Below, piece by piece: positions 1 through 64,000 of a stretch of DNA of 64,000 nucleotides. The notes under the pieces are model-generated. The model was not told the origin of the DNA. It worked only from the letters and a program-made list of their open reading frames with translations, and searched no databases. Within the stretch, counting starts at the first letter, position 1; each line of letters begins with the position of its first letter. Source of the DNA: an uncultured delta proteobacterium (GTDB lineage: Bacteria > Desulfobacterota > Binatia > UBA9968); the NCBI GenBank assembly GCA_963745835.1, contig CAVUZH010000013.1, positions 704,001 through 768,000 on the forward strand, written 5' to 3'. The position numbers and the translations under genes were made by a program.

Positions 1-235
1 GCAAAGCGTCGCCGGTCATGCCCTCAGGATCGGCGGCCCAGTTCCGCCACTGAAACTTTTCCGGAATCGGCGAGCGGTAGTCATCCTGCATCAGCTCCAG
101 TTCGCGGTCCTGGTCATCGATGATCTTGAGAAAAAACATCCAACAGAGCTGGGAGATGCGCTGCGCGTCGCCATCGACGCCGACATCCTGGCGCATGATG
201 TCTTGAATGGATTTAACGGTGTTTCGAACGGACAT
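1..235 (-). CDS. hsdM: Type I R-M methyltransferase subunit M, N-terminus (runs off window)
   Basis: Manual translation from ATG at 235: MSVRNTVKSIQDIMRQDVGVDGDAQRISQLCWMFFLKIIDDQD...WRNWAADPEGMTGDAL, typical HsdM N-terminus of the EcoAI/EcoEI type; downstream of hsdR. Confidence 0.92.
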   Translation of the reverse strand, partial: MSVRNTVKSIQDIMRQDVGVDGDAQRISQLCWMFFLKIIDDQDRELELMQDDYRSPIPEKFQWRNWAADPEGMTGDAL

Positions 236-268
236 AGGAACCTATTCTAGTTAGTTAACAAATTATCT

Positions 269-361
269 CACCACAGAGGACACAGAGATCACAGAGTGTC
301 GGACGATGAATTAACAACACAAAATTGGCATTTCTCTGTGTGCTCTGTGCTCTCTGTGGTG
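269..361. repeat. Hairpin element built of 9-bp-period CACAGAG units
   Basis: caccacagaggacacagagatcacagag (269-296) and inverted ctctgtgtgctctgtgctctctgtggtg (334-361). Confidence 0.85.
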
Positions 362-420
362 CAAGCGCTTTGTGCTCTTTCCTGATGTGTTTGTGAACCG
401 TGGCTCCCTTCTCCCAAACG

Positions 421-807
421 TCAAAGCCGAAACCGCCTGATACCATCCACAAGTCGTCTGACATTAAAATTGATCAACAATCCTTTAGCGACATTTGCCA
501 GTTTCATGTAGGTGAGCAGTTGAGCTTCATGTATCGCTAAAGTTCTTTCCAGGCTCTTCAATTCCAGGATCACTTGTTCGTTGACCAAGACGTCGATTCT
601 ATAGCCGCAATCGAGGTGAACTCCTTTGTATTCGACCGGCACAGGAACCTGTAAGCGAAACCCAACATCTTGCAGAGATAGTTCTCGCGCTAAACATTGC
701 TCGTAAGCGGACTCAAGCAATCCCGGTCCTAACGTGCGATGGACCTCGATCGCACACCCGATAATCTTTTCCGTCAGCGGATCCCTTTCCGTTCGTTGTA
801 AATCCAA
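421..807 (-). CDS. GxxExxY protein (PD-(D/E)XK nuclease-like)
   Basis: [14 protein letters not shown] motif, YRIDVLV, ELKS, QLLTYMK, GLLINF. Confidence 0.93.
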
Positions 808-808
808 C

Positions 809-836
809 CTCTGTGTCCTCTGTGATCTCGGTGGTG
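809..836. repeat. Third CACAGAG-unit arm directly upstream of the GxxExxY start
   Basis: ctctgtgtcctctgtgatctcggtggtg; direct repeat of 334-361, inverted to 269-296. Confidence 0.85.
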
Positions 837-858
837 CAATACTATTCGCGACTGAACC

Positions 859-3322
859 TCAAGCTGCCTCTTCATAAAGTGCGGATTGTAGCTCGTGAAC
901 CGCTTTCTCAAAGCCGTTTCGGCCGCCGAACTGTTTCAGGAGTTGAACCGGGGTGCCCATAGCATCGAAGGGCGCCACTTTGAGGATACGGGGATCATCG
1001 AGCGCGGTCATGCCTTCGTCCTGATATTTTTGCAGCAACGCTTCGAGCACGGCCCGAGCCTGGTCGCCGTATTTTGTGAACACGTCGCGCTTGCGCACGT
1101 TCTCGACACGGTCACGGCGCGTCAGCGGCGGCTGGTCGAAAGCGACATGGCAGATCAGATCGAAGGGGTCGAGGTTTTTGCCCACTTCTTCAGCTAAAGG
1201 ATCGAGCAACAAGCCTTCGCTCTTTAGCTCCTCGATGATGGCTTCCTTACGTTCGGCACTATTCCATTGGCTCACGAAATCATTGAGGCTGACGAAATGG
1301 TTGCGCAAAGTTTTCTTTGTGTAATCTCGCAGGGTCTCGGTGACGAGCTTGCCGTACTCGTCCAAATATTCAATGCGTTCCGCGACAATCGTCACCGGAT
1401 CGCCGTGAATGTAATATTTCCGCCGACTCGGCGTCGGCGTCAGTTGATATCGTGATATCGGGCGGCTCGCTGTCGACGACAATCACTTCATCCTCGGCGG
1501 GCTCCGGCGGGATCGGCTCCTCTTCGTCGTTCGTCGGCGGCACGTTGTCTGGCGGCGTCACCGGATCATTCTCGCCCGGCTCATAAATCTGCACCGGCTC
1601 GCCGTCGAACTCGGGATCGGCAAAATGGTTGGTCGCCTTACGGAAGTCGATCAGGGTGAAGTAATATTTCTTGGTATCTTCGTGCACTCGCGTGCCGCGG
1701 CCGACGATCTGCTTGAACTCGGTCATTGACTGGACTTCGCGGTCGAGAACGATGAGACGGCAGGTCTGGGCATCGACGCCGGTAGAAAGTAGGCGTGAGG
1801 TGGTAACGATCACCGGATACTTGGCTTCAGGGTCAATGAAGTTGCCGATCTCGGCGCAGCCTTCCGCGTCGTTACCCGTGATGCGCATGATGTACCGCAG
1901 GTTTTGCTGAACTAAGTCCTGGTTTTCATTAACCAGGGCTTGCCGCATGAGAAAAGCGTGCTCGGTGTCGACGCAAAATACGATGGTCTTTTGAAATCGG
2001 TCGCCGCTCTCCTTTAAAAAATCGCTGACTTTGCGCGCGACCCGTTTTGTCCGTTCGTCAATCACCAGCTCACGATCGAAGTCTTTCTGGTTGTAAATGC
2101 GATCTTCGATCTCGTGGCCATACTTGTCGGTTTCGCCTCGTTGAGGACGATAGCCCTCGATATCGACATCCAGATGCACTTTGACGACTTTATAGGGCGC
2201 GAGGAATCCGTCGCGAATACCTTCTTTCAGTGAGTAGCTATAAACCGGCTTGCCGAAATAATGGATATTCGAGACATATTCGGTCTCTTTCGGCGTGGCG
2301 GTGAGACCGATCTGAGTCGCCGAGGAGAAATACTCAAGGACTTCGCGCCAGGCGGAGTCATCCGCCGCGCTGCCGCGGTGGCATTCATCGACGACGATCA
2401 GGTCGAAGAAATCGCGGGATAGTTCGCGGTAGAGTTTTTGACGCTCCTCGGGACCGGTGATCGCCTGATACAGAGCAAGGTAGACTTCGTAAGACGTATC
2501 GATGCGTCGGGATTTCTTATCGATAGCGGTGGGGATTTGAATTTCGCCGCCATCTTCCCGCTCGATAGTTTTCGAGCTGGTGCTGAGCTTGGCCATGGCG
2601 GCGCCGAACGGACGAAAATCGTTGACCATCGTCTGGTCGACTAGGACATTGCGATCCGCAAGAAAGAGGATTCGCTTTCTCTGCCCGGCTTTCCACAAGC
2701 GCCAGATGATCTGAAATGCAGTGTAAGTTTTGCCCGTGCCGGTAGCCATAACCAGAAGAATACGATCCTCGCCTTTGGCGATGGCTTCTATCGTCTTGTT
2801 GATTGCGATTCGCTGGTAATAACGCGGCTCTTTACCGCTGGCATCTTCGTGGTAGTCCTGCAGAACGACTTCTTCTTGCGCCGGCGCCAGGTCCTTCCAC
2901 TTTCGATAGGATTCCCAAAGCTGAGCCGGCGCTGGAAAACCGTCGAGCCCCAGCTCGGTTTCGGTTTGGCTGCTCTGCCCTGTCCGATCGTGAAATAAGA
3001 ATCCGTCGCCGTTCGACGAGAAAACAAATGGGATATCGAGGGTGGCCGCATATTTGATGGCTTGCTGGATGCCGCCGCCGACCGGGTTGTTATTATCTTT
3101 GGCTTCGATCAGAGCGATCGGAATGTTCGGCTTGTAGTAAAGAATGTAATCGGCGCGTTGCGCCTTGCCGCGGGTTACGAGCTTGCCACGTACAATGATC
3201 CGGCCTTTGGTGAAACCAACCTCTTCACGAATCTGCCACTGGATATCCCAACCGGCGTTGACGACTGCAGGCGTAATATACTTCGTGCAAATGTCGCGTT
3301 CGCTGAGGTCTCTTTTGTTCAT
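859..3322 (-). CDS. hsdR: Type I restriction enzyme subunit R (EcoAI/EcoEI type), split by a frameshift near 1420-1440
   Basis: ORF 1370-3322 has IEAK nuclease motif, [29 protein letters not shown]; ORF 859-1482 supplies the C-terminal domain (RRKYYI...[19 protein letters not shown]). Confidence 0.93.
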
Positions 3323-3401
3323 GCCAGGCAGCAGCTCGAAGAACCGGCAGGGTCGAAGTATCTCTCATACCGGGATGGGAGCTCGGAAAATACTAATCGA
3401 A

Positions 3402-3590
3402 ATGGGTAGAAATTCGCAAGAGTTTTCGGAAGACAGGGTCATCAGGGTGGGGCGTGAGTTGTTGAGTTATTCCCTTGCAACCAGCGACTTTGAAGGGCGC
3501 AGCCGTTCAATAGTTCAAACGTTCAAGGTTCAACGGCAGACAAGTCAGAGCTAGACTTCCACGTTTCGAGAATTCCCGAAACGTCGAAAT
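3402..3590 (+). repeat. Palindrome-ended element, copy 1
   Basis: ttccacgtttcgagaattcccgaaacgtcgaa at 3557-3588; upstream 3436-3479 aligns with 4480-4524; also holds gttcaa tandem units. Confidence 0.85.
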
Positions 3591-3911
3591 GCCACTTCTA
3601 ATACCAACCTGGAAATTGGAAAACTTCTCGTCGCCAGCTAACGGGTTCCCGTCTTTGTATTTTGACATTCGTTTTCTGTCGGGTCTCACCACGTGGTCAA
3701 CGTGAGAGCGTGGCAAACTGAACCGTGGCCATCGGCACCCGGGTACCGTCCGCGAGCAGCGGGGTAGGATCATGGGGTTAGGCATGAGTCAGGACTATTA
3801 TCATATTGACCACGCGGGAGGTGGATGCTAGCGTTTGCCTGGTAGAGGATAACTATCGAGCGGCTGCTGTTGTGCTGTGAACGGGGCCATCAAGCCCGGG
3901 AAGGAGCTTTT

Positions 3912-4436
3912 ATGGCGCTTCAATCTCACACCACGAACACACCCACCGTCGTTTCTGAATCTACGGAGATTTCTGGCGTGTACGTCGAAGGTCTCGTCGC
4001 CGGCCTGATTGGCGCGGCGACGATTGCCGTATGGTTTTTCATCCTCGATCTTTATAACGGTAGACCCTTTTACACGCCCAGCGTTTTGGGCGCCGCGCTG
4101 TCTCTTTCCGGAGCCGTCCGTGAATCTGCAACGGTTCCGATCTCGATGGAGTTCGTCATATTCTATTCTTGGATTCACGGTTTAGTGTTTTGTGTGATTG
4201 GCGGATTGGCCGCGAAACTCCTCTCGCTCGCAGAGCGTGATCTTAACTACGGATTCGGTATCTTGCTGCTATTCATCATCTTTGAATTTGGATTTGTTGC
4301 CGTCACAATGGTTTTTGCCGAACCCATACTACGAACTCTGACATGGCCGGCGGTCCTGCTCGGCAATCTACTCGCGGCGGTCGCGATGGCGGTCTATTTT
4401 TGGCGCCATCATCCGACGCTGCGGATCTTACCGTAA
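3912..4436 (+). CDS. Hypothetical multi-pass membrane protein
   Basis: About 4 hydrophobic segments; AAGGAG RBS before ATG 3912. Confidence 0.8.
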   Translation: MALQSHTTNTPTVVSESTEISGVYVEGLVAGLIGAATIAVWFFILDLYNGRPFYTPSVLGAALSLSGAVRESATVPISMEFVIFYSWIHGLVFCVIGGLAAKLLSLAERDLNYGFGILLLFIIFEFGFVAVTMVFAEPILRTLTWPAVLLGNLLAAVAMAVYFWRHHPTLRILP

Positions 4437-4450
4437 GTGCGAAAGGCAGC

Positions 4451-4623
4451 GCGGTGGAATTTGATTTCTTTATCGAGCGGGGATCATTCGGGTTTGGCGT
4501 AAGTTATTGAGTTGTTTCCCTGCATTACCCACTTGAGATTTTCGCAGCAGTCTCCGCGGGGAACGACCGCGGCAACGAAAGAGAGGAACTTCGACGTTTC
4601 GGGAATTCCCGAAACGTCGAAAT
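4451..4623 (+). repeat. Palindrome-ended element, copy 2
   Basis: Perfect 32-bp palindrome TTCGACGTTTCGGGAATTCCCGAAACGTCGAA at 4590-4621. Confidence 0.9.
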
Positions 4624-5227
4624 AATAAATCATTCAAATCGGCTGGAAGTGTGAACCGCACACCTCTAACAGCGAACCTCAGCCGTTCCATGTTGGGGTT
4701 TGCCCCTGCGACGATTTCACACCTTACCATCCTCGACACCTCAGCCACTTTCCACGTTTCGCATGCGCAAACTTGATAAGCATCGCTGCTGCGGAAGAGC
4801 TGACCTACAGGTAGTCGCGGCTATGCCGTCCCTCCGGCAACCACCGGCCTTTGCCATGGTCTAGCGCCCCGTTGATGTCATAGACATTCTCCCCGCAAAA
4901 GACGGCTCTCGATATACCGGAGCAGTTGTGCTTGATCTGCCGTTCCGCTCACATAAGCGCTTCGCCAAAACTCAGCGCCAATCGTCTTGGTCGGCGGCAG
5001 GACTAAAGTTCTGCGCGGAGTAACTGGCCTGAGCGGCTTTTCGAAATAGCGGTTAGCGGACTTGGGATAAGGGAAAGGAGATTCGCAAGAGCATTGCTGG
5101 GTGCGATGAGGAGGATAATGCCGATTCGAAATGAGGCTTTGTCTCCGTTTGCGCGCTCTGGGGATCACCATTTATGCTCGATCAGTGCGAATTCTAAGAA
5201 CACGACTCCGGAAGCTCGGGAGGTGGT

Positions 5228-6184
5228 ATGATGAAGGCCGTTAAGAAAAACTTGCAGTTTATAACGGTAGCGCTCCTTGTGCTCATTGCCACAATTGCCA
5301 CTATTCATTTTCCGTACGATGTGGATGCGCCCCTTACTCCTCAGGAAATCGAGGCAGCTCGAAAATACTACACAGATGCATATAAGAAGCCTCCAATCGA
5401 AAGCCAAGGAAGCTCTGAATACGAGACTAAATATATTCAAGTATCTGAAGCCGCTGCTCGAAGTGAGCGTATCGAAGAACAGGTCAGTGCATTTGTTCAG
5501 AATTTTAATCTAAGCGACCGACCAGTTTTGGAAATCGGTTCAGGTCGAGGCTATTTACAGGATGTTGCGCAAAACTATACAGGACTCGATATCTCTCCCA
5601 GCGTGGCGCGCTTCTATCACAAGCGATTTGTTCTCGGCTCGGCAACGGCAATGCCGTTTCCAGAAAACAGCTTCGACGGTATTTGGTCGATTTGGGTGTT
5701 CGAGCATGTACCCAATCCAGAGCAGGCGTTTTATGAAGCTCGGCGTGTCGTACGGGACAAAGGAGTGCTTTTCCTACTTCCCGCATGGAATTGTACCTCC
5801 TGGGCTGCCGAAGGTTACAACGTCAGGCCCTATTCTGATTTCGACTTGGTGGGAAAAATCGTCAAAGCAAGTATTCCGCTGAGGTCTTCAGTACTCTTTA
5901 CGCAAATGGCTTTAGTACCGAACCGAGTTGTCCGTCGTCTTGTCGCTCTACTTGGGCCGACCCGACTGAGATATCGCCGTCTCACTCCGAATTACGAAGA
6001 GTTCTGGGGCCCAGACAGCGACGCGGTGAACTCGATCGATAGCCATGAAGCAATGCTGTGGTTCCTAAGCCGCGGTGATGAATGCTTAAATTGTTACAAT
6101 GCTTCAACATACGACTTTTTCCGGAACATCCATCGAATAGACGAATACCCGCTCATTATTCGCGTTCATAAGTCGGCGGAATAG
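5228..6184 (+). CDS. Class I SAM-dependent methyltransferase with N-terminal membrane anchor
   Basis: VLEIGSGRG, GLDIS, GSATAMPFPENSFD, VFEHV motifs; GGAGG RBS. Confidence 0.88.
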   Translation: MMKAVKKNLQFITVALLVLIATIATIHFPYDVDAPLTPQEIEAARKYYTDAYKKPPIESQGSSEYETKYIQVSEAAARSERIEEQVSAFVQNFNLSDRPVLEIGSGRGYLQDVAQNYTGLDISPSVARFYHKRFVLGSATAMPFPENSFDGIWSIWVFEHVPNPEQAFYEARRVVRDKGVLFLLPAWNCTSWAAEGYNVRPYSDFDLVGKIVKASIPLRSSVLFTQMALVPNRVVRRLVALLGPTRLRYRRLTPNYEEFWGPDSDAVNSIDSHEAMLWFLSRGDECLNCYNASTYDFFRNIHRIDEYPLIIRVHKSAE

Positions 6185-6250
6185 CAAACGGCAGGTCACC
6201 GCGAAAGCCGAAAACTACCGGCTCACGGCAGAAATTACGGCATTATCCGG

Positions 6251-6372
6251 GAGGTGGAAGTTTGTCGGCCGGTGAAGTGAACGATTCGGTGTAAGCGTTT
6301 CGAGTCGTATCGACGCGAGACCGAGGGCAAAGGAGGGACTTCCACGTTCGAGAATTCCCGAAACGTCGAAAT
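6251..6372 (+). repeat. Palindrome-ended element, copy 3 (shorter)
   Basis: ttccacgttcgagaattcccgaaacgtcgaa at 6340-6370. Confidence 0.85.
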
Positions 6373-6481
6373 GAGATGCCAAGACAGGTTTCCACTGTTA
6401 GCTCCTTCTCAGTGATGATTTTCTAGGACGAGAAGTGGTCGACCACGATTTGACCGACCTTCCGATCGTGCGACTCAGTGG

Positions 6482-7504
6482 TTACTTTCTCTTCAACACT
6501 TCATCGACCAGCGACGGGTCCGCCACTTGCTCCCATGAGACGTTTGCGGCGCCTTCCGATTGCAAAACGGCTTTAACGGCGTCGGCGGAGATGCGAACGT
6601 CCTCGACGATCAGCGGGACATAAATATTATACGATTCGAGCGCAGTCGCTTCGTCGGTGGAAAAAAACTCGCGCAAGAACCGGATCGCTTCGGCCTTTTG
6701 GCTCTTGATCCAATGCATCGCATCGATTTGCGCCTGGATCATCCGTTTCACTTGGTCCCGGTTGCGCTCGATCTTCGTGGCCGTTGTCGACAGTCCGGTA
6801 AAAGGTATCTGAAGAACGTCGCCGGCCGAGCCGAGAAAGCGAAAGCCCTGTTGTTTGGCGAGCACCGAGTGCGGTAATGACAGCGTCGCCGCATCCATTT
6901 GTCCGGCGAGCAAAGCTTGATAGCGTGTCTCGGAGCCGCCCATCGAGATCACGGCGGCGTCTCTTTTCGGATCCAGACCGGCCTTTTGGAGCAGAGCGCG
7001 AGCCACCAAGTCGTCGGTGGCGCCGATATTCGAGATCGCGATCTTCTTGCCGCGCAGCTCGCTTATCGACTGCAAATTCGGCCGCGCCACTAACGTGTGA
7101 AAAGATGACTTGAGCCCAATCGTAACCAGCTTGAGCGGAATACCCTTAGCCGCCGCCCTTATGACCGTGCCGGTCATCCAACTGTAGTCGATCTCACCGG
7201 CATGCAGAGCGACCACCGACAGGTTGGGCCGAATTGTGATGACTTCCGAGTCGATGCCGTATTTGCGAAAAAACCCCTTCTCATGCGCGACCCACGGATC
7301 GAAGAAGCCGATGGACTGGGAAGAAACACCGATGAGCACCCGTTCGCGACCAGGTTCGGCCGCCGGCGCGGTTGCAATCCCGATGGTGCACGAAAGTAGA
7401 ATTACGATTGGCGCAGCGGCGCGGAGTGAGCGGAGTTCCAAAAAACGTTTTTCTCTGCAGCCTCTGCGTCTCCGCGATGAAGAAGAATCTTCAGTCCGTG
7501 TCAT
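6482..7504 (-). CDS. ABC-type substrate-binding protein, NMT1/SsuA-like (start uncertain)
   Basis: WVAHEKGFFRKYGID, ELRGKKIAIS, RYQALLAGQMDA; the ORF 5' end overlaps a repeat element. Confidence 0.88.
   Translation of the reverse strand: MTRTEDSSSSRRRRGCREKRFLELRSLRAAAPIVILLSCTIGIATAPAAEPGRERVLIGVSSQSIGFFDPWVAHEKGFFRKYGIDSEVITIRPNLSVVALHAGEIDYSWMTGTVIRAAAKGIPLKLVTIGLKSSFHTLVARPNLQSISELRGKKIAISNIGATDDLVARALLQKAGLDPKRDAAVISMGGSETRYQALLAGQMDAATLSLPHSVLAKQQGFRFLGSAGDVLQIPFTGLSTTATKIERNRDQVKRMIQAQIDAMHWIKSQKAEAIRFLREFFSTDEATALESYNIYVPLIVEDVRISADAVKAVLQSEGAANVSWEQVADPSLVDEVLKRK
7411..7481. repeat. REP-like CGCAGAG/CTCTGCG hairpin element
   Basis: ...gagttccaaaaaacgtttttctctgcagcctctgcgtctccgcgatgaa; aligns with 9067-9140. 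Confidence 0.75.
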
Positions 7505-7515
7505 TTGAATCGGTT

Positions 7516-9006
7516 TTACTGCAGAAGCGCCGAGCCGCCATCGTCGCCGATGGTGAGGCTCACGGTCGCCGGGTTCCCAGTCCTAATCAGACTCGCGCCC
7601 TCTCCTTCTGCCTCGAGTTGAAACGTCCCGCCGTCCAGTTGAGTGATTCTCACGTCCAGATTGTCAATCTCGCTCTGGAAGGTGAAACTGGCTCGTCCAT
7701 TGGGCTGGGCCGGATGTGATATGAAAGAGCCTGCAGGGATAGTTCTGAAGAAGTTTCCGACTTGCAGCACCACGCCTTCAGTGAGGGGATTAATACCGTT
7801 GCTCCCGGCACCGACGGTGAAATTTCCATTCACTGCGAACGTACCCGGCGGAGCCAAGGCGATGTCGCCTTGGACCATGAATGCTGCGAAAGGCACTGGA
7901 GACTGACCGGCTATTGTGACGCCAAGAGGAATGTGCCCGGTCGTGAATGGAGAACCGCCGATCGGGCTCAGAGCGCCCGTGGCGCTGTTAATAGTATAAG
8001 CCGACACGCTATTGGAATTGTTATTGGCAACGTAGGCGAACTTTCCCGAGGGATCTACCACCACTGAGATTGGAGCAGATCCGGTGGGGAACGGAGAACC
8101 GCTGACCGGACTCAGAGCACCCGTGGCGCTGTTAATGGTGTAAGCCGACACGCTATTGGAATTGTTATTGGCAACGTAGGCGAACTTTCCCGAGGGATCT
8201 ACCACCACGGCGATAGGAGCAGAACCGGTTGAGAACGGAGAACCGCTGACCGGGCTCAGAGCACCGGTAGCCATATTGATGGTATAAGCCGACACATTAT
8301 TGGAAATGTTATTCACCACGTAGGCGAACTTTCCCGAGGGATCTACCGCCACGTCATACGGACGGGTCCCGGCTGCGAACGGAGAACCACCGATTGGGCT
8401 CAGAACGCCCGTGATGCTATTGATCGTGTAAGCCGACACGCTGCTGCTCCCTGAATTTGTCACGTAGACGAACCTTCCCGAGGGATCTACCGTCACGGAG
8501 ATAGGCATGAACCCGGTTGGGAAAGGAGAGCCGCCAACCGGGCTCAGAGCGCCCGTGGTGTTATTGATCGTATAAGCCGAAACGTTACTGCTCCCTAAAT
8601 TCGCCACGTAGATGAACCTTCCCGAGGGATCTACCGCCACGTCATACGGACGGGTCCCGGCTGCGAACGGAGAACCGCCGATTGGGCTCAGAGCGCCCGT
8701 GGTGCTATTGATCGCGTAAGCCGACACGCTGCTGCTCCCTGAATTCGCCACATACGTGAATTTTCCGGAGGGATCTACCACCACACCGAGAGGAACAGAC
8801 CCGGTGGGGAACGGAGAGCCGCCGACCATGCTCAAAGCGCCCGTGGTGCTATTGATGGTGTAAGCCGACACGCTGCTGCCCCCCGAGTTCGTCACGTAGA
8901 CGAACTTAGGCATTCCACTGCTCACGGCATGATTAGCAATCGCCATGAGGAGAACAATGAGCCCGCCTGTAAAATAGGCCTTAGACAATTCGCCTGCGCG
9001 TTTCAT
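7516..9006 (-). CDS. Secreted 7-bladed beta-propeller (lactonase-family fold) with C-terminal beta domain
   Basis: Signal-like N-terminus; seven 48-aa repeats F.YV.N..S..VSAY.IN..TG.LS...GSPF..G..P....VDPSG. Confidence 0.9.
   Translation of the reverse strand: MKRAGELSKAYFTGGLIVLLMAIANHAVSSGMPKFVYVTNSGGSSVSAYTINSTTGALSMVGGSPFPTGSVPLGVVVDPSGKFTYVANSGSSSVSAYAINSTTGALSPIGGSPFAAGTRPYDVAVDPSGRFIYVANLGSSNVSAYTINNTTGALSPVGGSPFPTGFMPISVTVDPSGRFVYVTNSGSSSVSAYTINSITGVLSPIGGSPFAAGTRPYDVAVDPSGKFAYVVNNISNNVSAYTINMATGALSPVSGSPFSTGSAPIAVVVDPSGKFAYVANNNSNSVSAYTINSATGALSPVSGSPFPTGSAPISVVVDPSGKFAYVANNNSNSVSAYTINSATGALSPIGGSPFTTGHIPLGVTIAGQSPVPFAAFMVQGDIALAPPGTFAVNGNFTVGAGSNGINPLTEGVVLQVGNFFRTIPAGSFISHPAQPNGRASFTFQSEIDNLDVRITQLDGGTFQLEAEGEGASLIRTGNPATVSLTIGDDGGSALLQ
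7915..8905. repeat. Seven tandem 144-bp intragenic repeats
   Basis: Recurring ggatctacc / ggctcagagc / taagccgacac blocks with 144-bp period. Confidence 0.9.
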
Positions 9007-9013
9007 GGTACCG

Positions 9014-9140
9014 CCCTGTGTCTCCGCGGTAAAAGGTCGTCAGTGCGTATTAGTTGCATTTCACTCTTACCGCAGAGTCGAGTGCGCCGAGTTTCGGAAA
9101 AAGCGCTTTTCTCTGCGGCCTCTGTGCTTCCGCGGTAAAA
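9014..9140. repeat. REP-like CGCAGAG/CTCTGCG hairpin plus an extra half-arm
   Basis: ccctgtgtctccgcggtaaaa (9014-9034); ttaccgcagag...ctctgcggcctctgtgcttccgcggtaaaa (9067-9140). Confidence 0.8.
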
Positions 9141-9159
9141 TATTTTTGCACTATCGTTA

Positions 9160-10185
9160 TTACCTCTTCGGCAGAAGAACTTCTTTCAATTTCCCAACAG
9201 TGTCTGGCTGGAGATCGAAAAGAGTGCCGAACTTCTTGGTTATAGTCGGTCCGTCAATGACCTCGATATCGAGCTTGGACTTGTTAGCCTCCGCCAAAAA
9301 CTCCGGATCTTTCAGAGTGTCGACGAAAGCCTTCTGTAACAGCTCGAGCCGGTCCTTGGCCATGCCCGGCGGAACGGTGTAGGGGAACTGCGCGCCGTGG
9401 GCGCTGTCGGCGACGGTGACTAGCTGCCTGGCTAAGTCTGTCTTGGCGTAATTGATCGCCAGCGGCACTTTCTTGTACCTCGGGTGCGACTGGAGCGATG
9501 CTTGTAAGACAGCATGAATTTTTCCGCTCTCATAAGCGCTGCGCCAAACCGTTTCGACGGTCTGCCAGGAACCGCAATAGCCGTCGACCTCGCCCGACTC
9601 GACGGCTAGTCGCGCATCGGCGCCGCCCTTGTAACCCTCGAGCACGTCGAGCGGCAGGTTCAAGGCAGCTTTGAGGAGCCTGGGAATATCCGAGGTGCTC
9701 GTACCGGGGCCTATGGACGAAATCTTCATGGGACGCTTTGCCTTGAACCAATCGTCTATCGTCGCGATGCCGCTCTTGTCATTGAACGTGCAAACCGTGT
9801 CATAAGGGCTTGGCACGCCGAGATAGCCGAATTTTCGCGCATCGAACTTTACCGCCTCATTACCCATGATCTGCTGCAGCACCAGGGGCGCGGCCCAGGC
9901 GCCAATGGTGAGACCATCGGGCTTAGCGATGTTGTAAAGATGATTGGCGGCAATGATGCCGCTGGCGCCGGTCATGTTCTCGACCAGAGTCGTCGGATTA
10001 CCGGGAACATTCTTTGAGAAATGCCGCGCAATCACCCGGGTGTAGAGATCGAAGGATCCGCCGGCCGAATAGCCGACGATAAAGCGGATGGTCTTGTCCT
10101 TATAGAATTCCTGCGCTCCAGCCGGTTGCCCTGAAAGCACCGCTAAAAATATCAATGCGATCCATGTAGAAAAGATCCGTCGCAT
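9160..10185 (-). CDS. Tripartite tricarboxylate transporter substrate-binding protein (TctC/Bug family)
   Basis: FYKDKTIRFIVGYSAGGSFDLYTR, VENMTGASG, GYKGGADARLAVESGEVDG. Confidence 0.92.
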   Translation of the reverse strand: MRRIFSTWIALIFLAVLSGQPAGAQEFYKDKTIRFIVGYSAGGSFDLYTRVIARHFSKNVPGNPTTLVENMTGASGIIAANHLYNIAKPDGLTIGAWAAPLVLQQIMGNEAVKFDARKFGYLGVPSPYDTVCTFNDKSGIATIDDWFKAKRPMKISSIGPGTSTSDIPRLLKAALNLPLDVLEGYKGGADARLAVESGEVDGYCGSWQTVETVWRSAYESGKIHAVLQASLQSHPRYKKVPLAINYAKTDLARQLVTVADSAHGAQFPYTVPPGMAKDRLELLQKAFVDTLKDPEFLAEANKSKLDIEVIDGPTITKKFGTLFDLQPDTVGKLKEVLLPKR

Positions 10186-10203
10186 GCGTCCTCCTGCCTG
10201 TTG

Positions 10204-10806
10204 CTAGCCCCTGCCGATGAAAGGAATGGTTTTCTTTTCGGTGCGCTCGAGATAGCGCACAAAGGTGTATTTATTCTCGGCAAGATCGGTGTTCGGTCTC
10301 GGAATCTCGCGGTGCATCAAGCTTTCTTCCACCTTACAAACAAAGAATGAAAGCTCATTGCCGGCAAGAGCATCGATGCCGTGCTTTTTGAAATCTTCGA
10401 TATCGCGAATCGTGCGCGCGCTTTTGATGCCCGCGCCTTTAGCCATCGCCTCCAGATCCGTGTTTCCCGAAGTCGCGGTAGCGTAGCTGATGCGGCTGCC
10501 GCTGTAGACGCCGTTGTCAAAGACATAAACAATCAGGTTCTTAGGCTGCAGATTGCCGAGAGTGACGAGATTGAACAACGACAACAGCACGCTGCCGTCG
10601 GAATCGAGCACGATTACCTTGCGGTGCGGCAGGGCAAGAGCCAAGCCCATGCCGACGCCGATAGCACAGCCCATCATGCCCACCAATAAATTGCCTTCGT
10701 GTTTCGACAGATGCGACCACTCGATGCGCTGGCCGCTCTGGGACGTCACCAGCAATTGATCGGTTATGTTCGCGGCAAGCAGTTCCAAGCATTGGTAGCG
10801 GATCAT
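10204..10806 (-). CDS. ThDP-dependent decarboxylase beta subunit (ComE/phosphonopyruvate decarboxylase-like), copy 1
   Basis: GMMGCAIGVGMGLALA, DSDGSVLL...FDNGVY ThDP-Mg motif variant. Confidence 0.85.
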   Translation of the reverse strand: MIRYQCLELLAANITDQLLVTSQSGQRIEWSHLSKHEGNLLVGMMGCAIGVGMGLALALPHRKVIVLDSDGSVLLSLFNLVTLGNLQPKNLIVYVFDNGVYSGSRISYATATSGNTDLEAMAKGAGIKSARTIRDIEDFKKHGIDALAGNELSFFVCKVEESLMHREIPRPNTDLAENKYTFVRYLERTEKKTIPFIGRG

Positions 10807-11318
10807 AGCGAAAACTCTCCGGCAAACAGCAGCGCGAAGGGCGCTCGCAAAGCATTCATGCCGCGCACCGCGTCTTTGATTTTGATTTCCAGCCTGTCGC
10901 CGTCTTCGAGCAGCATGTGCTCGATGCCCAATCCCTGCAAAACCGGAATCGTATGATTGCCGATGGTGGCGTAGAGAAAACTATTGCGCTGATCGGCGAT
11001 GCCGCCCAAAAAACCGACCACCAGCAATATCGGCACCCCCAATTGTTTGCCCACCGCAAGCAAGCTGTAGCTGGAAACATAGATGCCGGTATTTTCCATG
11101 TACACAGCGGCCTGCTTGCCGCCGAGAGTTGCGCCGGCGGCGATCGTCACCGCTTCCTGTTCGCTTGCGGCTGCAATCAACTCGATCTCAGGATCGTTCC
11201 GAATCAAGGGAACGATCTGGCTAAGCCGGGTTTCCGGCAGGTAAGTAACGAAATTGATTCCAGCGTTTTTGAGACCCTGAACGATACGTTGCGCTAGTTC
11301 GTCTGTCATAGATGGCAA
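10803..11318 (-). CDS. ThDP-dependent decarboxylase alpha subunit (ComD-like), copy 1
   Basis: GINFVTYLPETRL, SEQEAVTIAAGATLGG, YMENTG; ATGA overlap with beta. Confidence 0.85.
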   Translation of the reverse strand: MPSMTDELAQRIVQGLKNAGINFVTYLPETRLSQIVPLIRNDPEIELIAAASEQEAVTIAAGATLGGKQAAVYMENTGIYVSSYSLLAVGKQLGVPILLVVGFLGGIADQRNSFLYATIGNHTIPVLQGLGIEHMLLEDGDRLEIKIKDAVRGMNALRAPFALLFAGEFSL

Positions 11319-11427
11319 TTTGAATTAGCAACTAAAATGATCTGCCGCAACGGCGTCCGAGAAGAACAATCGAATGATGGACTACTTGGTCAAATCCAGC
11401 CCCACTATTCCATGACTCACTACTCCA

Positions 11428-13677
11428 TTAATCCCGTCTGCCGCGTAGCGCCCACAAAACCTTCTCGGCCGTGATCGGCAAATCATAGATGCGCACGCCG
11501 ACAGCGTCATGCACGGCGTTGGCGATGGCCGCTGCGGTCGGAATCACCGGCGGCTCGCCGATGCTCATCGCGCCATAGGGACCATTGCCCACCGGGTTCT
11601 CCTGAATGATCGTCTTCAGTGGCGGCACATCCATGATCGATGGAATCTTACTGTCGCCAAAGTTGGTGGTCATCACTTTACCGCCATCGATCATGACCTC
11701 TTCCATGAGCGCGTAACCGATGCCCATGACGACGCCGCCGTCGATCTGGCCCTGGTGCATGAGCGGATTGAGCACGGTTCCGGTGCTGTGCGCGGTGGTA
11801 AACTGCTTGACCGTCACCTGCCCCGTTCCGACATCGACCTCGACTTCGGCGATCTGAGCGCAAAGCGCGGCTTCAGGACCGGACTCGAAATTCTTGTAGA
11901 AGCCGTGGCCGCGAATTCCCTCGCCGCTGGCTTGAGCAATCTCGCCATAGCTGATGCTCTTGCCCGCCGCGCTCCGCACCGTTCCGTCTCCACCCAGAAA
12001 AAGCTCTTCCTTGGCGACACCCAGCTTGTAGCTCGCAATCTCGATCAACTGTTCTCTGGCTTGCGCCGCGCCGAGCCGGGTTGCATGGCCGAAAATCCGG
12101 GTGCCACGGCTGGCGCCAATTCCGGTATCCGTACCGACCTCGCTGGTATCCAACGTTGCCACGCGGACCTTCTCTAGCGGCAGCTTGAGTTCTTCGGCCG
12201 CTACCAGCCGCATTGCGGTGTGCGTTCCCGCCCCTTGATCGAGCATTGCCGTGGCAACCGTAACCGTCCCCTGACCATCGATCGTGACCAGCGCGTGGCA
12301 CTCACCGCCCAGCGGCAGCCACTGAGCCAAGCCGATTCCACGACCGGAATGTTTTCGTTTGGGTCGGCGATAGCCCGATTGTTCAACCGCGCTTTCGACG
12401 AGCTCGGCGCTTTTGATATGCGGGATGACGTGGCCGATCGGCGAAAGCTCACCGTCGCGCAGCAAATTCTTTTCCCTGAAAGCCACCGGATCCATGTCGA
12501 GCTGCCTGGCGATAAGATCCATCTGCGATTCGTTGGCGAAAAACCCTTGGGGATCTCCCGGCGCGCGCATATGTCCGCACGGAATTTTATTGGTGTAAAC
12601 GATCCGCTCGCGGATAAAAACATTGGGAATGCGGTAAGGTCCGGCGGCCTCTTTGGGGCCAACGAGATAACCCTGCGGCTTGAAGGCGCCGTAAGCGCCG
12701 CTGTCGAATACATATTCCATGCGATGAGCGATCAGCCGACCGTCTTTGTTTACGCCGGTTTTTACCCGCACGATGGCAGCGTGACGCGGATTTCCGGCAA
12801 CGAATTCTTCTGCATAATCCATCACCATTTTCACCGGCCGGCCGCTCTTCAAGGACAGCAGGTAACAGACCGGCACGTCCATGAAATCGCCTTTGCCGCC
12901 GAAGCAACCGCCGATATAACAAGGATGAACCGTGAAATGCTCAAGGCGTTTGCCAAACGCCGTGGCGACCTGTTCGCGCAGCGCGAACGGCACTTTCGAG
13001 CAGGCCCAAATATCGGCATGACGCTGTTCCTGTGCTTGGACGACACAGGCGTGCGGCTCTATATATGCCTGATGGACCGGTCTGGTGGTAAAAACATTTT
13101 CGACGACGATGTCGGATTCGCGGAACCCCGCTTCGACATCGCCTTTCTTCCAATTCATGTCAACAAAAACGTTGCTCGGCGTTTCAATCGGATGAAGCAA
13201 GCCCCGATATGCGCTTACGTCCGGGTGAAGCAGCGGCGCGTTCGACTCGATCGCTTGCAGCGGGTCGAGCAGCGGTTCCATCTCTTCATAGTCGACCGCG
13301 ATCAATTCCACCGCCTGTTCGGCAATCGCTTCGGTCTCGGCCGCAACCGCCGCTACTTTCTCACCGATGAACCTGACAACGCCGTCGGCGAGGATCGGCA
13401 TATCGTAGATTTTCCGGCCAATCAAAAGACCTTTGACGTCTTCGCCAGTGGCAACCGCGCGCACGCCGGGCAAAGCCAATGCGCGGCTGGTATCGATCTT
13501 GGTGATGCGGCCGTAAGAAATCGGGCTGCGCAGAACTTTACACCAGAGCATTTCCGGCAACACTACGTCAGTGGCATATAGCGCCTGGCCCGATACTTTT
13601 TCCGGACCTTCCAGACGTTGCGTCGGGGTGCCAATGAGATTGCGGATTTTGTTATTCGGATGATCGATTGCTTTCAC
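11428..13677 (-). CDS. Xanthine dehydrogenase/aldehyde oxidoreductase family molybdopterin-binding subunit
   Basis: EKVSGQALYATD, HQAYIEPH, GGCFGGK, HMRAPG, GQIDGG, IGEPP, AIANAVHDAVG. Confidence 0.93.
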   Translation of the reverse strand: MKAIDHPNNKIRNLIGTPTQRLEGPEKVSGQALYATDVVLPEMLWCKVLRSPISYGRITKIDTSRALALPGVRAVATGEDVKGLLIGRKIYDMPILADGVVRFIGEKVAAVAAETEAIAEQAVELIAVDYEEMEPLLDPLQAIESNAPLLHPDVSAYRGLLHPIETPSNVFVDMNWKKGDVEAGFRESDIVVENVFTTRPVHQAYIEPHACVVQAQEQRHADIWACSKVPFALREQVATAFGKRLEHFTVHPCYIGGCFGGKGDFMDVPVCYLLSLKSGRPVKMVMDYAEEFVAGNPRHAAIVRVKTGVNKDGRLIAHRMEYVFDSGAYGAFKPQGYLVGPKEAAGPYRIPNVFIRERIVYTNKIPCGHMRAPGDPQGFFANESQMDLIARQLDMDPVAFREKNLLRDGELSPIGHVIPHIKSAELVESAVEQSGYRRPKRKHSGRGIGLAQWLPLGGECHALVTIDGQGTVTVATAMLDQGAGTHTAMRLVAAEELKLPLEKVRVATLDTSEVGTDTGIGASRGTRIFGHATRLGAAQAREQLIEIASYKLGVAKEELFLGGDGTVRSAAGKSISYGEIAQASGEGIRGHGFYKNFESGPEAALCAQIAEVEVDVGTGQVTVKQFTTAHSTGTVLNPLMHQGQIDGGVVMGIGYALMEEVMIDGGKVMTTNFGDSKIPSIMDVPPLKTIIQENPVGNGPYGAMSIGEPPVIPTAAAIANAVHDAVGVRIYDLPITAEKVLWALRGRRD

Positions 13678-13678
13678 T

Positions 13679-14434
13679 TCATTCCCTACCGGCGGCGTCC
13701 AGAGCGGCTTGCAGGCATACGCCGTGCAGATCCACGGCTGTTAGCCCGCAATATTCCAGACTGTACCCAGGCCGCGCGGTCGCCATGCCGTCTTCGAAGA
13801 GCCGCTGCAAAACCACCCGTCTGAAACTGCCGTGACCCATCACGCCGTCGTGCTCCTCGAGGTCGGCCTCTTCATGAGTCGAAAAATAGACCGCCTGCTC
13901 GCGGGTTAAACCGTAATGCGCCGTCAGCGCTTTGAAAAATTCCGCCGACCAGTAGCCAGTCTGCTCTTCGGTCGCGCCCGCGGCATAGAACTCGGCCACG
14001 GTTCCTTCCCAAAGAATCGATCGTTTGAAATCGAGCTTGGCGCGAAACTCGGCCAGCATCGGCGCGAGAAAAATCTCATCTTCAGTAATGCCCAGCGCCT
14101 TGGCGGTTTCCACTACGACGTGGACGTGACCCGGAGGTTTGGGGTGAATCAACTCATCGGCCAGCTTTGCTGCCATGGGTGCCATGAGATCTCGATGCTT
14201 GCGGAAAAAAGAAATGTGCTTGTGGTAAGACGCAGCCTCCAGGGTGTTTATCTCGATGGTATACGAGCCCCAGTTCTTAAAAAAAATCCTCAAGGCTTTC
14301 TCAGGGAGCTTTCCCGCTCGTAACTGTTTCATAAAGGGCCCGTCGGTCACTCTTTCCTGCCAGCGCTTGGCAACTTTGCGGTAATGCTCATCGACCAGCG
14401 CTTTGGCTTGCCGGCTATCCATCGAGGTCGTCAT
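13679..14434 (-). CDS. Heme-oxygenase-like (TenA/PqqC/CADD) diiron redox protein
   Basis: HO-like pattern with E, DE..H..H, EEQ and YFSTHEEADLEEH candidate metal ligands. Confidence 0.8.
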   Translation of the reverse strand: MTTSMDSRQAKALVDEHYRKVAKRWQERVTDGPFMKQLRAGKLPEKALRIFFKNWGSYTIEINTLEAASYHKHISFFRKHRDLMAPMAAKLADELIHPKPPGHVHVVVETAKALGITEDEIFLAPMLAEFRAKLDFKRSILWEGTVAEFYAAGATEEQTGYWSAEFFKALTAHYGLTREQAVYFSTHEEADLEEHDGVMGHGSFRRVVLQRLFEDGMATARPGYSLEYCGLTAVDLHGVCLQAALDAAGRE

Positions 14435-14452
14435 CTGATTCTCCTGTACCTG

Positions 14453-15052
14453 TTAATTGTGACTGCGAACGAACCGTTTCCTCTCGGTTCGTTCGAGATA
14501 CCGAACGAATAAATACTTGTTCTCTAGGGGATCCATATCGGTCCGCGGGATGCGGCGATGCTCGCTGCTTTCTTCCACCTTGCACACGATAAATTTCAAT
14601 CGGTTCTCTTTCATCGCCGCCGTCATTTCCTGTTTAAACGATTGAAGGTCGCGCACAGTCACAGCATTTTCAATACCGGCGGCTTGCGCCATCTTGGCCA
14701 GGTCGGTTTTTCCCGCAGTGGCTGTCGGTTCGCTGATCCGGGTGCCGCTGTAGGAAGCGTTGTCGAAAACGAAAATTATCAAGTTGTTTAAATCGAGATT
14801 GGCCAGGGTCGGCAGATTGAACAACGATAAAAGAACGCTGCCGTCCGATTCCAAGACGATAACTTTTCGCTGCGGCAGAGCGACAGCCAGGCCCATGCCT
14901 ACTCCCAGCGCCGTCCCCATGGTGCCGACCAGAAGATTGCCTTCGTGCTTGGATAAGTGTGCCCACTCGATTTTCTGACCGCTTAAAGAAGTCACGACGA
15001 TCTGGTCCGTAATCAGCGGCGCGAGCAGCTCAAGGCAGTCGAATCGGATCAT
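14453..15052 (-). CDS. ThDP-dependent decarboxylase beta subunit, copy 2
   Basis: MIRFDCLELL, GTMGTALGVGMG, ESDGSVLL, FDNASY. Confidence 0.85.
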   Translation of the reverse strand: MIRFDCLELLAPLITDQIVVTSLSGQKIEWAHLSKHEGNLLVGTMGTALGVGMGLAVALPQRKVIVLESDGSVLLSLFNLPTLANLDLNNLIIFVFDNASYSGTRISEPTATAGKTDLAKMAQAAGIENAVTVRDLQSFKQEMTAAMKENRLKFIVCKVEESSEHRRIPRTDMDPLENKYLFVRYLERTERKRFVRSHN

Positions 15053-15573
15053 CGGGTAAAATCTCCGCTAAACAGAAGAGCTACCGGAAGCTTGAGCGCC
15101 TGGGTGTGGCGCGCCGCGTCTTTGATGCAAATTTCGAGATTGTGACCAGTTTCAACCAGCCGATACTGAATCTCCAAAGCGTCGAGCACCGGCGTCACAT
15201 ACGCTCCCGAAACCGCATAGACGGAATTGTTGCGCTGATCGGCAAAGCTACCCAGATGGGCGATCAGCAGCAGGAGCGGCACTCCGAAACGTTTTGCAAT
15301 CGATAAAATGCTGTAGCAGGAGACGTAGAGCCCGGTGCATTCCATGTAAATTGCAACTTGCTTGCCGCCCAAAGCTGCGCCGGCGCCGATCGTGATTGCC
15401 TCGGCTTCACTGGACACCGGAATGAGCTTGAACGAATCGTCGCTTCTAATCAGCGGCAGGATTTGGCTTAGCCTGGTTTCAGGCAAATAGGTGATGACGT
15501 CGATGCCTGCTTCACGTAAGCCGGTGACCAGTTTTTGCGCAAGTTCTTGTTCCATGGGGACTACTGTCCTCAT
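15049..15573 (-). CDS. ThDP-dependent decarboxylase alpha subunit, copy 2
   Basis: YLPETRL, SEAEAITIGAGAALGG. Confidence 0.85.
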   Translation of the reverse strand: MRTVVPMEQELAQKLVTGLREAGIDVITYLPETRLSQILPLIRSDDSFKLIPVSSEAEAITIGAGAALGGKQVAIYMECTGLYVSCYSILSIAKRFGVPLLLLIAHLGSFADQRNNSVYAVSGAYVTPVLDALEIQYRLVETGHNLEICIKDAARHTQALKLPVALLFSGDFTR

Positions 15574-15766
15574 TCAGAAGTCTGCAAAGCTCGACGAGTT
15601 CGAGTGATGCTCGCGGAATCAGGGCATCAGCTCTCACTACTCTCGCCCTTTGCTAAGGGATACAAAAGAAGGGGTATGCCAGCTTGCCCATAATGACAAC
15701 TGAATCATACAACGAGGTTCATAGACACACCGCAGTTAACCGGGATAGATTTTAGCCAGTCGTTTC

Positions 15767-16762
15767 TCACTTCACCCCCAGCTCCTGGTTGACCTCGCGT
15801 TGCAGTGAAAAATCGAAAACCTTCGACGGTGACACTGGCTCCTTCAGTTTGAGAAGCTCGGCTTCGGACTTGAGAAACTCCTCGATCTCTTTATCAGAAG
15901 GGATGCCGTTCAAAGTGAACGCCGGTTTTGCCAGGCGGTACGATTCCACCGCCACGGGCAGCTCAACGTTCTGATATTTTGCCAGGACTTCGCTGGTGCC
16001 GCGCTCATTTTCCATGAAGTAACGGTTCGCCCGCATGCGCGCGCGTAAGACGCGCTTCAGGACATCTCTTTTTTCGCGCAGAAATTTTTCCGTCACCGCG
16101 GTGCCATTCTGAAGGTTGGCCAGATCTTCCATTGCCGAACCGAGAACGTTCATGTTGTACTTGTCCCGCGCCAGAATAACGGTCGGCGGCGAAAGCGCCG
16201 CGGCATCGATGGTTCTGCCGACCAGACTTTGCAGCTGAGCCGGGACGTCGCCGCCGACAACTACAGTAATATCCTTTTCGTCGACGCCGCCTTTGCGTAT
16301 CAGACGCATAGCCGCCGAGTGCTGCGAGCCGCCCAAAGTGGTGGTGCCCAAGGTTTTGCCTTTGAGCTGAGCAATAGAGGTGATTTCCGTCCTGGATACC
16401 AGCCAGAAGAGATTGCGTTTCAGACTGACAGTCAGAATCTTCATCGGCAGCTCGCTGCGCTCCAGCGCTCGGATGACGGTGCCAACACCGTTGGTAGCTT
16501 GAACCTGCCCGCTCAAGGCCGCGGCGATGGCGACGTTGCCGCGAATCTGAACGATGTCGACATCGAGCCCTTCGTCGCGGAAGAACCCGCGGTCTCTGGC
16601 GATATAAAGATCGATGGCGGCAATGCTGCGGCTTGGGATCGAGAAGATCAGCTTCTCGGCGGTTTGGGCCAGCGACGAGTCAATCGAAAATAAAACCCCG
16701 AGCACGGAGAGAATCACAGAGAAGCCAGCGGCATAAATTTTTCGGCTAAGGGTAATCAGCAT
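15767..16762 (-). CDS. ABC-type substrate-binding protein, NMT1/SsuA-like
   Basis: Signal peptide; IARDRGFFRDEGLDV, LKGKTLG. Confidence 0.88.
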   Translation of the reverse strand: MLITLSRKIYAAGFSVILSVLGVLFSIDSSLAQTAEKLIFSIPSRSIAAIDLYIARDRGFFRDEGLDVDIVQIRGNVAIAAALSGQVQATNGVGTVIRALERSELPMKILTVSLKRNLFWLVSRTEITSIAQLKGKTLGTTTLGGSQHSAAMRLIRKGGVDEKDITVVVGGDVPAQLQSLVGRTIDAAALSPPTVILARDKYNMNVLGSAMEDLANLQNGTAVTEKFLREKRDVLKRVLRARMRANRYFMENERGTSEVLAKYQNVELPVAVESYRLAKPAFTLNGIPSDKEIEEFLKSEAELLKLKEPVSPSKVFDFSLQREVNQELGVK

Positions 16763-16820
16763 GAAAGCCTCGGTAGTGTGATGTTGTCGCCTCGATGATC
16801 GCGCTCAGTGGCAGCCGCAG

Positions 16821-17789
16821 CTACTTAGGGGTTTCGCCCATTTCCTTCAAGATCTCACGCACGATACTAAAATCAAATACGTCGTCCACCGCGACGTTCC
16901 TCTTGGTTTCGACATTCCAACGCGTGCTCTCGATCACATTTTCCAAGGTGGGCCTGGATACCAGGAGGTTACGGCTGTAGTTCTTGTAGTTGTGCTGATA
17001 GGCCTCCTCGGCGACTTCCGGTTTCGATCTGCCCCAAGCGGCAAGAATCTTGATCGCGCCCTTGGGGTTATCCAAAATAAACCGGTTGGCCCGCAGCAGA
17101 GCGCGGGTTATTTTCTTTACTTCGTCTCGATCGTTTTTGAGCTTCTGTTCGTGCAGTCCGATGCCGTTCACCGGAAAAGCAAACAGATCGCGAACATTCA
17201 ATAATGTTTTGAAGCCGGCGGCTTCGGCCCGCAGATTTCCCGGCGGCGTTAGAAATGCCGCCTGAACAACCCCGGTTTGCAATTGCGTGAGTCGCGCCGA
17301 GCTGCTGCCGGCGGCAACATACTGGACATCGCTTTTCGGGTCGAGCTTGAAGTGCGCTGATGTCAGCCGGGCGAGGATATCGACCAGAGAGCCGAACGAG
17401 CTAATCGCGATCTTCTTGCCTTTAAGATCAGCAAACTTTTGGATGCTCGGGTGAACCACGACCGCGTGGTTTGGCCGCTCGATCAAAATGCCGGTGACTT
17501 TGAGCGGCAGCCCGCGAAGATTCGCGGTGACGACGGATTGTAAGATAAGATTGTAATCGATATTGCCGGCCGCCAGAGCCGCAACCGACACATTGGCGTT
17601 CATCTGCAGCACGTCGACGTCCAGTCCCTCATCTTTGAAGTAGCCTTGAAAATGAGCGACACCGCCGCTCAGAAACGACATGTCGGGATTGGATACACCG
17701 ATGTAAATAGTTTTGGCTTCAACGCTCTGAAATCCTAAAGTAACGAAAGCAATTAAAAAGCCGGTTATCTTACACACTCGAAGTTTCAT
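16821..17789 (-). CDS. ABC-type substrate-binding protein, NMT1/SsuA-like
   Basis: Signal peptide; GYFKDEGLDV, DLKGKKIAISSFGS. Confidence 0.88.
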   Translation of the reverse strand: MKLRVCKITGFLIAFVTLGFQSVEAKTIYIGVSNPDMSFLSGGVAHFQGYFKDEGLDVDVLQMNANVSVAALAAGNIDYNLILQSVVTANLRGLPLKVTGILIERPNHAVVVHPSIQKFADLKGKKIAISSFGSLVDILARLTSAHFKLDPKSDVQYVAAGSSSARLTQLQTGVVQAAFLTPPGNLRAEAAGFKTLLNVRDLFAFPVNGIGLHEQKLKNDRDEVKKITRALLRANRFILDNPKGAIKILAAWGRSKPEVAEEAYQHNYKNYSRNLLVSRPTLENVIESTRWNVETKRNVAVDDVFDFSIVREILKEMGETPK

Positions 17790-17836
17790 CTTTCATTCTC
17801 CCGTTGCAAGTTGATCGTAATAAGCAAGAAGTTCCT

Positions 17837-17961
17837 GCAGGCTGCTCAAAAGATCTCATAGGCGAGGCGCGCGATGGCCGACGAGCGGAAGCGTACGTGG
17901 TGAGTACGTTGAGCGAGTCGGGCAAGCGTAACGAAGCATATGAGGCTTTTCCGCAGCCTGC
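17837..17961. mobile_element. 125-bp MITE-like element with terminal inverted repeats
   Basis: Left gcaggctgctcaaaagatctcata; right tatgaggcttttccgcagcctgc; internal palindrome cgtacg..gtacg. Confidence 0.75.
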
Positions 17962-18467
17962 TAATCGGTAAATTCGCCGGTGAACAACAGAGCCACCGGC
18001 AACTTCAAAGCATTCATCATGCGCACGGCGTCATCGATTCGCGCCTCGAGATGGTCCCCAGATTCGACCACGACGTGTTCGATGCCGATGGTCTTTAGCA
18101 GGCTCATCGTTTTGATGCCATAGTGAGAAAACAAAAAAGAGTTTCGCTGATCATCGAAGCTGCCGACGAAAGCTACTAGCAGAAGCATCGGCACGCCATA
18201 GCGCTCGCCAACGGTAAGGAGGTTGTAAGCGGAGACAAACAGGCCGGTTCCTTCCATGTAGACTGCCGCGCGTTTGCCGCCTAAAGCGGCTCCGGCGGCA
18301 ATGCCCACCGCTTCCGCTTCACTCGATACCGGCGCCAGGGTAAAAGCCTCGTCCGCTTTCATCACCGGAAGAATCTCGCTCAATCTGGTCTCGGGAATGT
18401 AACTGACGAAATCGATCCCGGCTCGTTTTAGCGCGGCAACCATTTTATGAGCCAACTCCGGTTTCAT
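17961..18467 (-). CDS. ThDP-dependent decarboxylase alpha subunit, copy 4 (no beta downstream)
   Basis: YIPETRL, SEAEAVGIAAGAALGG, YMEGTG. Confidence 0.85.
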   Translation of the reverse strand: MKPELAHKMVAALKRAGIDFVSYIPETRLSEILPVMKADEAFTLAPVSSEAEAVGIAAGAALGGKRAAVYMEGTGLFVSAYNLLTVGERYGVPMLLLVAFVGSFDDQRNSFLFSHYGIKTMSLLKTIGIEHVVVESGDHLEARIDDAVRMMNALKLPVALLFTGEFTD

Positions 18468-18475
18468 AATCCCGG

Positions 18476-19075
18476 CTACCCACGCCCATGAAAAATCGGT
18501 TTGCCTTCGGTGCGTTCAAGATAACGCACGAAACGATACTTTGTTTCCAACAGATCGACGTTGCTTCTGGTAATTTGTCGGTGGCCGACGCTCTCTTCGA
18601 TCTTACAGACTACGAAACGCAAGCCGTTTTCATTAAGGGCTCCTGTTGCTTCGGTTTTGAAATCCTCCAACTCCGAGACCGTCACGGAATGCTCGATGCC
18701 CGACCCTCGAGCCACCGCAGCCAGATCCGTCCTGCCTGCGGTAGCGCTCGGGTAACTGATTCGCGTGCCGCTGTAAGCCTGATTGTCGAAAACGAATACC
18801 GCCAGATTCGCCGGGTTCAGATTGGCCAAAGTCGGCAGGTTAAAGAGCGAAAGCAGCACGCTGCCATCGGATTCGAAGACAAACACTTTTCGGTGCGGCA
18901 GCGCCAGCGCCAGGCCGATGCCGACCGCAAGGGCATTTCCCATGGAGCCGAGATTGAGGTCGGCCTCTCGCTTCGACAGATGCCCCCATTCGACTCTCTG
19001 ACCGCTCAGCGACGTGACCACCAGTTGGTCGGTCATGAGCGGCGCCAGCCATTCGAAACAATCGTACCGAATCAT
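18476..19075 (-). CDS. ThDP-dependent decarboxylase beta subunit, copy 3
   Basis: GSMGNALAVGIG, ESDGSVLL, FDNQAY. Confidence 0.85.
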   Translation of the reverse strand: MIRYDCFEWLAPLMTDQLVVTSLSGQRVEWGHLSKREADLNLGSMGNALAVGIGLALALPHRKVFVFESDGSVLLSLFNLPTLANLNPANLAVFVFDNQAYSGTRISYPSATAGRTDLAAVARGSGIEHSVTVSELEDFKTEATGALNENGLRFVVCKIEESVGHRQITRSNVDLLETKYRFVRYLERTEGKPIFHGRG

Positions 19076-19578
19076 AAGGTAAAGTCCTCTGTGAACAATA
19101 AAGCCACCGGCTGTTTGAGCGCGTTCATCATGCGCACGGCGTTTTTAACTTTGCGCTCGAGCCCTTCACCGTCGCGGATCACATGATACTGCACATCGAG
19201 AGCTTCCAATTGCGGGATCAGCTTGATGCCGCGCTGGACATAAAGAAAGCTGTTTCGGTGGTCTTCCAAACTGCCGACGTAGCTTACCAATAACAACATC
19301 GGCACGCCGTACCGAACGCCAACTGTCAAAATGTTGTAGCAAGCGACGTAAACCCCGGTTCCTTCCATGTAACTGGCAACGACTCTGCCGCCGAGAGCGG
19401 CGCCCGCGGCGATCGACACGCCTTCGGCTTCGCTGCCCACCGGCGCCAGTTGGAAGTGGCTATCGCTTTGTAGCAACGGTATGATTTGGCTGAGCCGGGT
19501 CTCAGGCAGGTAGGTCAGAAAATCGATTCCCGCCGCCCGCAACGAATGCACCAGGCTTTGCGCCAGGGTTTCTTGCAT
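19072..19578 (-). CDS. ThDP-dependent decarboxylase alpha subunit, copy 3
   Basis: YLPETRL, SEAEGVSIAAGAALGG. Confidence 0.85.
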   Translation of the reverse strand: MQETLAQSLVHSLRAAGIDFLTYLPETRLSQIIPLLQSDSHFQLAPVGSEAEGVSIAAGAALGGRVVASYMEGTGVYVACYNILTVGVRYGVPMLLLVSYVGSLEDHRNSFLYVQRGIKLIPQLEALDVQYHVIRDGEGLERKVKNAVRMMNALKQPVALLFTEDFTL

Positions 19579-19580
19579 CC

Positions 19581-20588
19581 CTATTTCGCCTTGCCTTTAT
19601 AGAGGCCGTCGATGTAACCGCTGTCATCGAGTTCTTTGATGAAGCGGGTATCGACAAATTGCTCGGGACGCGCCGACTTGGCTTTGGGATTTTCATCGGC
19701 GATCGCGTCTAGAACCGTCTGAATTCCCGGCAGTGACGGATATTGCTTGCGCGAATATTTATCGTCTGTGGACGAGAGCTCGTAACTTCTTTCGAGAATT
19801 TCTTTATTGGCGGTCTGCCGCAGATACTTGCCGAGCACCGCGACGCTGGTCTTGCGATCGGTCTTCATCAGATGGACTGCTTCGATTTGGGCTTTGACGT
19901 AGCGCCTTGCCGTGTCTGGATTATCCCGGACAAAGCGGCGCGATGCCGCGATGCCATTGTGCAAAAACGGCAATCCCAGAGCGCCGACATCGGCAAGCAC
20001 GTTGAAACCTTCCTTCTCCGCGACGATGCTGGTGGGCGGACTGAGAAGCGTGGCTTGCAGGCGCTTGTTGCGCATCGAGATCAGCCGCTCCGGCGTGCCG
20101 CCGATAACGATGAATTTGACGTCCTTCGAATTCAAGCCAAGTTTTTGCAGCGCGAATTCTGTGGCTACCAACGATGCGCCGCGAATCGAGGCAAGTCCCA
20201 CGACTCCGCCCTTGAGCATTTCGGCTGTTTTGATTTCCGGCTGGCTCATAAAAATGAAATCCAGGGTTGCCATACCGCCGGCGATGTAAACCAGGTCCGA
20301 GCCCCTGAGAGTGCTCTCGAGAACGACCGGACCCGAAGCCTGGATGAAATCCAGCTCGCCGGAAAGGAGCGCCATGACCCCGATCGTGGTGCGAGTGCGG
20401 ACCAAGTCAGCGTCCAAGCCATTTTTGGCAAAAATCCCGGCTTCACGAGCCAGCCACGTGACCAGCGATCCCGGCGCATCGGAACTGTAGCCGACCTTGA
20501 TCTTCTTGGCTTGGGACCAGGCGCCGGTAGGATTGCAGATAAATGCAACTATTACCGCGCAGATCAGTGCTTTTATAAGGTTCATCAA
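19581..20588 (-). CDS. ABC-type substrate-binding protein, NMT1/SsuA-like
   Basis: Signal peptide; WLAREAGIFAKNGLD, PEQFVDTRFIKELDDSGYID. Confidence 0.88.
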   Translation of the reverse strand: MMNLIKALICAVIVAFICNPTGAWSQAKKIKVGYSSDAPGSLVTWLAREAGIFAKNGLDADLVRTRTTIGVMALLSGELDFIQASGPVVLESTLRGSDLVYIAGGMATLDFIFMSQPEIKTAEMLKGGVVGLASIRGASLVATEFALQKLGLNSKDVKFIVIGGTPERLISMRNKRLQATLLSPPTSIVAEKEGFNVLADVGALGLPFLHNGIAASRRFVRDNPDTARRYVKAQIEAVHLMKTDRKTSVAVLGKYLRQTANKEILERSYELSSTDDKYSRKQYPSLPGIQTVLDAIADENPKAKSARPEQFVDTRFIKELDDSGYIDGLYKGKAK

Positions 20589-20679
20589 ACGTAACTCCGA
20601 GCCGGGATTATTATGTTCTGTTTGTCAGCCTGGCGCTTTTCGTATCGAACGCGCCGGCAGATTAGCAAGCCGGATATTG

Positions 20680-22335
20680 CTACTTCTTTTCACTCGCTTG
20701 TTTTTTAAACTTTTCAATTTCTTCGGCCATGTACTTTTTCTTGAGATCCATAAACTTCGTGCCTTTGGGCACTTTGATACCGTGCTTAGAACTAAACTCG
20801 GCATTCAGGCTGTGATTGCCGGCGACTGCGTTGCCGGCCTGGATTGCCGCTTCCTCCGGCCATAAGCCCAGTGAATATCCGGACCAGGGCGGGCGCGGAT
20901 TCAATTTCGGCAAGCCCAACTCGACCCAGATCTCGCGGGCGCGGTCCATAAACGGCCGCTGCGGCAACGCCACCGGCGGAAATGCCGCCTTCAAAGTCGC
21001 GTCTACCAGCAATGTCGAATCAGTCACATCATAATGCTCCCCATCCGCGACATACCGGATAGGGTTCCAAGGCAGAGGGCGGTTCGGCACGATCCGCATG
21101 TCGCGGTGCGGCTGGCAGCGATTTGCTATCGCCCACAATAAAGATTGCGCATCGTGCGGATCGATATCTTCATCGACGCAAACGATCAGCTTGTGAATTA
21201 CGCGGGACGGCAGCAGCCCTTCGAGCGCGCGCCAGGTGTCATCGGACTTTTCTTTTTTGATCTGTATGACCGCAACCTGGCGGTTGAGCAAATCTTCGTA
21301 AAGTGCGACGCGGCGCGCGTTCACTCCGACGTTTTTGTTGAGATGCTTCAATGCCAAAGTCTCATAGGCGGATTGTTTGATCTTGCTCGACTCGCTCGGC
21401 GTTAACTGGCTGATCATCGAGACGTAAATGGGATTCTTGCGATGGGTGATGCAGGTAACTTCGAATACCCCGTTCAAATCTCCCGGGTCGAGATAACCGT
21501 GCGCCTCGCCAAACGGCCCATCGGGCTCGAGATAATCCCAGGGAATTTTTCCCTCGATAACGATATCGGCATGCGCCGGAACTTCGAGATTGACTGTCTT
21601 ACAGCGGACCATCTCCAGTGGGCTGCGCGCCAACCCGCCTGCCAGCGCCACTTCGTCGACCCCGTAGGGGACCGGCTGCACCGCCGCGTAAGTAATACAC
21701 GGCGGGCCGCCGAGGACGATTGCGGCATCGAGCGGAATTCCCCTCTCATTACATTTCTCCCAATGGATCGCGGTATGCTTGAGGCTCCCCCACATGATGC
21801 CGGTTTTGAGAGGGCCTTTGATTTGCCCCCGGTACACACCCATGTTTCTGACGCCGGTTTCAGGATCCTTGGTGATCCAGCATCCGGCCGTTAGATAAGG
21901 CGCATTGTCAAACCCGGGTGTGGAGATTGGAATCGGCAGTTGGTAAAGGCCCCCTTTGCGAATCAGCTCTTCTCCTTGACAGACGACTTCCTGTACCGGG
22001 CCTTCCTTTACGAGAACCGGGTCGATGGGCTTCTCCAATGCTTGCGACCAGATCTCTTCGACTTCCGATTCTTTGCACATCAACCCCAAAGCATAAATCT
22101 TCTGCGAAGCCGCAAGCCCGCCGATAAGAACAGGAATGTCGTACTGTTTGCCTTTGGCGTCATAGATATTCGCAAACAGGAAAGCCTTTCTTTGCTGCTC
22201 CTCGAGGCCGCGGAACTGCCAACGAACCAGCGGGTGCATCTCGGTATCTTTGTTGATGGCTTTGTCGATCCGGATCAACAGGCCTTCTCGCTCGAGAACC
22301 TGCACATATTCAGAAAGGCTTTTGTAGTACGACAT
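20680..22335 (-). CDS. UbiD-family (prFMN) decarboxylase, long form
   Basis: KDPETGVRNMGVYR, VIEG, DGPFGEAHGY, VCVDEDID. Confidence 0.92.
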   Translation of the reverse strand: MSYYKSLSEYVQVLEREGLLIRIDKAINKDTEMHPLVRWQFRGLEEQQRKAFLFANIYDAKGKQYDIPVLIGGLAASQKIYALGLMCKESEVEEIWSQALEKPIDPVLVKEGPVQEVVCQGEELIRKGGLYQLPIPISTPGFDNAPYLTAGCWITKDPETGVRNMGVYRGQIKGPLKTGIMWGSLKHTAIHWEKCNERGIPLDAAIVLGGPPCITYAAVQPVPYGVDEVALAGGLARSPLEMVRCKTVNLEVPAHADIVIEGKIPWDYLEPDGPFGEAHGYLDPGDLNGVFEVTCITHRKNPIYVSMISQLTPSESSKIKQSAYETLALKHLNKNVGVNARRVALYEDLLNRQVAVIQIKKEKSDDTWRALEGLLPSRVIHKLIVCVDEDIDPHDAQSLLWAIANRCQPHRDMRIVPNRPLPWNPIRYVADGEHYDVTDSTLLVDATLKAAFPPVALPQRPFMDRAREIWVELGLPKLNPRPPWSGYSLGLWPEEAAIQAGNAVAGNHSLNAEFSSKHGIKVPKGTKFMDLKKKYMAEEIEKFKKQASEKK

Positions 22336-22399
22336 GGCGAATCCTTTGGGCGAATACTCTTGAGGTAAATTAACAAATTGATAGCGCAGATGATGCGGA

Positions 22400-23251
22400 T
22401 TAGATAGTTAAGAGGTTTTCCCAGCCATAGCGCGCTTTGAAGCCGAGCATTTTCTCGGCTTTCGCCGAATTGACGCCGCTCCAGTTGCCGGCGCGAGCGT
22501 TTTTCACCGGGAGGCCTTGGCCGAGATACTTCTCGATTAGTTCGACAGTCGGCTCTCGCATGCTGCTCGTTGGCGCCGCGACGATCATGACCTCATGTCC
22601 GGCAAACTCCGCCTCGATCGCCAAGCGACAAGCGGTTGCCGCGTCGCGGCCGTCGATGTATGCCCATGACGTGTTGGCGCGGGCGCCGGGATCTTTCCAA
22701 CGATCGCGCACCGAGTCGTAGGAGAAATCGAACACCACACCTGGAAAACGCAAGCTGCTGATCGCCAAATCGCCGTGCAGCAACGCTACGGAATCGGCGA
22801 TCTGCTCGCCGACGACTTTAGACAACCCGTACGGGTCCTGCGGCCTGGACGGATGTTGCTCGTCCAATGGCAAGTATTCAGGAACCATGCGCTGCAAAGC
22901 GTAAATAAAACCGAAAGCCGCCGTGCTCGAAGCCATCACCACTTTTTTGACACCAAGATCGGCAGCGGCTTTGAGCACGTTGTAACTTGCGGTCACATTG
23001 TTGCTGAATACTTCCGCATCCGGCGCCAGCCCGGGCGCTTGGTACGCGCCCAGGTGCACGATGCCGTATGCGCATCTGAGAGCCTGATACAGATCACCCG
23101 AACAGCGCAAATCGGCGATCCAGCTCGGGCACGCGTTCACTGCCGGCCGCACTCGATCCAACGAAAGAACCTGGTACTCGTGAAATAGAAGTTCCTGAAT
23201 GACGAGTTGTCCCAGTCGCCCGCTACCACCGGTTACCACAATTTTTTTCAC
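22400..23251 (-). CDS. NAD(P)-dependent epimerase/dehydrogenase (extended SDR)
   Basis: VTGGSGRLG, YGLSK. Confidence 0.9.
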   Translation of the reverse strand: MKKIVVTGGSGRLGQLVIQELLFHEYQVLSLDRVRPAVNACPSWIADLRCSGDLYQALRCAYGIVHLGAYQAPGLAPDAEVFSNNVTASYNVLKAAADLGVKKVVMASSTAAFGFIYALQRMVPEYLPLDEQHPSRPQDPYGLSKVVGEQIADSVALLHGDLAISSLRFPGVVFDFSYDSVRDRWKDPGARANTSWAYIDGRDAATACRLAIEAEFAGHEVMIVAAPTSSMREPTVELIEKYLGQGLPVKNARAGNWSGVNSAKAEKMLGFKARYGWENLLTI

Positions 23252-23262
23252 GACGCTCCTAG

Positions 23263-23665
23263 TTACCTTCGCTGCATGAGCTGAACGCTGGCGTCACTCG
23301 CCACAACCCGGTCCACATAGCGGCGCCGGTCTGCTGCCATGCTCTCGATGGGTTCGATACGAATCTCATCATTGCGAAATCCGAACTGTTTAAGTATCGC
23401 CGTGAAGTTGCCGAGACGCAGGGCGCCTTGGAATGACAGACGATTTTGCGGCCACGGAGGTCCTGGACTTCGTCGATTTCCGAGGCGGCGACAAGGCGGT
23501 CGTCCCATCGGTTCTGAGTCTGCGCCAATACACGAGCCGCTTGTCGCCTCTGCTTCGGGCCCGATAAGTCTCATGATGCAATCCGCTGACGAAATCGATT
23601 TCGCCCGCAAAGATCAGGCTTGTGCGGTGCGCCATCGTTGGGGCTTTTGCCCCGCCGACAACGTC
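23263..23665 (-). pseudogene. Fragment of a second substrate-binding protein (multiple frameshifts)
   Basis: Joined frames read LIFAGEIDFVSGLHHETY../AQTQNRWDDRLVA..DLRGRKI../GNFTAILKQFG.. Confidence 0.65.
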
Positions 23666-24543
23666 GAGCTATCCGTCCTGACTCGATGAATGCCCTCGGA
23701 GTAGGCGCGCAACACGCGCAACGCCGTGCTCCGATTCTTGTCGAGGAACTGTTGCGACGTTGCCAGCGGCGAATTGGGGTAAATGATGCCGATTTCGCCG
23801 AAATCGACCAGCTCCTTGAGGCCAAGCTTCGCGGCAGTCAAGTTGGTCGGCGGCGATACCACGCCGGCATCGACAATGCCACCGGTGATTGCCCCGAGCA
23901 GTTGCGGCATGCCACCCGTCTGAATTACCGCAACGTCGGAACCGCGGCGCATTCCCCATTGTTTGAGCGCAAGATCCAAAGCGAAATCCGTCGAGCCGCC
24001 GAGACGGGTCACGCCGATTTTTTTCCCCTTTAAATCCTTGGCCGTTTGATTTTCCGGGCGCGTCATGAGCGAGAACACCAGCGTATTGATGGTATTGCCG
24101 ATCATCTTAAGGCTGGCTCCTCTGAGCGAAGCCTGGACAACCGAATTCGCGCCGAGGCGAACGAACTGCACATCGCCGCCGATCAGCGCCTGAGTCACCA
24201 CCGACCCGCCGCCGATATAGAGAAGCTGTACATCCAATCCCTGGCGGCGAAAGTAGCCGTAATCATGCGCCACCCATAACGGCGCCATCGCGCCGCTGAT
24301 CGCGCTGTAAGCTAATCGAACCGGCTCCGCTTGGACAATTGAGAAAAAACAGGCCTGCGCCAGTGTCGCGAAGAGAACTAGAGAAAAAATGGTTCGAACC
24401 TTGGTTAGGACGGCTTTGATGGCGGGATTGGTTAGGCTGCAATGACTAACGTTCGAGCCGCGTTTCGCTCTAGCGGGAATAACGACCTCGTTCATACGCT
24501 GAAACCAGATGTCGATCGGCAAGAGTTTAAAAATTGGGCTCAC
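23614..24543 (-). pseudogene. NMT1/SsuA-like binding protein, C-terminally truncated (start uncertain)
   Basis: Paralog of 29221-30210 (AYSAISGAM...LLYIGGGS) but homology stops at GIHRVRTD. Confidence 0.75.
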
Positions 24544-25430
24544 TGCCCGAGAATGCCGGCTTCCCTCAAATCGCGCTCCAGCTTCATGACCTCATCCTTG
24601 GGCATCTGCTCGGTTTCCCACTTCGGGAAGCGTTTTACCGCGAAGCCGCGCATACGAAAAATTTCCTGCAACGGAACACGGCCATACTTGCGCAAGCGCG
24701 CCGCGACGATTCGCGCCGCGGTATCGACCCGCTTCTGCGCTTCCACCGCGCGCGGGTAGTCTTGGCTGTCGAGAGCCTTGAACAAATCGACGCAGAGCTC
24801 GGGCACGAAGCTCGTCGGCGGATTGATCATACCGGCAACACCGAACGGAACCAGTCCAAATAAATCCGCGTTTCCGGTAAAAACCGATATATCAGGCAGT
24901 AGTCTCACGTATTCGAGCAACGCGCCCTGACCGTAGGCGACTTTGATGCCTTTGAGCGCCGGCACTTGCTCTTTAATGCGCACGGCCAAGCTCGGTGGAA
25001 TAGAGATACCGGAGTACTTGGGATTTTCGTAGATGAAGATCGGCAGCGGCACAGCTTTGTGTACGGCTTTGTAGTGCGCGATGATCTCATATTCGGTGTG
25101 ATCGGAATAGTAATAGGGCGGCACGATAGCCACCGCGTCAGCCTTGTGCGCGGCGGCATGCTCCGCCAACTCCACCGCACTGCCCGCATCAGCGGTACCG
25201 ACGTGAATAATCACTGGCACTCGGGACTTCGCCTGATCGAGCGCGACAGCGGCCGTCTGCTTGCGCTCTTCGATGGTCATGGCGGGGCCTTGGCCGGTGG
25301 AGCCAAGCACGAACAATCCCTGTACGCCGGCTTTGATGTGAAAATCGACCAACTGCCGCATCATTTGTTCATCGACCCGAATTTTTTCGTCGAACGGCGT
25401 GATAACTGGCAACAAAACTCCACGAATCAT
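24540..25430 (-). CDS. DHDPS/N-acetylneuraminate lyase family aldolase
   Basis: ITPFD, GSTGQ, PPYYY, IYENP, GIKVA (Schiff-base Lys). Confidence 0.9.
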   Translation of the reverse strand: MIRGVLLPVITPFDEKIRVDEQMMRQLVDFHIKAGVQGLFVLGSTGQGPAMTIEERKQTAAVALDQAKSRVPVIIHVGTADAGSAVELAEHAAAHKADAVAIVPPYYYSDHTEYEIIAHYKAVHKAVPLPIFIYENPKYSGISIPPSLAVRIKEQVPALKGIKVAYGQGALLEYVRLLPDISVFTGNADLFGLVPFGVAGMINPPTSFVPELCVDLFKALDSQDYPRAVEAQKRVDTAARIVAARLRKYGRVPLQEIFRMRGFAVKRFPKWETEQMPKDEVMKLERDLREAGILGQ

Positions 25431-25557
25431 TCATTTCTCCTTATTAAAATCGTTCCTAACTTCGGAATGACGAGTCGCAGCGAATATCTCCGAGCAGCGC
25501 AGCAACCACGAATCTGCTTTGACTTTTTGAATCTCACCAGAAAGTTACATCCCTAAC

Positions 25558-26797
25558 CTAGTTGGATCCCTTGGTTCGCACTCCCACCTGAGTATCCAAC
25601 CGATACACCTCAGTCGCTTGTTTTTTATCGACGATACCCTTCGGCGTGCCGCCGTTTAGCGCCGTCTCGATCGCATCCACCACGATCTTGCGAAACTTGA
25701 TCACACCTCGATCGGAGACGCCGAGCTGTTCGCTTCGCGCGCCGAGCAAACCCTGCGTTCCCTGCGTAACCAGATCCTCCTTGCGAATGTTCCCCTTATA
25801 CGGCATGAACTGGCGCTTGTCGTACGGCTTTACTTCTTGCGCGGGCATCTCCTCTGCGCGAATCGCTTTAAGTTTTTCGAAAAAATTCTCCTCCGGACCG
25901 CGGTAATTGTCGGCAGTGAAAAGCATGAAGTGGTCGTCGTCGTTAGGGGTGACAAACATCCAGTGCTCGCACTGCGAACCTTCCTTGACCAGTGCCGCGG
26001 CATCGATTTTAGCATGCACGAATTCGGTATCGCCGACCTGGACGATACTCGGCAAAGCCAGGCTCATTTCGTCGACGAATTCCGTGCCCGGCTCCGGGCC
26101 GGGCTTCGTCATGACGACTTTCATGCCGTAGTCCATCTCGACAAATTCGAAGTGCGGCATGTCCGTATAACTGAAAAACTGATTGCCCCAGGATTGTTGG
26201 CCATATCCGGCATTCCGGTGAAGGATACAGACGTGGGCGGGGTCCGCGGAGTTTTCGAAAAAGTTGAACCAGTTGTAGTCGGCGTGACGCACTGGCTCGA
26301 TCTGCCACTGGCTGCCGCGGTCCACAAGCGGCGAATATTTTGGCAGCGGCGGCGGATCATGTTGATTCTCCCCCATGTAGGCGAAGATCAAGCCGCCCTG
26401 CGCACGCACCGGATAAGACAAGTGCTTCACCTTCTGCGCGAAACTTGCTGTCCTTGGGTTCCGCCGGCATTTCCAGGCATTGTCCAGCGACGTTAAACAA
26501 CCAGCCATGATATGGGCAGCGAATCCCGCCATCTTCGATGTCGCCGTATTCTAAGGACGTTCCACGATGGGGGCAGTGCAATCCCAGAAGGCCGAGCTTA
26601 CCGAACTCGTCGCGAAACAGCACCAACTCTTCTCCGAGAACTTTTACTGCCTGCGGAATGTCGTGCAGGTCCTGAGTCGTCCCGATTACCAGCCAGTATT
26701 TACGAAACCATGCACCGGCGGGAGTCCCCGGCCCAACCCGCGGGATATCGGCCAACGAAACCTTCTTACTCTTTCTCTTGGCGGCTACTTTCACCAC
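25558..26797 (-). CDS. Rieske non-heme iron oxygenase alpha subunit (phthalate 4,5-dioxygenase-like), frameshift near 26441
   Basis: CPHRG..CPYHGW in ORF 26357-26797; ENSADPAHVCILH in ORF 25558-26532; removing one T in AAG TTT CGCG restores the frame. Confidence 0.88.
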
Positions 26798-26823
26798 TCT
26801 GCACCCCTATTGATAATCTGGCC

Positions 26824-26916
26824 TGAACCTTGAACCCTTGAACTTCTGAACGATTGATCCGCTTCCACGGTTGGAACCGATGGAACCTATGGAACGGCTA
26901 GAACGTTTTCAGGTTC
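26824..26916. repeat. Short tandem TGAAC/GGAAC repeat element
   Basis: tgaaccttgaacccttgaacttctgaacg...ttggaaccgatggaacctatggaacggctagaacg. Confidence 0.7.
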
Positions 26917-28293
26917 TATTTGAAACCATATTCTTTCCATCGCTGCAAAACCGCCTGCCGCATGGACGCGGTCGGCTCCGCCACTTCGCCGCGGAAATTT
27001 TTCTTGATGGTCAGATCGAGCATCAATTTCGAAGTCAATCCATCGACCGTCGCCGACGGCTCGAGCGAACTGGTGATGCCGCGCGGGATGATGAACATAT
27101 CGGTAGCGGGCTGGAAACGGGTCGTCAAGGCCCACAGCACTTCGTTGGGATCTTCAATGATCGACATCTTCGTCGAGAACAAACACATGTTTCCACTTGC
27201 CGCTTCGCGTGTACAGCGAAGCGGCAAGAATGTTATCGACGATGCCCGGTCTCATCAGCCGCTTTTCAAGTTGCAACAGCAAAACAATCGAAACGCCCCA
27301 GGGCGGCGCGTAGGCTTTCTTCAATGCCGGATAAGCCGGCTTCAACTCCTGATAAGCCGCGACCGCATAGGTTAACGCGTCGACATAGAGATGCTCGTGC
27401 GGTGGCTTGCCAAGCCAGATGTTGTGGTAGACGGGATTTTTGCGATGCGTCACGGCTTTGACAGTCATGATGCGCTCGTTCGGCACTTGCGCCGTCGTGT
27501 AGCCGCAAAACTCGCCGAACGGCCCCTCATCTCCGGTTTTCGCCGGAATCGTCAGTTCTCCTTCGAGAACGATCTCCGCAAGCGCCGGCACTTCGAGATC
27601 GATAGTCCGGCACTTCACCACCTCGACGGGCTCACCGACAAGCCCGCCGGCAATGTCTAATTCAGAGACGCCGATGCGCGGTTCGAACTGAGATGCCACA
27701 TAAACCGCTGGCGGCACGCCGATGCAAACCGCGACTTCAAATTTCTTCTGGCCGCGCTTCTCGGCGTTTTTCATGAAATCATAACCGTCATGACCCGGTG
27801 TAAAACGAAGTGTGACTTCGTTCTTCGACACCAGCATCATCCGATAAATCGAAAGATTCATGCCGTATTCGGGGTCTTTGATGATCACATGACCGGCGGT
27901 GATATAGGGCCCGCCATCGCGCGGATTGTTGGTGCAAAGCGGCAATTTGGTGAGATCGACGTCGACGCCTTCAAATACTACGTCCTGGGAGACGCCTTTG
28001 GAAACCAACTTCGGCGCAATCGGATTGCTCGCCCGTTGCACGGTCTCGTTAAACACATTTTCTTGGGATAACCCAAGCGCCAGGGCCACGCGTCGGTCAC
28101 TCGCCAGCAATTGGCCGACCACCGGAATCGTATGACCTTTAACGTTTTCAAAGAGCAGCGCCGGACTGTTCGGCCGCTCATTGTGAATCTTACAAATCGC
28201 TCCGAGCTCGTGCTTCGGATCGACTTCAACCTTGATTTTTTGCAGCTCGTGCTCTTCTTCCAAAACCTTTAAAAACTCTCTCAAATCCATCAT
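26916..28293 (-). CDS. UbiD-family decarboxylase, frameshift near 27157
   Basis: MDLREFL, DGGPYITAG, NLSIYR, EGPFGEFCGY, VLDEDV; C-terminus EVLWALTTRFQP in ORF 26916-27227. Confidence 0.88.
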
Positions 28294-28332
28294 GTCAAAA
28301 ATGGCTCCCTCACATCACTGGAATATAAATGC

Positions 28333-29217
28333 TTAGTCGACCAAAGAACAACGCGGCTCAAAACGCAACAACCTCTTCGCCTTGTCGATACTGTATCCGC
28401 TGTCGCGATCATCCAGTCCGCTGCGCAGATCTGTTACCTGAGGCAAGTAGCGTGCGACTAACTCGCGTGTGGGTGTGTCCATGATGGTCGAAAATGCGCA
28501 GATGTTAAAACGTTCATGGCCGCCGAACTCGGCTTCGAGAGCCAGCCGGCAGGCACGCGCCGCGTCGCGCGCGTCGATATAGCTCCACAGCGCGCCCGTT
28601 CCTCGTGCGAGTGGATTTTTCTTGCGGTCGAGCAACATCGAGCGCTGCGCCTCCGTATAGATTCCGGCAAATCTAAGACTTGCGACTTGCGCGGCGGTCT
28701 TCTGGCTCAAGGCATCACAAAGTTTTTCGCCTATGAGCTTGGTCATGCCGTAAGGATCTTGCGGCCGCAACGGATGGTCTTCATCGATCGGGAGATAAGC
28801 AGGCTGCAGCTTAGTGGAAGGATAGTAAAACCCATACACGGCCAGGCTCGATCCGCAGACGACTTTCTTGACGGCGCACGCTTGCGCTGCAGCCAGAACA
28901 TTATTCGTCATCGCGACATTGCGATTGAAACGGCCCGCATCCCCTAAGATGTCGGCGAACTCCCACTTCTGCTCGGCCACGTCGTAGCCATTCTCCGTAT
29001 AAGGAAAACGCGCCCGGGCAAGATGCACCACTGCATTGGCATTGTTAAAATGTTCGACGAAAGAGTCGATCTTCATCAGATCGACGGTGTAGGTCGGGCA
29101 TAAACACTCGCGCGGTTTTATCGCGTCCAGGGCGGCCACCGCATGGTTATGGGTAAACAGTTCCCGAACAACGTACTGCCCCAACCGGCCGGAACCTCCT
29201 GTGATGACGACCCGCAT
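28333..29217 (-). CDS. NAD(P)-dependent epimerase/dehydrogenase (extended SDR)
   Basis: ITGGSGRLG, PQDPYGMTK; paralog of 22400-23251. Confidence 0.9.
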   Translation of the reverse strand: MRVVITGGSGRLGQYVVRELFTHNHAVAALDAIKPRECLCPTYTVDLMKIDSFVEHFNNANAVVHLARARFPYTENGYDVAEQKWEFADILGDAGRFNRNVAMTNNVLAAAQACAVKKVVCGSSLAVYGFYYPSTKLQPAYLPIDEDHPLRPQDPYGMTKLIGEKLCDALSQKTAAQVASLRFAGIYTEAQRSMLLDRKKNPLARGTGALWSYIDARDAARACRLALEAEFGGHERFNICAFSTIMDTPTRELVARYLPQVTDLRSGLDDRDSGYSIDKAKRLLRFEPRCSLVD

Positions 29218-29220
29218 GAA

Positions 29221-30210
29221 TTAACGATCCAACGTTTTGAACCAGCCGCTTTGTTCGAGATCTTTCAACAGACTATTATCGACGAAGTCGCCGGCTTTGG
29301 CTTCACGCGCTTCTTTTCCCGGCGTGCGTTTGAGAATCTCATCCACGCCTTCCGTGCGCACGTAAGGGATGCGATCGCCGCTGTAGCGCACGCCGTAAGT
29401 GTGATGGAGTTGGGCCAAGGTTTCGCTGTCGCTGACTTTGGTATACTTGGATAGAACTTTCATACTGAACTCTTTATCATTGCGCAGCCGATTGAGACCT
29501 TGGCTGAAACCTCGCATAAAGCGCAATGCGCTATCCCGATTTCCTTTGATGAACGATTGTGTCGTCGAGACAGGTGTGTTGGGGAAAACAATTTTCAATT
29601 GGCCGACATCGACCAGTTCGTGCATGCCGGCTTTCGCCGCTCTGAAATTGCTGGGCGGCGAGAGCACCACAGCATCCAAGACGCCTGCGATCAGACCAGC
29701 CAACCCTTCAGGCATGCCCCCGGTTTGAATCACAGTAATCTCGCGCCGCTCCAGCCCCCACTGCTTCAATCCCGCGTCGAGCGCCCAGTCGGTAGAGCCG
29801 CCAAGGCGGGTCACACCGACTTTTTTACCTTTGAGATTTGCCGGCTGTTTGATTTCCGGCCGGGACATGATCGAGAACACCAAAGAATTACCGGTGTTGC
29901 CGACTAGAACGAGATCGGCGCCGCGAAGTGAAGCATTGATCACCGGCACTGAAGGTCCATACGCAAATGGCACATCGCCGCTGATCATCGATTGGATCAA
30001 CAGCGAGCCGCCGCCGATATAAAGCAACTCGACATCCAGCCCCTCGCGTTTAAAGTAGCCCCCTTCTTGCGCTACCCAGAGAGACGACATAGCGCCGCTG
30101 ATGGCGCTGTAGGCGACCCGCAGCGGCGCGGCTTCGACGGCGCTGGCAAGCGGAAGGATCCCGAGAAACAGTGACATCAGAAAAGGCAAGAGTGTTGCCG
30201 GAAGTTTCAA
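29221..30210 (-). CDS. ABC-type substrate-binding protein, NMT1/SsuA-like
   Basis: Signal peptide; AYSAISGAM, LKGKKVGVTRLGGSTD. Confidence 0.9.
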   Translation of the reverse strand: MKLPATLLPFLMSLFLGILPLASAVEAAPLRVAYSAISGAMSSLWVAQEGGYFKREGLDVELLYIGGGSLLIQSMISGDVPFAYGPSVPVINASLRGADLVLVGNTGNSLVFSIMSRPEIKQPANLKGKKVGVTRLGGSTDWALDAGLKQWGLERREITVIQTGGMPEGLAGLIAGVLDAVVLSPPSNFRAAKAGMHELVDVGQLKIVFPNTPVSTTQSFIKGNRDSALRFMRGFSQGLNRLRNDKEFSMKVLSKYTKVSDSETLAQLHHTYGVRYSGDRIPYVRTEGVDEILKRTPGKEAREAKAGDFVDNSLLKDLEQSGWFKTLDR

Positions 30211-30212
30211 GA

Positions 30213-31445
30213 TTAAAACACTCCTTTGGCTCTAATACCGGTAAACGAGTCGATATCGATCACCTTGGCGGATTCTTCGAGTAGAGGAACCCCTTTCGGA
30301 ACTCCTCCTTCTTGTATCGTCTCAATCGCCCCGAGAATGATCTTTCGCAGCAGGATGACGCCCTTGTCCGAAGTTCCAAGCTGCTCTTTACGCTCGGCGA
30401 TGGTTCCCTGCGTTGACTGGCTCATAATGTCTTCGCTGCGGACGCTGCCGCGAAAAGGCGAGTACCGGCGCTGGTCGTATTCCTTCTTTTGGATTTTCGG
30501 CGCAATGCGCCGGCTCGGCTCAAGCTTCTGAAAAAATTCCCGATCGGGCCCGGTGTAATGATTGACGGTGAACAGCGTAAAATGATCATCGTCGCTGGGC
30601 GTCACAAACATAAAATGCGCGTTGTACGAGCCTGCAGCCAGCGCCTCTTTCGGTTTTTCAAAATGGGTAAATTCGGTATCGCCGATTTGCAAAATACTCG
30701 GCAGAGCAAAGCTCTTCTCATCGACGTACTCAGTATCGGCAGTGGGTCCTGGTTTGCGCGAGATCACTTTCATGCCGTAGGAAGTTTCCACCGCGTCAAA
30801 GGACGGAATGTCTTTGAAATTAAAAAACCAGCTGCGCCAGGTGCCGTCGTCGGGATCCGCGCGATGGAGGATCGAAAAGTGCGCCGGGTCGGCGCCATTC
30901 TCGATGAAATTGAACCAATTGTAATCATACTGGCGGGTTGCTTCTAACGATCTCTGCCCATTTGGATCGACCAAAGCTTTATACTGCGGCAATGGCGGCG
31001 GGCTCTCCTGATCGGGACCCATATAGGCGAAAATCAATCCACCGAGTTCTGCAACGGGATAGGAGAGATGCTTTACTTTGCGGCAAAAAATACTTCCCAT
31101 AGGTTCCGCCGGTTGCTCCAAGCACTGACCGGAGACATCGAACAACCACCCATGATACGGGCAGCGAATCCCGCCGTTCTCGATATCGCCATATTCTAGA
31201 GAGCTGCCCCGGTGCGGGCAGTGAAGGCCAAGTAACCCAATCCTGCGGCGGTCGTCGCGAAATAAAACTAATTCCTCACCCAGCACTCTAATGGCTCGAG
31301 GGATGTCCCGCAGCTCACCGGCTACGCCAACGGCCAGCCAATAACGGCGGAACCAATCGCCCGCAGGAGTGCCGCGGCCGACGCGGCACAGATCGCTCAA
31401 AAAAACCTTTCGGGCTTTCTTCGTTATGTCCTGTGTCATCGTCAT
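30213..31445 (-). CDS. Rieske non-heme iron oxygenase alpha subunit
   Basis: CPHRGSSL..CPYHGW; ENGADPAHFSILH; EDIMSQ. Confidence 0.92.
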   Translation of the reverse strand: MTMTQDITKKARKVFLSDLCRVGRGTPAGDWFRRYWLAVGVAGELRDIPRAIRVLGEELVLFRDDRRRIGLLGLHCPHRGSSLEYGDIENGGIRCPYHGWLFDVSGQCLEQPAEPMGSIFCRKVKHLSYPVAELGGLIFAYMGPDQESPPPLPQYKALVDPNGQRSLEATRQYDYNWFNFIENGADPAHFSILHRADPDDGTWRSWFFNFKDIPSFDAVETSYGMKVISRKPGPTADTEYVDEKSFALPSILQIGDTEFTHFEKPKEALAAGSYNAHFMFVTPSDDDHFTLFTVNHYTGPDREFFQKLEPSRRIAPKIQKKEYDQRRYSPFRGSVRSEDIMSQSTQGTIAERKEQLGTSDKGVILLRKIILGAIETIQEGGVPKGVPLLEESAKVIDIDSFTGIRAKGVF

Positions 31446-31528
31446 CTATGGTGATCCTATCGAGCCATTTAAAGTCATGTCAATCTTAATTTACTTAATG
31501 ATTGGTTTCATTTTTCTAAAGTATTCCT

Positions 31529-31865
31529 ATGGAGACCACGCAACTAAATAGTTTTTGTTGGATCGTGAAGAGCGGTTCCCTCAAAGATGCCGCCAAGCGC
31601 TGTTTCTCACTCCTTCCGCCCTATCCCTGCAGATCAAGGCACTCGAACAGGAGCTCGCCTTGAAGCTTTTCGTCATAAGGGACGCAAACTGGAGCTCACG
31701 CCGCAGGGTGAGATTTTCTACGTCGGAGTTAGAAAGGTGCTCAATCGGTTGAGGAGGCAAAGGAAAAATCCAAAAATCATGCGGCCGATTTCAGCGGGAA
31801 AATCTCTCTGGCGGCGCTGTCGCTGCTCCTCGGTACGAAACGTGCTGACCAGGCGAACTCGTGAC
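31529..31865 (+). pseudogene. LysR-family regulator remnant, divergent from the catabolic cluster
   Basis: METTQLNSFCWIVKSGSLKDAAK / LFLTPSALSLQIKALEQELALKL / RHKGRKLELTPQGE across three frames; effector domain missing. Confidence 0.8.
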
Positions 31866-32222
31866 CCCGTCGGGCTGAGACGAAGACATCGAGAGTTTAC
31901 ATACGTCAAGAAACAATGAGACTAGAAATCTAGTTGTAGCCCAGTCGATCGTCAAATTTGCCACAACGCAAGCGCACGCAGCTGCTTGATTGGAGATTCT
32001 GTTTCATTTAAGCAACAACATCCAATGCGCTATTCCCAACCGTGGGACTATCGTGTATCTTAGAAGTTCTCTTATTGTCTCGGGTTTTACCAAATCCTCC
32101 GGGCCTGGCCATTGCTTAGCGGAAGGCTTGTTCCTATCGAGTCACCGTGCAGCTGAGTTACTTGTGCCGAGCTAGGCGCAGAATGGATGTAGCTTGCATG
32201 CCTATTATCAAGAGTCCGAGCT

Positions 32223-32417
32223 ATGAAAAGTAGACCGATTGCCGACCGAACATACGTAGCTGTGATGCAGCGTTACGAGAAAGAGGATCATAGGCGCACT
32301 AAGATCATACGCATGATCATCAACCAACGGATCCAAAGCTCCAGGGAACAAGCCGCTGCTTTATACGCGTTTCACAAGTGTCTAACTGAATCGCGAGTAA
32401 AGAGTTCTACTAACTAG
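32223..32417 (+). CDS. Small hypothetical protein
   Basis: ORF only. Confidence 0.3.
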   Translation: MKSRPIADRTYVAVMQRYEKEDHRRTKIIRMIINQRIQSSREQAAALYAFHKCLTESRVKSSTN

Positions 32418-32526
32418 ATGCGCAGTGTCGTCGTGGATTAGTGGCTGCCAACTTTACCCACAGGTAGGTATTGCCGAACAACAATTGCAGCAAAGCGGCG
32501 TTCAAGTGATGACTCGAGGAGATTCT

Positions 32527-32787
32527 ATGCATGCAGAAATTATCTTGAAGTACGAAGAGAAAGAGCATTTACTTGCCAGCGCTTCACGCAAATCACCTGC
32601 ACGCTCGGTCCTCAAAATGGCTCGGCCTAAAATTAATCATCCTCAACTTGTTACGATTCCCTGCGATGAGCAAGGGGCCGCTGCCATCTTAGAAGTTGCA
32701 CAGCGAAACTATGGCAGCACCTGCCGAGTTATGAAGATTCAGATGAAAAGGCTGGGTCTACTGAAATCGATTCTTCAAGCTAGATAA
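32527..32787 (+). CDS. Small hypothetical protein
   Basis: GAGGAG RBS before ATG 32527; plausible composition. Confidence 0.5.
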   Translation: MHAEIILKYEEKEHLLASASRKSPARSVLKMARPKINHPQLVTIPCDEQGAAAILEVAQRNYGSTCRVMKIQMKRLGLLKSILQAR

Positions 32788-33452
32788 GCTACTCAACGCT
32801 GACGATTGTTCTAACTGGGGTACGTTGATCTCACGCGACAACACCCGGATTTAACTCCTTGAAGCGGCGGTCGGCCCTGATTTCGCGAGCAAGATAGATG
32901 TGCTTTTCTGTAACAGCTCGATCGCGGCTCGATCTGCTTCTCCCACGCCCATTTCTGACTGACTGTAACATCCTCCCTTAACCGAAACTCGTCTCGGAGA
33001 GATCTTCCTCGATGCAAACTGCAGTTCTGCGGTGACGTTTCGCTTACGAGCAATTTCGCTTCTGAACCTCGGCCGTTGCTCTCGATGATCATATTCAAGC
33101 TATAGAGATTCCGATGCTTCGGAGGCGATAACTCATTGCCGTTCAGCAGGTGTTGGGTGTTAAGAAAGGTGCACAGCAAAGATCGGCTCGCCAAACCCAA
33201 GAAAGCTTTTGGGGGCAACCTCAATCATCTCAGCGAGAAAGCTAGAAATGCCCCGTTACGTTGTTAGCTTGGCAGAGGGCTTTTTTGTTGACGGAGGCAA
33301 TCGAGGGGAGATGCCGGCGACGCGGAACTTGGTTTATCGTTTCATTACGCAATAAGTAAATGGCGCATAGTGGGCGCTTAAGGTTCTCTGATGACGGTGC
33401 CGGTGGATTATCGAAAACGCTAGCCGGTGACATGCGCAAAGTAGTCAAGAGG

Positions 33453-33529
33453 TGGTGGTCGCAGAGGGACTTGAACCCCCGACCTCTCGCATGTGAGGCG
33501 AGCGCTCTAACCAACTGAGCTATGCGACC
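33453..33529 (-). tRNA. tRNA-Val(CAC)
   Basis: GGTCGCATAGCTCAGTTGGTTAGAGCG CTCGC-CT-CAC-AT-GCGAG ...GGTTCAAGTCC...GCGACCACCA. Confidence 0.97.
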
Positions 33530-33750
33530 ATAGGTTGTTTTATCTAACACCTTGAACAATAAGCTTCAAGAATCGTTGATCTCAGTTCAGCATTCAAGAA
33601 TGGAGGATTGAGCTGAGCTAGTGACATATACTCTGAACAGCGACATCCAATCGATCACCCAAACTTGGAGTGCTGGTTGGTCGCGGGCATTTGGACCAAC
33701 TTCCCTGCTGGTCAGCCGGCGGATTTGAATCGCTTGCCAGTTAAAGAGAC

Positions 33751-34419
33751 TTACACGAAACCCATTTTGCGACCCCAATTCTCAGGATCCTGCAAAAAAT
33801 CAGTGATGTGCTTGCTGGCGCTCTCAGTGAAATAGCTTTTAGCCAATCCGGTGTCCAGCACGTCATCCCAATTTGCGAGCACGTGCAGCGAAATATCGTT
33901 TTTTGCTAGATTGTCCTTGCCCTCATGCTGGTTTAGCCGGTCCGAAGCATAATCGAATACACAGAGGCAGTGCGTCATCTTTGCCCCAGCGGCGCGTATT
34001 CCGATATTGAAACGAAGCTTGCTCAGTCCATCGGTGACCAAGTCTTCGACCAGCAATACTTTCTTCCCGGCATTGAGGATGCCTTCTATCTGCTTAGTCC
34101 CGCCGTACCCTTTCGGCTGCTTGCGAATATAAATCATCGGCTTTTTGATGAGATGAGCAACAAAAGAAGCGTAGGGAATACCTGCCGTCTCGCCTCCGGC
34201 GACAACATCGATTTTGTCGATTCCTATTTCTGCTTCAACCATCCTGGCTAATGCAGCGACGATGTATTCACGTTCCGTTGGGAACGATAGGAGCTTGCGA
34301 CAATCGATATACACCGGCGAGATGCGTCCGGAAACGAAAACAAAGGGGGTTTCTTTGTAGACCTGAATGGACTCTGTTGACAGCAGCATCTCGGCAACTT
34401 TTTTGGAAACTTCACTCAT
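33751..34419 (-). CDS. pyrE: Orotate phosphoribosyltransferase
   Basis: SGRISPVYIDCR, GETAGIP, RKQPKGYG, LVEDLVTDG. Confidence 0.93.
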   Translation of the reverse strand: MSEVSKKVAEMLLSTESIQVYKETPFVFVSGRISPVYIDCRKLLSFPTEREYIVAALARMVEAEIGIDKIDVVAGGETAGIPYASFVAHLIKKPMIYIRKQPKGYGGTKQIEGILNAGKKVLLVEDLVTDGLSKLRFNIGIRAAGAKMTHCLCVFDYASDRLNQHEGKDNLAKNDISLHVLANWDDVLDTGLAKSYFTESASKHITDFLQDPENWGRKMGFV

Positions 34420-34530
34420 GAACCGGCCTTTCAATTGTATATGGAGCTATAACACACGGATTTGGCTCTTTCCAACTTACTTTTATATTCACGATGTAGT
34501 TTTTCAGCATTGCACGAAGCTGCTAAAATC

Positions 34531-35832
34531 ATGCGCATGAAGCCGCAAAGCCCGAATGCCGTCCAGAGCCGACCCGATATCACAATTAACAAGCGCCGAT
34601 TGTTGCGCGACCTGAACGCCGTTTCCAGAATTGGTTTAGGCGATCACGGCTCGGTGACTCGGCTGGTGTTTTCGATCAAGGAACTGCGCAGTCGTCAATT
34701 TCTCATCCATCAGATGCGGCAAATCGGGTTGCAGATCAACATCGATCGTATCGGCAACATCTTCGGAAGACTCGAGGGGTCTTACCCGAAGGCGCCTGCT
34801 GTGCTTGCCGGCTCGCACCTAGACACCGTCGTCCAGGGCGGAAAATATGATGGTACGATGGGGGTTATTGCCGCCCTTGAAGCAGCTCGGACACTGAAAG
34901 AACACAACGTTGCGTTGCGCTCGCCGGTTGAAGTCGTTTGTTTCGTCGGTGAAGAGTCGAGCCGCTTTGGTTTTTCAACCCTGGGGAGCAGCTTGGTTGC
35001 GGGTGAAGTGCGGGCTGAGGATCTTACAAACGCCAGCGATGTACAGGGAGCAAAACTAGAGGATATTTTGGCCGGACTCGGCATTCATCGAAACAACCTC
35101 CTCTCGCTGCGCCGAGATCCCTCATCTTTGAAAGCCTACCTTGAATTGCACATCGAGCAGGGCCCAATTTTAGAAGCAAGAAAGAAACCTATCGGCGTAG
35201 TGACATCAATTGCGGCGCCGACACGCTTCAAGGTAATCATCACCGGTCAGGCCGATCATTCGGGCACAACTCCAATGGACATGCGCAAGGACGCTCTGGT
35301 TGCGGCAGCGGAATTAACGATGGCGGTAGAAGGGATTTGTCGGGAGCATTCGGATATGGACAAGGGGCGAGTGGTCGGGACTGTGGGCGCACTGAAGATT
35401 GAGCCTGGAGTGATCAATGCGGTGCCGGGCAAGGCGGAACTAGCAGTCGACGTACGGAGCATCACTGCGGCAGCCAAGAACCGGGTCGTCCGTTCGATCG
35501 AGGCCAAAATTCGCGAAATCGCTCTGCGCCGCAAAGTAAAAATCAAAATATTACCAATCAGAAAAGAGGACCCCGTGCCTCTGGATAAACGTGTAGTCCA
35601 TCTGCTACAAGACTGCTGCGAGGCTCGAGAGGTTCCTTACGAGATTATGCCTTCAGGGGCCGGTCACGACGCAATGCAGATGGCAAAAATTACTCCAGCG
35701 GGAATGTTGTTTATTCCAAGCCGCCGCGGTATTAGCCATAATCCGTTGGAATGGTCTGCTCCGCAGGACATCTCTCTGGGCGCACAATTACTACTAGACG
35801 CTATCGTGCGAGCCGCCAATGAAAAAATCTAA
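34531..35832 (+). CDS. M20 Zn-dependent N-carbamoyl-amino-acid/allantoate amidohydrolase family
   Basis: GSHLDTV..GGKYDG, EESSRF, ELHIEQG, HSGTTPM, SGAGHDA, GISHNP. Confidence 0.92.
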   Translation: MRMKPQSPNAVQSRPDITINKRRLLRDLNAVSRIGLGDHGSVTRLVFSIKELRSRQFLIHQMRQIGLQINIDRIGNIFGRLEGSYPKAPAVLAGSHLDTVVQGGKYDGTMGVIAALEAARTLKEHNVALRSPVEVVCFVGEESSRFGFSTLGSSLVAGEVRAEDLTNASDVQGAKLEDILAGLGIHRNNLLSLRRDPSSLKAYLELHIEQGPILEARKKPIGVVTSIAAPTRFKVIITGQADHSGTTPMDMRKDALVAAAELTMAVEGICREHSDMDKGRVVGTVGALKIEPGVINAVPGKAELAVDVRSITAAAKNRVVRSIEAKIREIALRRKVKIKILPIRKEDPVPLDKRVVHLLQDCCEAREVPYEIMPSGAGHDAMQMAKITPAGMLFIPSRRGISHNPLEWSAPQDISLGAQLLLDAIVRAANEKI

Positions 35833-36358
35833 AAACGTAAGACTTTTGACGGCGCCCGAAATAAAAAAGAATCTCGAACGCATGAGCCGGGAAATTCTTC
35901 GACAAAATAGGGCTTCGGATTCTTTGGCCTTCATCGGCGTCCGCACCCGCGGCCTTTTTTTGGCGCAGCGGGTACGAGGCATGATTCAAAAATCCCATCA
36001 CAAAGAGATTCCTCTAGGCGAAATGGACATTAGCTTATATCGAGACGACCTCAATGCGCTGCTTCCCGAAGGAAAAGTCGACCATACGAGCATCCCGTTC
36101 GACATCAATAACAAAACGATCATTCTATTCGACGACGTGCTCCACACCGGGCGGACGGTACGAGCCGCAGTGGATCATTTGATCGACTTAGGACGCCCCA
36201 GAGCCATTCATCTAGCCGTGCTCATAGACCGCGGCGGACGCGAGTTTCCCATTGCCGCCAATTTTATTGCGAGAAAAATCAATTTACCGCAAGGCGGAGA
36301 GGTTCGGCTCAAGCTCAAAGAAGTGGACGGCCGAGACGAAGTGGTGGTTAGAAGATAA
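35819..36358 (+). CDS. pyrR: Bifunctional pyr regulator / uracil phosphoribosyltransferase
   Basis: GVRTRG, DISLYRDD, DDVLHTGRTVRAA, LIDRGGREFPI. Confidence 0.92.
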   Translation: MKKSKNVRLLTAPEIKKNLERMSREILRQNRASDSLAFIGVRTRGLFLAQRVRGMIQKSHHKEIPLGEMDISLYRDDLNALLPEGKVDHTSIPFDINNKTIILFDDVLHTGRTVRAAVDHLIDLGRPRAIHLAVLIDRGGREFPIAANFIARKINLPQGGEVRLKLKEVDGRDEVVVRR

Positions 36359-36509
36359 ACTGGACAAGCCGCTTACAGCTGTTGAGCATGGACGCAACGG
36401 CAAGCGCTGACTGAAAATCAGAGATCGTGGCGCTCATGGTAAGAGATGCTTAAAATAGCCGCGATCAAACGCGATGTTGCAGGGCTCGAAATAGCAGAGA
36501 CTAGTGAGT

Positions 36510-37211
36510 TCAGGCAGCAGACTGTTCGATCTTCAACTGGCGGCGCATAACTAAGGCCAAAACATCGCAGGGTTCACGGTGAGAATCGATAAATCGTCGT
36601 ATGTCGTCCAACTCTCGCGGTTGGAAATACGGCGAACATTTCGCTATCAACAGTTCGATGACGTCAGCTGGTAGTAATCCAAAAGTGACGTTATCGTCTT
36701 CGGAACAAAAGTCAGCAACCTCAATCGTCTCTGGTTCTATTACCGTGACCACATCCCTGAATAGCTGTACGAACAGATCAATTTTCTGATCGTCGAAGGC
36801 ATCAGCATACCACTTAAAATGGCATCGCATCTCTTTTTTGATTTCCCTATCTTGAATGCAGACCGTCAGACCTTCATCAACCAGCCGGCCGCGCGTCACT
36901 TCAAAGCTCAAAGGTTCGGCAATATTTGCGCGCGATTGCCGCAGAAGAAGATGGTCACGTCCATTAGTCACCTCAATGTACGCAACACCCATAGGATCAG
37001 ACATCGAGCTCTGGCAAAAATGCTTCTCGCTTGATGCTTTCAACGGTTCTAACCGATGACCTTCGTGTTGTTTCATAAAAGCACGCCAGTCGTCGCCGGG
37101 TATCTCCTCGACCTCACCGTTAACGTAGACATACTGGGGAGCTCGATCGCAGGACGTTACGTGATGCACGGCGTCACAGTTGCGACACCAGATGAATCTA
37201 TCACTAACCAT
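36510..37211 (-). CDS. Hypothetical protein, possible Zn site
   Basis: CRNC...HEGH; overlaps the stop of the upstream kinase. Confidence 0.75.
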   Translation of the reverse strand: MVSDRFIWCRNCDAVHHVTSCDRAPQYVYVNGEVEEIPGDDWRAFMKQHEGHRLEPLKASSEKHFCQSSMSDPMGVAYIEVTNGRDHLLLRQSRANIAEPLSFEVTRGRLVDEGLTVCIQDREIKKEMRCHFKWYADAFDDQKIDLFVQLFRDVVTVIEPETIEVADFCSEDDNVTFGLLPADVIELLIAKCSPYFQPRELDDIRRFIDSHREPCDVLALVMRRQLKIEQSAA

Positions 37212-38325
37212 AATTCCGCTGCTCCAGAGGCACTGCAGCCGAGGCGACAGCTTTAGAAGGGAATCTCATCAGCACTGTCGTGCCGACGCCCGGCTCACTT
37301 TTAACCTGAATTGCACCACCGATCAGCTCGGCCATTCGCCGTGCCACCGTGAGACCCAGCCCGAGCCCGGAGAACGAACGATGGATGGAGTTGTCCACTT
37401 GTTGAAAGGGCTCGAAAACTGAATCCATCTTACTCTTGTCAATGCCGATTCCGGTGTCGGAAACCTCTAGATCCAGGATTCCTCGATCCGAAGATACACG
37501 AGCTTTCACCCGGATTTCGCCCACCGAAGTAAACTTAACTGCGTTGTTGAATATATTTTGAAAGATTCTTTCCACCTTCGCACGATCGCTGATGATCGAT
37601 GCGCCGCCCTCTGGGATGTCGATTGTCAGGGTCAAGTTTTTTTCCCCGATTGTTCGCTGATAACGCTTCACGGTTTCATCGACGATCTGGCGCGCATCGA
37701 ATTTCTCGATGATGGGTGAGGTGTCGCCAGAGCTGAGTGACGTCATCCATAAAACGTTATCGATCAGCTCCAACAGTTCTTCGGAGTTGCGGTAGACGGT
37801 CTCGAGGACCTTTTGCTGCTCTTCGCTGAGCTTGCCAATAACTTGGTTGAGCAATAAATAGACAAAGCCCACAACCACGCTTAACGGCGTTCGCAATTCG
37901 TGCGACACGTTGGAGAGGAAGTCCGATCTTACTTGTCGCAGCTTAGTCTTCGCCCCGCGACGCTCAATACCGCGGCGGACGAGAGATAGAATGTGATTTA
38001 CGTCGAAAGGTTTAGAGATGTAATCGAACGCGCCAAGGCGGAGTCCTTCGATAGCTGTGTCCAAAGAGCCGTAACCTGTGATGATGATCGCTTCGATATC
38101 CGGATCATGCTGTTTCACCTTTTCCAGAACATTGATACCGGTAAAACCTGGCATCTTGAGATCCAATGTAACTAGGTCGACCGGAAACTTGTTTAGGAAA
38201 TCGACTGCTTGACCTCCCCGCTCGGCGATATGAACGGTGTAATAAGGATTGAGAATCATCTTCAAGGATTCTCGAGGTCCCATTTCGTCATCTACGACAA
38301 GAATGTGCGGCTTGTTCGAGTCCAT
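37204..38325 (-). CDS. Hybrid response regulator/histidine kinase
   Basis: REC (VDDE, LDLKMP, KPF) + SHELRTPL, NNAVKFT, DTGIG, GLGLGL. Confidence 0.95.
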   Translation of the reverse strand: MDSNKPHILVVDDEMGPRESLKMILNPYYTVHIAERGGQAVDFLNKFPVDLVTLDLKMPGFTGINVLEKVKQHDPDIEAIIITGYGSLDTAIEGLRLGAFDYISKPFDVNHILSLVRRGIERRGAKTKLRQVRSDFLSNVSHELRTPLSVVVGFVYLLLNQVIGKLSEEQQKVLETVYRNSEELLELIDNVLWMTSLSSGDTSPIIEKFDARQIVDETVKRYQRTIGEKNLTLTIDIPEGGASIISDRAKVERIFQNIFNNAVKFTSVGEIRVKARVSSDRGILDLEVSDTGIGIDKSKMDSVFEPFQQVDNSIHRSFSGLGLGLTVARRMAELIGGAIQVKSEPGVGTTVLMRFPSKAVASAAVPLEQRNYG

Positions 38326-38453
38326 GGCCGCTCCTTACGCAAAAAGTGTGCTAGATGGCTTTGTCTAAGAAAACTAAGAACTTACAGGGAAATTGGAGGC
38401 TACAGAGGTAAAACGGAAGGATTAACGGTACAAATTTGTCCAAAATTGTCGAT

Positions 38454-39884
38454 TTATGTCGATAGCTTCGGCTCCTCTCCACTATGAGGCTCGTTTATCT
38501 TCAGCTTTTCAATTCGGTATTTTAGAATCCGCCGGCTGGTGCCCAGCAATAAAGCGGCTTTGGTCTGGTTAAAGCCGGTCCGTTGCAGCGCCTTAACAAT
38601 AAGCTCTCGTTCGAATTCGTCCACCGCTTCGCTGAGAGGTTTTGAGCCACTCAGGACATCCTCTTTCAAGGTCGCAGTCTGATCTGTCGAGCGCATTCCG
38701 ACGGGCAGGTCACGGAGCATGATCTGCTCATGCGGCGTGAGTATTGTCAGCCGTTCAATCAAGTTTTCAAGCTCACGAATGTTGCCCGGCCAATGGTATG
38801 CCGTAAAAAAGTCGACTACTTCCGGCGACAAGCTTTTAACCGCAATGGAATGCTCTTGCGCCTTGAGTCTCAGGAAATGATCTAGAAGTAGCGGGATGTC
38901 CTCGCGCCGTTCCCGAAGCGCAGGCAAATAAAGAGAGACGACGTTGAGGCGGTAAAACAGATCCGGCCGGAACTCACCTGCTTTTGCCAAAATTTCTAAA
39001 TCCCGGTTACTTGCGGCTATCACCCTCACATCAACTTTGATGTCATCGGTGCCACCGAGCCGGGTGAAGGTTTCTTGCTCAATGGCGCGCAGGAATTTTG
39101 CCTGTGTGCTGAGATTAAGCTCGCCGATCTCGTCAAGAAAGAGGGTGCCACCATGAGCAAGCTCGAACCGACCAATTTTCTTTTGCGATGCATTAGTAAA
39201 GGCACCCTTCTCATAACCAAACAGTTCACTTTCAATCAAAGTATCGGGTAATGCGGCGCAGTTCACAACGATGAAGGGCTTCGAGCGGCGATCGCTATTG
39301 TAGTGAATCGCGCGTGCGATCAACTCCTTGCCCGTGCCGCTTTCGCCCTGAATCAAGACTGTAGATTTCTTAGCGGCTACCATGCTGACGGCTTTGAAAA
39401 CATCTATAATTTGCTTGGATTTGCCGACGATATGATCGATCCCATATTTCCGACCGACCTCTTCCTTTAACCGCTCCAGCTCCTTTGAGAGCTGAACTTT
39501 CTCGAACGCATGCTCGACCCGTAGCCGCAGTTCTTCAACGTCGAAAGGCTTGGTCACGTAATCGAAGGCGCCAGTGCCCTTCGCGGTAAAGGCGGTTCGT
39601 GCCGTATTAAGACCGGTCAACATTATTACCTGACACTCAGGATGAACTGATTTCATCTGTTTCAAAACCGACAGTCCATCAGCGCCAGGCATGACAATGT
39701 CGAGCAATACGATATCAGGTTTTTCTTCAGTCAGTTTCTGGACGCCGTCGTTTGCAGTAGCTGCCTCGACCACGCGAAAGACTTTGTCGAAAACCATTTT
39801 GAGTGAATGCCGGACCCCAGCCTCATCATCTATAACCAACAATACGCCTTGAACCATGTCGCTTTTCTTTTCCCGGTTAAGCAA
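38454..39884 (-). CDS. Sigma54-dependent response regulator (NtrC family)
   Basis: REC + GESGTGKE, GAFTNA, FLDEIG, WPGNIREL + Fis HTH. Confidence 0.95.
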   Translation of the reverse strand: MLNREKKSDMVQGVLLVIDDEAGVRHSLKMVFDKVFRVVEAATANDGVQKLTEEKPDIVLLDIVMPGADGLSVLKQMKSVHPECQVIMLTGLNTARTAFTAKGTGAFDYVTKPFDVEELRLRVEHAFEKVQLSKELERLKEEVGRKYGIDHIVGKSKQIIDVFKAVSMVAAKKSTVLIQGESGTGKELIARAIHYNSDRRSKPFIVVNCAALPDTLIESELFGYEKGAFTNASQKKIGRFELAHGGTLFLDEIGELNLSTQAKFLRAIEQETFTRLGGTDDIKVDVRVIAASNRDLEILAKAGEFRPDLFYRLNVVSLYLPALRERREDIPLLLDHFLRLKAQEHSIAVKSLSPEVVDFFTAYHWPGNIRELENLIERLTILTPHEQIMLRDLPVGMRSTDQTATLKEDVLSGSKPLSEAVDEFERELIVKALQRTGFNQTKAALLLGTSRRILKYRIEKLKINEPHSGEEPKLST

Positions 39885-41754
39885 TGGGAAACTCCATTGT
39901 CACGATCTCTTTCTCAGCATCGGTGCTATCAACAGCAATCTCACCACCAATACGTTCCACCAGCTGCTTTGCCAATAAGATTCGCAGGGGCAAAATACTT
40001 TCTCCCGCAGCTTCGCTCAGAGAACCGAGATATTGAGTAATCGAGGCCATCCGAGGTCCTTCACGAACGTAGGATATTACGACCTTTCCCGTTTGCTGGA
40101 TTTCAACACCAATCTCAGTGCCCACCTTTGCCTGCGATACTACCGTCGAGAAAACATTCTTAAGAATGTAGTCGAGCTGGTTCTCATCGGCAAAAATCGT
40201 GGCGCCGACTCTGCTAGTTTGTACGCGAACAGGAGCTTGACGTTTTCCGGACTCCTCTCGGAGCTCATCAACTGTCGAGCGCAAGCGTTCCTCCAGCGTT
40301 ACGCGATCTATACGAGGTTGACTGAAGTCGGCAAATTCGATCATCGTTTCGAGCAGATCGTCCATTCGTTCGATATCAGTGCTGACCACGTCTCGAAAAC
40401 GCGCCCGAAAATCCTCGTCTTCATATCGATCGTCGAGCAATTGCGCGAAGGTCTTGACGGTCACCATCGGATTTTTCATCTCGTGAGCCAACTCGTGAAT
40501 CAAAACTTTGAGTTCGCTCGCTCGTTCACTGCAGGCAGCTTGGCCTTGCGAGACTGGAACTTGTCTGCCAGCCGTCCAAGAGGAGGAGACCACCTTAAGA
40601 TTTGGCCGTTTCTCCTCTGGCGAACTAAACTCCTCTACATCTGCAAATTCCTCCGCTTCACTGGTCCCGGAAAAATCGAAAACCAGATCGTGTGCCTCAA
40701 TTGTGCTCTTACGTCCAACCACGAGGGTTCGAGCGATAACGGTTTCCATCTCGCTTAGGTTGCCGAACCAGAGATAGTTTGCGAGACGATCTCTCGCTTC
40801 GGGCGAAAAGGTTACCTGGCCTAATTCCAAGAGCGGTGCAAAGTACTGCGCAAACCAAGCGGCAATCGTCGGAATGTCATTGCGGCGATCTCTCAAGGGC
40901 CGGAGTTTAAGACTTAAAGTCGCTATCCGATAATATAGTCCTTCGAGGAATTCACCTTGATAAACTTGCTCAAGAAGGTCGATCTTTGTAGTCGCAAGAA
41001 ATCGGCAGGCAACTGATGTTTTTTCGACTTCTTCGATAAAGCTGAGCAACCTCGACTGCGCCGAAGCAGAAAGCTTTTCGATTTCTTCCACGACAAAGAT
41101 CCGCCCGGATTTCTCGGCCCGCCAAGTTAGCTGAGCAATCTTGCTCGCCAAGAATTCGTCATTGACTTCGGACGCATTTACAAAGCTGCAGGCGACGTCA
41201 CTCCCAGCAAGGGCGCAAATCCCTCGCACAACGCGCTCCTGACCGCAGCCTATCTCGCCTGAAACCAACACCGGCAAACGAGTTCTGGCAAATCGCTGCA
41301 CAAGAGCGGCTGCCGTCCGATCAAGGAACGGATATCTTAAATAATCCGAGTGTGCCGGATTGTTCGGTGGCCCCCGCATGGGTCGCATGCTGGGGAGGAC
41401 AGCTGTACGCGCCAATAACATTCCCACCTTTTGCTTTAGCTCATAGGGATTAAACGGCTTTGCGAGACAACCAACGGTTTCTTGCTCTTCGATGAGTTTG
41501 ATAGCGGATCTCGACTCGACCAGGAACAAAACGGCGCAGCTCACCTGTGCGGCAAATCTCAAGAGCTTTCCGGCCTCGGAGCGAAGCGCCGGGCTTACGC
41601 CAATGATCAGCAGATCGACATCCGCGCTAGTGTCCGCCAGCGTAAATCCAGAAGTGCCTAAAAACTTCTTCACGACGTAGAAGTCCCGCCCTAGGATTAG
41701 GGCAAGGGTTTCCCGAATCACCTCCGACTCATCAATGACTAAGATTCGCTTCAT
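39877..41754 (-). CDS. Chimeric protein: degenerate REC + degenerate sigma54 AAA+ + HisKA/degenerate HATPase
   Basis: RILVIDE..KPF; PVLVSGEIGCGQ..LRDRRNDI..WFGNLSEME; LAHEMKNP. Confidence 0.8.
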   Translation of the reverse strand: MKRILVIDESEVIRETLALILGRDFYVVKKFLGTSGFTLADTSADVDLLIIGVSPALRSEAGKLLRFAAQVSCAVLFLVESRSAIKLIEEQETVGCLAKPFNPYELKQKVGMLLARTAVLPSMRPMRGPPNNPAHSDYLRYPFLDRTAAALVQRFARTRLPVLVSGEIGCGQERVVRGICALAGSDVACSFVNASEVNDEFLASKIAQLTWRAEKSGRIFVVEEIEKLSASAQSRLLSFIEEVEKTSVACRFLATTKIDLLEQVYQGEFLEGLYYRIATLSLKLRPLRDRRNDIPTIAAWFAQYFAPLLELGQVTFSPEARDRLANYLWFGNLSEMETVIARTLVVGRKSTIEAHDLVFDFSGTSEAEEFADVEEFSSPEEKRPNLKVVSSSWTAGRQVPVSQGQAACSERASELKVLIHELAHEMKNPMVTVKTFAQLLDDRYEDEDFRARFRDVVSTDIERMDDLLETMIEFADFSQPRIDRVTLEERLRSTVDELREESGKRQAPVRVQTSRVGATIFADENQLDYILKNVFSTVVSQAKVGTEIGVEIQQTGKVVISYVREGPRMASITQYLGSLSEAAGESILPLRILLAKQLVERIGGEIAVDSTDAEKEIVTMEFPIA

Positions 41755-43921
41755 GAACGTGCAAGTTGCGCTCGGTCATTGCTCGAACGGGTTTCCCCGT
41801 TGGAATGTTGACAAGAAAGGAGGTTCCCTTCCCCACTTTACTTTCAACAGTAACGTATCCGCCATGCTCCTGTACAATTTGATGGGAGATAGAAAGCCCT
41901 AAACCGCTGCCTTCGTCCTTGCTGGTAAAAAACGGATCGAATATATGCTCGAGATTTTCGTTAGGGATACCGATACCGGTATCCTTAACTTCAACTTGTA
42001 CGAATGAGGGTGACTGCTGGGTAGCCTCCGGGGTGAAGATACGTGTTGAGATTGTAATTGTCCCGCCGTTGTTCATCGCCTGGATGCCGTTGAATATGAG
42101 GTTCATGAATACCTGCTTCATTTGTTCCCTGTCAATCCACACCTTGGGCAGGTTCGGGGTGAAGTCTCTTACCAATTCTACACTTTTTTCCTTCGCTTGT
42201 GTGTCTAAAATTCGCGCAATACCATCGATTACGTTATTCATGTCCTCTTGAGCAACATTCGGCCTCGAGGGTCGGGCAAAGCTCAAAAGATCCGTGATCA
42301 ACCCACAGATGCGGTCCACTTCCTTCAGGGCGAGGCTTTGGAAACCGTTACGAAACTCAGCGTCTTCGTACCGTTCTGGCAAAAGCTGGGTAAACGTGCG
42401 AATTGCCACCAACGGATTGCGAATTTCATGAGCAAGTCCTGCCGTAAGTAGCCCTAAAGAGGATAAGCGGTCCGCCCGCCGAAGCGTATCCTGCGACTGC
42501 TTCAGATTTTGGTAAAGCCGCGCGTTTTCAATTGCGACCGCCGCCTGATTAGCGAGAGTTGAAAGAAGCTCTAGATCTTCGTTCGAGTAAATCTCCTTAC
42601 CCGGTTTGTAACCGAGATTCAGAGCGCCGATCAATTTTTCCTTTGAAATTATCGGGACGCTAATCTCGGCCTCGATCTCCTCCATTCTCCTCGCAGTCAA
42701 CCTCCAGTTTAGGCTATCGCTAGCGATTTCAAGTTCTTCTCTAACGATTCCCTTTTGTACTTTTGTTAAGCTTTCAAGTAGAGGATCGTCGCGTAAGAGA
42801 AAGAACTGAGAATTTATTGCAACGCCGATGCTGGCTTTAAGGTTGAATACGCCTTTGGCTTCCTCGAGTAGAAAAAGAGACGCCTTTTCAATGCCAAGTG
42901 CCCGTCCGACCGTTCGAACCAGATTAGTGGATAAACTCTCAAGGTCCACGATCGAAACCATATCTTTACTCGAGTAGAGTAGCGTTTCCCGGTAGTTTAT
43001 CCGCTTTTGGAATAACGCTCTTTCTAGAGCTTCCTCCGTCCGAAACCGTAATTTGGGAAATAAAAACCCCACAATAATAAACAAGAGGAGTGTCGCCATC
43101 GAGAAGGTATAATTGATGTTTCCAAACGCCAACTGCTGCCCCCAAATGACCAAGATATAACAGGGAACAAGCAGCATGAATAAAAGTGATGCATAGATGA
43201 TGCTTTTTCTGATCGCAACGTTAATGTCGAGGAGGCGGTACTGCGCAATAGCATAAGCAGTAGTGGAAACATAGATGGGAATCGCATAACTTCCGTACGG
43301 AAAAAGCGGGAAAATTGTTATGTCGTAGAGATAAAGAAAATTATCGAGGCCGCCAAAATATCCAAGCAATGAGCCAAACAGGAGATATTTTATTTGGTTC
43401 TTCCGAACTCCTTCCGCCTTTAGGTATCCTAGGAAGAGAGTAGAAAGACCCCAAGCGGCACAAGCTATAAAGTAAAGGACCAGATATATGTAGCCACGAT
43501 TCGCCACCATCAAATACTCGATCCCGTATTTCGGAGCGACTTCTGAAACGAGAGTTCCATTGATACACAAGAACATCAAAGTTGCGGTGATTACATAGAG
43601 CGGAGCGACAAGAAGATTTACGGTTTTCCGCTTACGATTAGAAAAGAACTGGAGAACGAAATGGACGAACAGGGTCGGTATCAGCGTAGCACCAACATGG
43701 AGATAGCGTGCGGTAAATTCGGCTACGGACCGGTTCGCAGTAAATACATGCAATGCAAGTAAGCTACTCCACACGGTGATACTGAAGGAATAGATAGAGA
43801 ATACTCGGTAAAGGCTCGACTTGGGATCCTTCAACAGCACGAACGAACCTAGAGCGGCCGTGGTTACCGAGGTCAGGGCTGCGGAAATTCCTATATGAGC
43901 AGCGTCAGTTAAGCCGAACAT
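41732..43921 (-). CDS. Membrane sensor histidine kinase (N-terminal 7TM-type region, GAF, HisKA, HATPase)
   Basis: Multiple TMs; LANQAAVAIENARLY; AHEIRNPL; DTGIG; GSGLGL. Confidence 0.93.
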   Translation of the reverse strand: MFGLTDAAHIGISAALTSVTTAALGSFVLLKDPKSSLYRVFSIYSFSITVWSSLLALHVFTANRSVAEFTARYLHVGATLIPTLFVHFVLQFFSNRKRKTVNLLVAPLYVITATLMFLCINGTLVSEVAPKYGIEYLMVANRGYIYLVLYFIACAAWGLSTLFLGYLKAEGVRKNQIKYLLFGSLLGYFGGLDNFLYLYDITIFPLFPYGSYAIPIYVSTTAYAIAQYRLLDINVAIRKSIIYASLLFMLLVPCYILVIWGQQLAFGNINYTFSMATLLLFIIVGFLFPKLRFRTEEALERALFQKRINYRETLLYSSKDMVSIVDLESLSTNLVRTVGRALGIEKASLFLLEEAKGVFNLKASIGVAINSQFFLLRDDPLLESLTKVQKGIVREELEIASDSLNWRLTARRMEEIEAEISVPIISKEKLIGALNLGYKPGKEIYSNEDLELLSTLANQAAVAIENARLYQNLKQSQDTLRRADRLSSLGLLTAGLAHEIRNPLVAIRTFTQLLPERYEDAEFRNGFQSLALKEVDRICGLITDLLSFARPSRPNVAQEDMNNVIDGIARILDTQAKEKSVELVRDFTPNLPKVWIDREQMKQVFMNLIFNGIQAMNNGGTITISTRIFTPEATQQSPSFVQVEVKDTGIGIPNENLEHIFDPFFTSKDEGSGLGLSISHQIVQEHGGYVTVESKVGKGTSFLVNIPTGKPVRAMTERNLHVHEANLSH

Positions 43922-43930
43922 AGCGAACGG

Positions 43931-45190
43931 TTAGATCTCTCTCGGATCGGCGGCGAAGGGACGCAAGACTAAAGTCGCGTTTTTTCCTCCGAAACCAAAG
44001 GTATTTAAAAGCAGAGCTCTGATATTTCTATGAGTGGATTTTTCTCGGTGGACTTGAATGAGACAACCCGGATCCAGCGCGTCACAATTGATACTTCGTA
44101 AGATAACTTTCTTGTGAATCGACAACACCGCCGCAACTGTTTCCACTGCGCCGCACGCGCCTTGAGTATGACCTAGCATCGACTTTATACTAACAACCGG
44201 CACATCCTGTATTCGTTCTGCCAAGACCCGCTGAATTGCGTACGCCTCCGATAGGTCATCGGATACTGCACCTGGAGCATGCGCTTGTACATAATCGATA
44301 TCTTCAACCGTCAGACGTGCATCAGCAAGAGCATCAAGCATTACCGCGACTGCTTGATCACCGTTCGGATTCAGCATCATCATACTATATGCGTCAGAAT
44401 TGTGAGACCACCCAGCGATTTCGGCGTATATCCTGGCGCCTCGATCCATGGCATGTTCCGCCGTTTCACAAACCAAAACTGCTGCACCTTCGCTCACGAC
44501 GATTCCGTCTCGCCCGGCGTCGAACGGTCTGGGAGATTGCGATGGGTGTTCATATTGAGTAGTCATAATCCGAGCCGCGCAATAGGCTCCAAAAATGCCG
44601 GGATCGATCGGTGCCTCGGTTCCCCCAACGATGGCGGTATCTATTCGCCTCATCTTCAAGTTATCGACCGCGTACCCTATGGCGACGGTACTCGACGCAC
44701 ATCCTGAAGAGATCGTATCGCTGGGGCCTTTAAAACCGAATTTTGAGGAGAGCTGTGCCGAACTGGCATTAGGAAATGTTGATACGGCTGTGAAAGGATT
44801 AATTCTTTTTAAACCCTTTTCTTTGAAAACTTCATACTCACGAAATGCCCAACTTTGCCCTCCAACTGCAGTGCCGGTAAATACGCCGATTCTCGACATA
44901 TCACCGCTTAGCTCCAATCTGGAATCCGCAACTGCCATTTCGGCGGCTGCAACGATCATTTGCGATGAGCGATCCATTCGGCGCGCTTCTTTGAAGGAAA
45001 GGAACTCAACAGGGTCAAAGTTCCGTACCTCACCAGCAATACGCGTAGGGTAAGTGCTCGCGTCAAAAAAACTTATCGGTTTGGCTGCCGCCTGGCCTTC
45101 GGACAACCCGTGCCAAAATTCTTTTTTACCGATGCCAAGCGGAGATACGACTCCCATGCCTGTGATGACAACGCGGGGTTCGTGGTTCAT
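43931..45190 (-). CDS. Beta-ketoacyl synthase (FabF/KS-like), stand-alone
   Basis: RVVITGMGVVSPLG, SGCASS, EGAAVL, QAHAPG, KSMLGHTQGA, NTFGFGG. Confidence 0.92.
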   Translation of the reverse strand: MNHEPRVVITGMGVVSPLGIGKKEFWHGLSEGQAAAKPISFFDASTYPTRIAGEVRNFDPVEFLSFKEARRMDRSSQMIVAAAEMAVADSRLELSGDMSRIGVFTGTAVGGQSWAFREYEVFKEKGLKRINPFTAVSTFPNASSAQLSSKFGFKGPSDTISSGCASSTVAIGYAVDNLKMRRIDTAIVGGTEAPIDPGIFGAYCAARIMTTQYEHPSQSPRPFDAGRDGIVVSEGAAVLVCETAEHAMDRGARIYAEIAGWSHNSDAYSMMMLNPNGDQAVAVMLDALADARLTVEDIDYVQAHAPGAVSDDLSEAYAIQRVLAERIQDVPVVSIKSMLGHTQGACGAVETVAAVLSIHKKVILRSINCDALDPGCLIQVHREKSTHRNIRALLLNTFGFGGKNATLVLRPFAADPREI

Positions 45191-45335
45191 TGTTGGGCTC
45201 TTAATACGGCATTGCCTACCTGAGTTCTTGATCAGATGCGTTTTTGCTAACTAATACCTTCTGTGCAAAGGCTCGGGAAAAAGGGAAACCCCACGGGAAA
45301 CCCATAAGTCTTTGCAGCCGAAAAATTCCTTGCGT

Positions 45336-45527
45336 TCAACAGACACTTTCTTCATCGATATTAGAGTTTTTTAGCAGCCAAGCATCAATCATGTCTTTGC
45401 TGAATCTCCATTGATTGCCAACCTTGAAGGCGGGGATGTTCTTCTGTGTTACCAACCTATAAACCGTAAACTTGTCCACCTTCAGGTAGTCGGCTACTTC
45501 AGCGGTTGTCAGTAAATTTTCTTGCAT
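45336..45527 (-). CDS. Excisionase-like helix-turn-helix protein
   Basis: LLTTAEVADYLKV...TVYRL...IPAFKVGNQWRF. Confidence 0.9.
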   Translation of the reverse strand: MQENLLTTAEVADYLKVDKFTVYRLVTQKNIPAFKVGNQWRFSKDMIDAWLLKNSNIDEESVC

Positions 45528-45615
45528 CTGACGCGTCCTTATGGCACCCTTTGGCGTTATTTGGCACGGATATATAGGACTCGCAAAACTTAGTCAACGC
45601 CAAACTGGAGCTAAA

Positions 45616-46917
45616 ATGAGAAAAAGACCATTCGGGCCCTCAGTGGTTCTGTTATTTTTTGCGGTTTCATTTCTAACCCGTGATGCTTTTTCGGGTGGTT
45701 ACATGATCCCGCATCAAACCGCGCGCGGTCTGGGCCTCTCAAATGCGATGACTGCTGGAGTGAATGATCCTTCGGCCGTCTACTATAACCCCGCTGCTCT
45801 TGGTGAGGTTGACGGCAATAATTTGCTGATGAGCGGCACTTATGTAAATGTACAAAGTTCCGTTGAAAACAGTGGCCGACGAGCCCATAACAAACACGAC
45901 GACAACTTTCTCGCGACGCTGTTTGCCAATTACCACGTTCCAAATACCGACTTTACTTTTGGGATCGGTACGTATTCTCCTTTTGGGCTAGCAACAACCT
46001 ACGAAAGTGATTTCACTCGGTTTGCCGCTGAGCGTACCGAGCTGAAGACCATTTACATAACACCGGCAGCGGCGTGGCACCCATCCAAGTATTTTTCCAT
46101 TGGAGCCGGTGCGAGCTTTGTCCATGCCTCGGGCCTGTTTTCCAGGGGCCTCTGCCTTGATCCGATCACGAGTTGCACCGCCCCTATCGGCCTGGAAGGT
46201 CGATTGCGCTTAACAGATACGGCCGACGCCTTCGCCTATAATTTAGGAGCGCTGATCAAACCTTTGGACAATGTTAAAGTTGGATTTAGCTACAGGTCTC
46301 GCGTGGATTTGCGCTTCGACCACGCAGACGTGAAACTCCGTGGGGCGTTCTCTACAGCCACGACAAAAGCGGACATTCGGCCGATCCCTCTCCCGCCGGT
46401 TATTAACACCGGCGTCTTCTGGCAGGTGACGCCCAACTGGGGAGCCGAGCTAGTCTACGAATACACCCGATGGAGCGAGTTCGAAGATTTTACTGCAACC
46501 TTCTCACCAAGCCCCACCTTCTTGCCTTTGGGCTTCCCTCTTTCAGGGTTTAGTCTTCCTGAGGATTGGAAGAACACTAGCACCCTGAGATTCGGCAGCT
46601 ATTATGCCCTAAACAACAACTGGGAGTTGCGAGGAGGACTTGCGGTAGAAGAGTCACCAATACCAAATCATACACTCAATCCAGCTATCCCTGGTGCTGA
46701 TTTGTTAACCTTGAATGCTGGTTTGGGCTATAGGTGGGAGAACATTTCGCTTGATCTCGGCTATATGGCGGTGTTTTACAAAAATAGAAAAGTGACTAAC
46801 AACGAGTTAGAGGGCCTTCCCGCCACTAGTCCTTTGGGCTTTGCAGGTGCCCCCGGCAAAGACAAATATGAAACTTTCAATAACTTCGTCACGGTATCAT
46901 TAGGGTATCGCTTTTAG
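45616..46917 (+). CDS. fadL: FadL/OmpP1 outer-membrane hydrophobic-compound transporter
   Basis: Signal peptide, ARGLGLSNA, DPSAVYYNPAAL, SPFGL, C-terminal GYRF. Confidence 0.88.
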   Translation: MRKRPFGPSVVLLFFAVSFLTRDAFSGGYMIPHQTARGLGLSNAMTAGVNDPSAVYYNPAALGEVDGNNLLMSGTYVNVQSSVENSGRRAHNKHDDNFLATLFANYHVPNTDFTFGIGTYSPFGLATTYESDFTRFAAERTELKTIYITPAAAWHPSKYFSIGAGASFVHASGLFSRGLCLDPITSCTAPIGLEGRLRLTDTADAFAYNLGALIKPLDNVKVGFSYRSRVDLRFDHADVKLRGAFSTATTKADIRPIPLPPVINTGVFWQVTPNWGAELVYEYTRWSEFEDFTATFSPSPTFLPLGFPLSGFSLPEDWKNTSTLRFGSYYALNNNWELRGGLAVEESPIPNHTLNPAIPGADLLTLNAGLGYRWENISLDLGYMAVFYKNRKVTNNELEGLPATSPLGFAGAPGKDKYETFNNFVTVSLGYRF

Positions 46918-46979
46918 GGTCACCCGCAGTTTAAGTGTCCGATAAACCCGCCGGGCACTCCGCAGACACCTTCGCAACC

Positions 46980-48713
46980 TTATTTAGATCTTTTCGTCGC
47001 CTTCTGAAGGTTCACCCAAGAATCCCTGAGGGTTACCGTCCGATTAAACACCGGCTTACGCCTCGTCGAATCTACCGAATCAAGGCAAAAATAGCCTAGT
47101 CTTTCGAACTGATAGAGCTCTCCTCTTTGCGCGTTCGCAAGAATCGGCTCTACTCGGCAGTCCGTCAGCACCTCGAGCGATTTTGGATTAACGTTGGTCA
47201 ACCAGTCGACGCCGTCGGGGACGGCATCGGGATCTTCCTTACTGAACAGATGATCATAGAGGCGGACCTCAGCTTCCTTAGCATGACCGGCCGAGACCCA
47301 GTGAATGGTGGCTTTTACTTTTCGGTTGCTCTGAGAAGAACCACTTTTAGTTTCTGGGTCGTACGTACAACGCAGTTCGCGGATTTCGCCGGTCTCCGGA
47401 TCTTTGAGAATGTCGGTGCATTTGATGATATATGCGTAACGCAGCCGAACCTCACGCCCCGGCGATAAACGGAAAAATCCTTTGGGGGGTTCTTCGCGGA
47501 AATCATCTTGCTCGATATAGGCGACTTTAGAAAATGGAACAGGCCGCGTGCCGCTACTGGGATCTTCCGGATTATTGACTGCCTCTAAGTGTTCAACCTG
47601 TCCAGCGGGATAATTTTCGATGACGACCTTGATGGGCCTTAACACCGCCATCACTCGCGCCGCTCGCTTGTTCAGGTTCTCCCGGAGGCAGTGTTCCAGC
47701 ATTGCGATGTCGACCGTGCTGTTCCGCTTGGCCACGCCAATGCGCTCGCAAAAAGTTCGGATCGCTTCGGCGGTATAACCGCGACGTCGGAGACCCGCCA
47801 AGGTCGGCATTCGCGGATCATCCCATCCCGCGACATGGTTTTGTTGAACGAGTTGTAGAAGCTTTCTCTTGCTCAGTACAGTGTGGCTTAGATTCAGCCG
47901 CGCAAACTCAATTTGCTGCGGATGATGAATACCCAACTGATCGAGAAACCAGTCGTATAGAGGCCTGTGATCCTCGAATTCCAATGTGCAGATCGAGTGA
48001 GTGATTCCTTCAATTGAATCTGACTGCCCATGGGCAAAATCATAAGTCGGATAGATGCACCACCGATCCCCGGTCCGATGATGCGCAGCATGCAGAATAC
48101 GATACATCACCGGATCCCGCAGGTTTAAATTGGGCGAAGCCATGTCAATCTTGGCCCGGACAGTGCGTGCGCCGTCCGGAAACTCACCCGCTTTCATCCG
48201 CTCAAACAGATCTAAATTCTCGTCACTTGAACGATCCCGGAACGGGCTATTCCGGCCCGGTTCGGTAAGCGTGCCACGATACTGACGCATCTGATCACTG
48301 TTCAGATCGCAAACATAGGCCTTTCCGGCTTTGATAATTTGCACAGCAAACTGATATAGGCGATCGAAATAATCCGAAGCGTAATACTCCCGATCAGCCC
48401 AGTCGAAACCCAACCAGCGAACATCTTCTCGAATGGACTCGACGTATTCGATATCTTCTTTGCTTGGGTTGGTATCGTCGAAACGAAGATTGCAGAGCCC
48501 GTCGAATTCTGCCGCAAGACCAAAGTTCAAACAGATAGCTTTGGCGTGGCCGATGTGAAGATACCCGTTGGGCTCCGGTGGAAATCGCGTGTGCACGCGC
48601 TCCCGATGCTTCCCTGCCTGAACATCGTCAGCGACGATATTCCGGATAAAATTAGACGGCGCCGTCTCGGTAGATGCCATGGCGTCCTTCACAACTGATA
48701 CTTCACTATTCAC
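46980..48713 (-). CDS. glnS: Glutamine--tRNA ligase
   Basis: [36 protein letters not shown]. Confidence 0.97.
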
Positions 48714-48802
48714 AACGTTTTCCTCGATCCTCTATACTATCACGATCATCGTTGTTTTAAACGCTCCCGCCGTTGATCCTATTTTGGCTCCCTGTTAGGT
48801 TG

Positions 48803-50233
48803 ATGTCGATGATCCAAATCCGCACTCGTTTTGCGCCTAGCCCCACAGGCTATCTGCATATCGGCGGCGCCCGCACGGCTCTTTTTAATTACCTTTTCGC
48901 TCGTCATCACGGCGGTAAGTTTATTCTGCGCATCGAAGACACCGATCGCGAGCGATCAACGCGCGAAGCGATCGAGACTATCCTTGATGCGATGAAATGG
49001 CTGAAGCTTGACTACGATGAAGGTCCCTTTTTTCAGACAGAGCGGTTTCCACTCTACAAGGAAAAAATTCAGCAGCTATTGGCCGCCGGCAAAGCCTATC
49101 CCTGCGTGTGCACACCGCAGGATCTCGATGTCAAACGTCAGCTGGCGCAAAAGGAAAAGCGCAAGTCGTCTTATGATGGGACTTGTCGCCCGCCCGAAGG
49201 CGTCGTTCCGCGTTTGCCGCAAGGAAAGCCTTATACGATCCGATTCCGCTCGCTTCAGTTTGGAACGACCGTTGTCAATGATCTTGTTAAAGGCAATGTC
49301 ATTTTTGAGAATCGGGAGCTGGATGACTTGATCATCGCGCGATCTGACGGAACTCCGACGTACAATTTTTGCGTGGTCGTGGACGATATCGAGATGAAGA
49401 TCACCCACATTATCCGAGGCGACGATCATCTGGCCAACACGCCACGACAGATTCAATTGTACCATGCTATGGGACAGACATTGCCGCAATTTGCCCATGT
49501 ACCATTGATTCTTGGCACGGACAAAGCACGCCTCAGCAAGCGCCATGGCGCAACTTCCGTTACGGCTTATCGCGACATGGGTTATCTTCCAGAGGCGGTC
49601 GTCAACTACCTGGTTCGATTGGGATGGTCGCACGGCGACGATGAAATTTTTTCTCGAGAAGAACTCATCGAGAAGTTCTCTCTGGACAGCATCGGTAAAT
49701 CTGCCGGCGTCTTTAATCCCGAGAAATTTCTCTGGTTAAACTCACACTATATTAAGTCGCGCCCGCTGCGACGGTTAGCCCAGGACATCATTCCGTTCAT
49801 AGAGGCAAGGGGATACCCGGTGCCCCGTGATTTGGGCTGGCTTGAGAAAATGACTGCGACACTCAAGGACCGAGCCCAGACTTTGGTCGAGCTTGTTGAA
49901 CAAGCGCATTACTATCTCTCGGATGATATTTCGATCGATGAAAAGGCTGCAAAAAAGTTCTTGCTCCCTGAAATCAAAAAGCCGCTTAACAGCCTGCTAC
50001 AAAAGCTTAGTGATCTTACTGATTTTAGCGATGGCGCTGTTCAGCAGGCTTTTGCGGAAGTCCTGGAGAAAACCGGTTTGTCGATGGGGAAATTGGCCCA
50101 ACCTGTACGTGTCGCGCTGACCGGCTCAACCATCAGTCCAGGCATTCATGAGGTCATTGCGGTTCTCGGCAAAGAGCGAACGTTGAAACGATTAAACGCC
50201 ACGATGCAACGCTTGGATTCCCCAAGCCAATGA
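48803..50233 (+). CDS. gltX: Glutamate--tRNA ligase
   Basis: [26 protein letters not shown]. Confidence 0.97.
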
Positions 50234-50292
50234 CACTCTAATCTGCCTTGATTTCACCGCTTGATTCTTTTAATTTGAACCCTCTGAGAACT

Positions 50293-50368
50293 TGAGGAGT
50301 CGGCTAATTGGTAAGCCACCTGACTCTGGATCAGGCGATTGAAGGTTCGAGTCCTTCCTCCTCAGCCA
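50293..50368 (+). tRNA. tRNA-Gln(CTG)
   Basis: TGAGGAG...CCTGA-CT-CTG-GA-TCAGG...GGTTCGAGTCC...CTCCTCAGCCA. Confidence 0.96.
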
Positions 50369-50370
50369 AC

Positions 50371-50445
50371 GGTCCCATCGTCTAGCGGTTAGGACACCGG
50401 CCTCTCACGTCGGTAACACGGGTTCGATTCCCGTTGGGACCACCA
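50371..50445 (+). tRNA. tRNA-Glu(CTC)
   Basis: GGTCCCA...CCGGC-CT-CTC-AC-GTCGG...GGTTCGATTCC...GGGACCACCA. Confidence 0.96.
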
Positions 50446-50459
50446 TATTTCCCGCGTAG

Positions 50460-51684
50460 TTAACACTCTCGTCCAAAAGGTTTCGGCAAAGGTTTCGGTT
50501 TCCTCCTCATTTGCACCTGTTTTTCCTGCTCCTGGGATCTCATAACATAGCCACGTAATAGCGCATCGCCATCGTCACGGATGTATCTCCCATAGCTCTG
50601 CTGAAGCATAGCGATGCTCGTTCCGGTTTGTTCTGAGAGCCACTTCTGATTACACCCAAGTGTTAATGCGACGCTTATATTATAAAGGTATGTCGGGCAT
50701 TATAGAAGGGTCGCGGCCTCAGCTCTAGCACCCGTAATACGTCCCCAAATTTACGACCGAACTCATTCTGGTCTATAGGTCGGCCTTGCTCATCCGTGAA
50801 AACGTAATCTTCAGCTTTTGCATGCAGCGGGAGAAGAGGTTTTAGAAGGTCAACGACATTGGGAAGTAAAGAAAATGTCCTCGCGCTTGCCAGGGTCTTA
50901 GGCGCATTCTCTTCACCTAGCGTCCTAGATCATTCGATGCTTGCCTTGGAGGCTAGTAAATCGACAACGCCCCACTTCAATGCTGCCGCTTCACTAGGTC
51001 TAGTGCCAGTGTAGAAACGGAAAAAAACAAAAGCATAAGCCCAGTGCGGTCGCTTAGTTTTATAAAACTCCAGAATCCTATCGCGCTCACCTTCCGTAAA
51101 AGGATCGGGTTCCTTCTTGCGGAGCCGAGGCCACCAGTTTTTAGGTATCTCCTTAAAAGGGTTCCGCTCGATCCGCTTTCCGGCATCACGAAACATTGGG
51201 CGCAAGGCACCATCGATGATGTTTCGAGCTGACTTCAAAGTGAGCTTGCGCTCTTCGACAAGGTGCAGGCGAAAATCCTCAATTGTTTCGACGGCTACGC
51301 TATTCAGTTCCACTTCTCCCATGAACGGAAGGATGTTTTTATTGAAGGCTTGACGGTAGTCGCGCTCAAGGCTCTTGCGCACAAACGGCGGTTTCTTCTT
51401 TTCTATCCAGCTCTCATAGTACTCGTTCACCGTCAGAGGCGTCATCTCTACTGGCTTGCTTACCTTCGGCCTAAACTGATCGGCCTTGTTGCCGTGGGGA
51501 ACCATTTGAGATAATCGAACGTCCCTGCTTCGATCTCCTCAGTGATTAGCTGCGCTCTGGCTTCCAGACGTTTTCGGTTTTCCGGTGTGTCCTTTAGCTT
51601 AGTGCCTTCAGTCGATTCCATTCCGTTCCAGTACAGGAAATAACGCAAGCGACCGTGCTGATTCGGTTTGACCCTGCAAGCCAT
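50460..51684 (-). pseudogene. Tyrosine integrase with arm-binding domain (frameshift, nonsense codon, 5-bp duplication)
   Basis: TPENRKRLE..FDYLKWFP; TGTRPSE; in-frame TGA at 50930; then PKT, YNARHT, QTGTS, SYGRY. Confidence 0.9.
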
Positions 51685-51869
51685 TAGCGCCCCCTCTTGA
51701 TGTGGTGTTCTACGATGTACCGCAACGCAAGCTCGGCGATTTTCGGAATCGGAACCTCTTCATTTTCCCATCGAGAGATCCCACGGATGCTCACATCGAT
51801 TACCCCGGACAACATTGCTTGACTGTAGCCGATCGACTCCCGGAGCTTGCGAAACTCCTTACCAGACAT
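51684..51869 (-). CDS. Small XRE-like helix-turn-helix protein
   Basis: MSGKEFRKLRESIGYSQAML...ISRWE. Confidence 0.85.
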   Translation of the reverse strand: MSGKEFRKLRESIGYSQAMLSGVIDVSIRGISRWENEEVPIPKIAELALRYIVEHHIKRGR

Positions 51870-51913
51870 ATTGTCTTTATAGACGTAATGTCTGCTTATG
51901 TCAAGGGTCTCTA

Positions 51914-52162
51914 TTACCGTCCTCCCAATTTATAGCCACGAGCCATCGGGATTGAGTCGTCCTCAAGCGCTGTACCGCTGTCCTCCCGCTCCAACCACTC
52001 AACCACAGCGCTCCATTTGAACCGTGGCCCGATACCTGAGGGGCTGAAGTAATGAACCCCCTTCCTGAACGTCCCTTCCGCCATCTTGTTCTGAATGGTC
52101 TTAGGAGAGAGCCCCAGCCGTTGAGCCAGATCTTTGATCTTGAGGTATTCTTCGGCGGCCAT
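51914..52162 (-). CDS. Excisionase/AlpA-like protein
   Basis: YLKIKDLAQRLGLSPKTIQNK..GVHYF..RFKWSAVVEWL. Confidence 0.85.
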   Translation of the reverse strand: MAAEEYLKIKDLAQRLGLSPKTIQNKMAEGTFRKGVHYFSPSGIGPRFKWSAVVEWLEREDSGTALEDDSIPMARGYKLGGR

Positions 52163-52294
52163 GATTGCTTTTACTAGACGGCGATCTCTGGCGATCAGGG
52201 GTCTATGTGCTGCTGCCTAAGCAATCTTGCTGCTCATGAGCCTGCTCCAGCAACTACCCCCGCAAGCTGCACTGCGGCATCTACTGAGCCTATT

Positions 52295-52597
52295 CTACTG
52301 CTGTGGCTCATCAGCTTGCTGCGCGTCGGTAACTACCGTGCCGCTGCGCAGCGAACGTGCCTTCTCGGCGAGCTTCGTGCGCTGTGCTTCGCTAATCTTT
52401 CGGGCCTTGCGCACAGACACCAGCCGCTTGGGCACCTCGAACGTCGCTGAGCGGTCGCTTCCCTCGATTGGCTCAAAGCCTAGCTTCAGCAGCTTGCGGT
52501 ACATGGGCTCTGATGCCGTCCAGATTGAGGCGTAGGGTTCGGCCTCGTTGAAGTTGATGATGGTTTCGCGTTCGGCTCGTGGTCCTTTGCCTCGCAT
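52295..52597 (-). CDS. Hypothetical phage-type protein
   Basis: ERETIINFNE..ASIWT; AGGAG RBS. Confidence 0.7.
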   Translation of the reverse strand: MRGKGPRAERETIINFNEAEPYASIWTASEPMYRKLLKLGFEPIEGSDRSATFEVPKRLVSVRKARKISEAQRTKLAEKARSLRSGTVVTDAQQADEPQQ

Positions 52598-53567
52598 GTA
52601 GGTCTCCTAGTCTAGTGATCCTGCGTTGATTGTTTGTGCGGTTGCCTCCGGCGAGGTCCACCCAACCACCCCACCCCAAAGGGCCGGCGCTAGTCTCCGG
52701 GCAAGTTTCCAAGATTGAATGAGTCCGTTTGTGGCGCGTTGGTTCGTTGGCAGGCTCCACCGCTGTTGGGTTAGCGACTGGCGTGACGTGTCAGTCATTG
52801 TCAGCTGATAACCAGTGTCAAACCTCGCCATACGTGCCCTCTGAAGAATATTTGGGAATATTTTGGATGGGTCTCGTTCTTGCGGTCAGAAGTTGGCATC
52901 ATGAATAAGTTGCGTGCCTTCTGCTCCAAGTACGCGGAAGATGCATTACTGGTGTTTGTTTCGATCATCATTTTCCTAGCGGCGTATTTCTTACTCACTG
53001 CTTTCTAATCAGAGCGTATAGCTCGGGATACATCTCTGATCGCACGCCCTGCTTATTTCTCACTGCTGTTTGACTGAGTCCTGATTATGCTCACCTAGCC
53101 CTTTGTCAGACCCGAGGGGCCACCGCCGCGTCACTGGCTGACATGGCATGTCAGTCAATGTCCTCTTATGGGCGTGGACAAAGATGGCCATGTCTGTTGT
53201 TTGCAGGAAATTTAGGACAGCTGGGACGGGCCGCAATTTTGCACCTGAAAGATCATTAGTCATCGGAGGTATGCCGTGGTATTAGACTCAGTTTTAAGGG
53301 CAGCAATCATTCTCGGGGTGGTAGCGTCCATGGCTCTATGGCTGTTCCTCTAGCCTAGCTACTTGGACCTAACGGAGGCAGCGCACTTGCCACCCCCGCC
53401 GATCCTTTGGCTTGCCCATCGACTGAGCGCAGCCCTTTCTCGACCGGGCACCACCCCGGCCAAGTCTTTGCGCTCGCACCCATTAAACGATCTCGGAGTG
53501 TGTGCGCATACATACTCTCTTTTCATCTTCCAATGCTCACACCCCTAAATGGTTTAAAGGGGGGTAG

Positions 53568-54814
53568 TTATGCCGCTGATTGTTGCACGGCGTGAGCTTC
53601 TGTTAACCACTTCCAGTCTATGCTGAGAGTTACTGAAGCAGGTTGCGAGGTATTCGAGTCGCCGTCTGTTAGCTCAACAATTCCTGTTGCGGCTAGTTCT
53701 TTCATCCACCCGAGCACGGTAGGCTTAGTCCGGCGCAAGACCGTGGCCGCATTTGTTGATGTGAGAGAGTCACCGCTCAGCAATAAGGCTCGCAACAGGT
53801 TGCGGCGAGTCTCGGGAATGGTGGAAAACGCAATGTGACGAATTAGGGGCATATCGTCAGTGGCGCTCACGATGGCTCTCTGATCCGCAAGGGCCGCACC
53901 CATCGCCAGCATCTTGAGTGATAGGATTATGCGGTGTGGGCCTTCAGGCGTACCGCATCGAAGACCGCCCATGTCCCCATCACCTCAACACGCCCCGCTG
54001 AAATGAGTTGCGCGTAGCGCACAAGCTCAAGCACCACGTCATCGCCGAGTAAGATCGTGCCCGGGTCAACGCTTTTCACTGGGTAGCGGCCAAAGTGAGC
54101 TTCAACGAAATCATTTACGATAGTCTGGCATTCCTTGAGGCCGGTATCGCCGTTAGCCTTTTTTGCAAACTCAACCAAGTCCTCTTCCTTGAGGTCCACC
54201 GAAACGATCTCTTAGAAGCAGATACGGTTTCCCAGTTGCGCCATGAGCTTGTAAACCACATCTGAGAACGGCGTGGTCGCGCCTATCCAGTTGAAGAGGT
54301 GCTCGGTTGTATAGCCCCGCTCACCCTGTGCACCAGATTCGGTAACATAGCCCCGGCCATCGAGCACCGAAGTCAGCACTGAGAAGTTCTTCTGCATCTC
54401 CTTGAAGTCACCCCGGAATAAAGGGCTAACCTCTTTGGTGAGCATCGTCTTATTTTTTATCTTTGGTAGCAGGTCAATCGTTGCCAGCTCGTCCTTTTTC
54501 TTATTGGCTGCATGAGATACGAAGGAGGCAGGAGTGAAGCTGTCCACACGGTGAAGGAAAGGCCGAGTGCTTGGTCGGTCGGGCATGAACACGTTGACCG
54601 AGACCGATTTGCCTTTGCCGGACGCCCCGACATACATCAACGAGAGGCAGTTCTCGCGCTCTTCCAACGAGTGGCAGGCCACCACCGCACAACCGCATTT
54701 GACTGCCATTGCGAGGTCAGCGCCATAGTGGGATTCGACCTTTGCAACGACGCGCCTGAGGCTAACGTCGAGAGTATGATTATCGGTGATGGTCATTGTG
54801 TTTTCCTTCCTCAT
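53568..54814 (-). pseudogene. P-loop ATPase (replication helicase-like) with C-terminal wHTH, interrupted
   Basis: Walker A GASGKGKS; in-frame TAA at 54212-54214; frameshift near 53970; C-terminal helix-turn-helix-like segment. Confidence 0.7.
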
Positions 54815-54974
54815 CCACCAGGCTCAGTAGTGCTCTTATTGTTTGCGGGTCACGCTTAAACATCGGTTCCCAGTGATCCACAGGTAACAATCCGCGCCTC
54901 GCCAGCTCTCGAATCGTTGAAGGCCGATGTGTCGTCAATAGCTGCGAGACTTGCTCGCTTGAAATCAGATTCAT
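54780..54974 (-). CDS. Small HTH-like protein
   Basis: ISSEQVSQLL...STIRELARRGLLP; AAGGG RBS. Confidence 0.55.
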   Translation of the reverse strand: MNLISSEQVSQLLTTHRPSTIRELARRGLLPVDHWEPMFKRDPQTIRALLSLVDEEGKHNDHHR

Positions 54975-55219
54975 CTGCTCCCTTTCAATCGGTTGTAACG
55001 TTCACTGCGAACGTCAGTGTTGATGTTTGTGGGGCTGACTTTATAGCCGCGCTAGGTCTGTCCCGCGAGGAAAGCACCCTATCCATAAGTCGCCAAATAA
55101 GTCGCGTGTTGCCATGTGACATAATCTATCATTTTAACCGTCATATGGCGAATTTTTGGGCGTATGTTGCGAGACTTTTGTCTCCGTGATAGGATCGCCC
55201 GATGCACTGGAACTGACAT

Positions 55220-56014
55220 ATGACGCGGTCGGATGATTTGGCGGGTTATATTAAAAAGGTTGAATGGACGATTTGGCTATATCACGTAGACCTTAACTCG
55301 CTTACGGATGGAGGTTGGCTAAAGCTCAAGGAAGAGCTTTATGACTTTTTTACAGCCGATCTTGAGTGGACATTTGCATCAAAGGCCAAACCGTTGACGA
55401 AGGAAGATGTAGTGGCCCTAGCGCGTTTGATAGAAAGCTCTGAGATTCGATTCGACAATTATCCCGATATTGAAGATGCTTTGGAGGAGCATGACTATGC
55501 TCGCCTATGGGCATTGGATGAACGTGATAAAGACGAGTGGGTGAAAGTCGTGGACGCTAAAACTGTTGAACGTACACAAGCCGCTTTGAAGGCAATACTT
55601 GATGACGCGCTAACGCAGACCAGTTTTTTACACCCGGATGAGGATAGTGATTTCTATTACCACTACCATCCCTCACATAGTACTGAAGACGATTCCTTGC
55701 CCGACATTGCGATTGCTCGACTTCGGTCATACTTAGTCGCGGCTGGCATTGAACCGGGCCAGATCAGAACGTGCGATGAGTGTAAAACGATTTTCTTGGC
55801 GAAACGTAAACCGACTCCGAAAAAGAAAAGCTATTGTTCCGCTAGATGCGCTCAGCTATGTGCAACCAGGGCTTACCGCAAACGCAACCAAGCCAAGTTA
55901 AAGACGAAAGAGCGAGAACGCAGTCATCACCGCTATGTGGCGAAGCAGCGCAAGAAGCACCCGAACGCCAAAGTCAAAAGGATTCCACGGGCGAGGTCGG
56001 TAGACACGTTGTAA
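55220..56014 (+). CDS. Hypothetical protein with C-terminal CGNR-like zinc finger and basic tail
   Basis: IRTCDECKTIF...YCSARC...RAYRKR. Confidence 0.75.
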   Translation: MTRSDDLAGYIKKVEWTIWLYHVDLNSLTDGGWLKLKEELYDFFTADLEWTFASKAKPLTKEDVVALARLIESSEIRFDNYPDIEDALEEHDYARLWALDERDKDEWVKVVDAKTVERTQAALKAILDDALTQTSFLHPDEDSDFYYHYHPSHSTEDDSLPDIAIARLRSYLVAAGIEPGQIRTCDECKTIFLAKRKPTPKKKSYCSARCAQLCATRAYRKRNQAKLKTKERERSHHRYVAKQRKKHPNAKVKRIPRARSVDTL

Positions 56015-56040
56015 TTGCTCGTGCCGATGTAAAAACCGGC

Positions 56041-57557
56041 TGTTGTAGTTCAGCCAATGTGTCACCTTAACTGCTCAGCGAAAATGTCACCCCTGAGTGG
56101 TAGTGTGGTAAGGTTTCAGTTCGATTGTGAGATCTCCATCAGGGTTGATTTTGGGGGTACCTAGGTGCCCGCCAGTCCGAGAACGTGCGTTATAAGCGAA
56201 ATACGGCGGTGGTTTTTTAGATTGTTTTCTCGAATCGAGGAGTTTTCTGTCTTTGACCGAGCGATAATGCCGGCGCAAGGTTCTTAATGGTCCTTGCACC
56301 GCAGGAGGAGGGCTCTCCAAGAGCAGCTCGTTTTTGCAGTACACGCGCCAACGGCCATCGAGCAATTGACGGATCTCGACACGGGCTCTGGCATATCCTC
56401 GACGATGCGGTCCCGCCGGGATGTCGAGGATCATTCCTGAAAGCCGCACTGCATTATCATTGCCGACGGTGGCTTCATAGAGAAAACTGCAGGTCCGATC
56501 GACATCGACTGTTTTGGGCAGAGGACGCCAGGCTGGTTGGCTTTCTCTGGCCGGTTTGGCAAAGCGGGTGTTGAAATCGGTTTTGAACGGGCCGTTCACA
56601 AAGAGCGTCGCTTGTTGGGGGCTGGTGATCCGTGCCAGCCTGAGCTCCTGGACCAACCGATCCTGCAAAGTATTAAACAGCCGCTCCACACGTCCCTTGG
56701 CTTGAGGCGAGAGTGCAAAGATCGGCTTTATACCGAAAGCCAAAAGCGCCTGAGTCACTTGAGTGGGCGTTTGTTGCCCGGCCAGCTGCTCTTGCACGGT
56801 CCAGTGATCGTCGTTACGACGGAAGATCCCATGGCGATCCATGTACATGGCCAAGGGAATGCCGTTCTCGAGCACGATCTGTCTGAGGCAGATCAAATAG
56901 CTCTGGGCATCCTCCTGGCGGGCAAACACGCCGCACACCAACTTCCCCGTGGCATCATCGATCGCCGCCATCAAACTCCACTCGCCGAACTTCTCTCCAA
57001 ACCAGCGGTGAGGACTCCCGTCCCACAACAACAGAGATCCTTCCTGGGCTTTGCGCTCGCGGCGCTTGTAGTGGCGCTTGACACCGCGCTTTCGCACCGC
57101 AGCGATCCCGGCCTCACGCAACACCCGGCGCACCGTGGCGCGCGATACCTCGAGCTTTTCTTTCTCCTTGAGCTTCTCGGTCAGGTGCGTGTCGTTGAGT
57201 CCCTGGTAGCGTCCACGTGCCAATGCGATCACCTTCTGCATTCTTTGCGATGCCGTCTTGTTCCAGGCCGCTTTGCCGCGATTGCCATGCATTAGACCTT
57301 CGCTACCTCGCTCTTTTATCTTTCGCCGCAGCCGTTTCATCTGGCGCGCCGAGATCTCCAAAAGCTTCGCCCCCTTGCCCACGCTCTCTCGCCCCTCTAA
57401 CGTCAATCGAACCACATGCAGTCGATGTAATTCTCTCTGACTCACCCTCATCTCCCTTTCGCTCATCCCATCTCCTCCTTCTCGGAGAAGATCCTACCCG
57501 AAGGGGTGTCAGAATCGCTGAACAGTTTTGGGGTGACATTTTCGCTGAACTACCACA
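56041..57557 (-). mobile_element. IS1202-family (ISNCY) insertion sequence with 16-bp target duplication
   Basis: TIRs TGTTGTAGTTCAGCCAATGTGTCACC / GGTGACATTTTCGCTGAACTACCACA; cgatgtaaaaaccggc at 56025-56040 and 57558-57573. Confidence 0.93.
56087..57466 (-). CDS. DDE transposase (ISNCY/IS1202)
   Basis: HGNRG, WDGSPHRW, IDDATG, YMDRHGIF, SPQAKGRVERLFNTLQDRL. Confidence 0.95.
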   Translation of the reverse strand: MSEREMRVSQRELHRLHVVRLTLEGRESVGKGAKLLEISARQMKRLRRKIKERGSEGLMHGNRGKAAWNKTASQRMQKVIALARGRYQGLNDTHLTEKLKEKEKLEVSRATVRRVLREAGIAAVRKRGVKRHYKRRERKAQEGSLLLWDGSPHRWFGEKFGEWSLMAAIDDATGKLVCGVFARQEDAQSYLICLRQIVLENGIPLAMYMDRHGIFRRNDDHWTVQEQLAGQQTPTQVTQALLAFGIKPIFALSPQAKGRVERLFNTLQDRLVQELRLARITSPQQATLFVNGPFKTDFNTRFAKPARESQPAWRPLPKTVDVDRTCSFLYEATVGNDNAVRLSGMILDIPAGPHRRGYARARVEIRQLLDGRWRVYCKNELLLESPPPAVQGPLRTLRRHYRSVKDRKLLDSRKQSKKPPPYFAYNARSRTGGHLGTPKINPDGDLTIELKPYHTTTQG

Positions 57558-57707
57558 CGATGTAAAAACCGGCTTGACAGCGAGATCGGCCCGATATTAC
57601 ATTGCCGCCCTGAATCGGAACGTGCCAAGCACATCAATTCGCAGAACATAGATCGATCATTGTGGAGGGTGCGAGATGCAGTTTGGTAGCGAGCTAGTCG
57701 CAATCTT

Positions 57708-58150
57708 GTGGTCCACTATCTTATCATGTTAATGCCGGAAGTGGCGCTTGCCGCAGCCATTACCTATTACCTCGATCTTGGCGCGTCCGGCTTCGTAATG
57801 GTGTTACCCATAATTCTTCTGGTACAGGTAGGCTTATGGATAAAAAACTCTCTGTTTGCGTGGGCTAGGTTCCTGCTTTTTGCTCGTAGGCCCTTGGCTG
57901 CTGCTGCCGCTTAATATTTTAGAACGGCACGATTTCCCGAACCAAATGATTACGAAGCAACACCCGAGGATTATCTATCACGGACGAAGGACGATGAGAG
58001 TCAGAGAATCGGTGTTCGAGTTGATGCGGCTGCAAGTCTCTCGGAACTGAGTACCCTCAGGACCTTTGGCTTTTTGCAAGCAAGTATGCGTGTGAGGATG
58101 CTTTACGAAGATGCATTAGACATTCATAAGGCATCATTCAAAGATGGAAA
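57708..58150 (+). pseudogene. Frameshifted membrane protein remnant
   Basis: Two TM segments followed by broken frames. Confidence 0.35.
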
Positions 58151-58412
58151 AACTGACTGGAAAATCTGCTGTCAGGATAGCTATCAATCCCACATGCTGT
58201 CCTCGACGTTTCTCAGTCCTGCTTCGCGCCACACACTGGGCAATGTGCAAACCACCGTCGAATGCGGGATCGACACCGCCGGCAAACATTCGTTCGACCA
58301 CGCCTGACGAAAAGCACGGAGGTGATGACAAGGAGACCGGCGACTAAACTTCCGAACATCTTTTATCCAACCATGCTCGCGCAACCAGAACCGTAAGCAA
58401 GCGACTATCTCC

Positions 58413-58640
58413 TCAGGTTGGCACCCTCCAGGCACTTCTTAGGTCTACCCATGCTCTGGCCAGTGATAACCCATCTGCCTCCGCTTCTTCTTTTGTTTTG
58501 AATATCGTGCCCTCGATCCGTTGTAGCTCGATAACAGATCCCGTTCGCCCTGCCTTGCAGACTGACCCACGCGACTGACACCCCTGCATATACACCGGGA
58601 TCGAGCAGCCAGAGATCATGTAGCCTTTGTACTTAAGCAT
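58413..58640 (-). CDS. Small hypothetical protein
   Basis: MLKYKGYMI...FKTKEEAEADGLSLARAWVD. Confidence 0.65.
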   Translation of the reverse strand: MLKYKGYMISGCSIPVYMQGCQSRGSVCKAGRTGSVIELQRIEGTIFKTKEEAEADGLSLARAWVDLRSAWRVPT

Positions 58641-58675
58641 GATTTTCCAACACCTATGGGCGGGACAAAATCCAT

Positions 58676-58921
58676 TTAAGAGCTTCCATCCTGCGGGCTA
58701 AACGAGCGGGCATCTAGCGGTAACATCACTAGGTAGTCACTCGGGTCGATGTATTGTTTGAGTTTTTGCCAGACAGCTTGCGGCGGCTCGTTTGTTTTGA
58801 TCGTCCAATTCGACTGCGATAACCTAGCCCATCCGTAGCTTGTGATGACCTTATAGAAACCATCGTAATCGGCTTTTGACGTCTCCCGGTTGTATTTGTA
58901 GGTAATGTGCAGGACAGCCAT
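58676..58921 (-). CDS. Small Cas2/VapD-like ferredoxin-fold protein
   Basis: MAVLHITY..DYDGFYKVITSYGWARLSQSNWTI..LKQYIDPSD pattern. Confidence 0.55.
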   Translation of the reverse strand: MAVLHITYKYNRETSKADYDGFYKVITSYGWARLSQSNWTIKTNEPPQAVWQKLKQYIDPSDYLVMLPLDARSFSPQDGSS

Positions 58922-59327
58922 AGCGGCGCGCATCATATCACAATCAGCCGAGTTGGGGGCGCAAAATATAGCTACGTCCTCGGCTATCCTCGGCTGTTTT
59001 ATCGTGGCGATTTCGCCGGCCTTGATCGACCCGCATCGCTTGTGCTGTTAACCGCGCCCTCGCTGCGCGGCGACAACCCGCCTTCCTTTGGCGACCTGTC
59101 AAAGGCGCTGCGCTGGCGAGGCCCATAAAACAACAGGGAGAAGCCAGCAAGTCTGCGTTTCGGTCCGGCTGTGGACTGTAGGCGAACGCACTAATCGCCA
59201 CAACGCCTGAGCCGTTTTACGCCTACGCAATATGGAGTCGGGGCATTGAAATATGCTTGCCAGCTATTGCTAGTTGCCCTACCCTATCACATGCAGGAGC
59301 CAACATGACCGCTGGAGGTTTTTGTAT

Positions 59328-59510
59328 ATGAAATCCGTGTTTTCGCAGCTTGTGTATGCTCCTTCAGACCAGCAGCGGGGGTCTGCCATCGACAAACATC
59401 AAGAAATGGAGAACCCGCCTTCAGTTTTGGTATGGCTCGCCGGGTGGGCTGTGATCATTGGATTGTGCCTCCTGTTTTGGTTGGGAGTGTACAGAGTGGT
59501 CATATCTTAG
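59328..59510 (+). CDS. Small protein with C-terminal TM helix
   Basis: GGAGG RBS; hydrophobic C-terminus. Confidence 0.5.
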   Translation: MKSVFSQLVYAPSDQQRGSAIDKHQEMENPPSVLVWLAGWAVIIGLCLLFWLGVYRVVIS

Positions 59511-59662
59511 CGGGCGCGATCACCGGAAGCCGCACGCATTTCATCAGCACTGGTTGATCCTGTCGGCGCGTTTAAGTCACTCGCAGTGTTTTCCCTCTAT
59601 TTGCCCGCACAGCATGTCGCTAGGTTGCGAGCAAGGCCGTTCACGCCTGCTAAATTCAAAAC

Positions 59663-59878
59663 CTACGAGTTCCACTCCGCTTCGGAGATTCCATACGTCC
59701 GCAGCGGGTGCGATAGCTTGTCGCGCCAACTACCATAAGCCACATCTCTGGCTCCCTGCAGTATGAGCTTGCGTATTAACGCGAGGATCAAATCCGCATG
59801 ATCATCTCGGCCCTCCAGCGGCCTGTACTTTCTCCATAATTCGCCGATGTCGGTGTCCTGCAGTTCTGGTTTCGCCAT
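59663..59878 (-). CDS. Small hypothetical protein
   Basis: ORF with plausible helical composition. Confidence 0.5.
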   Translation of the reverse strand: MAKPELQDTDIGELWRKYRPLEGRDDHADLILALIRKLILQGARDVAYGSWRDKLSHPLRTYGISEAEWNS

Positions 59879-59957
59879 CGGGCGACAGTACTGAACTTAT
59901 TTTCAGTATGCAATCCGCGCCATTGAGATCACAGTGCGACAGAGTTATTCTATGTAG

Positions 59958-60107
59958 ATGGCCGGCTACCTCGCCAGAAACTGTCCTATGTGCCGCAACT
60001 ACTTTGGGGTGACAATCGCCAAGCCGAACGGCAGCGGATACCAGCCAATCCATGGACGCTGCGCGACCTGCGGGTATGAAATCAGCTGGGCGCTGCTCAG
60101 TTCCTGA
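59958..60107 (+). CDS. 49-aa zinc-ribbon microprotein (below ORF-track cutoff)
   Basis: MAGYLARNCPMCRNYFGVTIAKPNGSGYQPIHGRCATCGYEISWALLSS; two CxxC. Confidence 0.6.
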   Translation: MAGYLARNCPMCRNYFGVTIAKPNGSGYQPIHGRCATCGYEISWALLSS

Positions 60108-60422
60108 CCCTTACCACCCATACGGAACACCGATAAAGCCGCATCAGCGGAAAGGCCTCAGTTTGTGGAGTCGAAGTATGCGCGAACCGTGCAGCAGCTA
60201 CAGAAGGGCAGGGCAACTGTCCAGCTCTGACGCGGAAACCAAATCACAATCAAGTTGACACAATGCTGTCGTATCAGATACCTTCCGACGAAAATACTGA
60301 TCAGACGCTGGTCGTTGTTGGTGCACCGCGAATGTCGGCTGCAAAGGCCGGTCTGGTGGTCTGAGGGGTGTTAATGAGAGCAATTTCTTACCACTGCCTG
60401 CATAAGTCACGAGGCATTCGCA

Positions 60423-61982
60423 ATGGTTGTTGAATCTGGCGGTTCCGGACGTGCCGGCTCGTTGAAAGAGCAGGCGTGGGTCCGAGCATCTTTTGGCCCA
60501 CAATTACCCCCGATTCTTGACCTCAATCACGCGAAGCTCGACCAACTCGCGGCTCACCCGTTTATAGGTCGCCCTCTTGCAGCGAAGCTGATCAAGCACC
60601 GAAGATCGAGCCGCATTTTCACTCCTCACGATCTTTTCCACGCAGGCTTGATAGATAGAGGCCAGTTACGAAATCTCGAAAGCTTCGCGTTCGGCGCGAC
60701 TCGACTGCGTCCTATGCTCGAGAGCATCCAAATTGCCGGGCCGCGTCTATATGTCAACGAGGAGTTCGCGCTCCGGTTCTCATGGCTCAAATCGATGGTT
60801 GCTTTGCCAGAAATTCTGTCCATTGCCGTGCGCTTCCCCTCCGGGCGTGCCTCGGAAATCCACATCCGGCTATCGCAGAGAGAAGCGGAATCGGGCGAGC
60901 TTGTGGTCCCCGGTTTTATCTCTGGGGAGTCCGGCGAGTTCTATGTCCTCGCCACTCTACGGGATTCGGCGGGCGCAGTATCGCGCCAAAGTGCGATCTT
61001 TTCCGTCTTCACGCATAACCCTGTTCAGATTTTCGTCACTCCACAATATTCGACTCAGTCTGACAGCGCAGGGGCGCCCAAGTACAACTTCGCTGAAAAC
61101 CGCTGGTACTGTTACGCCGACGTTCGGTGGGTGAATGGTGAATCGCGCAGCGTCAATCTCGGACGCACCGTGGATGTTCTAGCCACCGACGCCGGAACCG
61201 GTACAGTCGCGAATTTCAATTTCAGTCTCAGTGGCGACATCGTCATACCGGCGTTCTCCACGGTTTATGGAAACTGGTACACTTATCACGCCAGCGGCGG
61301 CATTTTCGACGAGTTCAACGCCAAAGGTGATTTAACCTTCCGCTATTCCATGAACGGCTCTGGCTTCAACCCAAGTCGTACTCAGGTCTGGCGCGTCATG
61401 CGGACGATTGGCTACAACATTATTCGCGTCGGCGACTTCACCGCGACGGAACGCAGCGAATACCAAAGAGCAGCTGCACAGGTCGCGTCCGGAATTTTTC
61501 AGTCCCGGGACATGACCGTTTACGGCACCGAACTGTATCGCATCGAAGGTACGCCGGACATGGATGCCGACAAAACGCGCTGGCGTTTCATTGACGATGA
61601 CGGCGAATTTGATGCGATGGCTAATAAGTATTCCGTATCCAACTGGTACATGGACGTCTTTATGGTTGAAGGCTATTGGGGCGGTTTCGGTGCGTCTTAT
61701 GTCAACGCTCCCACCGATAAAAACGGAACTCACAGCGGCATCGTCATCCGGCGAGACGGCGACACTGTGAATCTGGGACAGACCTTCGCGCATGAAGGAG
61801 GGCACCATCTCGGTCTTGAGCATGCTGACGAAGATGATGGGTGTGCAGACACCGATCCTTCATCGCCCAACATTTCCGATAACTTCATTTTTTCTTCCTC
61901 TCGTCGTGACAGCGCCATCATCACCGGCTGCCAGATCAACAAAATGAGACAACACGGATTCGTGCGATCTATGACGCCGTAA
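60423..61982 (+). CDS. HhH (ComEA-like) domain + beta-rich middle + metzincin-like zinc metalloprotease
   Basis: LDLNHAKLDQLAAHPFIGRPLAAKLIKHR; AHEGGHHLGLEH; no signal peptide evident. Confidence 0.8.
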   Translation: MVVESGGSGRAGSLKEQAWVRASFGPQLPPILDLNHAKLDQLAAHPFIGRPLAAKLIKHRRSSRIFTPHDLFHAGLIDRGQLRNLESFAFGATRLRPMLESIQIAGPRLYVNEEFALRFSWLKSMVALPEILSIAVRFPSGRASEIHIRLSQREAESGELVVPGFISGESGEFYVLATLRDSAGAVSRQSAIFSVFTHNPVQIFVTPQYSTQSDSAGAPKYNFAENRWYCYADVRWVNGESRSVNLGRTVDVLATDAGTGTVANFNFSLSGDIVIPAFSTVYGNWYTYHASGGIFDEFNAKGDLTFRYSMNGSGFNPSRTQVWRVMRTIGYNIIRVGDFTATERSEYQRAAAQVASGIFQSRDMTVYGTELYRIEGTPDMDADKTRWRFIDDDGEFDAMANKYSVSNWYMDVFMVEGYWGGFGASYVNAPTDKNGTHSGIVIRRDGDTVNLGQTFAHEGGHHLGLEHADEDDGCADTDPSSPNISDNFIFSSSRRDSAIITGCQINKMRQHGFVRSMTP

Positions 61983-61996
61983 TAGGGGAAACGACC

Positions 61997-62731
61997 ATGG
62001 CCCGAAAACAAATCTCGAAAGGGCGTGTGCCCGCGAAATATCCGTCAGTCCCAGATAGCGAGTCCAAACCCGGCAATTACAATGAGCCTGCGCCACCCGC
62101 GGCGGCAGATAGTATTCCGTCCCCTCACTTCAACCTTCTCCCTACCGAGTCTAAGGCCGACCTCCGGATTCGCATCGAGCAGCTCCTACTCCGGCGCGAT
62201 TCGATCGGGGCGGACGACTGGGTCGCGCTTGGGGATCCGGGTCGTGCGTTTCTTGTCGAACTGCTCGACGATCAGGCCATGCGATCGCACGAGGCGCTTT
62301 TCCACCGACTGATAGCGGTGCTGGGCCAACTTTCCGTTAAGCGCAGTGTGGCTCCCCTGGCTGCTCTGCTGGCGGCGTCATCTGAAACCGGCCTCACCAA
62401 AGCGTATGCCGCCACCGCGCTCGGCCACATCGGCGGGCCAAGTGCGCTGGAAGCCCTTGCCGGCGCGCTCACCGCGAAAGACGACATGGTGCGGCGGCAG
62501 GTGGCCAAAGCACTCGGCAACATGGATCGCGTGGCCGTCATTCCGCATCTTCGGAAATTGCAACAGGACAAGTCCGTCGCAGTATCGGAAGTCGCTGCAG
62601 AAGCCCTCGCGCGCTGGGAAAAGAAACTCAATCAACGTGTTGGAGCGACTAAAAAAGCGCCTACTCGTAAAGCTTCCCGCAAGAAAGTCATGCCGGCTGT
62701 TGAACGTGGCAGCTCGCGGCGACGAGGTTAA
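61997..62731 (+). CDS. HEAT-repeat (PBS lyase-like) protein
   Basis: AATALGHIG, VRRQVAKALG, VSEVAAEAL; GGGG RBS 14 nt after the protease stop. Confidence 0.85.
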   Translation: MARKQISKGRVPAKYPSVPDSESKPGNYNEPAPPAAADSIPSPHFNLLPTESKADLRIRIEQLLLRRDSIGADDWVALGDPGRAFLVELLDDQAMRSHEALFHRLIAVLGQLSVKRSVAPLAALLAASSETGLTKAYAATALGHIGGPSALEALAGALTAKDDMVRRQVAKALGNMDRVAVIPHLRKLQQDKSVAVSEVAAEALARWEKKLNQRVGATKKAPTRKASRKKVMPAVERGSSRRRG

Positions 62732-62945
62732 CGCTGAAACCGCGACTGTTTTCATTGCTCTCAACTCGTTTTTCATCGTATCGGGTGAAAGCCTAGACTG
62801 GAAGGTTGGATGGCGGAAGGCCACGGCATGTCTCGTAGCTTCAGGACCTTCGTCGCAGAACACAGCATTTTGAGCCTTAGCCCCTCATTGTCCGGCGCAA
62901 CCAGGCCTTCCGTAAGTGAGATAAGCCCGGGTTTGAGGGACACCT

Positions 62946-63230
62946 AAAGATGCCGACGGCGAGGTGCTCCACAGCTTTACGATCATAACCACCGTGCCTA
63001 ATGCCCTGCTGCGACGTATTCACAGCCGTATGCCTGTGATCTTGATGCGCTGCAGGCACAGCAATGGCTAGATCCTAGACTCAGTACCCGGCCTGCGGAT
63101 ATCGCCGCCGTGCTTGCCCCATTCCCATCTGAACAGATGCAAGCCCATGACGTATCCCCGCTCGTCAATAAGCCAGAATATGACAGGGCGGACTGCCATA
63201 CCCCTGTTGCGGACCGACAGTTCCGGCTAG
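62946..63230 (+). pseudogene. SOS response-associated peptidase (SRAP/YedK) C-terminal remnant
   Basis: DGEVLHSFTIITTVPNALLRRIHSRMPVIL / QWLDP / MQAHDVSPLVNKPEYD; N-terminal half absent. Confidence 0.8.
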
Positions 63231-63311
63231 TCTAACAGGTGTGCGCGGAAGTCTGAAGGATGATCCTTCTAGCGGTGCAGAGTGAAAGTTAGTAGTCGCA
63301 CCCGACGCGTT

Positions 63312-63686
63312 TCAGAGTTCCGATTGCCCTCCGTTACTAAGCACCTTCTGAATCTTCGATAATAGCTGGTCTAACGAAAGTGGCTTACTGAGGCATGGCA
63401 CGCCGAGTTTTTGAATAGCTTCCAGATACTCAGACATATTGGCGGTAATTAGGAAAACAGGAGTAACTGGTAATGTGGAGAGAATATGCTTCGCAAGAGC
63501 TACACCGTCCATTCGAGGCATCTTAATGTCTGAAAGCACAAGGTCGAATCGGCACTGCCCCAAAAGTCCCATAGCCTCCACACCGTCTTTTGCCCCTGCC
63601 GTTTCATAGCCTTCGCGGTTTAAAAAGTACCGTAAGATTCTTAGACTCGCAGGCTCATCTTCTACAACCAAAATCTTCTGACTCAT
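63312..63686 (-). CDS. Single-domain response regulator
   Basis: KILVVEDE, SDIKMPRMDG, ITA, KP. Confidence 0.92.
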   Translation of the reverse strand: MSQKILVVEDEPASLRILRYFLNREGYETAGAKDGVEAMGLLGQCRFDLVLSDIKMPRMDGVALAKHILSTLPVTPVFLITANMSEYLEAIQKLGVPCLSKPLSLDQLLSKIQKVLSNGGQSEL

Positions 63687-64000
63687 TTCGGCTCGCCCAA
63701 ACAACGAGCATGACGTATGGCACCAAGCAACATCTTACAAAAGGACAATGGCAAGACTGCCGCTTAGCCGGGGTAATTACCTGTTTTTCTATGGCAAAGT
63801 CAACTATTATTAATTAAACTAATTGGTTGTTATTGTCATTTCTTGGCATTTCATGGTAGTTCTCTCCGCGTGTCGCTTCAACAAGTCGAGATCATTCTGG
63901 AAAGGGGCGAGGCACAATGTTTATTAGACCACGCAGCCAAGACTTCCATTGCATGGGCCACACTGAAAGCAACTATAAAACCATGGATCGTTAGCGGTAT

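Follow-up and report, generated by a model that had tools for sequence, protein, structure and literature searches.

Sites and their distribution

Why should one palindrome recur three times, in a single orientation, within a few kilobases of bacterial DNA? The question is raised by a stretch of 64,000 nucleotides from an uncultured delta proteobacterium, here called the window, in which a reading made from the sequence alone had noted a perfect 32-bp palindrome at 4590–4621 and variants of it at 3557–3588 and 6340–6370. All three are present as described. The full repeat unit is longer than the palindrome first noted, a 36-bp quasi-palindrome whose copies lie on the plus strand at 3555..3590, 4588..4623 and 6338..6372. 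All belong to subtype A: copy 1 is identical to the family consensus ACTTCCACGTTTCGAGAATTCCCGAAACGTCGAAAT, obtained from 132 sites in related genomes, copy 2 encloses the perfect palindrome, and copy 3 has a 1-nt deletion in its left arm. Because the same pattern read backwards matched 0 times in 41 and in 90 genomes, the site is not a chance sequence.

The genome contains about 21 subtype-A copies, 16 of them in C13:11.3–37.7 kb, three in the window, which is C13:704001–768000, and single copies on C5 and C22. The row of 16 spans 26 kb and consists of 10 near-intact copies, all on the plus strand, and six decayed ones. Its cargo includes PIN toxins, ParE, a HicB-like antitoxin, DUF4258, DUF5615 and DUF5647 proteins, an HNH nuclease and an HTH antitoxin, and the TA genes lie mostly on the minus strand, stopping near the right side of a site. 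Some transporter genes are interspersed in the row. Genomes with the exact site are almost all Ca. Binatia or deltaproteobacterial MAGs; the host lineage is abundant in soil and uncultured. At up to three mismatches the site is found in 18 of 24 genomes of the family, or 16 of 22 if two unpublished genomes are set aside, but in 0 of 16 from two other families, and a looser pattern finds it in 69 of 90 genomes of the Ca. Binatia family (65 of 86 without four unpublished ones). A search of viral contigs found neither the site nor the ArsR-fold protein described below.

When folded, the site shows mismatches in register only and a 4-nt loop, without extrahelical bases or an unpaired central spacer. 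Its arms co-vary, the co-variation tracking the clade of the ArsR-fold protein, and a conserved asymmetry is seen at pairs 2/35 and 6/31. The structured RNA that had been suggested finds no support in Rfam, where the best match to the window finding scores 26.6 bits against a gathering score of 114 and the 40-kb array gives no match near the gathering score. As an intrinsic terminator the site was rejected as well, since copy 2 is the only window copy to pass a terminator scan and the property is not general.

Homology upstream of the first two copies (3436–3479 against 4480–4524) had also been pointed out, and it is real, at 77%. The two stretches are stubs of a leader of ~280 bp (nhmmer E 0.002 at copy 1 and 6e-14 at copy 2), one at 3436..3491 between copy 1 and the HsdR start and a longer one at 4481..4579 to the left of copy 2; nhmmer finds none at copy 3. 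The leader carries an IHF-like motif, with 1–2 mismatches to the consensus. Among 90 genomes the leader is confined to its own genus (3 genomes) and one marginal 29-bp match, and was rejected as a general part of the system; within the reach of these searches, it is genus-specific. The GGT(A/G)GAA..TT sequence once proposed as the start of the element lies 151, 136 and 86 bp from the palindrome, outside the aligned leader, and because this distance differs among the copies we treat it as chance. The plus-strand stop codons do lie about 154 and 156 bp before the palindrome, as had been stated, but these distances have no counterpart in the family and are taken as chance too. Same-strand stops to the left of a site are as frequent as at random places, 4/290 versus 4/290 at 5–15 bp and 83 versus 81 at 120–300 bp.

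The ArsR-fold protein and the bases of the sites

The commonest cassette, about 385 bp from site to site, contains the gene of a 99-aa protein, the cognate ArsR-fold protein that the sequence-only reading had missed. It has an ArsR/SmtB fold (pLDDT 93.7, TM about 0.8 to CzrA/NolR) without a catalytic domain, and 411 close homologues were found. Of 84 distinct full-length copies, 78 have sufficient flank, and a palindrome lies upstream in 68, downstream in 71 and on both sides in 64; in the control, 5.8% of 2000 random windows pass. The downstream site mostly begins 3–8 bp past the stop codon. The upstream site takes one of two positions: its end lies ~41 bp ahead of the start, immediately above a TTGACA-like hexamer, or 6–14 bp ahead of it. 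Divergent ArsR-fold proteins are flanked by sites that diverge as well but match each other, and around the neighboring cargo the same subtype is found again.

The gene and the sites also go together at the level of genomes. The median number of site-pattern matches is 10 in genomes with the ArsR gene versus 1 in those without (42 versus 44 published genomes, a set in which relatives do not count as independent and the assemblies are mostly fragmented). Within one genus the figures are 10 with the gene and 0 without, and 6 of the 44 genomes without the gene still show at least 5 matches. In a phylum sample of 301 genomes the protein occurs in two, both in this Ca. Binatia family, and a plasmid search gave only generic ArsR matches of <45% identity. 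Distant relatives occur in WOR-3 and others.

Residues of the recognition helix are matched by bases inside the site. Together with Thr48, Gln47 is accompanied by C at base 13 in 38/38 downstream sites, and other residues by T in 25/27. Twenty further regions yielded 18 ArsR copies, 14 of them with a readable helix and an adjacent site; among these, Arg48 goes with C14 in 12/12, both non-Arg copies go with G14, and in the same regions Asn51 goes with T13 and His51 with G13. The copies at L133 and L194 are exceptions to the residue-48 rule. The bases of this code lie 4.5–5.5 bp from the dyad, a spacing at which, according to the CadC preprint, the recognition helices of ArsR proteins contact successive major grooves (bioRxiv 10.64898/2026.09.30.755606). 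On a tree of 73 proteins the site subtype changes 5 times, where the least possible is 4. Few independent events thus underlie the code, and part of it is explained by joint inheritance of the gene and its flanking sites. Since the gene is bracketed by palindromes in 64/78 copies and the inner bases change with the recognition-helix residues, we predict with considerable confidence that the site is the binding site of the ArsR-fold protein.

Exchange of neighbors at the site

The arrangement of the sites is strongly directional, with 214 adjacent pairs in the same orientation versus 22 in opposite orientation. An ORF on the opposite strand stops 5–15 bp from the right end of the site in 49/290 cases, compared to 4/290 and 4/290 in the two controls. 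Where a stop lies within 20 bp (n = 60), the gene is that of the ArsR-fold protein at 28 sites, a member of the Phd-like antitoxin family at 11 and ORF6N at 6; the 60 sites represent 17 gene families, and some of the 14 others are probably spurious ORFs. When 415 distinct sites with flanks were compared, the shared flank was the left 45 bp alone in 320 pairs and the right alone in 264, while 115 pairs had both in common. Identity between loci reaches background within a few bases of the site, hundreds of pairs break there, and a single left-flank family is found joined to 29 right-flank families. In addition, 10 distinct intervals among 463 tested gave 12 filled/empty matches, in which identical outer neighbors occur with or without 59–3443 bp between two sites; these pairs are not comparisons of orthologous chromosomes.

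At the level of DNA sequence, these comparisons establish that the exchange of neighbors falls exactly at the site, and together with the data above they demonstrate clustering, co-orientation, bracketing of the ArsR gene and co-variation of site and protein. The proposal of an undescribed site that delimits shuffled cassettes is thereby borne out: the copies are clustered, co-oriented and associated with TA and defense cargo, and they are not the scattered, randomly oriented and unshuffled copies expected of an ordinary repeat. Full-text literature searches, whose coverage leaves out most subscription papers, found no published description of the site or of the arrays. We conclude that the cassette-array system is real and apparently undescribed, very probably with ArsR binding sites as its joints.

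We propose that a homodimer of the 99-aa ArsR/SmtB-fold protein would bind the 36-bp quasi-palindrome and that cassette arrays would be jointed at the same sites. On the minus strand, as read here, a module would run from a site through a promoter or leader and one or more TA or defense genes to a stop codon lying a few bases ahead of the following site, and the ArsR gene would itself be one such cassette. Modules may be gained, lost and reordered via crossover of co-oriented sites within the 36 bp, the array itself having no recombinase gene, and the bound protein presumably represses or insulates them. Such operator-jointed arrays probably exchange modules by homology-driven crossover inside the site, carried out by host enzymes with no dedicated enzyme. 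Within this scheme the bound protein may be passive, which we suggest tentatively; that it helps to pair the sites is possible, if somewhat doubtful. For RecA to exchange DNA efficiently, 36 bp is a short stretch, and a crossover that needs sites already in place does not account for how an unrelated gene comes to have one directly after its stop in the first place. The site tracks its left and right flanks about equally (1.97 versus 1.87 mismatches, same subtype 0.82 versus 0.85, with few informative positions), so a fixed crossover point could not be placed in it. No circle junction was found among the 15 of 54 joints listed from the contigs of four runs; these contigs end at sites or continue into other neighbors, patterns that repeats alone can cause.

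Sites of this kind might instead be served by an unlinked tyrosine or serine recombinase acting in trans, with the ArsR protein as a regulator or accessory factor. We consider this unlikely, though it would account for the conserved asymmetry at the two base pairs, the strict co-orientation and the sharp spacing from stop to site, and it can point to a few filled/empty cases in which the site follows a gene ending at it, to a single tyrosine recombinase at 3 kb from an isolated site and to a pair of serine recombinases 5–8 kb from one array. A tblastn screen of 253 loci with 19 recombinase and transposase queries returned one tyrosine-recombinase locus, which was a query's own. Its other matches were to a few loci or fragments of serine recombinases and, scattered and at no fixed distance, to RAYT-like and IS110 sequences. 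Scans for protein families among 67 recurring and 121 long proteins encoded near sites (the NCBIfam scan covered these 121, of which 118 come from the 302 long ORFs near sites) turned up genes of TA systems, nucleases and metabolism, and IS transposases in isolation. In five larger assemblies, the main arrays have no tyrosine recombinase beside them. No recombinase is adjacent in the window, as had been noted, and across the loci covered by these scans no tyrosine or serine enzyme is consistently near the sites. IntI acting in trans was rejected, its association with site number being weak (median 5 versus 1.5); 14 genomes with at least 8 site matches have no IntI, and no full IntI was found in this genome or at the arrays. 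A separate dif-like site on C3 argues against a dedicated recombinase as well, and led us to reject the site as the chromosomal dif; that a fixed crossover could not be placed may point the same way.

The two recombinase-served systems to which the locus had been likened share its outline. As in integron and CALIN arrays, co-oriented cassettes of a single gene or TA pair, rich in TA genes, end just before a palindromic site and are reordered there. The attC site is 57–141 bp long, is conserved in structure and carries R boxes RYYYAAC/GTTRRRY (PMC5027507). The present site is, by contrast, 36 bp long and conserved in sequence, its ends lack such boxes, it has no extrahelical bases, no intI or attI is linked to it, and its cognate ArsR-fold protein travels in the array; on these grounds the integron-like assignment is not supported. 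In Acinetobacter pdif/dif modules, short sites likewise bound shuffled TA and accessory modules and the enzyme is encoded outside the module, but those sites consist of a XerC arm, a 6-bp spacer and a XerD arm, and C and D modules alternate (PMC13141974). The sites described here have no such architecture and are direct repeats. A pdif-like site is not supported either, as the window contains no match to the XerD arm and the orientation does not alternate.

Another view holds that the arrays are purely a regulon, the sites being only operators or roadblocks whose intergenic place is a by-product of duplication, deletion and decay of modules. Several ArsR clades do have their upstream site 6–14 bp before the start codon, the classical position for autorepression, and many array modules are broken, the window included. 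The resemblance to autoregulators such as CadC, CzrA, SmtB and NolR (bioRxiv 10.64898/2026.09.30.755606) extends to the fold, to a palindrome as the predicted target of the recognition helix and to a site at the gene's own promoter; an inverted repeat stands there in 68/78 genes. Unlike those regulators, the present gene has a second site 3–8 bp past its stop, dozens of sites bound unrelated genes, and it is a mobile cassette with several specificity classes and no metal-resistance operon. RptR, BrxR/CapW, CapR and C proteins are also small regulators with palindromes before R-M or defense genes, although their folds differ and their sites lie in one promoter and are not reported as exchange joints in PMC12255303. 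A symmetric operator requires neither co-orientation nor a place after the stop, and in hundreds of pairs the break in homology coincides precisely with the site, which makes the regulon view improbable.

That the ArsR-fold protein is itself a recombinase or nicking enzyme would fit its being the sole family that tracks the sites and its bracketing in the manner of a mobile unit. Arg7, Ser9, Arg10, Arg13, Tyr73 and Lys76 do not vary among 26 close members and are for the most part retained by 56 distant proteins; Cys12 is also invariant in the 26 and is not among the conserved columns of the distant proteins. Basic and aromatic residues are, however, expected in a DNA-binding wing and helix, the fold is a plain ArsR fold with no known catalytic domain, and a weak test for fusions among longer proteins gave two matches, neither to a recombinase. 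We regard a catalytic role as very improbable. Least probable of all is a REP- or MITE-like hairpin spread by an HUH (RAYT-type) transposase and later adopted by the ArsR protein: the size of the site and its position after stops resemble the 20–40 bp palindromes found 3′ of coding regions in REP/BIME elements with RAYT (PMC3733652), the arms co-vary, and RAYT-like fragments lie 0.7–6 kb from sites in several loci, but against the REP/MITE family named at the outset there are only about 21 low-copy sites, clustered with mobile cargo rather than genome-wide and direct rather than in inverted pairs, RAYT-like genes have no fixed position, CGTC lies paired inside the right arm with no unpaired GTAG/CGTC terminal tag outside the stem, copy 3 folds no better than shuffled sequences (z -0.6), and the co-variation follows the protein clade.

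Alongside homology-driven crossover at operator joints, it is quite possible, if short of probable, that the arrays form a third cassette platform beside integrons and dif modules, in which the ArsR-fold protein would bind and pair (or cut) its own sites, defense and TA genes would thereby be captured and shuffled with no classical recombinase, specificity classes set by three helix residues would run as parallel pools, and the range may extend to WOR-3. If the protein drives exchange, a family known for metal and redox sensing would gain a new role. The 36-bp site and the 99-aa protein bear on how bacterial defense islands are assembled and reordered without integrons, and the readable specificity code makes the pair directly testable. 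The site can further be used to search this lineage for cassette-borne defense and TA genes.

Cargo and remnants in the window

Two plus-strand genes had been read as the cassettes of the window, one to each interval. They are instead passengers: a SAM methyltransferase gene at 5228..6184, whose homologues have a site within about 1.5 kb at 0/10 loci, and a membrane-protein gene without a Pfam match at 3870..4436, whose homologues have one at 1/13 loci (one unpublished locus is excluded from these counts), the single case being the direct orthologue. Nor is there one gene per interval, as minus-strand stubs and an ArsR pseudogene are present as well. Just right of copy 1, at 3591..3630 on the minus strand, lies a 3′ stub left from an HNH-nuclease cassette, which matches a longer copy at C13:12899–12974 at 87%. 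Copy 3 is followed at 6373..6490, also on the minus strand, by a 3′ stub that derives from a PIN/VapC toxin cassette and matches C13:29296–29448 at 83%. Judging from these two stubs, the cassette cargo of the window is on the minus strand and ends just to the right of a site. Copy 2 is followed at 4624..4657 by a right-flank stub common to the sites at C13:30379 and C13:37683, and a minus-strand remnant of a TA pair (a DUF5615 C-terminus and the next gene) at 4873..5128 is 80% identical to C13:23712–23965.

Between these two lies a decayed subtype-B site on the plus strand (4747..4780), which precedes a 5′ pseudogene stub of an ArsR-fold gene (4773..4861, plus strand) with an in-frame stop after about 13 codons. 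In this genome, whose assembly is 97% complete, one intact ArsR copy of subtype B was found, plus broken copies. As no intact subtype-A protein is present, the subtype-A sites of the window appear orphaned.

On the other side of copy 1, the type I R-M gene HsdR (859..3322, minus strand) is split by a frameshift that is possibly a read error. Its start at 3322 is 233 bp from copy 1, so that the R-M defense operon begins just past this copy in the direction of the cargo. Judged by ORF starts, the same presumably holds for the large row and for three other genomes, where a defense operon would likewise stand just past the first site.

Finally, the window can be compared with one orthologous locus, that of G006 from the same genus, which shares 3260–4460, including the membrane-protein gene, and resumes at 6480. 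It has other cargo in between and lacks copies 2 and 3 and the methyltransferase gene. In this sole orthologous comparison neither breakpoint (4460 and 6480) falls at a site, which indicates that ordinary deletion has reshaped the locus as well. The window is, on these comparisons, a decayed three-site outlier of a family-wide system.

Site arrays, leader and closely paired sites

The main array of the source genome comprises 16 sites on contig CAVUZH010000013.1 (positions 11300-37750; loci L001 and L002), and an intact ArsR gene of subtype B lies inside it (L002:928-1230). A genus-specific leader of about 280 bp is found at L002:1960-2243, with further copies elsewhere. It bears a direct repeat at its two ends as well as an IHF-like motif, and it is positioned between the sites and unrelated downstream genes. 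Comparison of this leader with Rfam gave no match. Directly left of a site there is often a run of a GTTCAA word of 6-7 bases, as at 3503-3535 in the window and at many other loci; such runs are also dispersed across the genome.

At seven loci (L031, L036, L063, L074, L084, L088 and L094), two sites are merely 51-76 bp apart, and the members of these close pairs frequently belong to two subtypes. The pairs are possibly empty cassettes. A divergent site subtype occurs together with its ArsR gene in L124 and L125, where they are adjoined by what we take, from ORF starts, to be CRISPR-Cas genes and an array.

Recombinases, integrases and a dif-like site

Integron integrase matches are present in 42 of 90 genomes of this Ca. 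Binatia family (33 above the cut-off), and across these genomes they stand apart from the site-bounded ArsR/TA arrays. Two large serine recombinases lie 5-8 kb from the array of G041, another genome (L105:10333-14247), and in a third, G044, an isolated site has a tyrosine recombinase at a distance of 3 kb (L102:13660-14709). A dif-like site on contig C3 of the source genome (about 2224-2251), whose XerD arm carries one mismatch, is a candidate chromosomal dif.

Genes flanking the window sites

Within the type I R-M operon, a minus-strand PD-(D/E)XK_3 gene (window 421-807) has micro-repeats of 7 bases on either side, at 269-361 and at 809-839; the two sets are complementary and enclose the gene, the whole spanning 269-839. 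A frameshift splits HsdR, and HsdM passes into a shifted frame (window 859-3322 and L006:11687-14501); since split genes are numerous in this assembly, read errors are suggested as the cause. Further putative defence-like genes lie left of HsdR/HsdM. Elsewhere in the window, a beta-propeller gene (7516-9006) contains six tandem units of 144 bp.

Follow-up and report, generated by a model that had tools for sequence, protein, structure and literature searches.

Predicted split ThDP enzyme pairs distinct from ComDE and phosphonopyruvate decarboxylase in a conserved gene island of an uncultured Binatia bacterium

In a 64-kb stretch of DNA from an uncultured delta proteobacterium (Binatia; contig CAVUZH010000013.1), referred to here as the window, we found seven genes for predicted split ThDP enzymes, all on the minus strand, which judging by their sequences are neither ComDE nor phosphonopyruvate decarboxylase (Ppd). 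The battery also occurs outside this genome, with its gene order shared by other MAGs. We tentatively propose that the pairs are 2-oxo acid decarboxylases in an island for the breakdown of aromatic or heteroaromatic (poly)carboxylic acids, that the product of pair 1 passes to a Mo enzyme and that alpha3b uses beta3, a proposal that we regard as possible rather than probable. To our knowledge, the only split ThDP decarboxylases with a known reaction are ComDE, RhiEF/Ppd and LumKL.

Results

Seven genes for predicted split ThDP enzymes

The genes form two alpha-beta pairs and one alpha-beta-alpha trio:

10204-10806, minus strand: beta1, PP-domain subunit of pair 1, with SDG-X25-DN; 200 aa; PF02775 49.8 bits; own orthogroup; dN/dS 0.03-0.08
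10803-11318, minus strand: alpha1, PYR-domain subunit of pair 1; 171 aa; PF02776 33.1 bits; catalytic-Glu motif SEQEA; own orthogroup; dN/dS 0.06-0.09
14453-15052, minus strand: beta2, PP-domain subunit of pair 2; 199 aa; PF02775 61.6 bits; own orthogroup; dN/dS 0.06-0.13
15049-15573, minus strand: alpha2, PYR-domain subunit of pair 2; 174 aa; PF02776 29.7 bits; own orthogroup; dN/dS 0.07-0.14 (five of six pairs)
17961-18467, minus strand: alpha3b, extra alpha without a beta of its own at this locus; 168 aa; PF02776 36.6 bits; own orthogroup; dN/dS 0.06-0.17 (nine orthologs)
18476-19075, minus strand: beta3, PP-domain subunit between two alpha genes; 199 aa; PF02775 54.0 bits; dN/dS 0.02-0.08 (five of six pairs)
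19072-19578, minus strand: alpha3a, PYR-domain subunit; 168 aa; PF02776 24.8 bits; TIGR03845 74.3 bits; own orthogroup; dN/dS 0.05-0.10

The coordinates match the ORF list exactly and the motifs are present as described, which bears out the original prediction of four alpha and three beta genes. Pfam searches placed all three betas above the PF02775 (TPP_enzyme_C) cut-off of 21.9, at 49.8-61.6 bits, and three of the four alphas above the PF02776 (TPP_enzyme_N) cut-off of 26.8, at 29.7-36.6 bits; alpha3a fell slightly short of the latter and matched TIGR03845 over its full length. In alignments, identity was 64-66% among the betas and 52-58% among the alphas, so the subunits are true paralogs rather than chance matches. 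The genes overlap by 4 nt at every alpha-to-beta junction, and beta3 and alpha3b are separated by 8 nt. Matches in the protein atlas were generic TPP_enzyme_C clusters only.

A clade marker in the putative ThDP site

SDG-X25-DN and SG(S/T)RIS were aligned in all three window betas, and (L/I)PETRL and D(Q/H)RN(S/N) in all four alphas, just as had been predicted. SDG and SG[ST]RIS also occurred in 120 of the 120 best database homologs. Among betas from related loci, 83 of 86 carried SDG, and the remaining three (two with GDG and one without a match) all fall outside the clade in the tree. The alpha motifs were less widespread, with [LIM]PETRL in 63 and DxRN[SN] in 72 of 96 related alphas. Tested against the canonical Mg-diphosphate motif GDG-X(24-27)-NN, the window betas read SDG-X25-DN, in which Ser replaces the first Gly, and the Asp and the second Asn, which we take to be metal-liganding residues, stand at the canonical spacing. 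ComE, Ppd and RhiF have the same DN in the alignment. All four alphas contain SE(Q/A)EA, which aligns with the cofactor-activating Glu of RhiE and ComD, and the SEAEA of alpha3b is retained in 10 of 10 alpha3b-type sequences. On this alignment evidence, SDG in place of GDG is a clade marker that preserves the presumed metal-binding Asp and Asn. The cofactor motif had been called non-canonical, which is accurate for the altered first Gly but overstated for the rest, as the Asp and downstream Asn keep the canonical spacing and TDG stands at this place in a solved homolog (PDB 9u8q).

Separation from sulfopyruvate and phosphonopyruvate decarboxylases

Several observations would suit an identity as true ComDE (sulfopyruvate) or phosphonopyruvate decarboxylases: in JGI-sourced records the name 'sulfopyruvate decarboxylase subunit beta' is given to many close homologs, the top NCBIfam matches of the window proteins are TIGR03845, TIGR03846 and TIGR03297, and NMT1-family binding proteins include sulfonate binders. 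However, every score was about half of the curated cut-off or less, at 74.3-89.6 bits for the alphas against TIGR03845 (ComD; equivalog cut-off 147.95), 90.0-103.4 bits for the betas against TIGR03846 (ComE; equivalog cut-off 221.5) and 44.2-88.6 bits for the window proteins against TIGR03297 (Ppd; cut-off 312.5). Across all 10 loci of this genome, the best score with the ComDE equivalog models was 136.2. Weaker NCBIfam matches of the window proteins were to acetolactate synthase and IolD-type models.

In a quick-search beta tree with long branches flagged and archaeal ComE left out, the window betas fell into a clade of 36 rows (SH-aLRT 99), outside of which lie two PGAP-named ComE, a PEP-mutase-linked Ppd and four other cultured-organism pairs, with the ComE of Leisingera and Sulfitobacter on that outer side. 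A frameshifted beta (C16) was left out of trees and motif counts, and no separate tally was kept of the 37 alpha and beta matches that fell outside the length windows (140-230 aa and 170-260 aa). As predicted, the window ORFs scanned included no ComA/B/C or PEP mutase, and they likewise lacked genes of the coenzyme M and sulfolactate/DHPS pathways. Genome-wide, PEP mutase matches stayed below the cut-off (best TIGR02320 match 141.3 bits vs 319.55), and the sole ComA-like gene is on another contig (C14:417739-418405), reads in three pieces and is near no alpha/beta pair. Ten loci per genome in varied catabolic contexts also fit one cofactor pathway poorly, and the motifs common to ComE and Ppd are replaced in the window proteins. 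A ComDE or Ppd identity is therefore hardly tenable, and the prediction of an uncharacterised subfamily agrees with both the NCBIfam scores and the tree.

Subunit types, pairing and selection

Each window paralog represents a separate orthogroup, and the alpha and beta trees recover matching orthogroups. The related loci contained 69 adjacent alpha-beta pairs, and those of types 1, 2 and 3a were type-matched in 61 of 64 cases: type 1 alphas stood beside type 1 betas in 35 of 36 pairs, type 2 alphas beside type 2 betas in 7 of 7, and type 3a alphas beside type 3 betas in 19 of 21. Where an alpha3b-type alpha adjoined a beta, the partner was of beta3 type in four of five cases, and in one locus (L067) a beta3-type gene is followed by an alpha3b-type gene with alpha3a absent. 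Both 3a and 3b thus appear to use beta3, a reading that also fits its place as the most constrained of the seven genes.

The original prediction went further and envisaged combinatorial mixing, in which four alphas and three betas would associate freely into up to 12 heteromers of differing specificity. The fold common to all subunits and the conserved 4:3 alpha:beta ratio (alpha-beta-alpha order in 11 of 73 related loci) are consistent with this idea. Yet free mixing is not supported, because alphas almost always adjoin betas of the matching type; the 4-nt overlaps, which couple cognate genes translationally, and the matching orthogroups of the two trees also argue against it, and signs of two partners were seen for beta3 only. 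We consider free mixing very unlikely, with sharing suggested only for the alpha3a/beta3/alpha3b trio. Nor is a single pair the norm in this lineage, as had been assumed, with 10 split ThDP loci in this genome and 1-12 in its relatives.

All seven genes are under purifying selection (dN/dS 0.02-0.17). The most constrained is beta3, which shares 92-94% amino acid identity with its orthologs in L020, L022, L023 and L058 and for which dS was saturated in the sixth pair (vs L022_b1). Contigs from four metatranscriptome runs (four studies), in which DNA carry-over is possible, cover all seven genes and bridge the alpha3b/beta3 junction and that between beta2 and a neighbouring heme-oxygenase-like (HDO) gene. 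Island bins without RNA-library cover were given no evidential weight.

A conserved co-directional gene island

The genes around the pairs are as follows:

6482-7504, minus strand: NMT1 binding protein, downstream end of the array (Pfam)
7516-9006, minus strand: lactonase-type beta-propeller, downstream end of the array (Pfam)
9160-10185, minus strand: TctC/Bug-family periplasmic carboxylate-binding protein, 18 nt downstream of beta1 (PF03401)
11428-13677, minus strand: xanthine-oxidase-family Mo-hydroxylase large subunit, 109 nt upstream of alpha1 (PF01315, PF02738, PF20256)
13679-14434, minus strand: HDO protein (TenA/PqqC/CADD superfamily) between beta2 and the Mo subunit (PF14518 32.3 bits, PF03070 25.4 bits)
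15767-16762, minus strand: NMT1/THI5-like periplasmic binding protein, first of two between trio 3 and pair 2 (PF09084)
16821-17789, minus strand: NMT1/THI5-like periplasmic binding protein, second of the two (PF09084)
19581-20588, minus strand: NMT1-like binding protein immediately upstream of alpha3a (PF13379, PF09084; synteny)
20680-22335, minus strand: UbiD-family (prenylated-FMN) decarboxylase (PF01977; TIGR00148 272 bits, above cut-off)
22400-23251, minus strand: SDR/epimerase (Pfam)
23614-24543, minus strand: NMT1 (Pfam)
24540-25430, minus strand: DHDPS-family lyase (Pfam)
25558-26532, minus strand: 324-aa protein with a weak LigXa_C match (Pfam)
27154-28293, minus strand: second UbiD, without C-terminal domain (Pfam)
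28333-29217, minus strand: SDR (Pfam)
29221-30210, minus strand: NMT1 (Pfam)
30213-31445, minus strand: Rieske oxygenase (Pfam); nearest PDB entry a putative phthalate 4,5-dioxygenase, 183 bits

The Mo large subunit scored under every NCBIfam equivalog cut-off. Its nearest PDB entries are 4-hydroxybenzoyl-CoA reductase alpha (282 bits), CoxL (241), quinoline 2-oxidoreductase (230) and Kdh (225), and among aldehyde oxidoreductases MOP gave 205 and PaoC 181 bits. No FeS or FAD subunit gene lies near it, and CoxM was present in one and CoxS in two of 42 long related loci. Of the ten beta loci in this genome, five have a Mo large subunit no more than 5 kb away, where the expectation for each locus is about 0.054; a single Mo gene accounts for two of the five. 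The HDO protein matched CADD/4-aminobenzoate synthase in the PDB at 24 bits. Although the two NMT1/THI5-like genes between trio 3 and pair 2 are equally placed in L020, L022, L023 and L036, the genome contains about 309 NMT1-like and 94 TctC genes, so that adjacency to either carries little meaning alone, and NMT1-like adjacency was rejected as functional evidence by itself. The lactonase is probably outside the conserved unit, since no homolog was found among the 73 related loci.

Of 73 related loci taken from other MAGs, 4 repeated the complete 12-gene order, and many others contained segments of it. The Mo large subunit, alpha and beta were found in this order in 17 of the 73, alpha-beta-TctC in 20, all four genes in 12, and beta, HDO and the Mo large subunit in 7. 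Pair 1 is kept in a module of Mo-hydroxylase large subunit, alpha, beta and TctC binding protein. The island part from 22400 to 31445 is co-directional and has homologs in 14-17 of 42 long related loci, and the UbiD at 20680-22335, with 6h6x/6h6v as nearest PDB entries (190 bits), in 18 of 42. Elsewhere in this genome, paralogs accompany amidase, amidohydrolase_2, isochorismatase-like, asparaginase_2, cyclase and RidA genes and Mo enzymes. Like a plasmid-borne pair of Rhizobium tumorigenes, they are set among amidases, amidohydrolases and Mo enzymes, which has a nitrogen-heterocycle flavour; the window island contains no amidase or deaminase.

Discussion

Proposed function and alternatives

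Nearly all characterised ThDP decarboxylases known to us act on 2-oxo acids. In our proposal, the subunits would assemble into three cognate alpha/beta ThDP-dependent enzymes, with alpha3b as a second alpha on beta3. Each alpha would contribute a PYR domain with the activating Glu and each beta the PP domain that holds the Mg-diphosphate, and the active site would lie at a heterotetramer interface as in RhiEF, where TPP is bound at that interface (PMC12141560). We assign the pairs to an uncharacterised clade within the split-enzyme family of ComDE, Ppd and LumKL, one that has expanded in a single order of uncultured Binatia. In an island that may degrade aromatic or heteroaromatic (poly)carboxylic acids, with two UbiD decarboxylases, a phthalate-dioxygenase-like Rieske oxygenase, a DHDPS-type lyase, SDRs and many periplasmic binding proteins as partners, the pairs would convert 2-oxo acids of aryl-glyoxylate type or from ring fission to aldehydes by non-oxidative decarboxylation. 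For pair 1, the adjacent TctC protein may deliver the substrate or its precursor, and the adjacent Mo-hydroxylase large subunit may oxidise the aldehyde. For pairs 2 and 3, no neighbouring gene is an obvious candidate for consuming an aldehyde.

The greater similarity of the Mo subunit to ring-acting enzymes (282, 230 and 225 bits) than to MOP and PaoC weakens the 2-oxo acid/aldehyde reading and favours our main alternative, in which the pairs would decarboxylate ring carboxylates on the C=N carbon of an N-heterocycle and the Mo hydroxylase would then hydroxylate the freed carbon. Its substrates would be quinoxaline-, pyrazine-, pyridine- or pterin-type 2-carboxylates, and its precedent is LumJ acting after LumK/LumL; in that pathway LumK/LumL, a two-subunit TPP enzyme, decarboxylates a quinoxaline carboxylate, and a xanthine-oxidase-like enzyme and a Rieske dioxygenase act next (PMC12746152). 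The order of Mo large subunit, alpha1 and beta1 with a Rieske oxygenase in the same island parallels this scheme. So do the R. tumorigenes pair, which belongs to the SH-aLRT 99 clade and is followed by GMC oxidoreductase, amidohydrolase, ring-hydroxylating dioxygenase and MoCoBD protein genes, and the amidase-associated paralogs of this genome. However, the likeness drawn here to LumK/LumL is one of gene context and description; the missing amidase or deaminase speaks against it, the phthalate-dioxygenase-like Rieske oxygenase and the UbiD nearest 6h6x/6h6v point to oxygen-rich aromatic acids, and such chemistry has one known precedent as opposed to many 2-oxo acid decarboxylases. We consider this alternative rather unlikely.

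The pairs might also be ThDP-dependent C-C lyases or carboligases that cleave or form acyloins or 1,2-diketones, rather than simple decarboxylases. The same PYR/PP core supports such chemistry in the ThDP enzymes benzaldehyde lyase and cyclohexane-1,2-dione hydrolase, and both the weaker acetolactate synthase and IolD-type matches and the substrate loop, SG(T/S)RIS in contrast to the STG(G/D)Q of ComE and Ppd, are compatible with it. Nevertheless, the nearest characterised relatives (ComDE, RhiEF/Ppd and LumKL) are decarboxylases and other decarboxylase classes are gathered in the same island, so we regard lyase or carboligase activity as improbable.

Significance

Searches with the clade reached 2627 clusters at 50% identity at E 1e-3 and 676 at 1e-10, and genomes from one order of uncultured soil bacteria contain as many as 12 copies. 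By our family assignment, the clade is routinely mislabelled 'sulfopyruvate decarboxylase' in records. Conserved gene order links it to Mo hydroxylases, UbiD decarboxylases and Rieske oxygenases. Its substrates, once identified, would allow many annotations to be corrected and may show how abundant uncultured Binatia degrade recalcitrant soil aromatic acids. Beyond the 2-oxo acid decarboxylase proposal, a bolder and unlikely scenario is an undescribed route by which soil Binatia would strip carboxyls sequentially from polycarboxylated (hetero)aromatics with three decarboxylase classes, LumKL-like or otherwise new ThDP chemistry on ring carboxylates would feed the lone Mo subunit, and beta3, common to 3a and 3b, would provide two specificities. 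If beta3 is indeed shared, one cofactor-binding chain with two PYR subunits would offer a test of PYR swapping in ThDP enzymes; we know of no description of PYR-subunit swapping on one PP subunit, and our literature searches found none for ThDP enzymes.

Comparison with known systems

ComDE serves coenzyme M synthesis and bacterial sulfolactate/DHPS breakdown. It resembles the window pairs in being split into a small PYR subunit of about 170 aa and a small PP subunit of about 190 aa, in its overlapping genes, alpha then beta, and in its Pfam domains, and its activating Glu and presumed Asp...Asn metal site are conserved in the window proteins. In contrast, the window motifs SDG, SG(T/S)RIS and LPETRL stand where ComDE has GDG, STGDQ and VPCKQL, and ComE is without the C-terminal tail of the window betas (ENKYxFVRYLERTE and about 10 aa). 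The ComDE loci of Leisingera and Sulfitobacter have sulfonate pathway genes nearby, whereas the window pairs have none. RhiE/RhiF (PDB 9IZ3/9IZ4) shares the split architecture and is the top match among solved structures (alpha2 38.4 and beta2 34.6 bits), but its phmmer matches are weak, at E 1e-8 and 1e-7. Ppd also exists in fused form (TIGR03297), and the Ppd of R. etli differs in adjoining PEP mutase, which this genome lacks above the cut-off.

According to the LumKL paper (2025), which still terms such enzymes rare, LumK/LumL of Nocardioides simplex is a two-subunit TPP decarboxylase of lumichrome catabolism whose gene cluster also encodes a Rieske oxygenase and an enzyme of the xanthine-oxidase family (PMC12746152). 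Similar clustering is seen here, with the Mo large subunit directly upstream of alpha1, the Rieske gene at 30213-31445 and the Mo-alpha-beta order recurring in related loci. LumJ is described there as having its own FeS and FAD domains, whereas the window Mo subunit is a lone large subunit, and, in this comparison by description only, the window island differs in having no amidases.

The structures 9u8q, 9u8r and 9u8s, of a split TPP-domain pair with no stated function, share with the window proteins the alpha-plus-beta architecture (about 170 and 194 aa) and a non-Gly first residue in the metal motif (TDG), but match them at only 24-30 bits; our literature search found no paper describing them as structures. 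We rejected 9u8q as a functional lead, because a TDG paralog of this genome (RhiF 56.5 vs 9u8q 36.0 bits) and the R. tumorigenes beta (48.4 vs 44.2) are no closer to it than to RhiF. Literature searches on Binatia with these enzymes and on heterodimeric ThDP decarboxylases returned nothing on this clade. The closest relative from a cultured organism found here is the pair on plasmid pRt1078 of R. tumorigenes, which falls in the SH-aLRT 99 clade, has the same C-terminal tail and adjoins a Mo-cofactor enzyme, and which differs in its identity of about 36%, in TDG instead of SDG and in its GMC oxidoreductase, amidohydrolase and ring-hydroxylating dioxygenase neighbours.

Seven genes of a split ThDP enzyme family

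The ORF list confirmed four alpha (PYR-domain) and three beta (PP-domain) genes of split ThDP (TPP) enzymes at the positions originally predicted.

Split ThDP genes of the battery (ORF list)
19072-19578, minus strand, alpha3a
18476-19075, minus strand, beta3
17961-18467, minus strand, alpha3b
15049-15573, minus strand, alpha2
14453-15052, minus strand, beta2
10803-11318, minus strand, alpha1
10204-10806, minus strand, beta1

Genes overlap by 4 nt at every alpha-to-beta junction, and 8 nt separate beta3 from alpha3b. Pfam TPP_enzyme_C matched all three betas and TPP_enzyme_N all four alphas, with alpha3a a little below the cut-off (24.8 vs 26.8 bits). In alignments, identity was 64-66% among the window betas and 52-58% among the window alphas, and every predicted motif was seen: SDG-X25-DN and SG(S/T)RIS in the betas, (L/I)PETRL and D(Q/H)RN(S/N) in the alphas. 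The description of SDG as a non-canonical cofactor site was overstated. SDG betas keep the Asp and Asn at canonical spacing, SDG occurs in 120 of 120 top homologs and in 83 of the 86 betas of related loci, all seven genes are under purifying selection (dN/dS 0.02-0.17, pairwise against orthologs), and TDG takes this place in 9u8q, a homolog with a solved structure. SDG marks the clade and does not reflect damage to the site.

Paralog types and their partners

In FastTree trees, beta1, beta2 and beta3 each fell into a group of their own shared with other MAGs, as did alpha1, alpha2, alpha3a and alpha3b; the battery paralogs appear to be old and specialised. We typed the alphas and betas of related loci from other MAGs by their nearest window paralog and tabulated 69 adjacent alpha-then-beta pairs.

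Genes following each alpha type in related loci
alpha type 1: type 1 beta in 35 of 36 adjacent pairs
alpha type 2: type 2 beta in 7 of 7 adjacent pairs
alpha type 3a: type 3 beta in 19 of 21 adjacent pairs
alpha type 3b: NMT1 13 times, type 3 beta 4 times, type 1 beta once

The type-matched neighbours argue against free combinatorial mixing of alphas and betas, and the 12 combinations of the original prediction go too far.

The extra alpha, alpha3b, had dN/dS of 0.06-0.17 over nine orthologs, and its Glu motif was kept in 10 of 10 sequences. In seven loci (L021, L026, L027, L029, L030, L032 and L083) one NMT1-like gene stands between an alpha3b-type gene and a beta, and in L067 a UbiD gene is followed directly by a beta3-type and then an alpha3b-type gene, with alpha3a absent. 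Furthermore, among the seven genes constraint was strongest on beta3 (dN/dS 0.02-0.08). Taken together, these results suggest that beta3 may serve two alternative alphas. Just downstream of alpha3b, many RNA-library contigs lose their match or show small indels in the A-rich intergenic sequence at 17836-17960, which suggests that the sequence following alpha3b varies between strains.

Conservation of gene order and spread of the family

We screened 73 related loci, 42 of them at least 15 kb long, by tblastn with the neighbour genes of the window. Many of the contigs are short, so each count is a minimum.

Gene orders among the 73 related loci (Mo, Mo-hydroxylase large subunit; HO-like, heme-oxygenase-like)
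alpha3a, beta3, alpha3b, NMT1, NMT1, alpha2, beta2, HO-like, Mo, alpha1, beta1, TctC: 4 loci (L020, L022, L023, L036)
Mo, alpha, beta: 17 loci
alpha, beta, TctC: 20 loci
Mo, alpha, beta, TctC: 12 loci
beta, HO-like, Mo: 7 loci
alpha, beta, alpha: 11 loci

Homologs of other island genes were also found among the 42 long loci (UbiD in 18, Rieske in 17, a 324-aa protein in 17, a DHDPS-type lyase in 15 and an SDR in 14).

The window's own genome (7.28 Mb in 25 contigs; completeness 97%, contamination 9.3%) has split ThDP loci for ten betas and eleven alphas. The beta of the tenth locus (G000:C16:292176-293309; L007 9186-10310) is frameshifted: it is read over two frames, and one of the readings contains an in-frame TGA. 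It is possibly a pseudogene or an assembly error, and it adjoins GMC oxidoreductase, CoxG and Mo large-subunit genes. A Mo large-subunit gene lies within 5 kb of five of the ten beta loci, two of which share one Mo gene; the 32 such genes of the genome give an expectation of about 0.054 per locus. The genome shows an extreme proliferation of genes for periplasmic binding proteins, with about 309 NMT1/THI5-like and 94 TctC-like genes counted by tblastn; at such numbers, finding one next door is weak evidence by itself. ABC permease and ATPase families were not found among the window ORFs scanned, which include seven NMT1-like genes. The same counts gave 101 amidohydrolase_2, 33 UbiD and 32 Mo-hydroxylase large-subunit genes, and just 16 CoxM-like and 18 CoxS-like genes.

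Of 121 sampled genomes of the same class, 37 had matches at E 1e-15 or better, among them all those sampled from the three families of the window's order (6 of 6, 6 of 6 and 2 of 2), which carry between 1 and 12 copies apiece. Among word-sharing candidates, database searches returned 1682 homologs (90% clustering); at 50% identity there were 2627 clusters (E 1e-3), 676 (1e-10) and 44 (1e-30). Nearly all of the closest named records came from MAGs of uncultured organisms under the labels 'Candidatus Binatia' or 'Deltaproteobacteria'; a few were from Chloroflexota and others. No SDG-group member from a cultured organism was found in the database and plasmid searches, where the top plasmid match was 36.8% identical. 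Five distant relatives of 373-393 aa (P0151, P0155, P0177, P0263 and P0258) may be fused forms in both domain orders, the beta-like part being N-terminal in four and C-terminal in one. The battery is a conserved feature of one order of uncultured Binatia.

Fourteen DNA runs from six soil or rhizosphere studies contained at least 0.56 of the words sampled from the 9.4-kb stretch. Contigs from four metatranscriptome runs (four studies) touched all seven genes; X15 (18302-18559), X17 (18401-18675) and X18 (18222-18942) span the alpha3b/beta3 junction, and X16 (13781-14744) spans that of beta2 with the heme-oxygenase-like gene. These contigs show presence and are compatible with co-transcription, with DNA carry-over possible.

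The surrounding island and its proposed function

Co-directional genes with short gaps run from 31445 down to about 9160 (ORF list). This island holds two UbiD decarboxylases, the complete one nearest PDB 6h6x/6h6v, which we take to be the furandicarboxylate decarboxylase HmfF, and a Rieske oxygenase nearest a putative phthalate 4,5-dioxygenase in the PDB. It also encodes a DHDPS-family lyase, SDRs, six NMT1-like binding proteins and one of the TctC kind. The second UbiD-family ORF (27154-28293, 379 aa) had no UbiD_C match in Pfam and may be truncated or frameshifted. Outside the island, the type I restriction R subunit (859-3322) is read as two overlapping ORFs (ResIII/HSDR_N 1370-3322, EcoEI_R_C 859-1482), which suggests a frameshift.

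The tightest link in the island is that of the Mo subunit, alpha1, beta1 and TctC. The xanthine-oxidase-family large subunit (11428-13677) stands alone in the conserved module: genes for FeS and FAD subunits were not found near it, and among the 42 long loci CoxM occurred in 1 and CoxS in 2. It keeps a C-terminal SIGEPP motif, presumably the place of the catalytic Glu. The heme-oxygenase-like gene (13679-14434) lies between beta2 (18-nt gap) and the Mo gene (1-nt gap); its ExxH-type motifs (DELIH, HEEADLEEH) suggest a CADD/UndA-type di-iron oxidase.

From its gene content, the island looks like one for the breakdown of aromatic or heteroaromatic compounds that bear carboxyl groups. Two mechanisms would suit the link of the Mo subunit, alpha1, beta1 and TctC. 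Tentatively, we favour a classical route in which a split ThDP pair would turn a 2-oxo acid into an aldehyde by decarboxylation, for the Mo enzyme to oxidise: to our knowledge nearly all ThDP decarboxylases use 2-oxo acids, and the island has an oxygen-rich rather than a nitrogen-rich look. That look also counts against a reading modelled on LumK/LumL, in which the pairs would decarboxylate a ring carboxylate in connection with the Mo subunit. PMC12746152 describes such chemistry in lumichrome catabolism: a TPP enzyme made of two subunits removes the carboxyl group of a quinoxaline carboxylate, after which come an enzyme resembling xanthine oxidase and a Rieske dioxygenase. The likeness to the window pairs is one of gene neighbourhood and description. 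It gains from the Mo subunit, which is nearer to ring-acting relatives (282, 230 and 225 bits) than to aldehyde oxidoreductases (205 and 181 bits), from the 'nitrogen-flavoured' neighbours of other paralogs in the genome (amidase, amidohydrolase_2, isochorismatase-like, asparaginase_2, cyclase, RidA) and from an R. tumorigenes cluster with Lum-like gene content. We nevertheless hold this ring-carboxylate route to be unlikely, and it is quite improbable that the pairs are lyases or ligases.

Comparison with ComDE and Ppd

The best NCBIfam models for the window proteins were ComD and ComE (sulfopyruvate decarboxylase) and Ppd (phosphonopyruvate decarboxylase), each scoring about half its curated equivalog cut-off or less. 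The same pattern held at all ten loci of the genome, with a top score of 136 bits vs 221.5. As references we used comD/comE (PGAP-named) from annotated plasmids of Leisingera and Sulfitobacter, among DHPS/sulfolactate-type genes, a fused Ppd adjoining PEP phosphomutase on an annotated Rhizobium etli plasmid, and five further unstudied split pairs from annotated plasmids of cultured bacteria. In a beta tree of 43 sequences (IQ-TREE quick search), the nine intact betas of the genome, related MAG sequences and an R. tumorigenes beta formed a clade with SH-aLRT 99; support for the SDG group of 25 rows was 100. Outside the SH-aLRT 99 clade lay Ppd, the two ComE and the pairs of Priestia, Deinococcus, Methylobacterium and Ruegeria. 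The deep branching order is unsure, since long branches were flagged in the run and the ComE rows were bacterial; the separation of the window betas from the ComE and Ppd sequences compared is nevertheless clear. With the sub-cut-off scores, this placement supports the predicted uncharacterised subfamily. No PEP mutase above the cut-off was found in the genome (best 141 vs 319.55 bits). Its sole ComA-like gene, of the phosphosulfolactate synthase family (G000:C14:417739-418405), is on another contig far from any pair and reads as three pieces in different frames.

What makes the battery interesting is that its clade is unassayed, that it is linked to Mo hydroxylases and that two PYR subunits may share one PP subunit. 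Several motifs set its proteins apart from ComDE and Ppd. The window alphas carry LPETRL at a position taken by VPC(K/S) in ComD and Ppd and by LPD in other paralogs of the genome; we presume, as a lead and not a result, that the active-site Asp after 'PG' of pyruvate decarboxylase lies at the same place in an alignment. The window betas have SG(T/S)RIS in place of the STG(G/D)Q of ComE, Ppd and the Priestia protein. In addition, all paralogs of the genome and the R. tumorigenes protein end in a C-terminal tail, ENKYxFVRYLERTE plus about 10 residues, whereas ComE and Ppd end without it.

Follow-up and report, generated by a model that had tools for sequence, protein, structure and literature searches.

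An ancient and conserved signalling protein, assembled from crippled kinase and activator parts, is encoded next to an intact NtrC-type activator gene in the window studied here (the whole 64,000-nucleotide stretch of DNA that was analysed). The protein, here called X (625 aa; 39877..41754, minus strand), comprises a pseudo-receiver, an AAA+ domain without the GAFTGA motif, a linker, a DHp domain and a degenerate CA domain, as delimited by Pfam, an AlphaFold model and Foldseek. It appears to be undescribed: no account of this architecture was found in the papers searched, although domain tables in supplements could list the X family. X is a maintained regulator and not a decaying fusion, since its orthologues are full-length and under purifying selection. 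We put at about an even chance the explanation that X serves the neighbouring activator as a tethered and dedicated phosphatase, an off-switch, because with its other parts crippled only a partner-docking and dephosphorylating surface remains.

The X gene occurs once in the source genome and runs over 625 aa without an internal stop, as a first-pass annotation of this DNA had stated. Pfam matched X to Sigma54_activat (9.6e-13), AAA_lid_14 (1.3e-13) and HisKA (5.1e-9), with weak matches to Response_reg (E 0.057, below cutoff) and HATPase_c (0.0048); the same search returned no PAS match, no HPTransfase match at E 0.1 and no HTH_8 match. HisKA stands where the Fis-type HTH would be, a replacement that had been recognized from the start. 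The AlphaFold model (mean pLDDT 86.3) has four folded domains, with residues 376-408 disordered, and its Foldseek matches to NtrC1 (E 1.3e-18) and NtrX (7.5e-18) give X the REC-AAA+ fold of bEBPs; a third match was to HK853 (E 7.2e-12). Pfam and alignments delimit the parts, all on the minus strand. The pseudo-receiver (aa 1-119; 41398..41754) has Gly52 (41599-41601) at the site of the phospho-Asp, and the AAA+ core and lid (aa 133-362; 40669..41358) carry a Walker A of GEIGCGQE (41236-41259). A disordered linker of very variable length (aa 363-410; 40525..40668) leads to the DHp (aa 411-478; 40321..40524), with His424 (40483-40485), the phosphatase-site residue Asn428 (40471-40473) and the docking triad V431/T435/F436. 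The CA domain (aa 479-625; 39880..40320) keeps half an N box, without a G1 or G2 box. The motifs of this copy (Gly52, GEIGCGQ, no GAFTGA, and AHEMKNPMVTVKTFAQLL) bear out the earlier description of a receiver lacking its phospho-Asp and of an AAA+ domain lacking both the Walker A Lys and GAFTGA.

Residue counts for the family come from different sets, either up to 93 loci or 86 diverse members. Three losses are nearly universal: GAFT/ExELFG is present in 0/89 X AAA+ domains, the neighbouring activators keeping G[AS][FY]TxA in 83/83, and in the CA domain DxGxG is found in 1/92 and GxGLG in 2/92 (kinases, 51/51). The GAFTGA loop is deleted in X, with a Walker A-B spacing of 54 aa versus 67 in the activator. 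The first Arg finger and the sensor II Arg are lost as well (retained across loci in 17/91 and 17/93), and with Gln172, Leu270 and Ser334 the ATPase site of this copy is incomplete by comparison with bEBPs. A Walker A Lys occurs in 31/88 X loci and 41/86 diverse members; among neighbouring activators the Lys is present in 83/84 and the Arg in 82/82. Walker B and sensor II vary among X loci, as does the ring-contact Arg, and the best-kept AAA+ residues are Gly and core/lid positions; the P-loop glycines G166, G169 and G171, PLRER and WxGN are kept in at least 85% of loci. The receiver Asp was found in 1/77 loci and 15/86 diverse members, none of those 15 having both acidic-pocket residues, and X does not carry the full receiver set of phospho-Asp, acidic pair, Thr/Ser and Lys. 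Conservation within the pseudo-receiver is best in the beta1-alpha1 region and the KPF loop; two X families (f17 and f103) lack this domain. A visual alignment pairs Asn533 with the leading Asn of the N box in the kinase; this position is Asn in 59/93, and the second Asn is gone. The initial view that the HATPase lacks recognisable N, G1 and G2 boxes was thus fully right for G1 and G2 only. Likewise, "triple-degenerate" describes this copy but not the family, given the members that retain the Walker A Lys or the receiver Asp. Taken together, the motif losses show that X, as read from its sequence, should be unable to autophosphorylate, to be phosphorylated on its receiver, or to contact sigma-54.

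X was found in at least 98 of the 201 genomes of the class, and its full-length orthologues are spread over several classes. The 22/301 genomes of a single-query search of the phylum are an undercount, as genomes missed there were positive by profile; one match to the X query (L021) proved to be a normal activator and was excluded. Metagenomes are the sole source for nearly all carriers. At two loci (L060 and L023) the copy is broken into two ORFs. The dN/dS ratio is 0.07-0.24 in every domain and 0.48 in the linker; the DHp is lowest (0.073 over 15 pairs), three times more constrained than the AAA+ (0.20). All 16 of 16 disjoint pairs fall below 1 (pooled 0.21; one pair at 0.67). The first-pass annotation had named neutral evolution or a lack of full-length orthologues as the sign of a decaying fusion, and the opposite was found on both counts. 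The DHp-CA region groups with the neighbouring kinase against 40 other kinases (SH-aLRT 99, in a tree without ChpT), which upholds the close HisKA resemblance noted earlier and places the kinase half of X as having arisen once, from that kinase. The REC-AAA+ tree leaves descent from the neighbouring activator unsettled (support 88-89, with just 6 other bEBPs passing the filter); that activator ranks second among the genome's bEBPs by X profile and eighth in a single-query search. In the ESM Atlas, the sole clusters returned for X were those of its own family. Contigs of relatives that contain parts of X turned up in 4/4 soil metatranscriptome runs; taken without a silent control, these do not establish transcription.

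The constant partner of X is the NtrC-type activator, not the kinase. The activator (38454..39857, minus strand) is an intact REC-AAA+-Fis HTH protein with its Asp, Walker A Lys, GAFTNA and Arg fingers, and X lies directly upstream of it in 84/89 loci; at activator loci without a listed X match, X was present in 20/20. The sensor kinase (HisKA_7TM-GAF-HisKA-HATPase_c, 729 aa; 41732..43921, minus strand), also intact by Pfam and alignments and with the triad V-T-F, adjoins X in 51/82 loci and is unlinked in 31/82. An unlinked kinase orthologue was found in 4/5 kinase-unlinked genomes, its DHp base being unlike that of X. The overlap of X with both neighbours, as first proposed, holds for the kinase, whose last 23 nt overlap the X start (kinase and X overlap in 37/41 loci), but holds for the activator only if the longest ORF, from TTG 39884, is used; from the likelier ATG 39857 a 19-nt gap separates the genes. 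Across loci this gap is 30 nt or less in 66/82, which is compatible with coupled translation. On the other side of the activator lies a hybrid kinase (REC-HisKA-HATPase_c, 373 aa; 37204..38325, minus strand; downstream in 50/55 loci), with a DHp triad of S-G-F and a receiver alpha1 that resembles the activator's. Its gene is overlapped by that of a conserved 233-aa protein (36510..37211, minus strand; Pfam, synteny) that carries an N-terminal CxxC and belongs to no known family; the ESM Atlas was uninformative on it. In 18/41 family genomes, plus one partial, there is a stand-alone receiver that is close to the one of the activator.

The H box of the DHp, HEMKNP, has the His, the acid at H+1, the Asn/Thr at H+4 and the Pro of HisKA domains. 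Because 80 loci were chosen by the pattern LAHEx[KR]NP[ML]V, H-box counts in that set are circular, and figures were therefore taken from the 86 diverse members and from 20 loci chosen solely by their activator. At H+4 the Asn is invariant (86/86 and 20/20), His424 is kept in 85/86 diverse members (lost in one lineage; L012, P0222) and the acid at H+1 in 84/86. Two families have replaced this acid, with Arg in 6 f17 loci and Gln/His/Asn in 12 f103 loci, one of the two showing mostly E-to-Q. Many HisKA kinases have Asn and Pro after the His, and finding these two residues is therefore not diagnostic in itself. An E-to-Q change leaves CrdS kinase-dead and phosphatase-competent, and the H+4 Asn is required solely for phosphatase activity (PMC3510030). 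The triad at H+7/+11/+12 sets partner choice in EnvZ (PMC2991266), and among the 45 DHps of the genome V-T-F is found only in X and the neighbouring kinase. At kinase-adjacent loci the DHp base of X equals that of the kinase (H+16 49/49, H+22 47/49, H+25 47/49, H+26 49/49), while H+33 to H+36 and H+41 match in just 0-2 of 49-50. At 29 kinase-unlinked loci the base has drifted from the kinase consensus (H+15 2/29, H+19 1/29, H+25 2/27) and the His-proximal docking residues stay (H+11 27/29; H+7 29/29, the latter partly due to selection by the search pattern).

As proposed, the sensor kinase, whether upstream or unlinked, would phosphorylate the activator. The X DHp dimer would then dock on the receiver surface used by the kinase and remove the phosphate via Asn428. 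The pseudo-REC/AAA+ half and the flexible linker most likely tether this phosphatase to the activator, the weakest step of the scheme, and that half may also sense nucleotide; selection on the AAA+ fold would be explained by the phosphatase model only through this tether. More speculatively, the receiver of the hybrid kinase or the stand-alone receiver, with a similar docking helix, could load His424 and so tune X, much as RedE is tuned by RedD. The phosphatase reading is favoured because the DHp is the most constrained part, its Asn is invariant, the H+1 acid has been lost in two families and V-T-F is shared with the kinase alone, and because X sits upstream of the activator, its DHp-CA groups with the kinase, and the linker is disordered and relaxed. 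Against it, H+7 is not the kinase's Val in 5/20 loci picked through the activator, H+12 is Phe in just 66/86 diverse members, and the kinase keeps its own H+4 Asn (50/50), which leaves no obvious need for a second phosphatase. A more specific version, in which X enters the activator oligomer through its pseudo-REC/AAA+ half and its flexible arm strips phosphate from neighbouring receivers as an obligate brake, is possible though doubtful.

Retention of His424 and of the H+1 acid also fits phosphotransfer, with X as a ChpT-like pseudo-kinase phosphotransferase or sink whose His424 takes phosphate from the hybrid-kinase or stand-alone receiver and passes it to the activator or buffers it from it. 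X shares a degenerate CA with ChpT (PMC9981736), a hybrid kinase is usually encoded downstream and a stand-alone receiver occurs in part of the family genomes, but we consider this rather unlikely: two families lack the acid and one lineage lacks the His, the hybrid kinase carries its receiver first and has another triad, HPTransfase gave no match, and the activator is already served by an intact kinase with the triad of X. The ChpT comparison made in the first-pass annotation accordingly stands for the fold, and the loss of the acid points to a phosphatase over phosphotransfer. Quite unlikely is a stoichiometric anti-activator, in which the AAA+ domain (and pseudo-REC) poisons the activator dimer or ring, as NifL or a dominant-negative subunit would, and the DHp just aids binding. 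Purifying selection on the AAA+ fold, the short gap to the activator gene and the precedent of NifL, which is homologous to kinases and inhibits its bEBP with no transfer of phosphate (PMC12998190), speak for it; the variable ring-contact Arg, the threefold stronger constraint on the DHp and the absence of the pseudo-REC in at least two families speak against it. A complex predicted for residues 1-392 of the activator and 1-362 of X, each entered as an alignment, scored 0.00 twice without controls and bears neither way on co-assembly with the NtrC ring.

Less probable still is a DHp heterodimer with the sensor kinase that blocks autophosphorylation, for which RetS-GacS offers a precedent (PMC8498467) and which the common origin, the matching DHp base and the overlapping genes would suit. 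The kinase is, however, not adjacent in 31/82 loci, its unlinked orthologues differ from X at the DHp base, and H+33 to H+36 and H+41 diverge even beside the kinase; the resemblance is better explained by docking on the same receiver, as the docking residues stay and the base drifts when the kinase is unlinked. The adaptor originally envisaged fits in its action on the NtrC activator, nearly always directly downstream, and finds poor support in its pairing with the kinase. A nucleotide-gated regulator, whose P-loop would bind ATP/ADP or a second messenger without hydrolysis to switch DHp activity or partner binding, is very improbable: the well-kept P-loop glycines, PLRER and WxGN, and the Lys of 41/86 members, are offset by its absence in 45/86, this copy included, by variable Walker B and sensor II, and by the long disordered linker to the DHp. 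A decaying accidental fusion, suggested by three domains without catalytic motifs, the two split copies and the pair at 0.67, is refuted by the spread of orthologues, the dN/dS of all 16 pairs, the single origin in trees and the presence of X at activator-picked loci.

Kinase-derived phosphatases and anti-activators are known singly, but our searches found no dead activator fused to a dead kinase and kept beside one activator across many families. RedE of the Myxococcus xanthus RedCDEF system (PMC2755868) does not autophosphorylate, receives phosphate on its His from the receiver RedD and acts as a phosphatase on another receiver. By sequence and synteny, X would resemble it as a kinase-like protein, predicted not to autophosphorylate, with a true kinase and receivers alongside. 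RedE, however, consists of a transmitter alone (242 aa), in which HATPase_c is conserved and HisKA poorly so, and its partner is a stand-alone receiver; in X the HisKA is well preserved and the CA ruined, a pseudo-REC/AAA+ half precedes them, and the partner is a sigma-54 activator. ChpT (PMC9981736) shares a His-bearing DHp with a degenerate CA fold, and in its relay the phosphate comes from a hybrid kinase's C-terminal receiver; X has extra domains and two families without the H+1 acid, and differs by sequence family. NifL, the anti-activator of NifA (PMC12998190), appears similar as a bEBP-directed kinase homologue without kinase activity, but has PAS sensors and a GHKL domain still binding ADP/ATP, and NifA lacks a receiver; no PAS match was returned for X, the nucleotide boxes of its CA are lost, and its partner has an intact receiver. 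RetS, like X in kind, counteracts GacS via its DHp, including by dephosphorylation, but is a membrane hybrid sensor (PMC8498467); X is a soluble protein that follows the activator, not the kinase, from locus to locus, and its DHp base drifts when the kinase is unlinked. NtrX, VpsR and FleQ are GAFTGA-less or receiver-dead bEBPs that keep their HTH. X shares with them a REC-AAA+ fold with non-canonical loop or receiver, but its HTH is replaced by a kinase transmitter. Annotations routinely mistake X for an NtrC or Fis regulator, which inflates activator counts, and the natural variants of X without receiver, H+1 acid or His are a ready-made mutant series. If the doubtful version with X inside the activator oligomer is true, this dead mimic of both activator and kinase would be an undescribed kind of sigma-54 control protein.

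Phosphorylated activator would turn on sigma-54 promoters with GnnCAAwwTTGnnC sites, those of the hybrid kinase operon and of small HTH_17 genes. Two palindromic enhancer-like sites of this consensus, found by motif search (38427-38442 and 38437-38452, together 38427..38452), lie upstream of the hybrid kinase, and no site in the genome matches better than the first; they probably belong to the neighbouring activator. Between them and the hybrid kinase is a sigma-54 -24/-12 site, TAGCAC-N5-TTGC (38339..38353, minus strand), conserved among loci; in this copy the first conserved G is A, and at least 9 of 10 positions are matched in 37/57 loci versus 1.3% in shuffles. Enhancer and promoter also precede an unlinked small HTH gene (HTH_17) in 21/29, the motif being validated by sequence at one unlinked locus, and neither element was found in this genome upstream of the kinase, X, activator, ketosynthase or stand-alone receiver. 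The hybrid kinase is thus a likely target of the activator, and with the small HTH genes it forms a candidate regulon, put forward here for the first time. Under the doubtful oligomer-entering version, X would be the obligate brake of an ancient conserved circuit made up of kinase, X, activator, enhancer, hybrid kinase, stand-alone receiver and small HTH regulators. Binatia and deep deltaproteobacterial lineages related to them would share this circuit, and the hybrid kinase, itself induced by the activator, would provide feedback. The conserved enhancer and sigma-54 promoter offer a reporter, and the circuit could be rebuilt in a laboratory strain. Two metatranscriptome contigs end at 38278 and 38304, near the predicted promoter, a weak hint at most.

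X, the 625-residue protein encoded at 39877..41754 (minus strand) between an intact sensor kinase gene upstream (41732..43921, minus strand) and an intact NtrC-type activator gene downstream (38454..39857, minus strand), is an uninterrupted reading frame, as the first-pass annotation had claimed; the overlap that it described with both neighbors is doubtful on the activator side, where it requires an unlikely activator start. Pfam recognizes a sigma-54 AAA+ core and lid and a HisKA domain, with receiver and HATPase_c both below threshold, and a Pfam search found no HTH. In an AlphaFold model made with an alignment of 86 diverse relatives, all four domains are folded (mean pLDDT 86.3, pTM 0.48) and residues 376-408 are disordered; Foldseek matches the model to NtrC1, NtrX and HK853.

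The motif descriptions in that annotation stand, except that half of the N box remains in an HATPase said to lack a recognizable one, and its label "triple-degenerate" needs qualification because the degree of decay differs from member to member of the family. GAFT/ExELFG occurs in none of 89 X AAA+ domains, and the spacing between Walker A and B is usually 54 residues rather than 67. Of 92 catalytic (CA) domains, one has DxGxG and two have GxGLG. Among the 86 diverse members, 41 keep the Walker A Lys; the receiver Asp persists in 15, in none together with both acidic-pair residues. The neighboring kinase and activator keep all their catalytic residues. By its sequence, X cannot activate transcription, phosphorylate itself or accept phosphate on its receiver.

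Because H-box counts from loci picked by pattern are circular, two other sets were used. Among the 86 diverse proteins, which were picked by similarity to X and so carry a mild bias, the phospho-His is kept in 85, Asn at H+4 (the phosphatase-site residue) in 86, Pro in 84, Val at H+7 in 79, Thr at H+11 in 82 and Phe at H+12 in 66; when loci were instead selected by their activator, all 20 have the His, Asn, Pro, Thr and Phe, and 15/20 have the Val. In EnvZ the residues at H+7, +11 and +12 (T250, L254, A255) dominate the choice of partner, according to the accessible part of PMC2991266. Among 45 readable DHps of this genome (50 found), only X and the kinase carry the V-T-F triad. For CrdS, the accessible text of PMC3510030 reports that kinase activity alone depends on the acid at H+1 and phosphatase activity alone on Asn at H+4, and that E372Q is phosphatase-competent and kinase-dead. 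H+1 of X is Arg in six loci of family f17 and Lys in one other; in 12 loci of family f103 it is Gln (9), His (2) or Asn (1), and X of both families lacks the pseudo-receiver. The kinase's Gly at H-3 has no match in X (0 of 49), where Glu is the usual residue. Read from sequence, the pattern is that expected from a phosphatase docking on the kinase's substrate.

X may be a tethered phosphatase, a reading to which we give roughly even weight: it would bind the activator's receiver and strip its phosphate, its REC-AAA+ half serving as a tether through the flexible linker. That X instead relays phosphate or serves as its sink seems unlikely, and that it poisons the activator's ring is a doubtful proposition. 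Pairing with the kinase as a heterodimer, which the first-pass annotation had proposed, is improbable. A role as nucleotide gate appears very improbable. Not all of these readings are mutually exclusive.

Least credible is that X is a product of decay. Neutral evolution is not borne out, since dN/dS (Nei-Gojobori) is below 1 in all 16 disjoint pairs (0.057-0.67, pooled 0.21), as compared with 0.10 for the activator and 0.18 for the kinase; by domain it is 0.073 for DHp, 0.18 for REC, 0.20 for AAA+, 0.24 for CA and 0.48 for the linker. Full-length orthologues exist: of 798 word-index matches, almost all of the top 120 cover the whole protein, with identities of 51-100%. The sequences show that X is maintained, accompanies the activator and retains its docking and phosphatase face.

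In a quick tree with long branches and without an AU test, the DHp-CA regions of 16 X proteins form a single group (SH-aLRT 100) that joins 10 kinase orthologues (SH-aLRT 99), apart from 40 other kinases. A single group likewise emerges for the REC-AAA+ halves (support 99), weakly linked to the neighboring activator (88-89). RedE, as portrayed in the accessible part of PMC2755868, is closest to X in its working, but differs in layout; ChpT shares the fold, but X is not a member of that family; and NifL bears a similar relation to a bEBP but has domains that X lacks. X is a real, conserved, kinase-derived regulator variant whose architecture is undescribed in the literature searched, a body with few subscription papers and without supplements.

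X is single-copy in this genome. A profile match extending to its C-terminal domain occurs in at least 98 of 201 genomes of the class, among 150 rows listed (this genome and the unpublished G479 included), and a representative search reached remoter members at 23-30% identity. By record title, carriers are MAGs of Binatia, Deltaproteobacteria, Thermodesulfobacteriota, Myxococcota and Nitrospirota; a named member, WP_066064898 of Ca. Desulfofervidus auxilii, carries the annotation of a Fis-family or sigma-54-interacting regulator. One copy of the activator orthologue is present in each of 126 of the 201 genomes (G479 included), whereas five families of the class yielded none. Among the matches listed, a full X accounts for 96 of these 126 genomes and a partial X for 5; in 20 loci fetched from the 25 with no listed X, X lies directly upstream of the activator in all 20.

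Synteny was scored in the 95 distinct loci that remained when one false match, one window copy and 7 duplicates were removed from a set of 103 and the window. Of 89 loci with room, 84 have the activator directly after X; the kinase lies upstream in 51 of 82 loci, and the hybrid kinase (37204..38325, minus strand) downstream in 50 of 55. One locus scored as lacking the kinase, L023, actually has a split X with the kinase upstream, and four of five kinase-less genomes checked have an unlinked kinase orthologue. The kinase's sensor part is interchangeable: one form has ~720 aa with 7TM-GAF and frequently follows a ketosynthase gene, the other has ~500 aa and a different N-terminus. In the window a FabF-like stand-alone ketosynthase (43931-45190, minus strand) precedes the 7TM-GAF kinase at a distance of 9 nt, a place kept in several relatives, and one might speculate that it supplies the kinase's signal; in other loci a different kinase N-terminus goes with another upstream gene. 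A conserved 233-aa protein with an N-terminal CxxC (36510-37211, minus strand) is, in many loci, transcribed together with the hybrid kinase and has no convincing match in Pfam, NCBIfam or Atlas. Kinase-less loci (L056:4986-5768, L075:4992-5669, L064:3875-4537, all minus strand, and similar ones) have a divergent operon of a gene for a 220-260-aa protein, then an NtrC-type gene and an ExeA-like ATPase; the first product has a DHp-like His motif, H.[FL]GNL[FL].R, and is possibly a second pseudo-kinase.

Several variants of X were observed. Orthologues at L012:449-2287 and in P0222 lack the phospho-His (S-S/N-VKNP) but retain the docking residues along with Asn and Pro; the gene after X in L012 differs from the usual activator. 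In L060 (6746-8637) and L023 two ORFs together make up X, by frameshift or assembly error, and genome G203 has two similar copies (L014/L023). P0243 and P0270 are a fusion of X with a glycosyltransferase 9 domain (1040 aa) and an X with an acidic linker of ~300 aa (886 aa). A single sequence, P0201 (827 aa), combines a GAFTGA-less AAA+, GAF, PAS, a DHp of X's subfamily and an intact CA; it looks like an active kinase fused to a degenerate AAA+, possibly an intermediate or a parallel fusion.

Searched with the pseudo-receiver profile, this genome ranks a stand-alone receiver first (64.7 bits; C22:51717-52103, L119:6718-7104), then the activator (62.7) and the next protein at 49.6. The stand-alone receiver has intact catalytic residues and 47% identity to the activator's receiver, is present in 18 of 41 genomes of the family, with a partial copy in one more (the unpublished G504 included), and is possibly a sink or relay for the same kinase.

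In 37 of 57 loci (shuffles 1.3%) the hybrid kinase has an upstream sigma-54 site with at least 9 of 10 positions matched; the other genes hardly ever have one. The window's copy, TAGCAC-N5-TTGC, may be weak because its first conserved G is altered. A palindrome, GnnCAAwwTTGnnC, with a seed derived from the same data, occurs close to the end of the activator gene, near its stop codon, in 45 of 64 loci, as against 5-9 when refitted to shuffles; its position suggests the activator as its binder. The palindrome also occurs upstream of X in 13 of 32 kinase-less loci and of 1 of 28 kinase genes, a hint of autoregulation. The window's palindrome has the best score genome-wide, and a sigma-54 match lies no more than 300 bp from 7 of 100 palindrome sites, against 2% of random positions. 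Two of these seven, with the enhancer-like palindrome and the sigma-54 promoter, precede small HTH_17 (excisionase-like) genes on contig C15 (135158-135376, L120; 113560-113790, L121), which may resemble BldC. The first is conserved in the family, and an independent test of it in relatives (best 30 of 60 matches fetched, G504 left out) gave the palindrome in 21/29 and the sigma-54 site in 29/29 (shuffles 0.7%). Further such paired sites precede short unknown ORFs, candidate regulon members, at C4:23731 and C3:1391356 (L122, L123).

Follow-up and report, generated by a model that had tools for sequence, protein, structure and literature searches.

The window analysed here, a stretch of 64,000 nucleotides from an uncultured delta proteobacterium, contains two adjacent genes encoding a zinc peptidase of adamalysin-like metzincin fold (P0001) and a HEAT-repeat protein (P0002), which recur together in other bacterial lineages. 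We give an even chance to the reading that the two proteins together form a latent zinc endopeptidase complex, probably cytoplasmic, whose pair of genes travels from one bacterium to another as a module complete in itself. In the literature (main texts) neither a characterised relative nor a published description of a metzincin–HEAT pair was found, which agrees with the view of the preliminary description of this DNA that the family is undescribed.

Both reading frames are located on the plus strand and code for 519 and 244 amino acids, respectively (Table 1). They are separated by the spacer TAGGGGAAACGACC, in which a GGGGA ribosome-binding-like site is found, and the pair with its 14-bp gap lies exactly where the preliminary description had placed it. 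For the operon that was also proposed there, a weak hint comes from an RNA-library contig of 215 bases that is identical to the window and bridges the gene junction at 61908-62122 (carry-over of DNA in the library is possible). Identical contigs from RNA libraries of three studies (four RNA libraries) match parts of both genes, and a scan for promoters and terminators revealed no excess over shuffled sequence. The genes were correctly recognised as island cargo: a genomic island of 19.7 kb resides in tRNA-Glu, has 26-bp att repeats at both ends and contains between them a truncated integrase and two transposase-like genes in addition to the pair. No tRNA gene is present at attR (L029 6099-6124), and the island is bordered by two core genes, GluRS and MetH. 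Its boundary was set via the att repeat; the contig of a genome from the same family (G291) stops just after GluRS. The host is a soil bacterium.

Table 1. Features of the gene pair and its genomic island (positions in the window except for attR; residues refer to the respective protein).
Feature	Position	Strand	Basis
attL, last 26 bases (3' end) of tRNA-Glu	50420-50445	+	exact repeat of attR, which lies outside the window
Truncated tyrosine-integrase gene	50930-51505	-	Pfam: Phage_int_SAM_3 and only the first 56 positions of Phage_integrase
Transposase-like gene with HTH domains, in island	56087-57466	-	weak Pfam HTH_28, HTH_Tnp_Tc3_2, HTH_32
Peptidase gene P0001 (HhH, double β-sandwich, metzincin)	60423-61982	+	ORF; 121 homologues; AF2 model
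HhH domain, ~residues 25-96, ComEA/EEPD1-like, basic, pI 11.5	60495-60710	+	family profile; sub-threshold Pfam HHH_3
Two β-sandwich (FnIII/Ig-like) domains, ~residues 97-325	60711-61397	+	AF2 secondary structure; Foldseek
Catalytic domain, residues 326-519, adamalysin/fragilysin-like metzincin fold	61398-61979	+	domain model, Foldseek, profile, Pfam
Zinc motif HEGGHHLGLEH, residues 457-467 (H457, E458, H461, H467)	61791-61823	+	sequence
NFIF at Met-turn position, residues 487-490, Ile for Met	61881-61892	+	alignment A1
Intergenic spacer, 14 bp, GGGGA ribosome-binding-like site	61983-61996	+	sequence
HEAT-repeat partner gene P0002, 244 aa	61997-62731	+	Pfam HEAT_2; 66 homologues
Partner N-tail, residues 1-50, conserved YPSVPD...YNEP...D..P motifs	61997-62146	+	alignment; predicted to lie on peptidase
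Partner basic C-tail, residues 213-244, pI 12.0, ends in conserved PAxER	62633-62728	+	alignment, composition
attR, exact 26-bp copy, 19.7 kb downstream of attL	L029 6099-6124 (G000:C13:774099-774124)		

A Foldseek search with the whole 519-residue model of P0001 was swamped by generic β-sandwich matches and, therefore, a separate model of the catalytic domain (pLDDT 95.5, pTM 0.92) served as query. It has the metzincin fold, for which a five-stranded sheet, an active-site helix and a C-terminal helix are characteristic. The search gave 154 PDB matches with E ≤ 0.001; without exception the best 50 belong to adamalysin, ADAM, ADAMTS or fragilysin (TM 0.53-0.63 over ~200 columns), with a sequence identity of 12-18%. 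The peptidase profile matches 3gbo with E 3.5e-7, and Pfam Reprolysin_4 reaches 28.3 bits on P0001 (cut-off 22 bits), Reprolysin_3, Reprolysin_5, M10, M43 and M66 each remaining under their own cut-off. The zinc motif HEGGHHLGLEH, read already in the preliminary description, follows the extended metzincin motif HExxHxxGxxH, whose H, E, H, G and H are kept in at least 90% of the 36 rows of alignment A1; the H, E and H of the zinc site are invariant in alignment A4. With all zinc ligands and the catalytic glutamate intact and the fold supported by the model, P0001 would be an active enzyme.

At the position of the Met-turn P0001 shows NFIF, as had likewise been noticed, with isoleucine in place of the methionine. 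In alignment A1 this column reads NF[IL][FY] in 25/25 intact core-clade rows and N-x-M in 8/10 distant relatives. Despite the isoleucine P0001 seems to have kept the turn as such, and M-to-L and M-to-I mutants of the Met-turn in other metzincins are described in PMC1266349 as stable with activity reduced or little changed. The residue after H467 is alanine. P0001 contains cysteines at positions 230, 474 and 503 only, i.e. no N-terminal one. The core clade carries an insert of 18 residues (DDGC...ISD), and a cysteine pair co-varies, both residues being lost in 3/3 core-clade rows that are without either; the short forms have another pair (GPCDK/HCF). In the ESM Atlas the best feature scores 0.82, which is under the level that the tool treats as more than a lead, and the clusters are hypothetical or reprolysin/M43-like only.

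The N-terminal half of P0001 was originally described as a ComEA-like HhH domain followed by a β-rich middle, and both parts were recovered. Pfam HHH_3 yields 20 bits at residues 32-66 of P0001, under its 27-bit cut-off, and exceeds this cut-off in relatives (42.1 bits in P0148, 45.9 bits in L009); the peptidase family profile matches the HhH domains of EEPD1 (9yi2, E 8.1e-10) and ComEA (2duy, 1.6e-5; 8dss, 5.5e-5). By these profiles the HhH head would be genuine at family level, its assignment in P0001 itself being tentative. With the HhH of ComEA and EEPD1 it shares profile similarity across ~60-80 residues and the basic composition. It differs in that the hairpin glycines (consensus GIG) are partly replaced in P0001 (PFIGR, AGLID) and that the head is fused to a protease; its binding to DNA is predicted. 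The head varies in the superfamily: HhH is absent from most relatives; N-termini of TIG-like type or made of a fused HEAT module occur, and some relatives have no such part. As far as sequence comparison can tell, several N-terminal modules can thus replace each other, HhH being one of them. The β-rich middle corresponds to two β-sandwiches at ~residues 98-207 and 220-324 in the AlphaFold2 model of whole P0001 (pLDDT 91.2, pTM 0.80), and Foldseek matches of this region are tandem FnIII/Ig-like domains, namely RbmA, transglutaminase barrels and MG domains. Nearly all of the 121 homologues of P0001 have 516-534 aa. The N-terminus of the peptidase also carries a conserved GGSGR strand.

In P0002 the Pfam models HEAT_2 and HEAT_PBS reach 52 and 31.1 bits (cut-offs 27.7 and 20.9), and in the PDB the partner profile finds alphaRep and HEAT chains. 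There are 66 homologues, the score falls steeply beyond the pair-specific family, and the partner is single copy in 5/5 genomes checked. P0002 is without leader and shows no DNA-binding or repressor domain in Pfam. It had been introduced as a HEAT protein with basic disordered tails; the repeats and a basic C-tail (12 K+R, 1 D+E) are indeed present, but the tails are not featureless since both contain conserved motifs. In the N-tail P12, P16, S17, E30, P31, D38 and P41 are near-invariant.

The HEAT gene is found directly downstream of the peptidase gene in 6/6 close loci, which cover five phylum-level groups (by label Verrucomicrobiae, Dongiaceae, Actinomycetes, Hydrogenedentales and, twice, Acidobacteriota). 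In the superfamily, represented by 26 loci with a peptidase match of E < 1e-15 and at least 300 bp of downstream sequence, a same-strand ORF recognised by the HEAT model abuts the peptidase in 25 cases. This model matched 29 of the 1786 ORFs searched, all of them at the pair, and Pfam HEAT_2 was over its cut-off in 5/6 distant partners scanned. The pairing seen by the preliminary description is therefore a conserved one. Across groups the close loci have the two genes alone in common, DNA similarity to L002 being limited to 60423-62694. In two of the six (L006, L007) both genes are broken across several frames, which reflects assembly error or decay. As the metagenome scan gave mostly short contigs it was used for adjacency and not for wider context. 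Natural HEAT–peptidase fusions of 709-804 aa occur in 9/150 cluster representatives with the partner model, including the YNE motif, in N-terminal position; in P0225 it is C-terminal and weaker (E 6.8e-5). Taken together, these comparisons support the HEAT protein as dedicated partner of the peptidase. The full-length form was detected in 0/400 other genomes of the host phylum and in 0/400 other genomes of the class of G403. The distribution of the gene pair is patchy and speaks for horizontal transfer.

Prediction of the complex, recommended in the preliminary description, gave a confident model with ipSAE values of 0.87, 0.87 and 0.88, compared with 0.00, 0.00 and 0.39 in the controls; the ipSAE mark was attained by 58/80 solved complexes and by 2/110 mismatched pairs. 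The runs have at least 83% of contacts in common, and the pLDDT of the partner is at least 82. The partner profile matches 35 PDB sequences, and for none of them does the name indicate a metallopeptidase complex, so it is unlikely that the score comes from a remembered solved complex. In the model 256-284 confident contacts extend over the HEAT core and both sandwiches, and those with the lowest error connect peptidase residues 130-133 and 180-186 with residues 54-58 in the first helix of the partner. The peptidase interface includes residues 443-447, 450, 453-454, H457, E458, H461, H467 and 491-494. Residues 14-47 of the partner N-tail participate in it, and residues 228-237 of the C-tail contact peptidase residues 334, 372-373 and 402-403. 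The HEAT protein had been suggested to be an inhibitor, a substrate or an adaptor; the complex score and the contacts to H457, E458, H461 and H467 favour the first two over a plain adaptor. From this model we infer that the partner inhibits the peptidase, and the predicted interface also fits a substrate or a cleft-building subunit.

Between pairs of peptidases dN is 0.09-0.24 (0.21-0.49 for the partner), dS at least 1.2 or not computable and omega 0.04-0.17 where computed, these omega values being rough because 8/15 peptidase pairs and 8/15 partner pairs gave a saturated dS or none that could be computed. The whole peptidase is under strong purifying selection, and such slow evolution is unlike that of typical sensor or toxin genes. 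By inspection no hydrophobic N-terminal leader is found in the long forms or in eight short relatives, in line with the earlier statement that a signal peptide is missing, and the location of the peptidase is probably cytoplasmic. Accessory domains of the FnIII/Ig-like, TIG-like and β-propeller-like type and co-varying cysteine pairs, in contrast, are found more typically in proteins that are exported. The HhH of ComEA itself acts outside the cytoplasm.

In the latent complex that we propose, the HEAT protein would bind the peptidase 1:1, its first helix clamping β-sandwich 1 and its HEAT core resting on the catalytic domain. The C-terminal PAxER would add to the catalytic β-sheet, and the conserved N-tail (YPSVPD...YNEP) may cross the active-site cleft. 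The partner would act as a metzincin prodomain in trans, or in an antitoxin-like manner, and block the enzyme as long as it is not removed, cleaved or displaced. By means of the HhH head and the basic tail of the partner the complex may be located on DNA or a different polyanion, and either of them could couple release to nucleic acid. Domain identities, pairing, fusions, the predicted complex and purifying selection are computational results; inhibition, cytoplasmic location, DNA binding, trigger and substrate are what we infer. A wider reading, possible but doubtful, would see here a class of intracellular adamalysin-like proteases kept latent by a HEAT prodomain in trans or fused, with swappable heads (HhH, TIG-like, none) that target different polymers; the HhH form, released by nucleic acid, would then be a new toxin–antitoxin or abortive-infection module that crosses phyla.

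An active site covered by the partner, as seen in the model, would also suit an exported effector that is delivered to competitors or the environment without signal peptide, the HhH acting on extracellular DNA and the HEAT protein being an immunity protein that plugs the active site. The order of a toxin gene followed by that of a small binder is typical of effector–immunity pairs, and the FnIII/Ig-like domains, TIG (P0143), repeats (P0129) and co-varying cysteine pairs look extracellular. HEAT-repeat immunity proteins are known in polymorphic toxin systems, though for other toxin types (PMC3482391). We nevertheless consider this effector unlikely: the peptidase has neither a signal peptide (by inspection) nor a trafficking domain recognisable by Pfam, the partner is likewise without leader, and no secretion component is found among the matches listed (25 of 55 Pfam families) for 47 neighbour ORFs. 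Moreover, the module occurs in one- and two-membrane lineages (e.g., Actinomycetes/Nocardia and Verrucomicrobiae/Acidobacteriota), its fused forms would deliver an already neutralised toxin, and the peptidase is slow-evolving and not diversifying. Anti-phage defence, which the preliminary description had in mind, would make the pair an abortive-infection sensor–effector in which HEAT or HhH senses a phage protein or DNA and frees the protease against host or phage proteins. Its patchy, horizontally transferred occurrence on a genomic island and its composition of a repeat-protein partner and an effector that is latent in the model are compatible with such a role. The HEAT protein gives weak PADLOC candidate matches (HEAT-ARM_XIII, 4.8e-6), but they are due to the repeat itself, and HEAT partners yield generic HEAT matches only. 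PADLOC-DB 2.0 gave no match for P0001 (E ≤ 1) or for five further family peptidases (E ≤ 0.01), and among the matches listed (25 of 33 families) for 47 ORFs in the neighbourhood of six loci and in the window all are single-member, mostly kinase-type PD-T4-6. Neighbours are mostly housekeeping genes, including SAICAR synthetase, sigma-54, an MFS transporter and PLP enzymes; the loci with long flanks number seven, too few for statistics on defence-island enrichment. No copies were found by tblastn in 50,697 phage or 72,556 plasmid records and no relative in viral contigs scanned with the protein and with alignment A1. With the strong purifying selection over the entire peptidase, these results leave defence improbable and the earlier suggestion unconfirmed.

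The tails of the partner raise another alternative, namely that the HEAT protein is a dedicated substrate whose conserved N- or C-tail is cut, the product being an active peptide or the HEAT protein in an activated form. Their motifs are short, linear, strongly conserved and retained in fused forms, and in the model both tails and zinc ligands are within the interface. Precedents are Mtz, which cleaves Tim (PMC8235301), and zincin peptidases that process FxSxx-COOH precursors (PMC7159879). To such a processing pair we assign little probability, as the interface of 256-284 contacts is larger than a substrate requires and the signature of a released peptide (variable core and conserved leader) is not visible; cleavage of a tail as activation step could reconcile it with the latent complex. 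Removal of DNA–protein crosslinks by a SPRTN/Wss1-like protease was suggested earlier on, and the combination of HhH and zinc protease is the one point that speaks for it. Pfam shows no SprT-like or WLM/Wss1-like match (E ≤ 1), the fold is adamalysin-like, and HhH is missing in most relatives. The full-length form is present in 0/400 genomes of each of the two sets given above, and because of so sporadic a distribution, with horizontal transfer, a function in repair is hardly credible. Of the earlier interpretation, an undescribed family and a dedicated HEAT partner are supported, and defence and crosslink removal are not.

Adamalysins are secreted zymogens with signal peptide and cysteine-switch prodomain and have an aspartate after the third histidine. 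With adamalysins/reprolysins (M12B) and fragilysin, P0001 shares the HExxHxxGxxH motif, the overall fold and the Reprolysin_4 profile. In contrast with them it has no signal peptide and no N-terminal cysteine-switch prodomain, its Met-turn contains isoleucine, alanine follows the third histidine, and its catalytic domain, with the 18-residue insert of the core clade, is preceded by HhH and two β-sandwiches. Metzincin zymogens generally use an N-terminal prosegment with aspartate or cysteine switch. A cleft-blocking segment is proposed here as well, and in fused relatives the HEAT and YNE module occupies the prodomain position, but in the window the putative prodomain is the product of a separate downstream gene, in which E30 and D21 are candidate switch residues only.

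Serralysin AprA and the β-barrel protein AprI represent a pair of metzincin and adjacent inhibitor gene. According to PMC4334185, the toxicity of Mep72 in E. coli is relieved by the neighbouring gene bamI, whose product forms a complex with Mep72, and PMC8235301 reports that Listeria Mtz cleaves its TIMP-like partner Tim. As in AprA–AprI, Mep72–BamI (P. aeruginosa) and Mtz–Tim, the metzincin described here stands beside the gene of a small binding protein, in this case with a predicted cleft-covering complex. Those enzymes are secreted and their exported partners have unrelated folds, whereas here neither protein has a leader and the partner is a PBS-lyase-type HEAT protein with two docking tails that is also found fused to the enzyme. 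Type II toxin–antitoxin systems resemble the pair in the two-gene operon, the tight predicted complex with its masking of the active site and the patchy, island-borne spread; they differ from it since here the enzyme gene comes first, the proteins are large and the partner is without DNA-binding or repressor domain in Pfam. P0001–P0002 is best read as a new variant within the metzincin–inhibitor gene pairs.

Metzincins are textbook examples of secreted enzymes with covalent prosegment zymogens and an invariant methionine in the Met-turn. The family departs from this norm thrice, i.e. by the absence of an export signal, by the isoleucine in the Met-turn and by a cleft that is predicted to be covered by a separate HEAT protein. 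Its pairing spans the whole superfamily (25/26 loci) though neither protein had been studied previously, and the DNA-binding-type head is a concrete and testable candidate trigger. If the latency model is true, this module would provide a simple two-protein system for the switching of a protease by a repeat protein and would be a protease-based addition to the mobile two-gene systems of soil bacteria.

The conserved pairing of a metzincin-like peptidase with a HEAT-repeat protein is the main result of this analysis. Its members in the window are P0001 (peptidase with HhH head and two beta-sandwiches) and P0002 (HEAT partner), and the pairing pointed out in the preliminary description proved to be conserved in close and distant loci alike. 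A genome scan with one genome per species yielded, out of 49 pattern matches, six loci of 62-86% identity that are labelled Verrucomicrobiae, Dongiaceae, Actinomycetes, Hydrogenedentales and (twice) Acidobacteriota. In 6/6 of them a HEAT gene lies immediately downstream of the peptidase gene. Only these two genes are common to loci of different groups, except that an ORF of locus L003 weakly resembles one at another position in locus L004 (35% over 117 aa); opposite-strand shadow ORFs of the two genes were not counted as shared. Synteny around the pair occurs between the two Acidobacteriota loci, and the DNA similarity between the window and locus L002 begins at the start codon of P0001 (60423) and stops at 62694. 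For the whole superfamily, HMMs of the peptidase alignment (A1) and of the partner alignment (A2) were run over 1786 stop-to-stop ORFs of all loci. After removal of the window's own copy (L001) and of the duplicate L032 the peptidase model matches at E < 1e-15 in 29 loci, and 26 of these have at least 300 bp downstream. A same-strand HEAT-model ORF abuts or overlaps the end of the peptidase ORF in 25 of the 26, the exception being L019. All 29 HEAT-model hits are found at a pair and none elsewhere among the 1786 ORFs. Pfam HEAT_2 is over cut-off in five of six distant partners scanned (that of L033 is under it) and was confirmed also in the partners of L010 and L011.

An exhaustive homologue search over 1.84 billion sequences gave 168 clusters at E <= 1e-3, with 150 cluster representatives listed. 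Nine of the latter (709-804 aa) begin with a match to the partner model and continue with the sandwiches and the catalytic domain. In P0225 the partner model matches at the C-terminus (E 6.8e-5), and in the short entry P0130 the gene junction seems to have been read through. Pfam HEAT_2 was found in five of the ten relatives first scanned. By eye, the extreme N-terminus of the fused proteins still has the YNE motif and their HEAT core is followed by a basic stretch, so that they resemble partner and enzyme joined end to end, the HhH having been replaced.

The two ORFs agree exactly with what was first read from the DNA, and the 14-bp spacer between them holds a GGGGA ribosome-binding-like site.

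Coordinates of the peptidase–HEAT pair, of the modelled parts of P0001 and of the surrounding island (L029, the same contig beyond the window)
Feature	Position	Strand	Basis or remark
P0001 peptidase gene	60423-61982	+	ORF, 519 aa
P0002 HEAT partner gene	61997-62731	+	ORF, 244 aa
P0001 short strand	N-terminus		AlphaFold2
P0001 helical head	helices between residues 14 and 88		AlphaFold2
P0001 two beta-sandwiches	about residues 98-207 and 220-324		AlphaFold2
P0001 alpha/beta catalytic domain	residues 327-519		AlphaFold2
att repeats, exact 26 bp	50420-50445 (tRNA-Glu 3' end); L029 6099-6124		sequence repeat
Truncated integrase	50930-51505		inside island
Transposase-like gene	56087-57466		inside island
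Receiver-only response regulator	63312-63704		inside island
IS4-type DDE transposase with DUF4372			beyond window, inside island
S1/P1 nuclease	L029 5095-5784		beyond window, inside island

Against Pfam, P0001 reaches 28.3 bits with Reprolysin_4 (residues 422-477, over the 22-bit cut-off) and 20 bits with HHH_3 (residues 32-66, under the 27-bit cut-off), and an NCBIfam search of the pair added nothing specific. The AlphaFold2 model, built on A1 (36 sequences), is confident (pLDDT 91.2, pTM 0.80). Foldseek with this whole model returned generic tandem FnIII/Ig-like matches only (RbmA, transglutaminase barrels, macroglobulin domains). In PDB sequences the family profile matches, for the head, the HhH of EEPD1 (9yi2, 8.1e-10) and of ComEA (2duy, 1.6e-5; 8dss, 5.5e-5). 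Because the relatives P0148 (42.1 bits) and L009 (45.9 bits) score above the HHH_3 cut-off, the head is, judging from its sequence relatives, most likely a real HhH though sub-threshold in P0001 alone, in keeping with its early description as ComEA-like. The head of P0001 is basic (pI 11.5). A conserved GG[SA]GR motif at residues 5-11 (window 60435-60455) forms a beta-strand in the model, and the fused relatives have a similar GG[RK]D motif in their linker.

The catalytic domain was also folded separately on its own alignment (A4, 44 sequences; pLDDT 95.5, pTM 0.92). With this domain alone Foldseek finds 154 PDB matches at E <= 0.001, the best 50 of which are all adamalysin, ADAM, ADAMTS or fragilysin catalytic domains (TM 0.53-0.63 over about 200 columns, 12-18% identity), and the family profile matches the snake-venom metalloproteinase 3gbo (3.5e-7, profile positions 351-477). 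At least 90% of A1 rows keep H457, E458, H461, G464 and H467. The early reading of NFIF at the position of the Met-turn is correct, and A1 adds that this column shows N-x-M in eight of ten distant relatives (Leu in one, unalignable in one) and NF[IL][FY] in 25/25 intact rows of the core clade. In this clade 18 additional residues are inserted between the third His and the Met-turn. The insert Cys (GC[AS]DT) and that of ITGCQ occur together in 22 core-clade rows, and three rows (P0055, P0112, P0115) have neither; P0123, which is frameshifted in this region, was omitted from Met-turn and Cys counts. In other metzincins, exchange of the Met at this turn for Leu or Ile gave stable enzymes with reduced or little changed activity (PMC1266349); by analogy, the Ile of P0001 would therefore be no sign of an inactive enzyme.

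The partner P0002 scores 52 bits with HEAT_2 (cut-off 27.7), and its core belongs, by profile, to the PBS-lyase or alphaRep type. A word-index search found 66 homologous proteins whose identity falls from 81% to about 40%, followed by an abrupt drop to generic HEAT proteins. In each of five carrier genomes searched the partner is confined to the pair locus. The preliminary description had seen a HEAT protein with basic disordered tails. The HEAT repeats and the basic C-tail (12 K+R vs 1 D+E, pI 12.0) hold, and featureless tails do not: the C-tail ends in a conserved PAxER, and in A2 the N-tail has the consensus LPVKYPSVPD..ES.P.RYNEP with near-invariant P12, P16, S17, E30, P31, D38 and P41.

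The complex of P0001 and P0002 was predicted in three runs with A1 and A2 as input alignments. The ipSAE values are 0.87, 0.87 and 0.88 (controls 0.00, 0.00 and 0.39); in the calibration of the tool, 58/80 solved complexes and 2/110 mismatched pairs reached the mark, and this calibration is only roughly valid here because own alignments served as input. At least 83% of contacts are common to the runs, and the partner has a pLDDT of at least 82. This supports, and does not show, binding of the two proteins. The modelled interface is very large (256-284 confident contacts). The partner helix 52-70 lies on the first beta-sandwich (peptidase residues 130-133, 180-186), HEAT-core residues 133 and 168 contact peptidase residues 416 and 389, C-tail residues 231-235 contact 334, 372-373 and 402-403, and N-tail residues 14-47 are also in contact. 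On the peptidase side the interface includes the active-site cleft (443-447, 450, 453-454, H457, E458, H461, H467, 491-494), and by elimination we infer that the partner segment in the modelled cleft is the N-tail. Memory of a solved complex is an unlikely source of the score, since 35 PDB sequences match the partner profile and no name among them refers to a metallopeptidase complex.

The P0001 family is rare and patchy. Word-index searching gave 121 homologues among 7999 candidates scored, with Nocardia, Actinocorallia, Allosphingosinicella and Pyrinomonadaceae among the source names. The full-length form was not found in 400 other genomes of the window's phylum (one partial short-type match) or in 400 other genomes of the class of genome G403 (four short-type matches). 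Synonymous sites are saturated, since every pair has a dS of 1.2 or more or none that can be computed. For the peptidase, dN is 0.09-0.24 (omega 0.04-0.17 where computable), and partner dN, at 0.21-0.49, is about twice as high. Saturated dS together with low peptidase dN indicates that the transfers are old and that the peptidase is tightly constrained over its whole length. Both genes are broken over several frames in the two Acidobacteriota loci (L006 7942-10253, L007 7965-10312), which reflects either assembly errors or decay of the module in that lineage. P0128 (236 aa), a cluster representative, is 99% identical to P0001 residues 1-101 and divergent from there on; a near-identical genome or assembly thus has a truncated or frameshifted copy.

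Classed by the region matching the A1 model, 82 of the 150 listed representatives comprise the catalytic region only (about 200-260 aa), 15 are of the full HhH type, 20 combine sandwiches and catalytic domain with another N-terminus (the nine HEAT fusions and P0143 with a TIG domain included), 23 are fragments and 9 are unclassed. By this variety of N-termini the HhH is one of several interchangeable heads, and the HEAT partner the constant element. The short catalytic-only form probably represents the ancestral state of the system and is probably also the commoner one. Eight such forms are without hydrophobic leader and have an N-terminal M.(S/T)LR..A.CL in common. The short relatives (P0171, P0176, P0180, P0193, P0195, P0201, P0208 and P0224; also loci L028 and L033-L036) measure about 230-260 aa. 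A helix motif is conserved at their N-terminus, and they have a Cys pair of their own (GPCDK / HCF), absent from the long forms; their HEAT partners are longer (about 330-410 aa). P0129 (845 aa) extends HhH, sandwiches and catalytic domain by a C-terminal repeat array (about six units, each of roughly 55 residues; DLVVFHIDNP...YRIGWDLD). This array is without Pfam match and may be a beta-propeller replacing or supplementing the HEAT partner.

In the window the pair lies inside a 19.7-kb island in tRNA-Glu (window 50420-64000 and L029 1-6124; G000:C13:754420-774124), and its placement as island cargo is upheld by the exact att repeats around it; no tRNA gene is predicted at the distal repeat. 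GlnRS, GluRS and the tRNAs form one flank of the island and MetH lies on the opposite flank, and several of the island's ORFs have no Pfam match (e.g., 54212-54814, 55220-56014, L029 3600-4427). Signalling genes at window 37204-43921 (minus strand) encode a 7TM-GAF histidine kinase, a sigma-54-type AAA+/HisKA protein of unusual combination, an NtrC-type activator and a receiver-histidine kinase hybrid. Sequencing runs holding the stretch come from soil and rhizosphere. Eight read-length contigs from four metatranscriptome libraries of three studies are identical to the window in parts of both genes, and one of them, of 215 bases (61908-62122), bridges the gene junction. It is a weak hint of transcription as a single unit, because RNA libraries may contain DNA.

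No description of such a metzincin–HEAT pair was found in the full-text literature (supplementary files lie outside this scope), in agreement with the pair having been called undescribed. The nearest kind are bacterial metzincins with an adjacent binding partner, namely Mep72-BamI, Mtz-Tim and AprA-AprI. These differ in being exported systems with inhibitor folds unrelated to HEAT. Mep72 and BamI form a complex and toxicity is relieved by the partner (PMC4334185), and Tim is cleaved by Mtz (PMC8235301). An exported effector with the HEAT protein as immunity protein seems unlikely to us, and no secretion context showed up among the Pfam families listed for the neighbour ORFs. A processing pair with the HEAT partner as substrate is likewise improbable. 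We also give little credence to a defence module. With seven long loci to judge from, nothing points to the anti-phage role suggested at the outset: no PADLOC model matches P0001 or five other peptidases of the family, the partners give generic HEAT hits only, and no copies were found in phage, plasmid or viral-contig collections. The 47 ORFs neighbouring the pair in the six loci and in the window gave matches (E <= 1e-5) to 33 PADLOC families; the best 25 of these were hit by one member each and are mostly PD-T4-6 kinase models. Among 25 of 55 Pfam families listed for these neighbours are one protein kinase, SAICAR synthetase, sigma-54, MFS transporter, PLP enzymes, hydrolases and TPR/AAA_16 proteins.

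The best-supported reading, which draws on the modelled complex, is that of a latent two-subunit protease. The HEAT protein would mask the active-site cleft and thereby keep the protease latent, and it may act as a prodomain in trans or as an antitoxin.
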